Below are positions 1-64,000 of a stretch of 64,000 bases of DNA, in pieces. The DNA comes from Macrostomum hystrix. Taxonomy: Eukaryota; Animalia; Platyhelminthes. A program made the translations under genes and the position numbers. Position 1 is the first letter of the stretch. The number at the start of each line of letters is the position of its first letter. Below the pieces are notes generated by a model, which saw nothing but the letters and a program-made list of their open reading frames with translations, searched no databases and had not been told where the DNA came from. The stretch spans positions 4,154,001 to 4,218,000 of the forward strand of contig CATNEN010000037.1 in assembly GCA_950097015.1 (NCBI GenBank), given 5' to 3'.

Positions 1-289
1 ATGGATAAATAAGGATATATTACTTACTAGAAAAATAAACTTTTGCATTTTGTTAGGCCTAGTAGGCCTACATACAAGGCTTATTCCAATTATAACCAAA
101 ATCCATGGGGAAATTAGTTTCATGTCAAACAAAACTATAAGGATGGAAGACTGGTTTGATTAAACAAAAATATGCTTGGTTAGCTACACTGTAGCTAGTT
201 ATAGTTTTATTAGTTTTTTTTGTAAAATAATACTAATTTATATTTAATTAGCTAATTGCCTATATAAATATATGGCTATTAGCATTAGC

Positions 290-861
290 GGCAATCCTAC
301 ACTTCCGTTCGGTAAATTATTTTCACATTTGAATTCGTACCACCGAGTCAAATGACGTCGATTGGCAATGTGTCTATGGCCAAAAGTTTGAGCAAACAGA
401 GTTTAAAGGGGTGTCCATTTAAGGGAGCTGTTGCTTGTGAGCTGCTTGTTTTATTGAGCTTCAATTTCTCATATCTCATATTGGCTACACTTCGTAGATC
501 CAGCGGACCCAACAGTCCACACCAACACCGTGGAGGGCACATGGGCCCACGCGAAGTGCAAGATCCGCAACATGCATGGCACGAGCGACACTCTCTTTGA
601 TGCACACATTGAGGAATTTATCTGGTGTCGTCTGTATCCCCAATGTCCATTTGGGGCTAGGCCCTATCCTGTACTGGATTGGACATTACTATCCATTGTA
701 GACACCTTAATGACCTGCAGACACACGTTAAGTGACTATGCGCTCTAACAGACTGCTACCATGTTCCACTGTTTCAGTTTTGTTTGGTTACATTGTTATT
801 TAACACGCCTGTTCAAAATTCAGTGTCAAAATAATTTACTGAACGGAAGTGTAGGATTGCC
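290..861 (+). mobile_element. Non-autonomous Merlin (IS1016/IS1595-like) DNA transposon, 572-bp deletion derivative
   Basis: About 38-bp TIRs starting GG (ggcaatcctacacttccgttcggtaaattattttcaca / tgtcaaaataatttactgaacggaagtgtaggattgcc). 8-bp TSD gcattagc (282-289) / gtattagc (862-869). Internal + frame reads HFVDPADPTVHTNTVEGTWAHAK..MHGTSDTLFDAHIEEFIW, matching the Merlin/ISXO2 transposase C-terminus. Confidence 0.85.
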
Positions 862-3514
862 GTATTAGCTATATTGTGAACTAGCCCCTTAAAAATGTTG
901 TGACATGTATATATATATATATATATATATAGGGCCTATATATATATAGCTGGTTACTACAACTCAAGTATTGTTTAGTTCCTAAAGACTCAGAGTATCA
1001 GACTTAACTCAGACTAAGGTCATATTTCAATGCTAAGGCTAGGCCTTTGACTCTGAGATAGGCTAACATAAAATTGTACTAGATCACTTAGCATTATGGA
1101 AAAAGTCATACAAATTGTATAGTATAAGCCCATACTATCAGCCTTAAAGTTTATGCAGCCAATGCAGGGCCAGCAAAAGAAAAACTTTACAAAGCAAAAA
1201 CCAAATGACCTTACCTTCAGCATATTTTGCTTTTGCCATTTTTGTAATGAGTCAGGCAATAATGACAAGTTCAAAAGTAGGGCAGTCTTAAGTCAAAATA
1301 GGCAATAACTGAAAATAGAAACTAGCTTTGCTTGCCTGTATTTATTGTTCTAAAGGGTCAGTCAATGTAATAAATTAGGCCTAGCTAGGCCTAGTATAAG
1401 AATGAAATGGGTATATAGACTAATGTATTAGGCCAATAGACTAACTCAGCAATAAATTTCGAAACTGTTTTATTTTGTATATTAGCTAGATACGATTATT
1501 GATCTTTTCTATATAGCTGAAATGAAAGCACGAGGCATAATAAAAACCATGCAAATTGAAACGATTTTTCTGTAGTCTTAGCTAGCAGAAAGGCGACTTA
1601 GCTAGCTGTAGCTGACAATAGGCCTAAGGCACAGCTAGACAAAAATTCGCAATTCAATATTTCTGTAGCTAAATAGCTAAGCATAGGCAGCTCTAGAATT
1701 AATTGTAGACCTAATCTCCCAGACTCATCATTAAACGCCTATAACAGTGTATCTAAATATTCCATTGCGATGTACCAAAAATTGAAAACATGCTTTTAAA
1801 AGCTGCAACACGATACAAACGCGCTACACAATAAGGAAAATAATACGACTAAAGTGCTAAGAAAAAAAATAGACTTGCGTGTTGCACGGTGCTTGCGACT
1901 GTTTCCTTCTACCTTTGAATAGTCTTTGTTCCTATAAAAATTTTCTGTATAGGCCTCATGAAAAAGTTATGCTTAATGCTCGAGTACACATTATTTATGT
2001 GCCACTTGTAACCATTGAAGGACAAGAATACAAGATTATGTCGGTTATGCTCCCGGAATTATTAGGTTCTTTAGCAAAATGTACTTCTGTTTTTGGGCCC
2101 TGTTGTTATAATAAAGCAGACTACAATCGGAAGGCGTAATTCTATCTCCTATTAACTTCCACTATTTAATAAATTTTGAATGAATGAAAAGAGTAGATAA
2201 ATTTTTACTTTAAAAGGATCACTTCGGAACCCTGTGCGAATGCGTTTCGACAATGGGCCTCGTATTTCCGCGCAGAATGGCAGCGCCCAGATCACAGGAA
2301 GATGCAGCTCTATAGTACCTCAGGAACGAAGGCTCCCAGCGTCTGGACGCAAACCAGGCGTACGTCGTGCCTGTCGCCCAGGACTGCGTATTTGGCGGCT
2401 TTGCGCGCCTCAGACGCGGCAGCCGGAACCTGGCGGAAGCAGACAGAATATGATTAGTAGCGCAGTTTTTCAATGACTGCATCCCAGGTCCTCGGCCGTC
2501 GCCGCTTTACCGATGCAACAGTTAGTCACGTGCCTCTTGGCTCGAGGATCACAGGGAAAACCCGCCTCGCTGAGCAGTCGTGAATGCGGGCGTTCAGCTT
2601 ATCGTGCCGGTGGTGCCGCTAGATGCCGCTGCTGCAGGATAGAGATTGGGTCGTACGTACGTGTCTCCCAAAACGGGTGATTCTTTACAAGCCCGACCTG
2701 GTTGGTCATCTCGAGGTGTACTCCAACAGGATCACTCATCAACGACCACAACAGATGATAGTGGCCCAGGCTTCGCGCGCCAGGCACTATCCTCAGTCCG
2801 TCTACAACCAGCAGCTCATCGGCGCGGCTCCGAGCGCCAAATGTGCGAAGTGTGCGGTTTGTCTGCCGCGACCAACTCCCTCTGGTCAGTTTCCCGGCCC
2901 TTGATGTTATGCGGGTATTGTGTATCGGTATCTTTTGTGTCAATCATATGGCCGATGAACGCCTGGTGGCGCGACTCTTGGAGGCCAGCTGAATTGGGTC
3001 GTCCTTCAAGTGAGTCACACTCAGAAATTAACAATTGCATCGTCGCTCGAATGAACATTGAACGTCCACGTGGCTATCGAGTGCGCGGCCCTGGATGGAG
3101 TCATGGCACGAAAGCTATTCGTTATGCTTTATGAGTCTTTATGACATGCACTTCCCTAGCTAGCCATCACCTAGATGCTAGATGTTAGATACTATGCAGA
3201 TGCTAGCTAAGCTAGAGAAGTCGCTAGCTGTGCAGGCAATAGAATTAATTTAAGTTTTACGATTTTTCTGTTTTTCTTAACCATAAACAAGCGTTTATCT
3301 CGAGCTGAATCGATATTATGGATAGGGAATTTCAATCCGTGTAACATAGCAACAAGTGTGCATGCGCAAATGTGAGTTATATTTCAGATTTTTTATCCCA
3401 TTTCCGGAGAACATTGGGCAATAAACTATATTCGTGCAGTCGCGCTACATTAAAAAAATATGCCTTGCGTGAATCCACGAAAAAGTGCGAAATTCTAATG
3501 TCTCCTCTCAGTGC

Positions 3515-3548
3515 AGTTAGGGTTAGGGTTAGTGTTAGGGTTAGGGTA
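3515..3548 (+). repeat. Short interstitial (TTAGGG)n-like tract
   Basis: gttagggttagggttagtgttagggttagggt, about 5 units, one degenerate. Confidence 0.7.
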
Positions 3549-4237
3549 ACTGCGTGTACATGCCACGAAGCTGTGTCCTATATGCTTGTGCATTGAAGTC
3601 TGCGGGCAACATACAATCATGCTACATCAGGTGTCACAAAAGCTGCTCAGTGCAGAAATAATTAAAGACAGTCACGAGCTCTTCTTTTAGTCTTCCTAAA
3701 GCAGGCACCATCTGCGGTCCCCTCTCTGTGAATCGCTGCATATATGCAGGAGAGTGCTAGTGTAGCTGCGACTAGCAACTGATCTTCTCGCATCCTCGTG
3801 ATATTGAAGGGGCCTTGTAAACACCAACTAAAAATAATAGATGCATGTTGCTGTTCTAGAGTCGTCTCCTACTATCCTTGCCGCTTACTTAAGTCTATCC
3901 GTGCAGTTCCTTTCTTGCTGCGAGCTGCAGGGAGCTCGCTAAAAGAAGAAATGACGCAAGCATGCACACAACACACGTCAGAGTATACGATGAAGCACTA
4001 GCTGTATATAGGGCAAGGAGAAGAAACGGAATAGAAATTGAACGCCACAGATTTAGAGATGAAAGACGCCTGGAAAAGCATTAAGTAGTCCTCGCTATAG
4101 ACTTGCAACAGTTGCTCCTGCAAGCACGCGAGCTTGTCTTTATGAAAAACTGTGATTTGTGCTTGTTCCGGATTAGCAAGCTAAAGCCGCTAATCTACTG
4201 CTAGCTCTTCGTGTCTTTTTTATTGCTTTAATTTCTT

Positions 4238-4567
4238 TAATAATAATAATATTTGCAGCAGAGCCGAGGGCAAAGGACATCATATAGTGACACTAGACCC
4301 GCAGCCAGCGAGGAGGCAATGCTACCCATTCCGCTGATTTCTGAGCACAACGCACACAGGTTGTGTACATCTGCCCTGACTTTCTCGTCGTCAGGCAGTG
4401 TACACTTCACTATGCTTTGGAGGTTGGCCCGCAAGGGTGTAAATTGCACGACAAGCCCCCAAGCCTTCTCTCAGCAGCTGCGCCCCAAATGAATGTGACC
4501 TTGCCACGGAATCGAGCTCAGGGACCTTGATGCGAGAGGCAAGCGTGTTAACCCGTCTGCCACTCAA
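4238..4567 (-). mobile_element. tRNA-derived SINE, family A copy 1
   Basis: Minus strand has a tRNA-like head (tggcagacgggttaacacgc...gagctcgattcc, A/B-box like), a body shared with 5578-5912 and 41452-41690, and a (TTA)n tail. Confidence 0.7.
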
Positions 4568-5135
4568 AGGTCGGGGGTTCGAATATTTTTTCGATGCCGT
4601 TGCACTTTATCCTGAAGACACTGCAAGCCTAGCCTCGACCAGTTAACTTTAATTTCAACCATCAAAGTTAGCGCAAAACGTCTGCGTTAATTGTTTCGAT
4701 TCAAAGCAATGAGTCAAAGAATAAGTAGTTACAGAAATGAAAACAATTATGAAATATTGCCTATGCAGTAATAAATATAAAAATAACAAATTGTACCATA
4801 CGTTGTCTGCAAATGAAACAATGCCTAGTCAATTACTTGTAGTTTTGCACGAGTTACAGAATTCATATGTCAGAATTCTCACACAAGCTTGTCGAGGAAA
4901 CCTTGATGAAAAAGTATGATGAGAGCGAATTTTCTGACGTGCAAACTGGAACACTTTTTAGCAGGCAAATTTATTTCTGTTCAATAATTTTGTTTTTTTT
5001 TCAATAAAAAGACAATTTCGATGGTTGGGTAAATTGACTAAAACTGACTTGTGCCAGACAAAGCAGCTGATGTACTTGCTTGGGGTCGATCGTTCATAGG
5101 TGACAACACTAAACCCGATACACTGTTATTATTTA

Positions 5136-5578
5136 AGAGGTGGGTGGGATTCTGAGGTGGGTGGGACACTGAGGTGGGTGGGATACTGAGGTGGGTGGGA
5201 TACTGAGGTGGATGGGATACTGAGGTGGGTGGGATACTGAGGTGGGTGGGATACTGAGGTCGATGGGATACTGAGGTGGGTGGGATACTGAGGTGGGTGG
5301 GATACTGAGTTTGGGTGGGATACTGAGGTTGGGTGGGATACTGATGTTGGGTGGGATACTGATGTGGGTGGGATACTGAGGTGGGTGGGATACTGAGGTG
5401 GGTGGGACACTGAAGTGGGTGGGATACTGAGGTGGGTGGGACACTGAAGTGGGTGGGATACTGAGGTGGGTGGGATACTGAGGTGGGCGGGACACTGAGG
5501 TGGATGGGATACTGAAGTGGGTGGGATACTGAGGTGGGTGGGACACTGAAGTGGGTGGGATACTGAGGTGGATGGGAT
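5136..5578. repeat. 17-bp G-rich minisatellite (gaggtgggtgggatact)n, about 26 copies
   Basis: Direct tandem repeat abutting the tail of SINE A copy 2. Confidence 0.95.
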
Positions 5579-5912
5579 AATAATAGTAATTGCAAGATGG
5601 CTGCTGGAAATGGTTCATCATTTGGTGACACTAGACCCGCAGCCAGCGAGGAGGCAATTCTGCCAATTTCGCTGGCTCCTGAGCACACACGCACACAGAT
5701 ACCATATTCAGGCACGCACTCACACAGGTGTGTACTTTGTCTTCGTCAGGCAGTGTACAATTTCACTGTGCCTTGGAGGTTGGCCCTTAATGCGCAAATT
5801 GCATGCATGACAAGCCCCCAAGCCTTCTCTACGCGGCTGCGCCCCAAATGAATGTGGCATCGCCACGGAATCGATTTCAGGGACCTTGGTGCGAGTGGCA
5901 AACGTGTTAACC
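5578..5912 (-). mobile_element. tRNA-derived SINE, family A copy 2
   Basis: Clear similarity to 4287-4560 (gtgacactagacccgcagccagcgaggaggcaat ... ctgcgccccaaatgaatgt ... ggaatcga). Confidence 0.7.
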
Positions 5913-6277
5913 GCTTCTGCAGAGATGCGCTCTGCGTTAAACGCGTTAAACTAGGAAAAAGTTTAAAATGTTAATTTTATTTATGCTTAAATCAACAGAG
6001 AAGCAGTACAACACAGGGAAAAAATCTATGAATTTCGAGAGATCAGTCAGGATAGCTAAACAACTGACACAAGCCCATCTTGTGTAATATAGCAAGGGCA
6101 GCGCAGAGAAATAATTTTTGACCTCTAATAACCTATGCTTTTTCTTTTAAACCGCGTGGAGGGAAACATTTTTATTTATACTCGTAGTTTGAATTCTAGT
6201 ACGCAAAAACTAATTCACTATGCACTCTAAAATAGAAAATTACAAAAACAGCTTAGTGATAAATGAAGAATCAGGCG

Positions 6278-6470
6278 ATGAACCTGAAGAACCAGGAGTT
6301 GGCCTGAAGGAATCAGGGGATGACCTGAAGAACCTAGGGGATGACCTGAAGAACCAGTGGATGACCTGAAAAATCAGAGGATGAACTGAAGAATCAGGGG
6401 ATGAACTGAAGAATCAGGGGATGAACTGAAGAACCAGTGGATGAACTGAAGAATCAGACGATGGCCTGAT
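6278..6470. repeat. About 20-bp minisatellite (gatgaactgaagaatcaggg)n
   Basis: About 9 degenerate tandem copies. Confidence 0.85.
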
Positions 6471-6562
6471 ATTTTCTAAGTGTCCTAGTGCCGAACTTCC
6501 TATTCAACTTCCTCATTCTGAACTCCATGATCTGAGCTGACCTCCTCACAGTCCCTATGGCT

Positions 6563-12980
<6,418 letters not shown>

Positions 12981-13464
12981 CTGGGTGCGATGCGGAGTCG
13001 GGATGTGAGTACAGAGGACCTTTGTTTTAAAGCGAACACGCGGCTTCCACAGCACTCTTTCATTGGCTGTCAGGGCCTTCCCAATTATCCCCTTTTCTCT
13101 TACCCACTGGCAACAATTTTTTACTGTCTCTCTCTCTCTTCCGGCAGCTGAGACTAAAGCATTCAGTTCGGTCGGAGAAGCATCATCTGGATGGGACTAG
13201 AACAGTGAGACAGACAGCCAGAATTCAATGAGTGAGCCGAAACTAATTCATACAGTTTAGTTTTGTTGGCGTCAAATTGTTTAGAGACGCATAATGCGAG
13301 TGAAACAGCTCTCTGTGTGCCTCCGCTAGCTATTTGGAGGGCTAGGGGAATGGCAACGGCACTAGTGGGTCGCACAGCAGTTAGAGCGCTAGTCTATGAC
13401 ACATAGACATTGTCTTGCAAGCGGCAGTTTTAAGGCCTTAATACTAGGCCTTTAAGGCCTACGC

Positions 13465-13880
13465 TACTTGCTAGCGAAATGTAATACTACAGGTACTGCT
13501 TGCCAGCAAAATGTAATACTACACGTACTACTTGCTAGCGAAATGTAATACTACACGTACTAATTGCCAGCAAAATGTAATACTACAGGTACTGCTTGCC
13601 AGCAAAATGTAATACTACACGTACTATTTGCCAGCAAAATGTAATACTACACGAACTACTTGCCAGCAAAATGTAATACTACACGTACTACTTGCTAGCA
13701 AAATGTAATACTACACGTACTATTTGCCAGCAAAATGTAATACTACACGAACTACTTGCCAGCAAAATGTAATACTACACGTACTGCTTGCCAGCAAAAT
13801 GTAATACGACACGTACTACTTGCCAGCAAAATGTAATACTACACGTACTACTTGCCGGCAAAATGTAATACTACACGTAC
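13465..13880. repeat. 32-bp minisatellite (gcaaaatgtaatactacacgtactacttgcca)n
   Basis: About 13 copies. Confidence 0.95.
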
Positions 13881-14527
13881 TGGCATTAGGCCGACAACCT
13901 GGTTCGCAAGAGCGCAGAGACCCTGATGGCTAAATTTTCCAGAATAAACCCAAAATTTCAAAAGAATTTCAAAAATGTCATTCTTACTTCTGGTCGTTTG
14001 CTGCGGGTTCTCAAACTCGTAACTCACACGTATTCGGCGTGGTATCTATCATAGTTCCTTTAATTGCATGAAATTGACTCTTCGCAAAATAAGAGACGGA
14101 ATCACTCACGCAAAGCTTAAGTGAGGCGGCGGGGGTGGGTGAAAGCGAGAGAGACAGCCAATCACGCGAGCCGGGGGTGTGAAAACACTACTCAAGGTAG
14201 GGTGAGAGAGTGATGGTACAATCGCTATTGCAAGCGGAGGGCACGATTCACAACGATACAATCTGAGTCCTTTTCTGTTTTAGGTGAATCGATTGAAGCG
14301 ATAGTTTTACCTAACCCAGTTAGGCCACATGTACAGCCAGTGGGCCAGTGGCACAGCAGCAGCTATTGCACGGCGCTTCAAACTGCTGCGTACAGCTGAT
14401 CAATCGATGGACTGGGTGGCGTTACTATTGTTGAGCGTGTATTTTTGAGCCGAGTCTGTTTGGGCATCCTAAGAAAGCCACCAAGAATTACTGGTCTGAT
14501 AACAAAGCCGAAATTCGGTTTTCCCAT

Positions 14528-15692
14528 ACTGAAGGCGCTCCCTTTGTTGTCACCTCGACAGTAGCAAAAGCAGACCTTGCTCCTGAAGGCGCTCCCTTTG
14601 TTGTCACCTCGACAGTAGCAAAAGCAGACCTTGCTCCTGAAGGCGCTCCCTTTGTTGTCACCTCGACAGTAGCAAAAGCAGACCTTGCTCCTGAAGGCGC
14701 TCCCTTTGTTGTCACCTCGACAGTAGCAAAAGCAGACCTTGCTCCTGAAGGCGCTCCCTTTGTTGTCACCTCGACAGTAGCAAAAGCAGACCTTGCTCCT
14801 GAAGGCGCTCCCTTTGTTGTCACCTCGACAATAGCAAAAGCAGACCTTGCTCCTGAAGGCGCTCCTTTGTTGTCACCTCGACAATAGCAAAAGCAGACCT
14901 TGCTCCTGAAGGCGCTCCCTTTGTTGTCACCTCGACAATAGCAAAAGCAGACCTTGCTCCTGAAGGCGCTCCTTTGTTGTCACCTCGACAATAGCAAAAG
15001 CAGACCTTGCTCCTGAAGGCGCTCCCTTTGTTGTCACCTCGACAATAGCAAAAGCAGACCTTGCTCCTGAAGGCGCTCCCTTTGTTGTCACCTCGACAGT
15101 AGCAAAAGCAGACCTTGCTCCTGAAGGCGCTCCCTTTGTTGTCACCTCGACAGTAGCAAAAGCAGACCTTGCTCCTGAAGGCGCTCCCTTTGTTGTCACC
15201 TCGACAGTAGCAAAAGCAGACCTTGCTCCTGAAGGCGCTCCCTTTGTTGTCACCTCGACAGTAGCAAAAGCAGACCTTGCTCCTGAAGGCGCTCCCTTTG
15301 TTGTCACCTCGACAGTAGCAAAAGTAGACCTTGCTCCTGAAGGCGCTCCCTTTGTTGTCACCTCGACAGTAGCAAAAGTAGACCTTGCTCCTGAAGGCGC
15401 TCCCTTTGTTGTCACCTCGACAATAGCAAAAGCAGACCTTGCTCCTGAAGGCGCTCCCTTTGTTGTCACCTCGACAGCAGCAAAAGCAGACCTTGCTCCT
15501 GAAGGCGCTCCCTTTGTTGTCACCTCGACAATAGCAAAAGCAGACCTTGCTCCTGAAGGCGCTCCCTTTGTTGTCACCTCGACAGCAGCAAAAGCAGACC
15601 TTGCTCCTGAAGGCGCTCCCTTTGTTGTCACCTCGACAATAGCAAAAGCAGACCTTGCTCCTGAAGGCGCTCCCTTTGTTGTCACCTCGACA
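14528..15692. repeat. 54-bp minisatellite (gaaggcgctccctttgttgtcacctcgacagtagcaaaagcagaccttgctcct)n
   Basis: About 21 near-identical copies; the ORFs over it are repeat artefacts. Confidence 0.97.
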
Positions 15693-16391
15693 ATTGGAAA
15701 TCGCTGATGAAGAGTCTAAAGTGCAACAAGCCAAAAATGGCTCAGCTTCTTTCGTTTAAAAAAGTGCGAAATTGTTGTCGGTTCTTCACAAAGGCCATGA
15801 GTGCATCTCCTAATGCGCTGTTTCCGCGCATGTTGACGGTGCTGTCAAAACTTCTAGGGGGCTTACAGAACAAGCGAAGCGGCTGAGAGTTGCGCGCACC
15901 TGTTTCAGGTGTGTCTTTCAAGGCCTGAGGGGCTTCGATTTTGCACTGATTTCTTACTCAATTCTTTTTCCTGCAGGTCTGCGGGATGCTCGGAAGACTT
16001 ACGTGTCGTGTTAGAGTTTACACGACATCAATAATGCATTCACCGCAATGCTGAAAATGCAAGAAAATCGATATTGAAGACCGAGACCAATTTGGAATGG
16101 CCTTTCACGCTAAGCATTATAATTGCGGGCTGACTCAAATGATCGAATGACAGTTGAACTAGCACATAGCTCCTGCTATAGGGTAGTGCAGAGTGCTAAT
16201 TAAAATGGCTTGCAATTGCAATTGCAATGAATGAGCTAGTCACGAACTCATTCGTAACAAAAATTAAGCTACATAAACACGCTCGTGCATTGGCTGGAAA
16301 CGCCTAGCTGAAAAAATATAACGCAAAAGCTGCATTGGAAATGCATGTAAGGTACAGCTTGGTGTTAATTTCATGGAATGCATAGATTGGG

Positions 16392-19000
16392 GATTAGATT
16401 GGAGGGGATTACATTGGAGGGGATTGCTTGGAGGGGATTATATTGGAAGGGATTAGATTTGAGGGGATTGCTTGAAGGGGATTAGATTGGAGGGGATTGC
16501 TTGGAGGGGATTATATTGGAAGGGATTAGATTTGAGGGGATTACATTGGAGGGGATTGCTTGGAGGGGATTATATTGGAAGGGATTAGATTTGAGGGGAT
16601 TGCTTGAAGGGGATTAGATTGGAGGGGATTGCTTGAAGGGGATTAGATTGGAGGGGATTGCTTGGAGGGGATTAGATTGGAGGGGATTGCTTGGAGGGGA
16701 TTAGATTGGAAGGGATTAGATTTGAGGGAATAGATAGGAGGGGATTGCTTGAAGGGGATTGCTTGGAGGGGATTAGATTGGAGGGGATTGCTTGAAGGGG
16801 ATTAGATTGGAGGGGATTGCTTGAAGGGGATTAGATTGGAGGGGATTGCTTGGAGGGGATTATATTGGAAGGGATTAGATTTGAGGGGATAGATAGGAGG
16901 GGATTGCTTGAAGGGGATTGCTTGGAGGGGATTGCTTGGAGGGGATTAGATTGGAGGGGATTGCTTGGAGGGGATTAGATTGGAGGGGATTGCTTGGAGG
17001 GGATTAGATTGGAGGGGATTGCTTGGAGGGGATTAGATTGGAGGGGATTGCTTGGAGGGGATTAGATTGGAAGGGATTAGATTTGAGGGAATAGATAGGA
17101 GGGGATTGCTTGAAGGGGATTGCTTGGAGGGGATTGCTTGGAGGGGATTAGATTTGAGGGGATAGATAGGAGGGGATTGCTTGAAGGGGATTGCTTGGAG
17201 GGGATTGCTTGGAGGGGATTAGATTGGAGGGGATTGCTTGAAGGGGATAGATTGGAGGGGATTGCTTGGAGGGGATTAGATTTGAGGGGATAGATAGGAG
17301 GGGATTGCTTGGAGGGGATTGCTTGGAGGGGATTGCTTGGAGGGGATTAGATTGGAGGGGATTAGATTGGAGGGGATTAGATTTGAGGGGATAGATAGGA
17401 GGGGATTGCTTTGAGGGGATTAGATTGGAGGGGATTGCTTGGAGGGGATTAGATTGGAGGGGATTGGTTGGAGGGGATTAGATTTGAGGGGATTGCTTGG
17501 AGGGGATTAGATTGGAGGGGATTAGATTGGAGGGGATTAGATTTGAGGGGATAGATAGGAGGGGATTGCTTTGAGGGGATTAGATTGGAGGGGATTGCTT
17601 GGAGGGGATTAGATTGGAGGGGATTGGTTGGAGGGGATTGCTTGGAGGGGATTAGATTGGAAGGGATTAGATTGGAGGGGATTAGATTTGAGGGGATAGA
17701 TAGGAGGGGATTGCTTTGAGGGGATTAGATTGGAGGGGATTGCTTGGAGCGGATTAGATTGGAAGGGATTAGATTGGAGGGGATTAGATTTGAGGGGATA
17801 GATAGGAGGGGATTGCTTTGAGGGGATTAGATTGGAGGGGATTGCTTGGAGGGGATTAGATTGGAGGGGATTGGTTGGAGGGGATTAGATTTGAGGGGAT
17901 TGCTTGGAGGGGATTAGATTGGAGGGGATTAGATTGGAGGGGATTAGATTTGAGGGGATAGATAGGAGGGGATTGCTTTGAGGGGATTAGATTGGAGGGG
18001 ATTGCTTGGAGGGGATTAGATTGGAGGGGATTGGTTGGAGGGGATTGCTTGGAGGGGATTGCTTGGAGGGGATTAGATTTGAGGGGATAGATAGGAGGGG
18101 ATTGCTTGAAGGGGAATGCTTGGAGGGGATTGCTTGGAGGGGATTAGATTGGAGGGGATTGCTTGGAGGGGATTAGATTGGAGGGGATTGGTTGGAGGGG
18201 ATTAGATTGGAGGGGATTGCTTGGAGGGGATTAGATTGGAGGGGATTGCTTGGAGGGGATTAGATTGGAGGGGATTAGATTGGAGGGGATTAGATTGGAG
18301 GGGATTAGATTGGAGGGGATTAGATTGGAGGGGATTGCTTGGAGGGGATTAGATTGGAGGGGATTAGATTGGAGGGGATTGCTTGGAGGGGATTAGATTG
18401 GAGGGGATTGCTTGGAGGGGATTAGATTGGAGGGGATTGCTTGGAGGGGATTAGATTGGAGGGGATTGCTTGAAGGGGATAGATAGGAGGGGATTGCTTG
18501 AAGGGGATTGCTTGGAGGGGATTGCTTGGAGGGGATTAGATTGGAGGGGATTGGTTGGAGGGGATTAGATTGCAGGGGATTGCTTGGAGGGGATTAGATT
18601 GGAAGGGATTAGATTTGAGGGGATAGATAGGAGGGGATTGCTTGAAGGGGATTGCTAGGACGGGATTGCTTGGAGGGGATTAGATTTGAGGGGATAGATA
18701 GGAGGGGATTGCTTGAAGGGGATTGCTTGGAGGGGATTGCTTGGAGGGGATAGATTGGAGGGGATAGATTGGAGGGGATAGATTGGAGGGGATAGATTGG
18801 AGGGGATAGATTGGAGTGGATAGATTGGAGGCGATAGATTGGAGGGGATAGATTGGAGGAGATAGATTGGAGGAGATAGATTGGAGGGGATAGATTGGAG
18901 TGGATGGATTGGAGGGGATAGATTGGAGGGGATAGATTGGAGGGGATAGATTGGAGGGGATAGATTGGAGGGGATAGATTGGAGGGGATAGCTTGGAGGG
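16392..19000. repeat. 2.6-kb G-rich 14-15-bp satellite (ggaggggattagatt / ggaggggattgctt / ggaggggatagatt)
   Basis: Direct observation of interleaved unit variants. Confidence 0.97.
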
Positions 19001-19762
19001 AATCGATTGAAGCGGATTGCATTGATATAGTTTGGGGAGAATGGATTGGAGAGGATTGCATCGAGAGGACAGATTGGAGGGGATAGGTTGGTTATTAAAA
19101 GGTTTGGTGGGACTATGCGCCCCTTTTTAGATTTCAAGTATCGACCTATTTGCGGACACGCACGTGCATCTTGCTGTTGCTAAGGCTGGATGTAGGTTAA
19201 GCATTTTGAAATTTCATTGTTCTCATAAGAGTATTTAATTTCGTAACGTACTCCTTTGTTGCTCCCCGGATATTGTTGCTTATTAAAAATGTAGAAACAA
19301 TTGAAAATGCAATGTCGAAATTGCGAGGGAGAAATGCTGTGGGTAATTTGACCAAAAGAAGTAACTCCTTCATGAATCCACAACTGGTGCTCTCAAGTTA
19401 TACCGAATGACCAAGTGATTCACATCGGTTCTCAGTCGGCCCTATTTATTTAGCCATCGAGTGAGCAGGAAAATATGCAAAGATTCATTATTTAATGAAG
19501 CAATATTTGCTAGCCGAATATCCTACTGACAGTAGAAATAGCGGGTGATTGAGGAGATTAAGCACGCAGTGGACGATGCAAATGAAAATGAAATCTATTG
19601 GCACACTAAGCCATGGCGAGTAGCGTCTTCCATCTTCATGGGATTCCCTAAGATACTTTCATGACAGTTCACGCTACTAAATTTACTGGTAATGACAATA
19701 GGTTGATAATTTACACAAGTAACAGTCTAAAAAATAAAATAGCGAATTCAAGTCGCTTTTCC

Positions 19763-22460
19763 TCACACTCCACTCGGACACATGCCGTACGGTGCGTGTG
19801 CTGCCAAGAACTCCTTAGAGTGCATGTACTCGTGGCTGTAGTCTCTATTTTCGATATCCTGCTGGATTTGTAGCTTTCGCTTCTCCGCCTGCTGATCAGA
19901 CAGCAACTTGTCGTTCAACGCCTCCTTCGGCCGCCTGCTACCGCCGCCAGCAACGTCCTGGCTGTCGAGTAACGCGCCGAGAGCCTCGCCGCCAGAGATG
20001 ACAGCCAGGGCCTGGGGTCGCTCCAGCAGGCTGGCAGTCTGCCTGTCCTGCTCTACGCTGTTGCGCACCAGGTCCTTTCGCTCGGGCTCCGGGCCGAGGG
20101 TGAGGCGCAGTGATTCGCAGCGCTTCAACGAGTCCCACGGCATGGCCTCCAACAGGCGTAGCATGAAGCTGATCTGACGCTCCGACATCTGCGCCTCCGT
20201 CATGGTGTCGGAGATATGGCCGCCGATTTTGATGAAGTCAATTAGCAACGGGCCCCACAGCTCGGCTAGATAGGAGCCCACCCAGAAAAGGTCGTGCGAG
20301 CAGGCTACCGTTAGAGTGTGGCTCAGGTAAGAGCCGAGATTGGCAACTGATTCAACTTCCAGTTCGTGTATCTGACCGCCTGTAAGGCATGCCATGGCGA
20401 GTGCCACACTGCGACTGCAGGTCAACTGAAGGTGCTCAAGAGTTGTGTAGTTGATGAGCAGCATCGGGCCTCGCTGGCGCAGGTATTTCATGAGGAATAG
20501 CATAATTTGGTCCAGTCTGTACTTTCCTAGCACAAATTTCAAATGCGATGATGAGCCTCGAGTTATGTACTCGTTTAAGTCATTTTGAACCTGCAGATCA
20601 AATATTTTGTTTCGTGTTGAGATGGTGTGCGGTTGTGATTTGAAAAATGTAGGAATCTGTTATTATTAATTTCATATTGATTACTAATTTGCTGCTAATT
20701 GATAGTTTTAAATTGCTGATTTTCAGTGGCGGATCTAGGATTGCGAAACTAGGGGGGGGGGTCGAAGTCACAAATGCGAGATATATGTTGCCGTGTTAAC
20801 ACGGGTAAAAACTGAATATAACAACGCCATGCCATCGGTACTCTCATAGGCAAGCTTTCGAACATATTGGAGCCTCCCTGACTGCCTAGGAATCTTTCAA
20901 AAAGGGGGCCGGAAAACACTGGGTCGCCAGTCAGATACGGCCCTCGAGACTTCTACTAAATCTAAGTTCGTAGGCCTCCACTACCTCCCCATGCTAATCT
21001 TTATCGTGTGTCTCACATTCCCCTGTCTCATCTCTCTCCTGTCTTATACCTCTCCTGTATCATCTCTCTCCGTCCCATCTTCCCCTGTCTCATCTTTCCC
21101 TTGTCTCATCTCTCCCATATCTCACCTTATCTCCAACCTAATCTCTCCCGTTTCATCTTCCTCTGTCTAATCTCCCCTGTCTCTTGGGTCCATGAGCAAG
21201 ATAATTGTTCCCAGGTGCTCAGCTCATCCAGCTACAAAATGGATACCGCAATCAGCTGGGGTAGAAGTTTGGGTGGGTGTGGCTGTCTCCCCTGTCCTCG
21301 GACAGAACAGCTGTACACAGACTTCGGATGAGCCGTGCAATAGCTGCTGGCGTGCCGCTGGGTGCACATGTGGCCCAAAAGGTGTTATTATTTTTTTTCA
21401 TGCACCCTTGTAAAGTAGGTACCTTGTAGATTCGTAGCAGCAGGTATTTTCTCACCTCATCATCTTGTCGCAGCTCTCGAAAGTACACCTCTAGTCCAGG
21501 GGACAGGTCAGCCTTGTCGGCCACTTTCTCATCGCTGCGCCGGATATACCTGACATTGACGTACGTGGCCTGCCGCAGTCGCCTGACGCAGAGGAACACG
21601 ACTTCAAATGGGTCAATGAAGCCAGGCTGCTGACACCACTTTGCTGCGTAGAGGCTGTGCGTGACTGGTGCAGTTTCGGCCAGCTGTTTTGTGCAGTAGC
21701 AGGCCGCACTTCTGCCAAAATGCTCAGGCAGCTGTTTGCCAGACATGTCCACTTATAGAAAATTATCAGAAATAACTGAAAGTCATTAGGAATGAAATGC
21801 GTCTGATGGCAAATTTAGTTTTCAGCAATAAAACATAAATCAGTACATAGACAAAAATGCTGCTTTCTGTCGATTTGCTGCAGTAACCAGAGAATATTTA
21901 CATTTGAGCTAAAATATATTTGAGATAAACATACAATCACAGATACTTATACCTTATGCACAGATACTACTACAAGGGAATGAATGGGAAGACATTTTTC
22001 TAATGAATTTTATACTTTTTGTGATTATGCACATTTGAACACATTTATATACACCAGACGAGGGTACTGCAGCTATAGGCAAACCTGTCAGCCTTCTTCA
22101 CAGTTGAGAAGAAAAATCGCAGGTAGCTGCACAGATTTGGCATGACTTCCAAGTCGGTAGACCTCTTTCAGCAAGAAACTCTCTGAATCGTCCGATGTAA
22201 ATAAGCGTCTGCCTCTCTGTCGGCAGAGTCCTTCTCCAACCGCTCAATCGTCAGCAGGTCAGCTTCGTTAAATTCAGGGAACTCAGTCATCGTCGACAAG
22301 AACTGATCAATGCTACTTGACTCCAGTATCGGAAGCCCATTTGCATATTGCGAGATAGCCGAGTACTTTTGACGCCCAGCAGTTTGACGAGTGACAAAAT
22401 CTAGTTCTCGGTTGACAATCCAGCAATGTCTTCTTCGAGAATACCGTCGTAGTTAATCAT
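19763..22460 (-). CDS. Hypothetical protein of about 390 aa, no recognised domain
   Basis: Exons 21751-21423 and 20590-19763 splice in frame (YK|VQNDLNEY, phase 0). A putative 16-nt first exon 22460-22445 (MINYD, phase 1) matches the phase of the 21751 acceptor. Long open, GC3-rich frames. Confidence 0.65.
22030..22300 (-). mobile_element. Degenerate Crypton-like (tyrosine-recombinase transposon / DUF3504-associated) fragment
   Basis: Across two frameshifts it reads FPEFNEADLLTIERLEKDS/PTERQTLIYIGRFREFLAERGLPT/DLEVMPNLCSYLRFFFSTVKKADRFAYSCSTL, resembling the Crypton/ZMYM/KCTD1 N-terminal pattern. Recalled similarity, not a search result. Confidence 0.55.
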
Positions 22461-24989
22461 TGTCTCTGTGGAATGCTATGTAGAATTTTTAAAGAACTGT
22501 TTTTCAGTTTCAATTCTCTATTCCTCTGCAGAACAGATCTTTTGGCTTAGTCTACGATTTGACTTTCTAGTAAAATAGTCTATGGTAGTGGGTGCAGGGG
22601 GCTTCGCGCCCACACCCCCATCTCTGACTCTGAAAGTGTAGCTTGGGCAAAAATGTCTATGGCACATTAACAGTAATACCCATTACTGTTATGGTATATA
22701 ATTGTAAAACGCTCAAGCGTGCAGATAATGACTATGTCTATGGTGAAATCATATAGTCAAGCTAGCTATGCAAAAAACGTGCTGATAGTCGAAACGTGTG
22801 TAGATAATGGATGTCTATGTACCAAATCCCAATCTCAACACGGACAGTCGGTGACTATATTTTTAACGAACAATTTAATGGGACAACAGTATAACAAATA
22901 ACGTGTATGATAGCAAAGCGTCACTTTCGCGTTAATTTGGTGGAACGCGAAAATCGGCTTTACTTTAGAGTCTACACGCTTGCATTGGCTTTCTATCGAA
23001 GATAAAATAATTTCTGAGTATAACGAGCCGCTCTAAGAACACAAAGAACTTGTTTTCGCTTTTACTCTGTTTTTATTTATTGTGACTAATTCCGACTTTA
23101 ATATGAAATCGTATTATAAAAATCAGCACCTTCATTGAACTTTTTGACTCATAGTACCACTCAAATGTGCTTTTTCGAGGTGTTGAGATGAGAAAACTAG
23201 CCATACGCTCGTACAATTACGTATAGAAAGTCTCTCTGCTTAACTCAATTTACAGAACGTGTGCTAGCTCAGAACTTAGCCGTTCTTACTTAGCCGACTG
23301 AATCAGTAAGTTTGCCTGAGGGGTGGGGCTGGCGTGCGTCATTGCTTGAAAGTTAAAAGCACGCTATTGCTTCACAGAGGCGCAATCTGAGAAAAAACAG
23401 CTCATGAGACTAAAAATAGCATGCCCGACCAAGCCGTGTACACATTTTTCATTTTTTCCTAAAGAAAAGATATTTTTTCGGATGTACAGACTTTTACTCG
23501 GTGGATCAATTCTTTTGTCAGGTGCGGAGTGAACAAGCTCTTACTGGACCGCGCGCTGTTCTCTTGTTGCTAGGGGCGGTGGGGTTGGTGTGAGCGGTGC
23601 GCAAGGGAAGAGACTTAAAGCTAACGAGACCAGGGTGGTGAAAAAATGTTTGCTTTTGCTAATAGCATTCTGTATTTTGTACTAAATAAATGATAATAAG
23701 TAAACCAAGAACCAAGCGAGAATCTGAGAAGTAAACCTATTTTTATGTAAATCTGGTGTAAATAGAGAAAGACATCTGCTGCTGAGCTTTGTACTTTTGA
23801 TTTGCAAGCAACTGATTGTTTTTACTTTCAAATTGTGAAATACATTCAAATGTGCTTTAACATTTTTTGTGTTTTCACTGGGGCTTAGAATCTCGGCCTC
23901 CATAAGTAATTGATTGTAGATACGAAATTTCTATCAATTAATATACACAGTAATATAGTCAGGTAGAACCAAATTATTGATGAGAACTATTTTTTGAACC
24001 ACCCTGCTCATGCGCCACCCCCCATTCCATTTTATTTCCATCGCGTTGCGCCGTGTGAAGAAAGAGTTGCGCTATGTTTCGTGTGCAGAGAATGAAAGCC
24101 TGGGACTGATGAAATCAGCTGCAATAGGGAGTTTGTCACCCCATGGGGGGAGAGAGGAGAGAATGAAAAAGTACACATGGGGCGAGAGATAAGAACTGTA
24201 CACTTTTATTGATCTGCGAAAGCGTACACCAAAACAGTCCACTGTACATTGCTCCCGCTGCTCTATTCAAACCAAGGGTTTGGCGCCCCTCACACCCCCA
24301 GCCTGGGCAAGTCTATAATATGCGACCTGCCCGCCACAGTTAAACTGCTTTGCTTTACCCTATCAGCAGCAGCTACTTGTCTGGCTCTAACTGGCCGACT
24401 CATTTACTGAGCAGTTTTTGGTAAGTGTAAAGTGTTTCTATACGAATTTACAGCACACCCTCTAACAATTTAGGCGTGGTGTTAGACAAATGTTCAGTTT
24501 GATTATAACGTACCTTAGGCTATTAAATAATACAAAAATATTGTAAATAAATTATCCATTTCAGTTCAGAACAGTATCTTAGCTTCCTACAAAGTAAGTG
24601 AAATTGCAAGTACACGTAATGCACACGTGTAGTCTAGGCTTGTCTTGCTATGTATTGGCCATGTGGTAACTAATGTCACGATCTTACCTTGATTTCTCTT
24701 GGTTTATAATTTAAAAAAATTATTTGCACGCCTCAATTTGAGCCCATTAGTAGCACTACTATTATTTATAATTGCGCAACTTAAGATACAAACATTTTGA
24801 CTGTAATTTACGGTCGCGAATTACCTTTCCTTATTGTTATAGTATGCTACTTTTGTAAGTAGCGAAGCAGCAGTAGATAAAATGTATTAATCCAGATGAT
24901 TCCACTATTCTTGTTTCTATGTTTTCAAAATGCCGCAGCCAACTGGTGTCTAAAAAACCGCATTTTTTTCTAATTTCAGCAATTTAATT

Positions 24990-27900
24990 ATGAGCAAGAA
25001 GGGACCTCAGATGCCAGACGACTCTAGCCTGTTCCGCATTCCGCCGTTCTACTATGTACACGTGCTGGACCAGAACACCAATGTGACTCGTATCGAGATT
25101 GGACCCAGGACCTTTGTGCGCCAGGACAATGAGCGCGTGGTTCTGGGCCCCGAGAAGATGGTCACCGTGCCGCCTAGGCACTATTGCGTCATCGAGAATC
25201 CGGTTGTTAAGGACGCCGATGGCAAGGTTGGTAGAAAAAATTATATGCCTTCTTATGCCTGCCCATTCTCCCTCTCCTATCTGTCTTACCTGCAACAGCA
25301 ATGAAATGTCTATATAGGGTTTGGAGATATACAATTGATCAGTTCTAAATGGCCTAAGCCTTATCTTTGTAGCTTTGTGATAAGGCGTTACTGGTCTATT
25401 TAGTTAAACTTGACAAATGGCCAGAACTGCTCGCATCTATAATTTATATAGATCAACTAAGCGACTAAAAAAGTAATTAGTCAAGTGAGTCGCAGTGAAC
25501 CAAATGTACCAAGATAGTCAACTTGTCTTAGAGGCCTTTGGGCGCTTACAGAAACATTCTTTAGACTGTGTGCCTGAAGCGAAGCAAAACTATTTATGAT
25601 TAAGTGTGGACATGAAAGGTGAATCAAACCTCTACGAGTATTGTTTCAATAGAACTAAGAAAGAGTTTAGATAAGCTAATGACAATAATGTCCAAAGTTG
25701 AGCTAAAAGTACAGGTGGCTGTAAACTGTGAATGAATAGAGGATTGAGTACACAAAGCTAATTTAACTGACACGCATCCATCCCCCTCCGCTTCGCAGGT
25801 GGTTTACGACGACTTCGGCCAGGTGAAGCTGCTTCACGCCGATCAGGAGATCCGCATGGCCCAGGATCCGTTCCCGCTGTATCCTGGCGAAGGTGCTGAA
25901 GGTCGGCGTGTCGCCGCTGCGCATCGTGCCGCCGAACTCGGCGCTTCGCCTGAAGGCCCAGCTGGACTTCACCGATGAAGGCGACATTCAGCGGGTGGCC
26001 GGCGACGAGTGGCTGTTCGAGGGCCCCGGCACCTACCTGCCGCGCAAGGAGGTCACAGTCGAGGAGGTGGTGCGAGCCACCGTGATTCGGCCTAACCAGG
26101 TGAGAAAATAGAATTGCTCGTCAGTTCGGATCAAACTAAAGCTTTTTTACTTTCTTGTAAGCTTATTTATTTCGAACCCTTTGCTTATTTAGAAGCCGAA
26201 TCCTACTACTTTAAGTAGTAAAGTAAAAAATAAGAATATTTATATTTATCTAATTATTTGAATGCCGATTCAAATTTGTAGGCACTGCGTCTTCGCGCCC
26301 GCAAGGAGTGCAAGGACCGCGACGGTAGGCCCCGCGTCTGCGGTGAGGAATGGATCGTGAAGGTGAGCGGCGCCTACCTGCCTGGTGCCTACGAAGAGGT
26401 TGTGGCCACAGTTGAGGCCCAGATCCTCACAGAGAAGAAGGCGCTGCACATGCGCGCTCTGCGCACCTTCGTGGACGATTTCCGCAAGACTCGCAAATCC
26501 GGCGAGGAGTGGCTTATCACCCTGAGCGACACGGAGTCGCACATCACAGGTGAGGCTATCAGGCATGTGTTTGTGAACAGAACTGAGCAAGCGTTGGCTC
26601 CTGGATTTAATTAAATCTTACTGTTTATTTTTCACTCGTACGAAGGCGTCAATGAGGAGGTTGTCGGCGTCATCAACATCACGACGCTAAACAACCGGCA
26701 GTACTGCGTCATCTGCGATCCCTGCTGACGCGGAGGGCAAGCCGCAGCTGGGCAAGAAGAAGCTGGTCCGCGGTGAGCGCTCCTTCTTCCTGCTGCCCGG
26801 CGAGAGCCTGGAGAAGGGCATCCAGAATGTCTACGTGCTTAGCGAGAACGAAGGCCTCATCCTGCGTGCCCTGGAAGAGTTCAAGGAGACCGCCGACAAG
26901 GTGCGCAAGCCCGGTGACCGCTGGATGATCCGCGGCCCGGTTGAGTACGTGCCCCCCGTTGAGGTGGACGTTGTGTGCAAGCGGACCGCCATTCCCCTCG
27001 ACGTCAACGAGGGCATCTACGTGCGTGACATCAAGTCCGGCCAGGTGCGCTGCGTTTCCGGCGAGACCTACATGCTCAGCCACGACGAGGAGCTGTGGGA
27101 GAAGCACCTGCCACCGGCTGTGGAGGCCTTGTTGGCCTCGCAGAAGGACCCCCTTGCTGACCGGTCCGACCGCAGCAAGAACGACCCCGAGTCCAAGCCG
27201 CGCGACCGAACTCGCAGCATCACCCTGCGCGTGCCCCACAATGCCGCTGTGCAGATCTACGACTACAAGGCTAAGGTGGCCCGCGTGGTGTTCGGACCCG
27301 AGCTGGTCATGCTGAACCCTGACGAGCAGTTCACCCAGCTGTCCTTGTCTGGCGGCAAGCCCAAGAAGCCGAATGTCATCAAGTCCCTGTGCCTGCTTCT
27401 GGGCCCCGACTTCTGCACGGATATCATCACCCTGGAGACCTCCGACCACGCCAGGCTGCAGATTCAGCTGTCCTACAACTGGCACTTTGACACCTCCAAG
27501 TGCGCCGCCGATGCCAAGGAGGCCGCCAAGCTGTTCTCCGTGCCCGACTTTGTCGGCGACATGTGCAAGGCGGTGGCCAGCAGGGTGCGCGGCGCCGTCG
27601 CTGCCGTCGGCTTCGACGACTTCCACCGCAACTCGGCGCGCATCATCCGCGGCGCGCTGTTCGGCTTCAGCGAGCAGGGCAAGATCCGGGACGAGTTCCG
27701 CATGCCGCAGAACAACCTGGTCATCACCTCCGTGGACATCCAAAACGTGGAGCCCGTGGAGCAGCGGACCCGTGATGCCCTGCAGAAGTCCGTCCAGCTG
27801 GCCATCGAGATCACCACCAACTCGCAGGAGGCCACGGCCAGGCAGGAGGCCGAGCGGCTGGAGCAGGAGGCCCGCGGCAAGCTGGAGCGCCAGAAGATCT

Positions 27901-30900
27901 CCGACGAAGCCGAGGCCGAGAAGGCCAGGCGGGAGCTGCTGGAGCTTCAGGTATGTCACCGTGTTGCCTCAATTAGATTTTTAAATACTCATTTGATCTC
28001 CCTCACAACCGGCCCTCACAGTCAGCCTACTCTCCCTCACAGTCAGCCTACTCTCCCTCACAGCCAGCCTACTCTCCCTCACAGTCAGCCTACTCTACCT
28101 CAGAGTCAGCCTACTCTCCCTCACAGTCAGCCTACTCTCCCTCACAGTCAGCCTACTCTCCCTCACAGTCAGCCTACTCTCCCTCTCAGCCTACTCTCCC
28201 TCACAGTCAGCCTACTCTCCCTCACAGTCAGCCTACTCTCCCTCACAGTCAGCCTACTCTCCCTCACAGCCAGTCTACTCTCCCTCACAGCCAGTCTACT
28301 CTCCCTCTCAGCCAGTCTACTCTCCCTCACAGCCAGTCTACTCTCCCTCACAGCCAGTCTACTCTCCCTCTCAGCCAGCCTACTCTCCCTCACAGTCAGC
28401 CTACTCTCCCTCACAGCCAGTCTACTCTCCCTCTCAGCCAGCCTACTCTCCCTCACAGCCAGCCTACTCTCCCTCTCAGCCAGCCTACTCTCCCTCACAG
28501 CCAGTCTACTCTCCCTCTAAGCCAGTCTACTCTCCCTCACAGCCAGCCTACTCTCCCTCTCAGCCAGCCTACTCTCCCTCACAGCCAGCCTACTCTCCCT
28601 CTCAGCCAGCCTACTCTCCCTCACAGCCAGTCTACTCTCCCTCTAAGCCAGTCTACTCTCCCTCACAGCCAGCCTACTCTCCCTCTCAGCCAGCCTCATC
28701 TCTCTCAGCCAGCCTTAACGAGGTTGATATTCTAAGCACCCTAAGCGCAAGCCGCTGTTATACCCGCTCAGGCGCACTCGGCGGCAGTGGAGAGCACCGG
28801 CCAGGCCAAGGCGGAGGCGCAGTCTCGCGCCGAGGCGGCCCGCATCGAGGGCCAGGCGGCCGTGGAGCAGGCCAGGCTGCGCTCCGAGGCGCTGGGCATC
28901 GAGTCCACCGCCGAGCTGGAGCGGGTGAAGCTGGCCCGCGAGGCCGAGCTGGCCTATCAGCGAGAGCAAAACGAGCTGGACGTGTCGCGCCAGAAGGAGC
29001 TGACGACAATCGAGGTCGAAAAGTTCAAGCGCTTCGTGGACGCCATCGGTGCCGACACCATACGCGCTATCGCCAACGCTGGCCCGGAGATGCAGGTGAG
29101 TGTGCGCCCGGCTGATGTTTGGGTCTGGGATCCCTGGACTTCGAGTCTGGAAAAAGAGTGTCGGAATTTGAGTTTCGGAATTGAGAGAGTCGGGAATGAC
29201 GGTTTCGGAATTGAGAGTGTCGGGAATGACGGTTTCGGAATTGAGAGAGTCGGGAATGACGGTTTCGGAATTGAGAGTGTCGGAATTTGAGTTTCGGAAT
29301 TGAGAGAGTCGGGAATGACGGTTTCGGAATTGAGAGTGTCGGGAATGACGGTTTCGGAATTGAGAGAGTCGGGAATGACGGTTTCGGAATTGAGAGTCGG
29401 GAATGACGGTTTCGGAATTGAGAGTGTCGGGAATGATGGTTTCGGAATTGAGAGAGTCGGGAATGACGGTTTCGGAATTGAGAGAGTCGGGAATGACGGT
29501 TTCGGAATTGAGAGTGTCGGGAATGACGGTTTCGGAATTGAGAGTGTCGGGAATGACGGTTTCGGAATTGAGAGTGTCAGGAATGATGGTTTCGGAATTG
29601 AGTGTCGGGAATGACGGTTTCGGAATTGAGAGTCGGGAATGACGGTTTCGGAATTGAGAGTGTCGGGAATGATGGTTTCGGAATTGAGAGAGTCGGGAAT
29701 GACAGTTTCGGAATTGAGAGAGTCGGGAATGACGGTTTCGGAATTGAGAGTGTCGGGAATGATGGTTTCGGAATTGAGAGTGTCGGGAATGACGGTTTCG
29801 GAATTGAGAGAGTCGGGAATGACGGTTTCGGAATTGAGAGTGTCGGGAATGATGGTTTCGGAATTGAGAGTGTCGGGAATGATGGTTTCGGAATTGAGAG
29901 CGTCGGGAATGACGGTTTCGGAATTGAGAGTGTCGGGAATGATGGTTTCGGAATTGAGTGTCGGGAATGACGGTTTCGGAATTGAGAGTCGGGAATGACG
30001 GTTTCGGAATTGAGAGTGTCGGGAATGACGGTTTCGGAATTGAGAGTGTCGGGAATGACGGTTTCAGAATTGAGAGTGTCGGGAATGACGGTTTCGGAAT
30101 TGAGAGTGTCGGGAATGATGGTTTCGGAATTGAGAGTGTCGGGAATGATGGTTTCGGAATTGAGAGTGTCGGGAATGATGGTTTCGGAATTGAGAGTGTC
30201 GGGAATGATGGTTTCGGAATTGAGAGTGTCGGGAATGATGGTTTCGGAATTGAGAGTGTCGGGAATGACGGTTTCGGAATTGAGAGTGTCGGGAATGACG
30301 GTTTCGGAATTGAGAGTGTCGGGAATGATGGTTTTCGGAATTGAGAGTGTCGGGAATGATGGTTTCGGAATTGAGAGTGTCGGGAATGACGGTTTCGGAA
30401 TTGAGAGTGTCGGGAATGATGGTTTCGGAATTGAGAGTGTCGGGAATGATGGTTTCGGAATTGAGAGTGTCGGGAATGATGGTTTCGGAATTGAGAGTGT
30501 CGGGAATGATGGTTTCGGAATTGAGAGTGTCGGGAATGATGGTTTCGGAATTGAGAGTGTCGGGAATGACGGTTTCGGAATTGAGAGTGTCGGGAATGAC
30601 GGTTTCGGAATTGAGAGTGTCGGGAATGATGGTTTCGGAATTGAGAGTGTCGGGAATGACGGTTTCGGAATTGAGAGTGTCGGGAATGATGGTTTCGGAA
30701 TTGAGAGTGTCGGAATGATGGTTTCGGAATTGAGAGTGTCGGGAATGACGGTTTCGGAATTGAGAGTGTCGGGAATGATGGTTTCGGAATTGAGAGTGTC
30801 GGGAATGATGGTTTCGGAATTGAGAGTGTCGGGAATGATGGTTTCGGAATTGAGAGTGTCGGGAATGATGGTTTCGGAATTGAGAGTGTCGGGAATGATG

Positions 30901-32703
30901 GTTTCGGAATTGAGAGTGTCGGGAATGACGGTTTCGGAATTGAGAGTTTCGGGAATGACGGTTTCGGAATTGAGAGTGTCGGGAATGATGGTTTCGGAAT
31001 TGAGAGTGTCGGGAATGATGGTTTCGGAATTGAGAGTGTCGGGAATAATGGTTTCGGAATTGAGAGTGTCGGGAATGATGGTTTCGGAATTGAGAGTGTC
31101 GGGAATGACGGTTTCGGAATTGAGAGTGTCGGGAATGATGGTTTCGGAATTGAGAGTGTCGGGAATGATGGTTTCGGAATTGAGAGTGTCGGAATGACGG
31201 TTTCGGAATTGAGAGTGTCGGGAATGATGGTTTCGGAATTGAGAGTGTCGGGAATGATGGTTTCGGAATTGAGAGTGTCGGGAATGATGGTTTCGGAATT
31301 GAGAGTGTCGGGAATGATGGTTTCGGAATTGAGAGTGTCGGGAATGATGGTTTCGGAATTGAGAGTGTCGGGAATGACGGTTTCGGAATTGAGAGTGTCG
31401 GGAATGACGGTTTCGGAATTGAGAGTGTCGGGAATGATGGTTTCGGAATTGAGAGTGTCGGGAATGATGGTTTTGGAATTGAGAGTGTCGGGAATAATGG
31501 TTTCGGAATTGAGAGTGTCGGGAATGATGGTTTCGGAATTGAGAGTGTCGGGAATGACGGTTTCGGAATTGAGAGTGTCGGGAATGACGGTTTCGGAATT
31601 GAGAGTGTCGGGAATGACGGTTTCGGAATTGAGAGTGTCGGGAATGACGGTTTCGGAATTGAGAGTGTCGGGAATGATGGTTTCGGAATTGAGAGTGTCG
31701 GGAATGACGGTTTCGGAATTGAGAGTGTCGGGAATGACGGTTTCGGAATTGAGAGTGTCGGGAATGACGGTTTCGGAATTGAGAGTGTCGGGAATGATGG
31801 TTTCGGAATTGAGTGTCGGGAATGACAGTTTCGGAATTGAGAATGTCTGGAATGACGGTTTCGGAATTGAGAGTGTCGGGAATGACGGTTTCGGAATTGA
31901 GAGTGTCGGGAATGATGGTTTCGGAATTGAGAGTGTCGGGAATGATGGTTTCGGAATTGAGAGTGTCGGGAATGATGGTTTCGGAATTGAGAGTGTCGGG
32001 AATGACGGTTTCGGAATTGAGAGTGTCGGGAATGACGGTTTCGGAATTGAGAATGTCGGGAATGACGGTTTCGGAATTGAGAGTGTCGGGAATGATGGTT
32101 TCGGAATTGAGAGTGTCGGGAATGATGGTTTCGGAATTGAGAGTGTCGGGAATGACGGTTTCGGAATTGAGAGTGTCGGGAATGACGGTTTCGGAATTGA
32201 GAATGTCGGGAATGATGGTTTCGGAATCGAGAGTGTCGGGAATGACGGTTTCGGAATTGAGAGTGTCGGGAATGACGGTTTCGGAATTGAGAATGTCGGG
32301 AATGACGGTTTCGGAATTGAGAGTGTCGGGAATGACGGTTTCGGAATTGAGAGTGTCGGGAATGATGGTTTCGGAATTGAGAGTGTCGGGAATGATGGTT
32401 TCGGAATTGAGAGTGTCTCGTAGCATTTTGTTGATTAATTGGGAATGAAGTTGAAGGATCAAGATCCCTTATTTTTATTTAGCGAATAAATATTAACTGA
32501 TTTAATAACTAAATAAATGAGGACAATTTGATTGCCCCCGCCAACAGGTGAAGATGCTGCAGAGCCTGGGCCTGAAGTCCACCCTCATCACGGACGGCAG
32601 CTCGCCAATCAACCTGTTCAGCACCGCCCACGGCCTGATTGGCGGCGAATTCTTTTCCAGGAACCAGCAGCGCGACCGGGGCTCCGAGCACGTGCCCGAG
32701 TAA
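24990..32703 (+). CDS. MVP: Major vault protein (two apparent +1 frameshifts at about 25892 and 26722)
   Basis: Exons 24990-25226, 25799-26099, 26282-26549, 26646-27950, 28772-29095, 32548-32703. Motifs: [114 protein letters not shown]. Confidence 0.97.
28005..28712. repeat. 21-bp minisatellite (cagcctactctccctcacagt)n in MVP intron 4
   Basis: About 33 copies. Confidence 0.95.
29158..32417. repeat. 30-bp minisatellite (gtcgggaatgacggtttcggaattgagagt)n in MVP intron 5
   Basis: About 108 highly similar copies over 3.26 kb. Confidence 0.98.
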
Positions 32704-33644
32704 GTGCGGAGCTCACGGCTTAGACCTGCAGGTGGTGATCGCAAACATGACAGACCATTGCGTGTGTGTGTGTGTTTTTATCGCCGTCAGTTACTTAGAA
32801 ACCCAAGCTTTAGAAATGCGCCGCCTGTGTGTGCGGTCAGCTAAGGACTATAGAAAATTTAGATTGCAATTATTTAGATCATGCAGCAGTTGTGACTATA
32901 TGAGAACTTTGTCTTGAGTAAAAACATATTCACTTCTCTATTGCTTATTTTATTCGAGCGTCAGTTATAACGTGCACTGTTAAATGTACTACTCCTATTC
33001 CGATCATTGTGTTAGACTTACCTACCTGTAGTCATTGTTTTTTTATACACAGGTTTTTTTCAACGCGCTCTCCTTCACCAGCACTCCCTCCTCACTTTTA
33101 ACAGCATCCGGTACTGATTTGTTTATTTTCTTTCTTATTTTTTGTTTATTCCGATCTCCTTCATTCAAGCAGTCTTTATTTGATCTGTTTTAGAGTCGCT
33201 CGCCTATAACCAGATTTCTCCGTTAGCGCAATTTCTGCTGTTGCACATTTAACTATTTATGATTATTAACTGATTAATGACTTAATAATCTACCTTAATA
33301 CCTGACTGCGACAGAAATTTCGCTAACGAGCAAGGCTGTAATGCTTGCACTGAAATCTTTTTTCGTTAACTATATTACCAGATTCTCTCATCGTGTGCCT
33401 TTCACTTTTCTATAATCTACGAGTACTTAAGCAAACCATAGCCTGAGGCCTGTCTCGTTGCATTATTTAGCTTATTTATTACTTTAGAAAAATATTCAAT
33501 TTTATTTCATAATCAATCAAATATAACAATTTTATTTGCTATTAGAGAACTGCTTTGTTCTATCTCTATAAATCCAGCTTTGGGTCTAGTTTTTTCTTAG
33601 ATTCCAAAACATGGGCAGCGAAACCATGCCAAGAAAACCCTGAA

Positions 33645-33988
33645 AGTTCAAATCACCACACCACCACACCAGGGTGACCTTGGAATCCCAAGCTGGAATT
33701 ATAAACTCACACCAGCACACCAGGGTGACCTTGGAATCCCAAGCTGGAATTATAAACTCACACCAGCACACCAGGGTGACCTTGGAATCCCCAGCTGGAA
33801 TTATAAACTCACACCAGCACACCAGGGTGACCTTGGAATCCCCAGCTGGAATTATAAACTCACACCAGCACACCAGGGTGACCTTGAAATCCCCAGCTGG
33901 AATTATAAACTCACACCAGCACACCAGGGTGATCTTGGAATCCCCAGCTGGAATTATAAACTCACACCACCACACCAGGGTGACCTTC
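33645..33988. repeat. 51-bp minisatellite (caccagggtgaccttggaatcccaagctggaattataaactcacaccagca)n
   Basis: About 6.5 copies. Confidence 0.95.
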
Positions 33989-34491
33989 AAATAAGTTAGT
34001 GTCTTCGGCAGGCAAGCCAGGAAACCAAGTGCAAATCAGGGACACTCGTGTTTTTAAGTTGTCCTTGATGTAAATGGATTTCTTGCGAGCTAATTGGGAT
34101 AATCCCTCATTTCTGAGCCAAAGTAAATGGAAGATAAGAGAAACAATGCATGTAAAGCTTTAATAAACGTATTTTTGTACAGGGCTTAATAGAATTTCCG
34201 AGGTTTCAATCAAGAAGCCTTCACTCGTTAATTGATGGAGAAAGTGTTAGTTCAGTTTCAGGCACATCTCTTTCCAGAAAAATTTACTCTATCTGAAGGT
34301 TATTATTACCAACGTTGGTTAGTTAATGCTGTGGGGTAAAAAGCTAAATCGATCAGCAATCAATTGAAGCACACCAACTTTATTGTAAACACGAAGAAGA
34401 GAACAATGAAGAATTCGTAGAGATTCAGTTTGCCAAGAAAAATTAGCACTGATAAGTTGATCCAGGACAGATATCAGGGCTCCAGACTGAA

Positions 34492-34980
34492 CTACTTCTT
34501 GACCGGCGGCGGCACAACAGTAGTTGGCACGTGACTGTGGTGCAGCACATAGTCCGACACGGAGCCAAGGAAGGTGCGCCGCATTGTGCCTAGGCCACGG
34601 CAGCCCATCACTACCAAGTCGGCAGAAACTTCGTGCACCATGAGGCAGAGTGCCTCGCCCGGATTGGACGACACCCGGCTGTGCAAGTTCACCTGGGACT
34701 CCGGCAGGTCGGGCAGCAGCCGCTTAAGCCAGGAGTCGCGCAATCGCTGCTGCATCTCCTGGATCTCGCGCACCCGCTTGTTCCAGGCCTCCTCGTATTT
34801 GTGGGCGCTGTGGCCTCCGCTGAAGCCCGTGCCTGTGTTGTAGTCGGGCGGGTCCATCACGCTCAGCAGCTGCAGCACATCGCCAGGCTTGGCGAGGTAC
34901 TCGGCATAGTAGGCGAGAGCGTCGTGGCTGTGCTGACTGCCGTCAATGCACAGGGCAACTGTGCGCTGTCTGGTAGACAT
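34492..34980 (-). CDS. Universal stress protein (UspA/PF00582 family), single exon, 162 aa
   Basis: RTVALCIDGSQHSHDAL, GEALC, ADLVVMGCRGLGTMRRTFLGSVSDYVLHHSHVPTTVVP. AATAAA about 110 nt after the stop. Confidence 0.95.
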   Translation of the reverse strand: MSTRQRTVALCIDGSQHSHDALAYYAEYLAKPGDVLQLLSVMDPPDYNTGTGFSGGHSAHKYEEAWNKRVREIQEMQQRLRDSWLKRLLPDLPESQVNLHSRVSSNPGEALCLMVHEVSADLVVMGCRGLGTMRRTFLGSVSDYVLHHSHVPTTVVPPPVKK

Positions 34981-35561
34981 TGTTTTTGTTTTCGGGCGTA
35001 TAAAACAGAGCTATAGTAGGTGCCGGCAGTGCTGCGACCTATTTATGCTCGCTATTTTTCTTCACGGTGTATCGAATTGCGTGCGAACCCAAAGGGTTTC
35101 TTATACACAATTTATTCTGCTCACTCACTGCTGCTGTCCGTGCGGTACAGTTTGGAGTTGTCCGAGGGAGCTGAAGAGAATAATAGTATGGCTGTTTTGC
35201 TCATGCCAGGAGCACGCAGTGAAACTGCCAGCGGGGTGGTTTCCGCAGATTGCTATTTAGCTGCACATACCATTCGCCCTTAGATTGACCCTAATATATT
35301 GTATTGCAGCTGCAGCAGCATTTGTAGCACCTGACCAGCACCTCAAGCTTCCATTTGGCTTCTAATGGACAGCGGTGCTGTCCTCCACCTACTAATTCCA
35401 GGTGTCTTTCGTATTTTGGTCACAGACAACTGCAGTTGTTCTAAAGAAAATATCAAATTTTATAAAGCAAACCGCCAATACCGAGCATGCATAGAATGGC
35501 TTCTAATGAGTCGCACTGCACGCTTGAAAATGCTTTAAAATGTGGCGTGGCAGGTTTCGGC

Positions 35562-36234
35562 ATGGATGAATGAATAGAATGGATTGCTATTCTGGCTCTG
35601 CCTATTTTCGTTTTTGACTCTTTTGCATCCGGTTCCCCCCCGTGCCTTTTCATTGGTTGATGATTGCCATAGACAATTTTCGGCCTTCGCCCCTTTCTTT
35701 CGATGCACAAGCGCAAAGAACTGAGAATGTCGGTTACTTGCAGAGATTATCGAGCGCTCGTTATTCTCTGGTTACTTGTTTGTCAATTGAAGTTGTTAAT
35801 TGAAGCAGAGGAATGATAACAAATCCCCTGCAAATTACAACAGTAATGATTTCAGATTTTCATGTCGAGGGTGATGATGAGGGTGCGATGACAATGCTAC
35901 AATAATGGATTACTGGCGATGCTTTATCTGAATTTTACTATTGGAGTTATGAAATTGGTTTTAAAGTTCTATTTCAACACAAGTAACTTCTATTTCGCTC
36001 AGAACTCTCCCGGCCTAAGTAAGTAAGTTCAGTTTCATCATCGAGGGAGTATACCTTTGTGTGTGCCCTTTTAGTAAGTTCTATTTCTTCAGCGACACAT
36101 CAAAACTTGTGGTACATCAATTGTCTATGGCAATCATCAACCAATGAAAAGGCACGGGGGGAACCGGATGCAAAAGAGTCAAAAACGAAAATAGGCAGAG
36201 CCAGAATAGCAATCCATTCTATTCATTCATCCAC
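35562..36234. mobile_element. Mutator-like (MULE/foldback) non-autonomous element
   Basis: About 115-bp inverted repeats 35563-35678 / 36119-36233, identical except one homopolymer length. Flanking direct repeat ggtttcggc (35553-35561 / 36236-36244), consistent with a 9-10-bp TSD. Confidence 0.7.
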
Positions 36235-36665
36235 GGGTTTCGGCTTTATTATCATTTTTCCAAAAAGGTGATGTGTTCACGAAAGATTATCCGGTAAAGA
36301 TGAGCCTGGAATCAGATTGAAAAGTAAAACCACGTTTTGTCTTTTTGTCTGCATGAGAACAGAGCTAGCTTTTCTGACTGTTAATTTATATCATTTCGCA
36401 AGTCGCTTCACAGATAGGAATATAACCAGCTTTGTGTCTTTATTTGCTTCATTTGTAAATTGTAACCAATAATGACATAACCATTGTGTTTTCTAACATC
36501 TTATATCAGTTACGGCTCGTACTTCATATATAATCACATTTTATCTTACGACCATTTCATATAGTATTTTTTACAAGAAATTTCAATATAAAAGCAAATA
36601 AGAGCTGCAAAAATAATGAGTAGGCATGAGTAGGCACACAAATATACTCATTGTTGTATTTAATA

Positions 36666-37732
36666 TTGGTTTTCAACTTCTATTTCAAACTAAGTAACTT
36701 CTATTTCGGCTCTTCAGCACAGCGATTTGTGTTTGCCTCCGCTCTGTGAAATACGGACTTTGTCCTTGCCTTTGATCTTCGCCGACGCCGCCACCGACTC
36801 CGCCGCAGTGGAATTATATTGGTTTTCAACTTCTATTTCAAACTAAGTAACTTCTATTTCGCCCGGCTGCTCTCCGGCTGGCGTTAGTAACTTTAATTTC
36901 GTCCGCGAGGCCGGCCTGCCCAAGTAAGGGTAAATCAATTTCACAAAAAGTAACTTCTATTTCGTCTTGCATTTTTTTCATCCGGCTTCAAACATTTATA
37001 TAGGCCATGATGGGCCTGTCACTTTTAATATTAATATTTATTTTTGACCGTGTCAGGCAAGACAATGGAGGACTTCCATTGTCAGAAGAAAGTCAGAACG
37101 CGTAATGATGGATCGAGCCGTTTGCTTGTTGATCCCCAACTGGACAGCAAGCTGCAGCCAGTCAGCATTTTCTTCAAATGCAGAGGTCAGGTGCTGGCGG
37201 TCTGTTTGGGGACACCTTTCCGTAATTTCCGCGAGGCATTTCTGTGACTTGAACAAAGTTGTGTGACATGATTGAGAGAGAGATCTCGTTCCCAATATAT
37301 ATTAATATTATTAAATATTATAATAAGATTGGGGCTTCAAGAGCGGCTGGATGTGAAAGTGTCGGCGCTATCCATATCATCCAATTAGCTGAATTTATTG
37401 CGTTTCTGCGCTATAGGGTCATAAATACACAGGGCCATAAATCTCTCGACACTCGAAAGAAAATTATTGTAATTCCACTGCGGCGGAGTCGGTGGCGGCG
37501 TCGGCGAAGATCGAAGGCAAGGACAAAGTCCGTATTTCACAGAGCCGACGCAAACACAAATCGCTGTGCTGAAGAGACGAAATAGATGTTACTTTTTGTG
37601 AAATTGATTTACCCTAACTTGGGCAGGCCGGCTCGCGGACGAAATTAAAGTTACTAATCGGGTACACACGAGCACCCCCTTCCCGCGGGCGAAATTGAAG
37701 TTACTTAGTTTGAAATAGAAGTTGAAAACCAA
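36666..37732 (-). mobile_element. Degenerate IS630-Tc1-mariner-like element with duplicated end
   Basis: TIR ttggttttcaacttctatttcaaactaagtaacttc at 36666 and 36819 and inverted ending at 37732, each flanked by TA. Internal minus frame DRQHLTSAFEENADWLQLAVQLGINKQTARSII looks like a transposase N-terminal HTH. Confidence 0.65.
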
Positions 37733-38177
37733 TACATGCATACATGCAATACGGACTTGATAATCATAATCAAAACAGCTAGATTGCGAGAAGGAAGTTG
37801 CAAAGACTGTATGGACAACTTTCTATCCATAGACATTGAAGCGGAATGAATGTGCATACACAGAAAACTCTATGCTTTATCTCTCCTATCTCTCCCTCGC
37901 GGTCCAGTGTACGTTCATGCCAGCTTTGGCGGGGGTGGGTTTGTGGGAGTTAATGTACATTGAATTTAGAGAGACGAAATAAGAGAGGGTTTGAAAGAGG
38001 CGTGCGGGTGAACCCTTAAATTCTGCTGAATAAGAACCACGCTTGTTTTAGCTGGCCCGAACTCCAAGCTTTGCTGTCAAATATAATAAGCGCCACTCTG
38101 TGCAAATTTGGATAACTAGTTACTTAACCTAAGCCTAGGCCACAGCTCTTCAATTTGTAAGTAAGCATTCACGCCGG

Positions 38178-38384
38178 ATGGACCAGATCACCGAGTTTGT
38201 AGCGCCCGCGCGCCAGTTTGTCAAGGACTCCATTCGACTGGTAAATCGCTGCACGAAGCCCGACCGGCGGGAGTTCCAGAAGATTGCTGCCGCCACTGCA
38301 ATCGGATTTGCCATCATGGGATTCATCGGCTTTTTCGTTAAGCTGATCCACATCCCGATCAACAACATCATCGTTGGATCCTAA
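38178..38384 (+). CDS. SEC61G: Protein transport protein Sec61 subunit gamma, 68 aa, intronless CDS
   Basis: [62 protein letters not shown], near-canonical. AATAAA at about 38511. Confidence 0.98.
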
Positions 38385-39699
38385 CAATTTAATTCTGATT
38401 TAGCTCATCAGACTTGAATTTTCTGTTTCTTGACCTATGACTATGCTGTTTTATAGATAACTTTTGATAGTCATGTTGTGAATTGCTTGTTCCGCGTGAC
38501 TAACCTGCATTAATAAAAAGATACAAATAATTCAGATTTTTTGTTCATGCAGGTGTATTAAGTTCTAAGTAGACATTAAAAAGTAACAAGAACAAGCACA
38601 ATTTGAATAGCCCGGAGGTGCATTAATTACCTTGCTAACTAGCTATACTTGTTCGTTATAGTTAAATTGGAAAGTTTTTTGTTGCATGAGGGCAAAATCC
38701 AAAATAAGGCAACTAAATAGCTCTTAAAATAAAAATAGCAGCCCTATTGCGTTTCTGCGCTTGCTGTTTATTGTTTAACACATTTTGATTTCGATACCAG
38801 GTCTCTACTCGTTAGGCGAGGTTTTGCGCTGTAACGATTTCGTTTGCTATGTTATAAAAAGTACCGGATGCCATTTGTGCTACTCAATAAACCATGGTGA
38901 TACCAATACCAAAGTTATTGGTTAATCTGAAGTAATAGTCAGTATTTTTAAGGCTCTGAATTTCAGTTTTATTTCAGTTGAACTAACTAAAGTCATGTCA
39001 CAGAAAAGTTTTCCCACTGAAGTGACGTGATTTGTATATCTTGTGATTTGCACAAGAAGTGACAAAAGAATGAGCACATACAAGCTAAATAATATAATTG
39101 GAACTTACTTAATAATTAGTTGCAATACTTTTATTCGTCAAAGTAAAAGAAACTTTATTAATGGGCAGAGGCTTCATTTTCTCAAATCCACCAAGATTTT
39201 GCATTGCTACCATTTGCCTAATAGTTAGATTTCAGGATTGGATAATGGGACAGTGAGCTTTATAAACTTAGAACGCGTGCTCTCACTTTTTTTCAGAAAC
39301 GATTTAGATCACGCAGCGTAGAGCAGTGCTCGGCCCCTGCGATTGGAAGCTCCGGCTTAAAACGATAAAATAAAATATAACAAAATGTTTCTTTTTTTGT
39401 AGTCTATTTAAACATATGAAAATATATACCTTACATCTGTATTTCTTCATAATTACTTTTATTAGCCTTAAAAGCTCTTAGGCACAATATAAATAACTTA
39501 AAAAAACACTTTTGTTTCTAAGAAAGATGCCGTACCGATGATTTGACGCCATTGACGGCAATAGAAAACTTAGTTTTTTTGTTCTCAAAAAACATTTTTA
39601 ATAAAACTTCCAGATCGCGTCTAGTTATATGTTTGAAATGGAGCTCTTCGATTCTTGGCATTAGCTTTTGGCTTGTTTTTTTCAGGTAGAAGCTACGCT

Positions 39700-41112
39700 A
39701 TGGGTGCCCAAAATGCAAAGCCTGAGAAAATTGAAAGGAAAAACATAGCTCATAATGCATATACAAATTATGCTTCAGGTCAAAGTTTTTCTGATCTCAG
39801 TCAAAACAGTAGTTTTCTGCGCAGCAGCAGCACTAACGAAGGTATGAAAAGTATATGTTTACTATGTGTATATATAGTTGTTGCTAGTTGTTGCTGTGCT
39901 ATATTTTATAATTAACAAAAAATTGATGTCTTTGGCGATCCTGCACTTTTCCGCTTTTAATTATTTTACAGCTACAATTAAAGCAAAATTTAAAGTAAAA
40001 CATGTCCACTTAGTGTGAGTTCAGACTGTCATTGCAAATGAAGTTAGGCCTAGTACAGATAATATATAATAATGCTGTATCCAGTACAGAATGTTTCCAA
40101 ACAGTTTCTGTGGAAATAGTTGTTGCCAGAGGAACACTGCAAGGTAGCTCTGAAATAGAGCATCTGCTGTGCCATGCATGGCCCTTGGCCTTGCAGTTGG
40201 CTTATGTGCCCTCAATCATATCGGTTTGGATGGTGGCTTAATTTGTGTTTACAAAGTTTATGGAGTCATTCATGGAGTGAAACTTTTGTGGGCGACAAGT
40301 AATGGCAATGAAATAACTATAAGCAGAAAACTGAAATACACTATCTTTTACTAGGTAGTTAGTTTAAGTTAGTTAATTAGTTAACCACTTTAAAACAAAA
40401 CCTGACAATTATCTTGCTGGTTATTCTCTGGATGGTCCAGACTGGACCTAGTTTGATTTTGATCAAGATATAACATAATTTTGTAGCTGTTATATTTGAA
40501 AATGTTTTCTTATAATTTACTAATTGTATTAACACACATTAAAATTATTTTTTCTTTTCTTTTTGTAATTTAAGTATTCAAATATGTGTATACTATTTTT
40601 CTAATCTGTTGATTTAAAAAAAGAAAAATTAACTAGTTTTTGTCTACTTATAAGTGTTTTTTCTTTGATTTGAGTACCAAACCACATTTTTCTATTTTTA
40701 GATGCAAATTATACTTGCAATATATTAATAACTTCTAACATTCTGATTAAATCTTCTAATCTGAGAAGATTAACATCTATAGATTATATTGCATGTGTAT
40801 ATTTTTGTGAGATATTAATTAAATTAGCAGAAACAAAGTTGTCTGCAATCTACATAGTTTAATGACCAGCATATACTATTCCATTGGTATATTGCATGAT
40901 TGTTAACAGTTCTTTTAAATTGTGCAGTTTTGGCACAAAAATTGCTCATTTGTTGCTATCTTTATTGGCATGGCATCTTGTTACTTAACATGCAGAAACA
41001 TACTGAACTATCACACTCAAACTCGCATAGATGGCTCGTCTGGCCAGCAGCCTACAACGTGGCTGTCATTTCAAGATGTGGATGCACAAACTGCTGGTCG
41101 TCAACTTCCACA

Positions 41113-41145
<33 letters not shown>

Positions 41146-44100
41146 ATCTCTAGTAGTTGCTGTGCTAGACTTTGTTGCTAACCGCGATGGTCAGCTGTCT
41201 ATTCGTCGCGGCCAGCAGTTGCGCCTGATATCCAAGAGTGCCCCCGGTGACTGGTCCGAGGTTGAGAGTCCAGTTAGCCGCAGGCACGGCTGGGTGCCTA
41301 CTAATTATGTGGTGCAGCTGAGCGATCTGCATCTATTTACCTGGTACCACGGACAGGTGCGTTTCTGGGGGTATAAGGCTTTAAAGTCTGAGAGTTTGGT
41401 ATAGATGATGACAAGCTTTTCGCATATAAGTTAGATTTACAGACAGAGGGTCAGTGGCAGAGCGATATAACGTGTTTGCCTCTTGCACCAAGGTCCATGA
41501 GCTCGATTCCGTGGTGAGACAACATTAATTTGGGGGCGCAGCCGCAGAGAAAAGACTTGAGGGCTTGTCGTGCAATTTACGCACACGAGGGTCAGCCTCC
41601 AAGGCACAGTGTGAAAGTGTACACTGCTTGATGATGAGAAAGTCAGGGCAGATGTACACACCTGTGTGAGTGCCAGAGCCCACAGCCCGCCTGTAAATAT
41701 TATTATTAGATCAGTGGTATAGCCACAGCTATTGCGCTGCACATTTAAAGGCTGCTCCGTCCTTGGAGTGAAAGTTTGCGCGTTTATTCCAATCCAATTT
41801 AATATCAATTTACATTTCGTTTACATTAAGTATAATTGATGTCTTGCACAGAAGCAAAGGGGATATCAACTTAAGGCTCTAGATTAGAGCTCGAAGCTCA
41901 TCTAACCACAGTCCTTCCCATCGTACCCTGGGGGATAAATGGGATAGAATTCGAACTCCCGACCTCTCGTTTAGCAGTCCAAAGCTTAAATCTCTGGGTT
42001 ACACGGGCAAACAGCAGCTTGAAATGCGACTTATGTTGCTGTCAAATTTTAAATTTCCTATCGTGTACCAGCGCACCCTAATCGATTTTTCCAGGTGAGC
42101 AGACGCACAGCCGAATACCTGCTCAGATCCGGCATCAACGGCAGCTTCTTAGTTCGCGACAGCGAGTCCCAGCCTGGCCAGCTGAGTGTCAGCGTTCGGT
42201 GCAATGGCCGCGTGTTTCACTACCGGATTAACCGCAGCCCCGATGGCGGCTATTTTGTCACAGCCGAGCACGCTTTCCCCAGCCTGTGCCAGCTGGTGCA
42301 GCATCACGCTGTTCAGGCTGACGGCATCGTCTGTCTGCTGCTCTATCCGGCGCCGAAGCGTTGGCGGACGAACAATTTCCAGGTGAGCGAGTTGAAGGGA
42401 GACAGTGCTATGTTTCTCTTTGGATAAAATTGGTTATTAGAAATGCAACTCTCTTAATATGCTTGCAGGCCGGCAGCGAAGACATCTGGGAGGTGGAGCG
42501 TACGGAGCTGCTGATGCAGCAGAAGCTGGGCGCCGGTCAGTACGGCGACGTCTACCAGGCTGTGTGGAAGCGCTGCGGCAACCTCACCGTGGCCGTGAAG
42601 ACCGTGAAGGTGAGAGAGGAGGGAACCAGATTGAGCTCAACTAGGCTCAACTAGGCTCAACTAGCCGTCAATGATTTAAGCACCTATTTGCTCGTGATGG
42701 CATCTCTAGATCAACAATCAATTGCTCTCTTCTAGGAGGACATGTCTACCAAGGTCAACGATTTCCTTGCCGAGGCTCACATTATGAAGCATTTGAGGCA
42801 TCCCAATCTGCTGCAGATTCTAGGTAAGTTTCTTCAGGTGGCGGACCAGCCTGATGTCTGATTGGTGGGGTAGGTGGCGGACCAGCCTGATGTCTGATTA
42901 GTGGGGTAGGTGGCGGACCAGCCTGATGTCTGATTGGTGGGGTAGGTGGCGGACCAGCCTGATGTCTGATTGGTGGGGTAGGTGGCGGACCAGCCTGATG
43001 TCTGATTGGTGGGGTAGGTGGCGGACCAGCCTGATGTCTGATTGGTGGGGTAGGTGGCGGACCAAGCATTCGCACAACCGAGTATTGCGCATTGGCACAC
43101 CCGCAGGCGTGTGCAGCCGAGAGCCGCCCTGTTACATCATCGCCGAGTTCATGCCACACGGCAGCCTGTTGGATTTCCTGCGCAGCCAGCGCAATAACCT
43201 GGCCCCGTACGCCCTGCTGTACATGGCCACGCAGATTGCCGGTGGCATGGCCTACATGGAGACAGAGTCTTATGTGCACAGGGATTTAGCGGCCAGGAAC
43301 TGCCTAGTCGGCCAGGACTGCATTGTGAAGGTAGCTGACTTCGGCCTGACCAGGCGCCTGCAGAACGGCAGTCCTTATGTGGCCAAGCGTGGCGCCAAGT
43401 TTCCTATTAAATGGACAGCGCCGGAGGGCTTGGCCTACAACCAGTTCACAAGCCGGTCGGATGTCTGGTCGTTTGGCGTGCTACTTTGGGAGATTGCCAC
43501 ATTCGGCTGCTCACCTTATCCCAGTGTTGAGCTTACCGACGTCTATAGGCTGCTGGAGCGCGGCTACCGAATGCAGCGGCCGGCTGACTGTCCGGACAGC
43601 GTCTATCAGCTGATGCTGGCCTGCTGGCACTGGCAGGCTGAGCAAAGGCCACCTTTCTCCGAGCTGCACACTCGTCTGAAAGCTATCTGCGATAGCGGAG
43701 TCACTGGTGAGCGGGGCAGACAGGATAGGGACTGCGAGCGACACGTACAAGGACAGGGTGGAGCTATGGATAGAACAGGGCGGAGCTATGGATAGAACAG
43801 GGGCGGAGCTATGGATAGAACAGGGGCGGAGCTATGGATAGAACAGGGGCGGAGCTATGGATAGAACAGGGGCGGAGCTATGAACAGGGGCGGAGGTACG
43901 GATAGAACAGGGTCGGAGCTATGAATAGAACAGGGCGGAGCTATGGATAGAACAGGGGCGGAGGTACGGATAGAACAGGGCGGAGCTATGGATAGAACAG
44001 GGCGGAGCTATGGATAGAACAGGGGCGGAGCTATGGATAGAACAGGGGCGGAGGTACGGATAGAAAAGCGGCGAAACTAAGCATTGAACAGATTCGCCGG

Positions 44101-45259
44101 ATTTTACTAGATTGCAGGCATTGTGTAACTCTTCTTATCTTGTTACTAGACTCCACAAGTAGAAAACCTTTTTGCTGTTTAAGATCTTGACGACCCATCT
44201 GTGCAGCAACAGAAGCAGCAGCAGCCGCATCACGCCAATGGTGGATTAAGCTTTGCCGCATCGAGCTCCACGGACTGCGAGTTCTTTCCACCGCCTCCAC
44301 CGCCGCCGCTTCAGCAGCAACAGCAGCAACAACAGTATCCACCATATCCGCAGCAGTCGCAGTATCCAACCCAGCTTCAGCTGCAGTATCCGCAACAGCA
44401 GCTTCAGCCGCTTGGTGTTGCGTCAAGTGCGTTGATTTCGCCATTTTCACCTAAATATTTTTGCACATCATTTTCTAGTAATTTTACCCCGCGATACAAT
44501 TTTATGTCAGCTATCGCACTCTGCCAGTGGCTCACTGTATACTCCAATGTCTCACTGTCTACTCCAATGTCTCAATGTCTATCCAATGTCTCACTGTCTA
44601 CTCCAATGTCTCACTGTCTATCCAATGTCTCACTGTCTACTCCAATGTCTCACTGTCTATCCAATGTCTCACTGTCTACTTCAATATCTCACTGTCTATC
44701 CAATGTCTCACTGTCTACTCCAATGTCTTATTGTCTACTCCAATGTCTCACTGTCTATCCAATGTCTCACTGTCAACAAACTTTACTCTGGTTTCTTCAC
44801 TATTAACCCCCGGCTCATAAATTGGAACATTTTTAAAAGCCTTCCGTTTTGACAATTCGCGCTCTGCCAGCTTCTCCGCTGCCGCCGCTAACCGGCAGCC
44901 GGTCAAAGCCGGCATCTTCAGTCTCCTCCGCCTCCTCGGCGCCCCAGCCGCCCAGGAGAGCCCCGATTGGTCCGGGCCGCTCCGAGGCCTCGCCGGAGGG
45001 CAGCAGCGAGTCGAACACATCGTCGCGCGAGTCTCTAAATTGTCCAGCCGCGCCAGCCATCAGCGCCAACAATGCTACTCAGAGTAGTCACAATAGTTTC
45101 TTTAGCAATGGAATTAGTCATCACCGGCTAGGCGGCGTTGGCAACGGGCGCGGCCCCACCCTGGCAACAGTGGCCCCGCCGGCTTCGGCCAGCGACCCCA
45201 ACCTGCTCGTTGTTCGCCTGCCTCCGCCAGCTGGCAGGGGCGCCGCTTGCGGCAATTGA
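39700..45259 (+). CDS. ABL1: Abl-family non-receptor tyrosine kinase (myristoylation site, SH3, SH2, kinase, Pro/Gln-rich tail)
   Basis: Exons 39700-39841 (MGAQNAK), 41031-41356 (SH3), 42095-42382 (SH2, GSFLVRDS), 42469-42609, 42736-42823, 43107-43706 ([23 protein letters not shown]), 44184-about 44426. A last exon at about 44840-45259 is less certain (phase mismatch). Confidence 0.93.
40050..40285 (-). mobile_element. Degenerate Merlin transposase fragment in Abl intron 1
   Basis: HSINFVN...TDMIEGT*AH / [23 protein letters not shown], homologous to the fragment at about 490-640. Confidence 0.65.
41452..41690 (+). mobile_element. tRNA-derived SINE, family A copy 3 (Abl intron 2)
   Basis: Reverse-complement match to 4290-4560 (gagctcgattccgtgg ... 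cttgtcgtgcaattt ... aaagtcagggcagatgtac). Confidence 0.7.
42836..43064. repeat. 36-bp minisatellite (ggtggcggaccagcctgatgtctgattggtggggta)n in an Abl intron
   Basis: About 6 copies filling most of a 283-nt intron. Confidence 0.95.
43758..44063. repeat. 22-23-bp minisatellite (ggagctatggatagaacaggggc)n in an Abl intron
   Basis: About 13 copies. Confidence 0.95.
44528..44775. repeat. 19/20-bp minisatellite (ccaatgtctcactgtcta(c)t)n
   Basis: About 13 copies. Confidence 0.93.
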
Positions 45260-45649
45260 CTATTGAAATATTTGATGAGACACTGTTCATTGACCAAGCG
45301 TGATCTGCTGTACTACTCCTGTCTGAGCATGTCTTCCCTGCAGCGGCCACCTTTTATTTGCAGCTCCACAATTATGCGATTTCTGTGCTCGTTCTGGATC
45401 GATTACTTCTGAATCGAGTATTGGCGATTATGTTATGTACTCTTACATCTGTACTTCTTGAAATATCACCATTCGCTTCTCGGATTGCATGTCCCTAAAT
45501 ATAATCCCACGAGAGTCTCATTATTTCGTACCGACTGCCGACTTTCTCATCGTCCGGCAGTTTTCATGTTGAATCGTTGCACTATAGACAATTATTAGGG
45601 GAGTCTGTGGAACTGGGGTTTTTCTAACCCCACAGCCTTAAGGACTCTC

Positions 45650-46420
45650 ACCGCAGAGACTCTAGGCCTCTTACCCCAGAGACTCTGAGCCTCTCACCTT
45701 GAGACTCTGAGCTGAGCCTCTTACCCTTGAGACTCTGAGCCTCTCACCTTGAGACTCTTAGGCTCTCACCTTTAAGACTCTAGGCCTCTCACCCTTGAGA
45801 CTCTGAGCCTCTCACCCTTGAGACTCTAAGTCTCTCACCCTTGAGACTCTAAGTCTCTCACCCTTGAGACTCTAGGCCTCTCACCCTTGAGACTCTTAGG
45901 CTCTCACCCTTAAGACTCTGAGCCTCTCACCCTTGAGACTCTGAGCCTCTCACCCTTGAGACTCTAGGCCTCTCACCCTTGAGACTCTGAGCTTCTCACC
46001 CTTGAGACTCTGAGCCTCTCACCTTGAGACTCTGAGCTTCTCACCGAGACTCTGAGCCTCTTACCTTGAGACTCTGAGCCTCTAACCTTGAGACTATGAG
46101 CCTCTTACCCTTTAGACTCTGAGCCTCTCACCCCAGAGACTCTAGGCCTCTCATCCTTGATACTCTAAGTCTCTCACCCATGAGACTCTAAGTCTCTCAC
46201 GCTTGAGACTCTAGGCCTCTCACCCTTGAGACTCTAGGCCTCTCACCTTGAGACTCTGAGCCTCTCAGCCTGAGAATCTAGGCCTCTCACCTCTGAGACT
46301 CTAGGCCTCTCACCCTTGAGACTCTAGGCCTCTCACCCTTGAGACTCTGAGCCTCTCAGCCTGAGAATCTAGGCCTCTCACCTCTGAGACTCTAGGCCTC
46401 TCACCCTTGAGACTCTAGGC
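45650..46420. repeat. About 23-bp minisatellite (gagactctgagcctctcaccctt)n
   Basis: About 33 degenerate copies. Confidence 0.93.
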
Positions 46421-47184
46421 CATTGACTCCCGTTTATTTCCTTAAGATTGTTGTGTCACAGTTCACGATGCAGTCAATGGTGAATGTTATGCTGTAATTT
46501 CGCTGTAACATATTTCGCAGTAAATGTCAATGCTTAAGCTCCTGTTTCACTCGCCTAGTCAAATGTAACCGGGGTACAAGACACACAAAATCGAGTTAAG
46601 TGTGTTTTAAGTTCAATAATCCAAGCTAATTCCGAGCACTAGTTGATGTTTAAAACCAGATTGTAAATAAAAATATGACTTTTTGCTATGCTTTTGTTCT
46701 GTATCTGTATCTGTTCATATTATTCTTTGATTTAACAAACAAACAGGAAATTCAAACATTGCTCACTGCTAGTCCTTAATTTACTACTGAATTTGTAAAT
46801 GACTCAATTTAAAATTGATACATTATGTTAATGACTAGTTAAAACTAGATAGCTACTATACGAGCTTTAATACTCTTCCTGAAGCAGTATTTCAGTTTGC
46901 ATATTAAAATTCCACGCAGTGTACACAACGGTGCAAAGTTCTGGCATGCCTATTTCTATTGGCTGGTACACTGTGTGTACACTGCCGCATGCCAAAATCT
47001 ATTTATTGTGTGTTAACCGGCGTTGGCTTTTCTACGATGCGTGCGTGTATTTGCTAAATGCTGCAAATATTTCTCTATCATTGTGTCTGTCCTGTTCTGT
47101 GCTTTTTGTATATAGTGCTTCATCCTGTTGTGATTCTGGCTTTTCCCTATCATTTGCTTGACCTTATCGGTCTTGTATCATCTT

Positions 47185-48000
47185 ACCTGATCCAATCCTC
47201 AGACAATGGCCTAATCCAATCCTCCGACTATAACCCTGAGACAAGGGCCCAATCCCATCCTCAGACAATGACCCAATCCAATCCTCCGACTATAACCCTG
47301 AGACAATGGCCCAATCCAATCCTCAGACAATGGCCCAATCCAATCCTCAGACAATGGCCCAATCCAATCCTCAGACAATGGCCCAATCCAATCCTCAGAC
47401 AATGGCCCAATCCAATCCTCAGACAATGGCCCAATCCAATCCTCAGACAATGGCCCAATCCAATCCTCAGACAATGGCATAATCCAATCCTCAGACAATG
47501 GCCCAATCCAATCCTCAGACAATGGCCCAATCCAATCCTCAGACAATGGCCCAATCCAATCCTCAGACAATGGCCCAATCCAATCCTCAGACAATGGCAT
47601 AATCCAATCCTCAGACAATGGCCCAATCCAATCCTCAGACAATGGCCCAATCCAATCCTCAGACAATGGCCCAATCCAATCCTCAGACAATGGCATAATC
47701 CAATCCTCAGACAATGGCCCAATCCAATCCTCAGACAATGGCCCAATCCAATCCTCAGACAATGGCCCAATCCAATCCTCAGACAATGGCATAATCCAAT
47801 CCTCAGACAATGGCCCAATCCAATCCTCAGACAATGGCCCAATCCAACACTCAGACAATGGCCCAACCCAATCCTCAGACAATGGCCCAATCCAACCCTC
47901 AGACAATGGCATAATCCAATCATCAGACAATGGCCCAATCCAAGCCTCGGACAATGGCATAATCCAATCCTCAGACAATGACCCAATCCAAGCCTCGGAC
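47185..48000. repeat. 24-bp minisatellite (cccaatccaatcctcagacaatgg)n
   Basis: About 33 copies. Confidence 0.96.
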
Positions 48001-49329
48001 AACGTCCGGACCCAACCATTTTTTTGTTTTTGGCATCGCTTGTTTTGTTAGCACAATATTCTTTATAGCAGTCAATGCACTATCATGATCATAGTCATCG
48101 GAATGGCAATCCGCTTTAGTCGAATTCAATCAGCGCTACTTTTGTTACGCTTCTTATTTTGTCGATGTGTTTCGCTGTTTCGCTCTTATTTTGTTGTCGT
48201 CAGACGTCGCATATTATCGCCGCTGTGTAATTTCACAGCCTGCTGTCACAGTCATTTGCTATATTCGCACGCCTCAGACTGCCCTCCGAGTTGTTTTTTA
48301 GACTTTAAACTTTTTTCTCAATTTTTCGCTGTTTGCTTTACGATTGCAAATCGAGAACGCCTGGCTCAGACACAATCTTCAGAAGTAATTAAATACACTG
48401 CGACAGTCCGTATAATGCGTGTTGTGCATGCTTTCTGTTAATTTTGAGCTACCTGCTAGAATTTAATTCGGTTGCAATTCGGTCTGTCTGTGATTTGCAA
48501 TGCTAGAAATCGTCTTTACATTAATTTATTGAACAGTCAAATGATTAGATTGAATTTGGGTCTATTGATTATTGCCTATTCTTACATACGTTAAGTCTAA
48601 AACAGAAGTTGTCGAATCTATCAGTAAGCGCCAAGATGCCAAATAAAAAAGCAGTTATTTTACTTCTTCAATGCGTGCACAACTTTTTCATCCACAAATC
48701 GAAAATGCTCAACCCAAAAAGTTGGTTGGCTTTCAAGGCCTAGAGTTAGTATTTTTTGCTGAATGGAGCGACTGAATGCAATCCCCAAAAAGCGAAATGC
48801 AGCACTTATTATAGCAAGAAAATAAATTGGCAAAAAATGCGCTCTGCTTTACTACTAATAAAGGCTATCGAAAGCATTTTATGCTAAATTATGTACAGTA
48901 CAGTACAGTGCGGGGAAAGAATGTTGCGAATCTAATTTGACTTTAGTGTAAATCAGGCTTGGTGTTAACTTGTTACTTTTATAGCACATTTTTGGGGGGC
49001 CAGTCAATGAGTTCTTAATAAAAGCACGTGACTCGGCCTAGCCAATAAAATTTAAAAGGCTGACTTGTACTAAGTTTAATAAAGAGTAGGGGTAAAAGTA
49101 CACGATAAATATGAATTATAATACAAAAAATGCTAAATGTTGCTTCGACGCGCCGATGCAATCTTGCTGCGAAAAAACTGAAATTGTTCTTAATACCTGT
49201 TCAACTAACAGAAACTTACTGCAGCGCTTAATCAGATATAAAAGGTGGTACAACTAGAGAGCAAAATAAAAAGTATTTAAAAAACTAGACAAAAACAACC
49301 GAATAAATCGCTTGTTGGCGGTCAGAATC

Positions 49330-52300
49330 TCAATCAGCGGCTTCGCTAGGGCGGCTCGCAAGCCAGTGGAAAGGCTTCGCCGGAAGGCCGGGCGGAGGAG
49401 CTGGGTATGCGGCAGCCCGCAATGGCTGACGCGGAGACGGGATAGACTGGGGAGATTGCAAGTTTAACGGCTTGAGCACCGAAGCGGCCTGGCCTGGAGA
49501 GCGGGCGTGTCAGCGGGGGAGTGCGTGAGTTCGAATCTATGAATAGATAATTTACTTACGAGTGCTCAAGTAGCTAGCGACAGTGTTCAGTTAGCGGTAG
49601 AGCATGCTGGGATCAGAGGGGGTTTAGCTAGCGGTAGAGCATGGTGGGATCAGAGGGGGTTTAGCTAGCGGTAGAGCATGCTAGGATCAGAGGGGGTTTA
49701 GCTAGCGGTAGAGCATGCTGGGATCAGAGGGGGTTTAGCTAGCGGTAGAGCATGCTGGGATCAGAGGGGGTTTAGCTAGCGGTAGAGCATGCTGGGATCA
49801 GAGGGGGTTTAGCTAGCGGTAGAGCATGCTGGGATCAAAGGGGGTTTAGCTAGCGGTAGAGCATGCTAGGATCAGAGGGGGTTTAGCTAGCGGTAGAGCA
49901 TGCTAGGATCAGAGGGGGTTTAGCTAGCGGTAAAGCATGCTGGGATCAGAGGGGGTTTAGCTAGCGGTAGAGCATGCTGGGATTGTTTCAGCTGGGAGCG
50001 TTTCCCGCTGACTAACCAGTTCTGATGCCCTGATGGCCGCTGTGGCCAGCGCTGCTCTCCAACGAATCCTTCTTAAAGTCACCGTCGCCGCTGCGAAGCT
50101 GGTCCTGCATGCAGAACAATTGTAGTTGGACGCTGCATCGAGTCAGCCGGGCGCTAACTGAACTGAGCTGCTGGCTGCTGCTGCTGGCGGCTGACAGACT
50201 CAGAGAGGCCAGATCGGCCCGAACGCCTGCCAGGGTGTTGGCGGCGACGAAGATTTTCTGACAGCTACAACTATCAATACTGCCATCGCTACTGACACTG
50301 CAACTGGCGGCACCACTAGCACCACGGCTGCGACTACCACAGACACTGCCAACTACACTGCCACTGCCACCGCCACTGCCCTCGCCACCGCTACTGCCAA
50401 CGACACTGCCACTGCCCTCGCCACCGCCACTGCCAACGACACTGCCCTCGCCACTGCCAACGACACTGCCACTGCCCTCGCCACCGCTACTGCCAACGAC
50501 ACTGCCACTGCCCTCGCCACCGCCACTGCCAACGACACTGCCACCGCCACTGCCCTCGCCACTGCCAACGACACTGCCACTGCCCTCGCCACCGCCACTG
50601 CCCTCGCCACCGCTACTGCCAACGACACTGCCACTGCCCTCGCCACCGCCACTGCCAACGACACTGCCACCGCCACTGCCCTCGCCACTGCCAACGACAC
50701 TGCCACTGCCCTCGCCACCGCCACTGCCCTCGCCACCGCTACTGCCAACGACACTGCCACCGCCACTGCCAACGACACTGCCACCGCCACTGCCAACGAC
50801 ACTGCCACTGCCCTCGCCACCGCCACTGCCCTCGCCACCGCCACTGCCAACGACACCGACACTGCCCTCGCCACCGCCACCCCCACTGCCACTGCCCTCG
50901 CCACTGCCCTCGCCAACGACACTGCCACCGCCACTGCTAACGACACTGCTAACGACACTGCCACCGCCACTGCCACTGCCAACGACACTGCCGACGACAC
51001 TGCCCCTGTCACTGACACTGCCACTGCCACTGCCGACGACATTGCCCCTGTCACTGACACCGCCACTGCCACTGCCAACGACACTGCCACCGCCACTGCT
51101 AACGACACCGACACTGCCACTGCCCTCGCCACCGCCACTGCCAACGACACTGCCCTCGCCACCGCAACTGCCAACGACACTGCCACCGCCACTGCCACTG
51201 CCCTCGCCACTGCCAACGACACTGCCACTGCCGACGACACTGCCGCTTTCAACAAATCCGCGACTGCCACTGCCAACGACACTGCCACTGCCCTCGCCAC
51301 CGCCACTGCCACTGCCGACGACACTGCCGCTTTCAACAAATCCGCGACTGCCACTGCCAACGACACTGCCACTGCCCTCGCCACCGCCACTGCCACTGCC
51401 GACGACACTGCCGCTGTCAACAAATCCGCGACTGCCACTGCCACTGCCAACGACACTGCCACTGCCAACGACACTGCCTCTGTCACTGACACCGCCACTG
51501 CCACTGCCACAGCCAACGACACTGCCGCTGTCAACAAATCCGCGACTGCCACCGCCACTGCCAACAAGACTGCTGCTGACAACGCCACCGCGACTGTGAC
51601 CGCTACAAACACTGGCTCTAACGCTGCCATGGCCGAAGCCAGAAAACTCATCGCCAGACTGCTGCTGCTGCTGCTTCTGATGGTTGGGCTCCAGGTCCGC
51701 CTGCTTTTGAAAGCCGCCGCCGCTGCCACATTTCTGCACGCCTGCGGAAAAAAATAGATGTTCGAGTAATGGAAACCTGATCCCTGGCTTGCTTGATCAC
51801 AGCAAATCTGCGCCCTCTCGGATATAGTCATGTTACTTTTTTACTGTAGCACTTTTTTAAAGAAATTAACTTGACTTGCGATTCTCTCTACTAAAAGAAA
51901 AGTGACTAATCAACACAATAACTATTCGCTGTAGGTTTCCATTTGACCAATCACTGAGCACAAGATCTTTGATGAAGGTTTCCATTTGACCAATCACTGA
52001 GCACAAGATCTTTGCTGTAGGTTTCTATTGACCAATCCCTGAGTTCAAGATCTTTGCTGTAGGTTTCTATTAACCAATCACTGAGTTCAAGATCTTTGCT
52101 GTAGGTTTCTATTGACCAATCACTGAGTTCAAGATCTTTGCTGAAGGTTTCTATTGACCAATCACTGAGTTCAAGATCTTTGCTGTAGGTTTCTATTAAC
52201 CAATCACTGAGTTCAAGATCTTTGCTGTAGGTTTCTATTGACCAATCACTGAGTTCAAGATCTTTGCTGAAGGTTTCCATTTGACCAATCACTGAGTTCA

Positions 52301-55300
52301 AGATCTTTGCTGAAGGTTTCCATTTGACCAATCCCTGAGTTCAAGATCTTTGCTGTAGGTTTCTATTGACCAATCACTGAGTTCAAGATCTTTGCTGTAG
52401 GTTTCTATTGACCAATCACTGAGTTCAAGATCTTTGCTGTAGGTTTCTATTGACCAATCACTGAGTTCAAGATCTTTGCTGTAGGTTTCTATTGACCAAT
52501 CACTGAGTTCAAGATCTTTGCTGTAGGTTTCTATTGACCAATCACTGAGTTCAAGATCTTTGCTGTAGGTTTCTATTGACCAATCACTGAGTTCAAGATC
52601 TTTGCTGTAGGTTTCTATTTGACCAATCACTGAGTTCAAGATCTTCGCTGAAGATTACGAGTGGCCGCTCGTACCTATGACCAATCACTGAATTCATGAT
52701 TGCACACTTTCTATGACGTGTTCGGAACAGAAAATCTGTTCTCTTTACGTTTTTACGTCTTTACGTCTTTACGTTAAAGAAAAATACGTTTTCTTTAATT
52801 GCTGCGTTTTAGGCTTAAAAAGTGACAAAAATGAATGCAACAATTTAGTTTTCACTTACCAAATAACTTTGACAACAATTTGTTATACTTGTCGAGCGGT
52901 TTCTGATCATCATGCGCAACAGTTGACTTGCTTTTCTGAAAAAATGAAAAAAAACTACGTTCATAAACTACAGCAGCGCATTAATCTTAAAATAGTGGAG
53001 TCCACAACTCACTGGCAGCTGTATGGGTAGACAGCCCAGCGACTTCTCGAACAAGATGGTGAGAAGCGAGCCGCGCACGCCGGACAGGTAGACAGAGTAG
53101 GCCGCGTACGGCTGAAAATGCGCGAGCCGTCTGGGTTGGAGGCTCTCTTAATCCAAAGAAATGCAAACTATACCCACCGCCTAAACTCACATCTTTCTCA
53201 TCCGAGGGCGCTTCATCAACGCTGAGCTTCAGCAAGCATTGCTGCGCATCTTCAGGCGAGCTGGGAGCCTGAGTCAGCAGCCGGAACATGCGGACGGTGA
53301 GCTGGTCGAAGTGGGCAGCGCCATCTCTGGGCGCAAGGAAGGCCAGGCGGCACAGGACGGCATGGGCGGGAATGCCCTCGGCGAAGCGTCGACGCAGGTA
53401 GCACAGGCTGGTCAGGGCGACCGTCAGAGTCTCGCCGTAGTCGACATCTTCAACCAGCAGCTGCAGCGTGTCAGCGCTGGCCGCAGCTACCCGGCGGACG
53501 ATTCTCACCCGACGTGAGCCCAGCTCGGTGGCGGCCTCGCACAACTGGCCGGGCCTGGCGTGCACCTCCGCCATTGGCTGGCCGGGCTCGCTCGAGTCCA
53601 TCTCCTCCATGAGCTTGTCCAGCCGGTTCGACACCTCGCCGTAGGGGATCACGAAGAAGCGGCCGGGCCCGGAGTTCGAGGCGGGCGGCACCAGGACGTC
53701 CTGCTGGTCGGCCAAGGTCCGCTGGCGACGCAGCCGCTCGACGGGCAGCCGGTAGCCGGGCGGCACGCAGTCGTCTGGGAAGGCCGGCGCCTTCGGGGCA
53801 AACGGCAGACGCGTGCCGTACACTGAGATTGGGAAATTCCCATCCATTGGATTTCGCATCACTGCGATCCCCGGCAGGCGAAGCAGTAAGTCCAAGCAGG
53901 TCTTTGCAGCCAATGTCCGAGTACCTGGGCAGCTGGCAACCAAAGCTGCAGGCATTGTATGTAAGGATTTTTCTCAATACTTACTATTATTTAATTATGA
54001 TAATGATAATCATACTAATGAGAGAGTAGACTCATCACCCAGTTCATCCCTACTAGAGTAGACTCATCACCCAGTTCATCCCTACTAGAGTAGACTCATC
54101 ACCCAGTTCATCCCTACTAGAGTATACTCATCACCCAGTTCATCCCTACAAGAGTATACTCATCACCCAGTTCATCCCTACTAGAGTATACTCATCACCC
54201 AGTTCATCTCTACTTTGTATGAAAAAGAAGTTTCCATGAAACAGAAGTTTCCATGAAACAGAAGTTTCCATGAAACAGAAGTTTCCATGAAACAGAAGTT
54301 TCCATGTAACAGAAGTTTCCATGAAACAAAAGTTTCCATGAAACAGAAGTTTCCATGAAACAGAAGTTTCCATGAAACAGAAGTTTCCATGAAACAAAAG
54401 TTTCCATGAAACAAAAATTTCCATGAAACAAAAGTTTCCATGAAACAGAAGTTTCCATGAAACAGAAGGTTCCATGAAACAGACGTTTCTATAATGTAAG
54501 TAACTCGCACACGCACCTCTCCCTGTACTTCTCTGGCAGCAGCAGGACTGGAAGGCCGGCGAAGTTGTGGGCTAGGCAGAGCAGCCGCCGCTTCACTTCA
54601 GCCGGCACGCTGAGCGGTCGCTTCTGCGCCGCCGCGCCAGATTTGACGGAGCTGCCGCACTCGGCCTTGACCTGGGCCGCAACCCGCAGGCAGCGATTGG
54701 AGTCGAAGGCCAGGCGGCCTGACTGCACCAGCCTGACTGCGAGCTCCTCAGCCGACGGGCAATTGAAGAGCTCCAGCGGCAGCGGTCGGTTAAAAAAGCA
54801 GGCGAAGGAGTCGACTAGGTCAGCGGGAGTCAGCGGCTGCATTAAATTCTCAGCGGCCACCCGCACAAGCTCCACCACGGCATCGGTGGCCGCCGCCCGG
54901 TCCGCTGCATGCCTTTGCTCCTGCTCCAACTGAAGCTCCCGATTGCGCTGAAGCTGCAGTTCCAGTTCGCGCTCCCGCTCGAGCTCTCGTCGGCGCTCCT
55001 CCTCCAGCTTCTGCTGAAAATCGGGATCTCGCGCCAATAGTTGGGACTCTGAGGCTGTCTTAGACTCACTCCGTGGTGGATCTGAATTGGTAAGGCAACT
55101 TAAATTAGCCAACTTTAGTGAGAGGAATTTATGAGGGGAGCTGCATTGAAGTTCCAAGGATGTGGGATCTGTACTGAAGAGCTACTCTAGGATCTGTACT
55201 GAAGCTAGTTTGGGATCTGTACTGAAGCTAGTGTGGGATCTGTACTGAAGCTAGTGTGGGATCTGTACTGAAGCTACTGTGGGAGCTGTACTGAAGCTAC

Positions 55301-56774
55301 TGTGGGAGCTGTACTGAAGCTACTGTGGGAGCTGTACTGAAGCTACTATGGAAGCTGTACTGAAGCTACTGTGGGAGCTGTACTGAAGCTACTGTGGGAG
55401 CTGTACTGAAGCTACTATGGAAGCTGTACTGAAGCTACTGTGGGAGCTGTACTGAAGCTACTGTGGGAGCTGTACTGAAGCTACTGCAGGATCTGTACTG
55501 AAGCTACTGTGGGAGCTGTACTGAAGCTACTGTGGGATCTGTACTGAAGCTGCTCTGAGATCTGTACTAAAGCTACTGCGGGATCTGTAGTGAAGCTACT
55601 GTGGAAGCTGTACTGAAGCTACTGCGGGATCTGTACTGAAGCTACTGCAGGATCTGTACTGAAGCTACTGTGGGAGCTGTACTGAAGCTACTGTGGGAGC
55701 TGTACAAAAGCTACTATGGGAGCTGTAGTGAAGCTACTGTGGGAGCTGTACTAAAGCTACTGTGGGAGCTGTACTGAAGCTACTATGGAAGCTGTACTGA
55801 AGCTACTGTGGGAGCTGTACTAAAGCTACTGTGGGAGCTGTACTGAAGCTACTGTGGGAGCTGTACTGCAGCTACTGCAGGATCTGTACTGAAGCTACTG
55901 TGGGAGCTGTACTGAAGCTACTGTGGGATCTGTACTGAAGCTGCTCTGAGATCTGTACTAAAGCTACTGCGGGATCTGTAGTGAAGCTACTGTGGAAGCT
56001 GTACTGAAGCTACTGCGGGATCTGTACTGAAGCTACTGTGGGAGCTGTACTGAAGCTACTGTGGGATCTGTACTGAAGCTGCTCTGAGATCTGTACTAAA
56101 GCTACTGCGGGATCTGTAGTGAAGCTACTGTGGAAGCTGTACTGAAGCTACTGCGGGATCTGTACTGAAGCTACTGCAGGATCTGTACTGAAGCTACTGT
56201 GGGAGCTGTACTGAAGCTACTGTGGGAGCTGTACAAAAGCTACTATGGGAGATGTAGTGAAGCTACTGTGGGAGCTGTACTAAAGCTACTGTGGGAGCTG
56301 TACTGAAGCTACTATGGAAGCTGTACTGAAGCTACTGTGGGAGCTGTACTAAAGCTACTGTGGGAGCTGTACTGAAGCTACTATGGAAGCTGTACTGAAG
56401 CTACTATGGAAGCTGTACTGAAGCTACTATGGAAGCTGTACTGAAGCTACTGTGGGAGCTGTACTAGCAATCAGTACTAGTCGACTAGAGCTACTACACT
56501 ACTAGTAGTAGCTCTCACCCTTGGCAGCCGCGGCCAAAACGAGCTTCACGCAGGACTCCCCATCGCAGTCGTAAACCTGCAGCCCTTTGACGGAGCTAAG
56601 GAAAGCTTCAACTGATTCGCTTTTAAACTTCTGCCATGGCAGCGGACACTTCAGGCACAGGGCGTACTCGCGAACCAGATCAGCGCAGGTGACACGGCGC
56701 TTGTACATCAGAGCCGGAACTCTCATGCAGCAGCGCAGATTCTGCGCAATCACCTCCGCCTCCGTGCTATTCAT
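49330..56774 (-). CDS. LOTUS/OST-HTH x3 plus extended Tudor domain protein with Gly/Ser-rich tail (TDRD5/TDRD7-like germ-granule protein)
   Basis: Exons 56774-56519 (LOTUS1), 55081-54517 (coiled coil, LOTUS2, start of LOTUS3), 53945-53191 (LOTUS3 end with a +1 frameshift at about 53903; Tudor GRFFVIP..RLDKLMEEM..PGQLC..RVRI..VDYGE..L..RF..IPAHAVLCRL), 53111-53013, about 51740-50017 (G/S-rich plus helical motif), putative 49493-49330. The junction into the G/S exon is uncertain. Confidence 0.75.
49590..49983. repeat. 37-bp minisatellite (gtagagcatgctgggatcagagggggtttagctagcg)n
   Basis: About 10 copies. Confidence 0.95.
51932..52690. repeat. 42-bp minisatellite (gtaggtttctattgaccaatcactgagttcaagatctttgct)n
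   Basis: About 18 copies, intronic. Confidence 0.96.
54027..54210. repeat. 32-bp minisatellite (gagtagactcatcacccagttcatccctacta)n
   Basis: About 5.5 copies, intronic. Confidence 0.93.
54225..54485. repeat. 17-bp minisatellite (gaagtttccatgaaaca)n
   Basis: About 15 copies, in the same intron as the 32-bp array. Confidence 0.95.
55165..56465. repeat. 23-bp minisatellite (gaagctactgtgggagctgtact)n
   Basis: About 56 copies with block duplications; intronic. Confidence 0.96.
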
Positions 56775-57319
56775 TGTTTAACTTGTTCTCTGCAATGAGC
56801 CACTGGTTTCCTGTGGACAGTATCAGAAAGATGTTTATTTTTAACTTCTCAAGAGTCAAGACGGCGAATGAGAAATTCAATGCTTCTGGACATCAATAGG
56901 CCACTTTAAGAGCGAGCGGAAATAGCTATAATCGACCTGAAGTTATAGCTCTAGGCGGTAGATACTAAGGGTTGAGCATTTAAAGTGTGGGTGGCTAAGG
57001 ACTGGTATTTGAACTAGAGATTATACTCAGATTAACAGCTCAAATGACTTTTTTAAATTTATATTTTTATAGACACACCCTCGTATAACACTAGACAGAC
57101 ATACACAAAGCAGAAGTAAAGTACAGTTTGCTCTATAAAATATCCGAAAGTTTAGAAGTTTGAAAATAAAAGAGCCTGTGTACAAAATTCAACATTAGGA
57201 GATAGAGAAAGTACACAAAAGACAAAAGTCATACTACTAATGCATGAAGAAACTACTAACTAACAGTAGTAGTTATCACATATTTATATTCAGTAGTAAG
57301 GAGAGCCGTCAACAGGGAG

Positions 57320-58772
57320 TCATTCGGCCTCGGAGCGCAGGTCATTGACCAGCAGGCGAACTAGGCCGGCCAGCTCAGCCATGCGATCAGGCGGCGTCTC
57401 CGGCAGAAGGCCGGCGCCAACGTTGAACACGTAGCGCCCGGTGCCGAATGTGCGCAGGGCTCGCCTGACGTGGTCGCGCAGCACATCGCCGGGAGCCCAG
57501 GCGACAAGGGCCGGGTCCAGGTTGCCCTGAACGGCAACTCCGGCAGCTTTGGCTACACGGCGGCAGTGCTCAGGCCGAACAGTGTGATCCACGCCAAGGA
57601 CATTGTAGCCGCTGCCGGCTAGCTCCTCCAGCGCGTAGTGACAGCCGGGAGCGAATAATATCAACGGCACGCCGGGGCCGACCCGGGCTCGAACCTCGGA
57701 CGCTAGGCGGCGCAGTCTGGGCAGGGCGAAGCGGCAGAATAGATCGGGGGTGAGGTGGCCCGCCAGCGGCTCAACCACCTGCAGGGCCTGCGGGTCAACG
57801 GGGAGCTGACTTATTGTCAACAGCATCAGTCAACAAAGACGAATATTTACATTTGCACCGCCAATTCCATCACACCTGCACCGCCCATTCCATCACGCCT
57901 GCACCGCCCATTCCATCACACCTGCACCGCCCATTTTCCATCACAGATCACACACAGACACCAACATCGAGCCTGGATGCTTGAATAATCACCTGAGCTC
58001 CAGCGGCCACCTGATCAGCCAGGAAGTCAACAAGCAGGTCGGTCAGCCGGTCCAGCAGCCGGTCGCAGGCTTCGGGCTCGGCGTAGAGCCAGCCGGCCGC
58101 CAGGGAAGCTTCCCCGGCCATGCGGGCCATGAGAGACCAAGGCGCGCCGGCCAAGCCCAGAAGGACGGCGCGGCCCATCAGGCGTCGCCGAGCCAAATTG
58201 ATGGCCTCCAAAACGCAGTGCAGTCGGCCGCGTGCCGCCGCGAATTCCAGACCAAGAGCGGCCGCGTCCGATGGTCCCGAAAGCGGTTCGGAGACGGCGA
58301 GGCCGGGTCGCCGATTGGCACCGACAACGCTCGGCCTCGCGATCAAGCCCAGAGCAATGGGCACCAGCATGATGTCCGTATAGATCGGCGCCGCATCCAG
58401 TTGGCAGCGAGTCAGGGGCAGCAGTGTCAGCTCGCTGGCCAGATGGGGATTTCGGCACAGCTCAGTGTGGCCGTGATGAGCCAGTAGCTGGCGGAATTCG
58501 GGCAGGTGCGGTCCAGACTGGCGCAGCAGCCACACCGGGACTCGGTCGGGTGATTCGCCGAGTGCGGCGCGCAGCAGAAGGTCGTTGATCAAGGGTGGAA
58601 GATCGCCCAAGTCAACGCTCACCGCAAAGTCCACCCCAGGTGGGCGGACGCGGTTAAAGCCGCGATGCCGCTGCTGTTGCAGCTTCTTTGGCTGCTGAAC
58701 TGGCAGCGTCTGCCATTGCTGATGCTGCAGAGTCGGCTGGCCCGGACTCGAGTGCGGATTTGGTAAGGACAG
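57320..58772 (-). CDS. UROD: Uroporphyrinogen decarboxylase homologue with degenerate active site (probable pseudo-enzyme)
   Basis: Exons 58772-57993 and 57787-57320 join in frame (GAQ|ALQ). Collinear with UROD (NDLLLRAALGE, PVW..RQ, ELTL.PL.R..LDAA..TDI..P.ALG, GAPW.L, QV.AGAQALQ, QGNLDP, RY..N.G.G..P). A possible 8-codon first exon lies at 59527-59504. Confidence 0.85.
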
Positions 58773-58832
58773 CTGAAGTTGGTTGAGCACAGGAAAATGA
58801 ACTCTAGAAAACTTTAAGTCATTTAGACAGCA

Positions 58833-59465
58833 ATCTGGGTGATCTACAGAAATCTGGGTGATCTACAGAAATCTGAGTCATGTACATAAGTCTGGGTGAT
58901 CTACAGAAATCTGAGTCATGTACATAAGTCTGGGTGATCAACAGAAATTTGGGTGATCTACAGAAATCTGAGTCATGTACATAAGTCTGGGTGATCTACA
59001 GAAATCTGAGTCATGTACATAAGTCTGGGTGATCTACAGAAATCTGGGTGATCTAAAGAAATCTGGGTGATCTACAGAAATCTGAGTCATGTACATAAGT
59101 CTGGGTGATCTACAGAAATCTGAGTCATGTACATAAGTCTGGGTGATCTACAGAAATCTGAGTCATGTACATAAGTCTGGGTGATCTACAGAAATCTGAG
59201 TCATGTACATAAGTCTGGGTGATCTACAGAAATCTGGGTGATCTAAAGAAATCTGGGTGATCTACAGAAATCTGAGTCATCTACATAAGTCTGGGTGATC
59301 TACAGAAATCTGAGTCATGTACATAAGTCTGGGTGATCTACAGAAATCTGAGTCATGTACATAAGTCTGGGTGATCAACAGAAATTTGGGTGATCTACAG
59401 AAATCTGAGTCATGTACATAAGTCTGGGTGATCTACAGAAGTCTGGGCGATCTACAGAAATCTGG
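58833..59465. repeat. Composite 19/38-bp minisatellite (gaaatctgggtgatctaca and gaaatctgagtcatgtacataagtctgggtgatctaca)
   Basis: Two related subunits alternating. Confidence 0.95.
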
Positions 59466-60102
59466 ATCATCGAGAAATATATGGGTCATATACATAAATC
59501 TACGTTCTTAACTGAATTCGGTGTCATCAATTGAAATCTCGGTCTACAGTCACGAGTGAATAACAACACGAGTCAATAGATGCAAATCTACTCAGTAATT
59601 CTGAAACAAGGCGAAAAAAAAACAATTTAAAAAAAAATCTGAATTTTATTACTTAAGAGAACAACACTAGAACTAGTGGAAGCACAACTGTGCATCGCTG
59701 ATAGCATGTAGCCTATTGCAGCCACATATATTTGTACACAGCTTACAATGGATTAGCATGTCACAGTATTGAAAGGCGTTTTTGGTGCGACAAAATGCAG
59801 AACAGGTCGATATTAGCAAGGAAAAATACTGAAAAACTTGTCACATAAAAACACGTGCGGCCAGGATAGACATGACACAACTAATGAAGATGCAAGATAA
59901 TTGGATCTCGATTGCTTGAATTACACGAGAGTAAAGATATAAAAAATGAATCAAGATAAATGGCTTTGACTGCTATCAAATAGATAAGCGGTGTATTATT
60001 GCTTGGGCAAGCATTGATTAAACAAACAGGAGGTTAAAGTAAAATTATTATTTTTTAACGCAAGCATGAAGAAAGTGTCTCAATGAAGGTAAGAAATTAG
60101 TT

Positions 60103-62811
60103 TCACTGCTGCCAAAAATAGCCCTCCTGAAAGAATGAAGCGCCTTGCATCTGTGAATGCGGCTGCTGCTGCTGCTGCCTGGGATTTATAGAAAGAAATG
60201 GCGGGCTCCAAGGGTTGCAAGGCATCAAGGGGCGAACAAACGTAGAGAAGTTGTACAAACCGGCCCCCTGAAAGAAGCTCGACTGCATCATCATTAGCGA
60301 CGGCGCAGGCTGGCCCTGAAGGTGTCCTACTGGCAAATTAAAAGGTGGCGCCGAGTTGGACACGGTGGAGTCGACAAAGTTGAAGACTTGCTGCTGCTGC
60401 TGATACTGCTGCGGTTCAATAGGCGACAAGCTGTCTGGCGGACGGGCCGGAAGCAGCGGGCGCAGGCCTGCATGGGCAGAGACAGTCAGAAATTTGTCCT
60501 GCTGCTGCTGCTGCTGTTGCCGCTGCTGCTGAATCGGCACAATAGGCGAAAAAAATGACAGCGCATTGGGATCCAGCTTGGACAAGGTGGAGCCAGAGTC
60601 GCGCTGAAGCCCTGGTCAATTGACAATGCAGGTGAAATCAAAGTAAAAATGATTAAAATCACAAATTATAAAAACTATTGAAACACGCAGAAAACTTTTG
60701 CTTGCAAAAACAACAGCGAAAACACTTTTTCAGACACGACACGATGCCGCAATGGCGAAGCTGGAAATCTCAAAACTGGCTATTACTGTACCTCCGTGCT
60801 AGCTACTACTAAAAACTCACGCTGCGGAGTTTTTGATTGGTCGCAATCTTCGTCGCTGCTATCTGATGTCTGCTGATGCTGCATGCAGTACTGCTGCAGC
60901 TGCACGGTGCATTTAGTCAGCCTAGCCAAAGCGGAGGCGCAGCCTAGCCGCCTAATGCTAGCCAGGTCGGCGCGAACTCCATCCAAGATGCTGGCTGCTG
61001 CAGAGATTTTCTGCTTTGGCCCGAGTTTCTCAGGCGCGGGACACAGGCTGCTGCTGACATTGGGAATCCAGTCCCCTAGGAATTTTGTTATTTGTTATGT
61101 TAGAGTGCACCGATGTGCAAAAAGAAACGCTAAGCTTTTAAGCCCAAAGAAATCTTCTTAAGGTGTGCTTGACTAAATAGAGCTTAATAGAGTCTTATGG
61201 TTATTAAGTTATTTAAAATCACAGATAAAAGTGCAAGACTTAAAAATAGTAGATTTCTTATCATTTACCTTCACTTCTAGCTTCGCTAGCATCGTCCAGC
61301 GGTTGATGGCCGTCAAACTGATCACTGTTGTGGTCGTCAAGAAGGAAGTCTTTAGAGTCTGTAAGGTATTAATAAAATGGTATAGCTTTATGTGCAGTCG
61401 GGTTTAGAAACCTCTTTACAGAAAGGATCCGGTTTGCCCAGATATAAAAATGCTCCAGGTGAGAAAATCTGGATTCGGATAGATTTACCGGACCCAGTTT
61501 GACTGTGACATATCTGACCCACAAAACAATACTGCTAAAATCTATTCTTTAAACAGCTGGTACAAAATCAACAACATCATTGAAGATTATAATTTAATCA
61601 TAAAAATAATGGACTACAGTTGTGCAGATGACAGCTGAAGGTGCGCGGCGTACCCAATAAAGGCTGCGTACGACTGTTCAGTCCATGGACTGGGGATGCG
61701 CCACACACACCCTTAATTACCACTGCTAATGCTGGTACTCATTTTTAAAGCAACCCAGAGTAAAGTGTCTTTGCGAAAGGACACAAATTGTTTCGGTAAA
61801 GTCGGGAATCGAACCCCGAACCTCCAAGCCGAAAGTACGACTCTTTAACCACTAGACGACAACCCCCTAGTGGTGCTTATAGTTAACTGAAATTGTTCTT
61901 AGCCGAACAGAGCTGCGTGTCTAATTGGCAAGCAAGTTCAACTAAAAAATGTGCTTAATAAATGAGTCAATGCGCTTAAAGACAGCAAACATACTTTAAT
62001 ACAAATTCAAAAACGCGAAGTAATCATAGTTAAAGTGCAAGGATATAAAAAAGTAGATTTCTTGTCATTTACCTTCACTTCTAGCTTTAGGACCATCGTC
62101 CAGCGGTTGATGGCCGTCAAACTGGTTGCGGTCGTCAAGAAGGAAGTCTTTCGAGTCTGTAAGGTATTAATAAAATGAAATATTTATGCAGTATTTAGCA
62201 TGTAGGTCGTATTTAAAAAGTCAATGTAGCAAAGTGGGAAAAAGCCTGTTTCAGGCAGAAATATCTTTACAGGAACGGATCTACCAGGAGAGAAAATCTG
62301 TATCCTCTAATTTGTAATTTAATAATAATAACTTATTAAACTTGTTTCATTTGGGCAAGATGTGCAGCCGACAGTTCAATGTGCAAGGCGCGGCGCCTCT
62401 GAAGGCTGCGTACGGCCGTTCAGTCCATGGACAGGGGACGCGCCACACCCACCCTAAATTACCCCAGCTAATGCTGGTACTGGTACCCATTCAACAGCTA
62501 AGTGAACTAAAGCAACGCAGAGTTAATTGTCTTTCGAAAGGACACAAACAGTTGCGGTAAATTCGAGAATCGAACTCCCAACCTTGTAGTCGTAAGTCTG
62601 ATATCTAACCACAAGGGTACAGCCCCCTAGACGTGTTTTTAAAAATAATCAAAACGCGAAGTACTGTTAGATAAAAGTGCATGGATATAAAAAGATTCGA
62701 TTTGATGTCATTTACCTTCACTTCTAGCTTCGCTAGCATCGTCCAGCAGTTGATGGCCGTCAAACTGATCACTGTGCTGGTTGTGGTCGTCAAGAAGGAA
62801 GTCTTTGGAGT
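60103..62811 (-). CDS. 3' part of an uncharacterised Gln/Pro-rich protein sharing a helical motif with the LOTUS-Tudor gene; 5' exons not identified
   Basis: Phase-1 exons 62811-62716, 62156-62073, 61358-61269 (triplicate), 61075-60821 and 60611-60103 all join in frame at GT-AG sites. Confidence 0.7.
61670..61865 (-). mobile_element. tRNA-derived SINE, family B copy 1
   Basis: gctggtactc...tgtctttgcgaaaggacacaa...gggaatcgaacccc...taaccactagac is an antisense tRNA head (B-box ggttcgattccc) plus body. A second copy is at 62415-62612 and a short 3'-end remnant at about 12150. Confidence 0.7.
62415..62612 (-). mobile_element. tRNA-derived SINE, family B copy 2
   Basis: Diverged homologue of 61670-61865, part of the tandem segmental duplication. 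Confidence 0.7.
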
Positions 62812-63419
62812 CTGTAAGGTATTAATAAGATGAAATAGTAAACCTGGAAAACTAAAAAATAAGAGACTGGACCGTTATATTTCAGGAAAAGTTTCCTGAC
62901 GAACTTTTCGATGGGTCAAAGCCCTTAGATCTTGTCAACTGCAGCCCTCATAACCCCCGAGGTCATAACACTTGCCAGCCTTATAGCTTTCAGGTGACCT
63001 AAGTGTTAATATTTGACTATTTCAAAATATTATTTGACTGGACAGAATTTTCTCACCATTTTTCTCAGATTGGCAATTGCTCTGGATCCTTTTATAGTGT
63101 TCCTTTGCGATGCTCTGAAATAATAAAGACTACAAAGTTGTGCGCCTGGTTTGACAGTTCGCACAATTACAAAGGAAGGGCAAAAAAAACACCTACAGAA
63201 ATCTGAATCGGCATTTTTCCGAGTGACTTCTCGCAGAATAACGACAGAAACGAGCCGCTATCACCAGTTAGATACACGGAATACGGTGCCTCCGACTAAA
63301 ATATAAAAATATTTGTAGACTAGTGAAATCAGCATCAGCAGCTAAAGAAATATTGACAAGGTGAGAAAATACTAGGAAACTGGAAGAGGGAAGACAATTT
63401 TACAAACTAATAGAACCGA

Positions 63420-63937
63420 TCTGAAGATCAGGGAGAGTGGCTAAGGATCAGGGAGAGTAGCTGAAGATCAAGGAGAGTAGCTAAGGATCAGGGAGAGTGG
63501 CTAAGGATCAGGGAGAGTGGCTGAAGATCAGGGAGAGTGGCTGAAGATCAGGGAGAGTGGCTGAAGATCAGGGAGAGTGGCTGAAGATCAGGGAGAGTAG
63601 CTGAAGATCAGGGAGAGTGGCTGAAGATCAGGGAGAGTAGCTGAAGATCAGGGAGAGTGGCTGAAGATCAGGGAGAGTAGCTGAAGATCGGGGGGAGTGG
63701 CTGAAGAACAGGGAGAGTGGCTGAAGATCAGGGAGAGTGGCTGATGATTAGGTAGAGTGGCTAAGGATCAGGGAGAGTAGCTGAAGATCAGGGAGAGTGG
63801 CTGAAGATCAGGGAGAGTGGCTGATGATTAGGTAGAGTGGCTAAGGATCAGGGAGAGTAGCTGAAGATCAGGGAGAGTGGCTGATGATTAGGTAGAGTGG
63901 CTAAGGATCAGGTAGAGTGGCTAAGGATCAGGGAGAG
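63420..63937. repeat. 20-bp minisatellite (ggctgaagatcagggagagt)n
   Basis: About 26 copies. Confidence 0.95.
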
Positions 63938-64000
63938 AGGGAAACGTATGGGCAATAAATCAATGAAGTCATTACTAACCAGGTTTACCTGGGGCTCCAT

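What the first reader, a model, noticed from the sequence alone, without database searches (positions are those of the whole stretch)
57320..58772. UROD homologue with an intact ORF but a dismantled active site: candidate porphyrin-binding pseudo-enzyme
Seen: an intact two-exon ORF collinear with uroporphyrinogen decarboxylase. Against recalled human UROD, R37 and D86 are kept. R41 becomes P (RQAGRY to RQSGPH), Y164 becomes R (PWTLMTYM to PWSLMARM), S219 becomes P (FESH to VEPL) and H339 becomes A (NLGHG to NVGAG). The loop after Y164 is shortened and a Gln-rich N-terminal extension is added. Known: these residues line the substrate site and both UROD signatures are broken. Inference: four targeted losses with no stops or frameshifts suggest a retained paralogue with a new role, such as tetrapyrrole binding/sensing, a regulatory dimer partner, or altered substrate. 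It is probably not the housekeeping heme enzyme.
Basis: partly seen in the sequence, partly recalled or inferred. Interest (0 to 1): 0.8.

Follow-up and report, generated by a model that had tools for sequence, protein, structure and literature searches.

The report
Remodelled UROD-family gene in a flatworm
A free-living flatworm (Macrostomum) expresses and conserves a copy of the haem-pathway enzyme uroporphyrinogen decarboxylase that keeps its two core catalytic residues but has a rebuilt substrate pocket, so it probably now binds or processes a different tetrapyrrole.

Summary
On the minus strand, exon 1 (58772-57993), a 205-nt GT..AG intron and exon 2 (57787-57320) encode a 416-aa UROD-fold protein. 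R37 and D86 (human numbering) are kept. R41P, Y164R, S219P and H339A are all present.

It is not a pseudogene or an assembly error. Transcript contigs from three runs carry the spliced form plus the Macrostomum spliced leader. The leader's AUG supplies the start codon, because the genome has no in-frame ATG there.

The syntenic M. lignano orthologue (76% identical) carries the same substitutions, and dN/dS is about 0.15 at dS about 1.

The remodelling is wider than reported. Of 99 columns conserved in 275 canonical URODs, 25-26 are changed in both species, including R50L, F55H, I82P, F154L and F217V. A new His cluster (AHHGH) is also conserved. The M. lignano orthologue, and the summed halves of the window protein, score below the NCBIfam hemE equivalog cut-off; canonical controls pass.

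"Dismantled active site / pseudo-enzyme" is not shown, since the catalytic Asp and Arg remain. I could not test whether a canonical UROD coexists.

My best reading is a neo-functionalised UROD-derived tetrapyrrole binder or altered-specificity decarboxylase.

The parts
58773..58774 (-). AG trans-splice acceptor. The spliced leader ending in ...TTGCATG is joined here, and its AUG is codon 1.
   Evidence: The loose end at 58773 in contigs of X3, X4 and X5 is the reverse complement of CGAAGACTCAATTTATTGCAT(G). This matches the 3' end of the M. lignano SL, CGGTCTCTTACTGCGAAGACTCAATTTATTGCATG (PMC8629364). There is no in-frame genomic ATG upstream.
57993..58772 (-). Exon 1, codons 2-261: N-terminal extension plus the first half of the UROD barrel.
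   Evidence: Pfam URO-D profile positions 3-200; human UROD residues 11-212; contig pieces 57992-58773.
58602..58772 (-). N-terminal extension (residues 2-58). It is Gln/Pro-rich and basic, with no acidic residue before D49.
   Evidence: Sequence. In the model of the M. lignano orthologue the first 50 residues have low confidence (10-residue block means pLDDT 43-68), with one predicted helix at 24-40. It is the least conserved part: 55% identity, dN/dS 0.18.
58521..58523 (-). Arg85, equivalent to human R37, kept.
58509..58511 (-). Pro89, equivalent to human R41 (R in 98% of canonical URODs).
   Evidence: The same Pro is present in M. lignano.
58467..58478 (-). His cluster H100-H101-G102-H103 (human A52, Q53, D54, F55), conserved in both species.
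   Evidence: F55 is F in 95% of canonical URODs and never H.
58374..58376 (-). Asp134, equivalent to human D86, kept (invariant in the 275 canonical URODs).
58122..58124 (-). Arg218, equivalent to human Y164 (Y 94% / F 6% in canonical URODs, never R).
57788..57992 (-). Intron, 205 nt, GT..AG, phase 0, between AGAQ and ALQV. It holds a 23-nt x 3.9 tandem repeat at 57854-57945.
   Evidence: Skip of 205 nt in contigs of three runs. The intron sits at the same position in M. lignano. Tandem Repeats Finder result.
57320..57787 (-). Exon 2 coding part, codons 262-416, plus the TGA stop at 57322-57320.
   Evidence: Pfam URO-D profile positions 201-343; human UROD residues 213-353; contigs.
57767..57769 (-). 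Pro268, equivalent to human S219 (S/T in 99.7% of canonical URODs).
57413..57415 (-). Ala386, equivalent to human H339 (H in 93% of canonical URODs).
57243..57319 (-). 3' UTR, short form. One contig runs on past 57100.
   Evidence: Contigs of X3 and X5 end at 57243. The X4 contig continues at least 200 nt beyond 57100.

Best explanation
This is a functional, selectively maintained Macrostomum protein derived from uroporphyrinogen decarboxylase. It is not a pseudogene and probably not a standard UROD. Shown: the mRNA is SL trans-spliced (the leader donates the AUG), cis-spliced, and encodes 416 aa. The M. lignano orthologue is predicted to keep the UROD (beta/alpha)8 barrel. The Asp and Arg that sit against the tetrapyrrole macrocycle (D86, R37) are kept. 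The surrounding shell is replaced in the same way in two species separated by dS of about 1: R41P, R50L, F55H, S85T, Y164R, S219P, H220L and H339A, which include the UniProt-listed substrate-binding residues, and the conserved hydrophobic residues M36L, I82P, F154L and F217V. Inferred: the cleft still takes a tetrapyrrole-type ring, but not with uroporphyrinogen's eight carboxylates gripped in the canonical way. The new lining is less polar and His-rich (H90, H100, H101, H103, H329, plus R218). It would suit a less carboxylated or metal-bearing tetrapyrrole such as copro- or protoporphyrin(ogen), haem, or a dietary chlorophyll breakdown product. The protein would then act as a carrier, buffer or sensor, or as a decarboxylase of restricted or altered specificity, most likely beside a canonical UROD.
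For: Expression and processing: with the SL sequence checked. Same gene structure, conserved neighbouring genes and same substitutions in M. lignano. Purifying selection: dN/dS 0.147 overall, 0.13 in the domain, bootstrap pN/pS 0.20-0.30. In 99 columns that are at least 75% conserved in 275 canonical URODs, 26 differ in both species (one of them a shared gap), and the window protein deviates at 32 against a median of 9. The replaced residues are 92% identical between species, against 76-77% at variable columns. Binding-site residues are enriched among the changes (p=0.034; residue list from PMC3510221). TIGR01464 hemE: 256.8 bits for the orthologue and 137.8+100.5 for the window halves, against a cut-off of 302.95; controls score 357-444. 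The stem branch is 1.3 substitutions per site against a median tip of 0.58. The fold is retained: pLDDT 89.9, TM 0.94 and rmsd 1.4 A to human UROD. The exhaustive HMMER search finds no intermediate relatives; the next best is 46% identical.
Against: No canonical UROD of Macrostomum was found or excluded, so the paralogue part is inference. D86 and R37 are intact. PDB titles show human Y164F, D86E and D86G mutants crystallised with the product coproporphyrinogen bound, which suggests single changes at these sites need not abolish turnover. Y164R could replace the charge lost at R41. There is no ligand-binding or activity data. The conservation of the replaced residues is not significantly above background (p about 0.1). 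The structure model is of the orthologue, was built on an alignment of canonical URODs, and gives no pocket coordinates here. GC-rich composition bias could account for some replacements (flagged).
Confidence: 0.55

Rival explanations
1. It is the only UROD of Macrostomum and still performs the housekeeping decarboxylation. The carboxylate-binding residues have relocated (for example R218 compensating for the lost R41, and the new His residues for H339 and H220).
For: D86, R37 and most glycine/proline framework motifs are kept. Purifying selection is strong. The gene is SL trans-spliced and moderately covered in transcriptomes. The haem pathway is reported present in platyhelminths (10.1101/236539). 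No second Macrostomum UROD surfaced in any search, though those searches could not have shown one reliably.
Against: Residues that are 93-99% invariant from bacteria to vertebrates (R41, F154, F217, S/T219, Y/F164, H339, F55, I82) are all replaced. It scores below the hemE equivalog cut-off. The stem branch is about three times longer than those of other eukaryotic URODs. This pattern is unusual for an essential single-copy enzyme.
Confidence: 0.25
2. It is a UROD-fold enzyme that has moved to a non-tetrapyrrole substrate or to different chemistry, as the MtaA/CmuA methyltransferases did within the same superfamily.
For: The superfamily has precedents for new chemistry (4ay7). Six new Cys and several new His residues are conserved in both species and could form a metal site.
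Against: MtaA/CmuA models score 58.6 bits against a cut-off of 235.4, no better than canonical URODs do. The closest relatives are true URODs at 43-46% identity. The tetrapyrrole-contacting D86 and R37 are retained.
Confidence: 0.1
3. It is a decaying duplicate (pseudogene) that merely happens to be open.
For: It lacks a genomic start codon and has several hallmark substitutions.
Against: The start codon is supplied by the spliced leader in three transcriptome runs. dN/dS is 0.15 at dS of about 1, with no stops or frameshifts in either species, and the intron and neighbouring genes are conserved.
Confidence: 0.02
4. It is a bacterial contaminant, a horizontally acquired hemE, or an assembly artefact.
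For: The CDS is GC-rich (66%, GC3 73%) within AT-richer flanks. Word-based searches returned GC-rich bacterial hemE proteins at 40-44% identity.
Against: The gene has a spliceosomal intron and is SL trans-spliced. The locus is syntenic in M. lignano. The tree places it in the eukaryote-type clade. RNA contigs match the window nearly perfectly.
Confidence: 0.01

Closest known systems
Uroporphyrinogen decarboxylase (UROD/HemE, EC 4.1.1.37; human structures 1URO, 1R3Q)
   Same: It belongs to the Pfam URO-D domain end to end and is collinear with human UROD. The orthologue's predicted barrel superposes on human UROD at rmsd 1.4 A with 42% identity. D86, R37, QGNLDP and NxGxG are retained.
   Different: Six of the 11 UniProt-listed binding residues are replaced, as are F154, F217, R50, I82 and H220. 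The loop after Y164 is 5 residues shorter. There is a 58-aa N-terminal extension. New His and Cys residues are conserved in both species. It scores below the TIGR01464 equivalog cut-off.
Nematode ferrochelatase-like (FeCL) proteins
   Same: They are a precedent for a haem-pathway enzyme fold kept in a worm lineage as a diverged gene of unknown function (10.1101/236539).
   Different: They come from a different enzyme and a different phylum. Nematodes lack the haem pathway altogether, whereas platyhelminths are reported to have it. No sequence relationship exists.
MtaA/MtbA/CmuA methylcobamide:CoM methyltransferases (UROD superfamily)
   Same: They share the fold and superfamily and show that the barrel can be re-purposed (4ay7).
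   Different: Scores lie far below their family cut-offs (58.6 against 235.4) and are no higher than for canonical URODs. The protein is clearly nested among true URODs.
Flatworm genes that take their initiator AUG from the spliced leader
   Same: The SL ends in AUG and is joined in frame directly to codon 2. The G3 genome paper notes that the Macrostomum SL likely contains the final ATG as a start codon (PMC10468722).
   Different: In the M. lignano orthologue the same codon is a genomic ATG (TTCATGCTGTCC against the window's TTCAG|CTGTCC). The two species appear to reach the same N-terminus in different ways. The M. lignano transcript was not examined.

Membership tests
Pfam URO-D superfamily (PF01208) | Score above the gathering threshold (23.9 bits) over the full domain. 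| tested here: met
   153 + 109 bits for the two window halves, covering profile positions 3-343. The orthologue scores 274 bits.
HemE/UROD equivalog (NCBIfam TIGR01464) | Whole-protein score at or above the curated cut-off of 302.95 bits. | tested here: not met
   The M. lignano orthologue scores 256.8. The window halves score 137.8 + 100.5 = 238. Canonical controls (amoebozoan, chytrid, truncated fish isoform, bacterium) score 420, 424, 357 and 444.
UROD (functional enzyme) | Macrocycle-contacting/catalytic Asp86 and Arg37. | tested here: met
   D134 and R85 are present in the window protein and in M. lignano. D86 is 100% and R37 is 99% conserved in 275 canonical URODs.
UROD (functional enzyme) | Substrate-binding residues R37-R41, F55, S85, Y164, S219 and H339 (UniProt P06132 list as quoted in PMC3510221). 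| tested here: not met
   R41P, F55H, S85T, Y164R, S219P and H339A are present in both species, and A39S in the window species only.
UROD (functional enzyme) | Conversion of uroporphyrinogen III to coproporphyrinogen III. | not testable with these tools
   This needs an enzyme assay or complementation.
UROD fold | (beta/alpha)8 barrel superposable on solved URODs. | tested here: met
   AlphaFold model of the orthologue P0001: pLDDT 89.9. Foldseek to 1URO and 1JPI: TM 0.94 (normalised to the target), rmsd 1.4 A. Caveat: the alignment was made of canonical URODs, and the window protein itself could not be submitted because it is spliced.
Pseudoenzyme | Loss of residues indispensable for catalysis while the fold is conserved. 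| tested here: inconclusive
   Binding residues are lost, but D86 and R37 are kept.
Pseudoenzyme / neo-functionalised paralogue | An active canonical paralogue coexists in the same genome. | not testable with these tools
   Word-based searches were biased towards GC-rich bacteria and list only the best 120 hits. Representative clusters hide species. Supplements of four papers gave nothing.
MtaA/CmuA methyltransferases | Score above the family cut-off (235.4 bits). | tested here: not met
   58.6 bits, in the same range as canonical URODs at 38-57.
SL trans-spliced Macrostomum gene | Transcript 5' end carries the Macrostomum spliced leader joined at an AG acceptor. | tested here: met
   21 nt of SL form a loose end at 58773 in three runs. 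This is identical to the 3' end of the published SL.

The most novel reading that the evidence does not exclude
This would be the first animal protein built from the UROD barrel that no longer makes coproporphyrinogen. Instead it would hold a haem, porphyrin or chlorophyll catabolite through a new His-rich lining, as a tetrapyrrole carrier, buffer or sensor. In a transparent, diatom-eating worm, such a protein could limit porphyrin phototoxicity or route dietary or intermediate tetrapyrroles.
Probability: 0.3. Interest if true: 0.7.

Novelty: new variant of a known kind. Interest (0 to 1): 0.55.

Why it matters
UROD is among the most conserved enzymes of tetrapyrrole synthesis and, to my knowledge, is usually a single canonical gene in animals. 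The held literature returned no paper linking Macrostomum with uroporphyrinogen or porphyrin metabolism, and none describing a UROD pseudoenzyme. Two outcomes are possible, and both are informative. If a canonical copy exists, this is a clean natural example of a haem-pathway enzyme re-purposed into a tetrapyrrole-handling protein, in a genetically tractable flatworm where RNAi, in situ hybridisation and transgenesis are available. If it is the only UROD, then residues treated as hallmarks of the active site (R41, Y164, S219, H339, F154, F217) are dispensable or replaceable. That would revise the structural account of substrate recognition. The gene also illustrates start-codon donation by a spliced leader, with a sister species encoding the same Met in its genome.

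Tried and rejected
1. Search for a canonical Macrostomum UROD. The search for homologous proteins with exon 1 and with the orthologue's domain returned only the variant from Macrostomum. However, candidate selection by shared words favoured GC-rich bacteria; the two best unnamed hits proved bacterial. Known eukaryotic URODs with better E-values were missing from the list. The blank therefore says nothing.

2. Cluster look-ups for 20 representatives named no flatworm.

3. The third protein search was left unused. No query available here would rank a flatworm UROD within the 120 rows shown.

4. Literature: there are no papers for Macrostomum plus uroporphyrinogen and none relevant for Macrostomum with haem or porphyrin. 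The gene id Mlig023397 occurs in no main text. Neither it nor UROD occurs in the supplements of four Macrostomum papers.

5. Earlier scan notes hold nothing on haem-pathway genes.

6. Bacterial origin or contamination was considered because of the GC content and the bacterial top hits. It was rejected on the intron, the spliced leader, the synteny and the tree.

7. A pseudogene was rejected on dN/dS and RNA evidence.

8. A zinc methyltransferase-like function was considered because of the new Cys and His residues. Family scores do not support it.

9. The N-terminal extension was considered as a mitochondrial presequence, since it is basic and acid-free. It is also Gln/Pro-rich and poorly conserved, and no predictor was available, so this stays open.

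10. The window's own spliced protein could not be submitted for folding or exhaustive search because it is not a single reference. The M. lignano orthologue was used as a proxy.

Full report
**What is there**

The minus strand between 58774 and 57243 holds one gene. Reading the strand and listing ORFs gives two open pieces. Both hit Pfam URO-D back to back: profile positions 3-200 and 201-343, with E-values 1.4e-44 and 3.2e-31. They align collinearly with human UROD structures at residues 11-212 and 213-353.

I placed the intron at 57992..57788 (GT..AG, 205 nt, phase 0), because joining AGAQ to ALQVVEPL restores the human AGAQALQIFES. The CDS is GC-rich (66%, GC3 73%) and sits in AT-richer flanks.

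- Against human UROD, R37 and D86 are kept.
- R41P, Y164R, S219P and H339A are all present, together with Y42H, F217V and H220L.
- The loop after Y164 is 5 residues shorter.
- A 58-residue Gln/Pro-rich extension precedes the domain.

**Expression and gene model**

Six public runs hold the stretch. Four of them hold about 0.8 of its words, which is the exonic share. I laid three of those four runs (one 2020 study) on 57100-58840; each gave one contig that does three things:
- It skips exactly 57788-57992.
- It matches the window at 0-1 differences over 1326 nt.
- It carries a 21-nt loose end at 58773 whose reverse complement is CGAAGACTCAATTTATTGCAT.

With the next G, that loose end is the 3' end of the published Macrostomum lignano spliced leader, CGGTCTCTTACTGCGAAGACTCAATTTATTGCATG (PMC8629364).

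The leader's AUG is joined in frame to CTG TCC TTA, giving M-L-S-L-P-N-P... and a 416-aa protein. Upstream of the acceptor the frame is closed by a stop with no intervening ATG. The gene therefore depends on the leader for its start codon. The G3 paper on Macrostomum genomes notes that the SL probably contributes the ATG (PMC10468722).

Two contigs end at 57243, which gives a 3' UTR of about 77 nt. One contig runs on past 57100. The run kind is not on record, but a spliced, SL-bearing form can only be RNA.

**Organism and orthologue**

The only close relative among 5.8 billion clustered proteins is M. lignano BOX15_Mlig023397g1 (P0001). A garbled UniRef model of the same gene (P0002) also appears.

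An exhaustive HMMER pass over 1.84 billion representatives finds nothing between these two and canonical URODs at 46% identity or less.

The two M. lignano loci (L001, L002) share several features with the window gene:
- They have the same two exons, with the intron at the same codon boundary.
- They have the same flanking genes in the same order and orientation.

The window therefore comes from another Macrostomum species, and the loci are orthologous.

**Selection**

A codon alignment gives dS 1.05 and dN 0.155, so dN/dS is 0.147. For the domain it is 0.13 and for the N-terminal extension 0.18. The bootstrap range for pN/pS is 0.20-0.30. There are no stops or frameshifts in either species. 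This excludes a decaying pseudogene.

**How far the protein departs from UROD**

I aligned both Macrostomum proteins with 275 canonical URODs, from bacteria to vertebrates.

At the 35 columns that are at least 95% conserved, three are changed in both species: R41P, F154L and F217V. The framework is kept, including P32, W34, R37, Q38, G40, D79, D86, the G/P motifs, QGNLDP and NxGxG.

At the 99 columns that are at least 75% conserved, 26 differ in both species (one of them a shared gap). They include M36L, R41P, Y42H, R50L, F55H, I82P, S85T, F154L, Y164R, E167G, F217V, S219P, H220L (W in most URODs), L337V and H339A. The window protein deviates at 32 of these columns and M. lignano at 27. The median for canonical sequences is 9 and the 95th percentile is 23.

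UniProt's binding-site list for human UROD, as quoted in PMC3510221, is R37-R41, F55, S85, D86, Y164, S219 and H339. Six of these 11 residues are changed in both species, against 20 of the other 88 conserved columns (Fisher p=0.034).

The replacement residues are themselves conserved between the species: 23 of 25, or 92%. This equals the retained canonical positions (90%) and is higher than variable columns (76-77%), though not significantly so (p about 0.1).

New features shared by both species are a His cluster near the cleft and six Cys residues. The His residues are H90 and the AHHGH stretch with H100, H101 and H103, the last replacing F55. H329 is also shared. The Cys residues occupy positions where canonical URODs have none or almost none.

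Formally, the M. lignano orthologue scores 256.8 bits on the NCBIfam hemE equivalog TIGR01464, and the window halves score 137.8 + 100.5. The curated cut-off is 302.95. Four canonical controls score 357-444.

In a tree, the Macrostomum pair sits in the eukaryote-type clade on a stem of 1.3 substitutions per site, against a median tip of 0.58. Its sister group is unresolved. Both rows were flagged for unusual composition.

**Fold**

AlphaFold2 on P0001 with a 141-sequence alignment gives a mean pLDDT of 89.9. In the first 50 residues the 10-residue block means are pLDDT 43-68. Foldseek puts human UROD first, with TM 0.94 normalised to the target, rmsd 1.4 A and 42% identity.

The barrel is therefore expected to be intact. 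This model rests on canonical sequences and gave me no coordinates for inspecting the pocket.

**Interpretation**

What is shown:
- The gene is expressed and constrained.
- The protein keeps the UROD barrel and the two residues tied most closely to contact with the macrocycle and to the chemistry.
- The shell of conserved substrate-binding and hydrophobic residues around them has been replaced, and that replacement has since been held fixed.

What is inferred: it still accommodates a tetrapyrrole-type ligand, but not uroporphyrinogen in the canonical manner. It may act as a carrier, buffer or sensor, or as a decarboxylase of changed specificity.

A long stem followed by strong constraint is the usual signature of a change of function, most often after duplication. 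Platyhelminths are reported to possess the haem pathway (10.1101/236539), so a canonical UROD probably coexists. I could not test this.

The main rival is that this is the only UROD and remains active with relocated binding residues. Three points keep it alive:
- D86 and R37 are retained.
- R218 could compensate for the lost R41.
- PDB entries show human Y164F, D86E and D86G mutants with product bound.

I put the remodelled-function reading at about 0.55 and the sole-enzyme rival at 0.25. A move to other chemistry gets about 0.1, and a pseudogene, artefact or horizontal transfer together get under 0.05.

"Dismantled active site / pseudo-enzyme" overstates what the sequence shows.

**Limits and compliance**

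- The window's spliced protein has no single reference, so the exhaustive search and the fold used the M. lignano orthologue.
- Nothing here concerns toxins, effectors or viruses.
- The third homologous-protein search was not used, because no available query could rank a flatworm UROD within the 120 rows displayed.
- The scan's notebook holds no earlier finding of this feature on other DNA.

Noticed in passing
window 58770-58776 (-) against L001 9985-10000: The start codon is supplied by the spliced leader in the window species (genomic TTCAG|CTGTCC). The M. lignano orthologue has a genomic ATG at the same codon (TTCATGCTGTCC). A single-base difference separates an AG acceptor from an ATG, and both routes give the N-terminus MLSLPNP. 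M. lignano transcripts were not examined.
   Followed up: partly
window 58834-59471: A tandem array of a 38-nt unit (16.8 copies, 89% matches) begins about 60 nt upstream of the trans-splice acceptor, in the presumed outron or promoter region.
   Followed up: no
window 57854-57945: The only intron contains a 23-nt unit repeated 3.9 times (TGCACCGCCAATTCCATCACACC on the + strand).
   Followed up: no
window 58220: G>C on the + strand in contigs of two runs from two studies (X5, X1) changes codon 186 from His to Asp. This looks like a segregating non-synonymous polymorphism. M. lignano has His here.
   Followed up: partly
window 56900-57243 and 56502-56774 (-): One transcript contig (X4) extends at least 340 nt beyond the usual 3' end, towards the next gene on the same strand, whose ATG at 56774 lies only about 550 nt from the UROD-like stop. 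This could be a long 3' UTR isoform or polycistronic read-through, as in Macrostomum operons.
   Followed up: no
window 50000-56770 and 60100-63310 (-); L001 3109-7388 and 13772-22400: The two genes flanking the UROD-like gene resemble each other: tblastx of the upstream M. lignano gene hits both window flanks. Both flanks are conserved in order and orientation in M. lignano. Neither has a Pfam hit on record.
   Followed up: partly
window 16000-19000 and 29000-32000: Blocks with extreme GC skew (0.6-0.9 over 1-kb windows) suggest long strand-asymmetric G-rich repeats. Parts of them matched the repeat-rich M. lignano intron in tblastx.
   Followed up: no
P0025 (Phlyctochytrium planicorne KAJ3105929.1): This chytrid UROD gene model carries a C-terminal Ras-family GTPase domain (Pfam Ras, 1.5e-44). 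It is probably a fused gene model rather than a real fusion.
   Followed up: no
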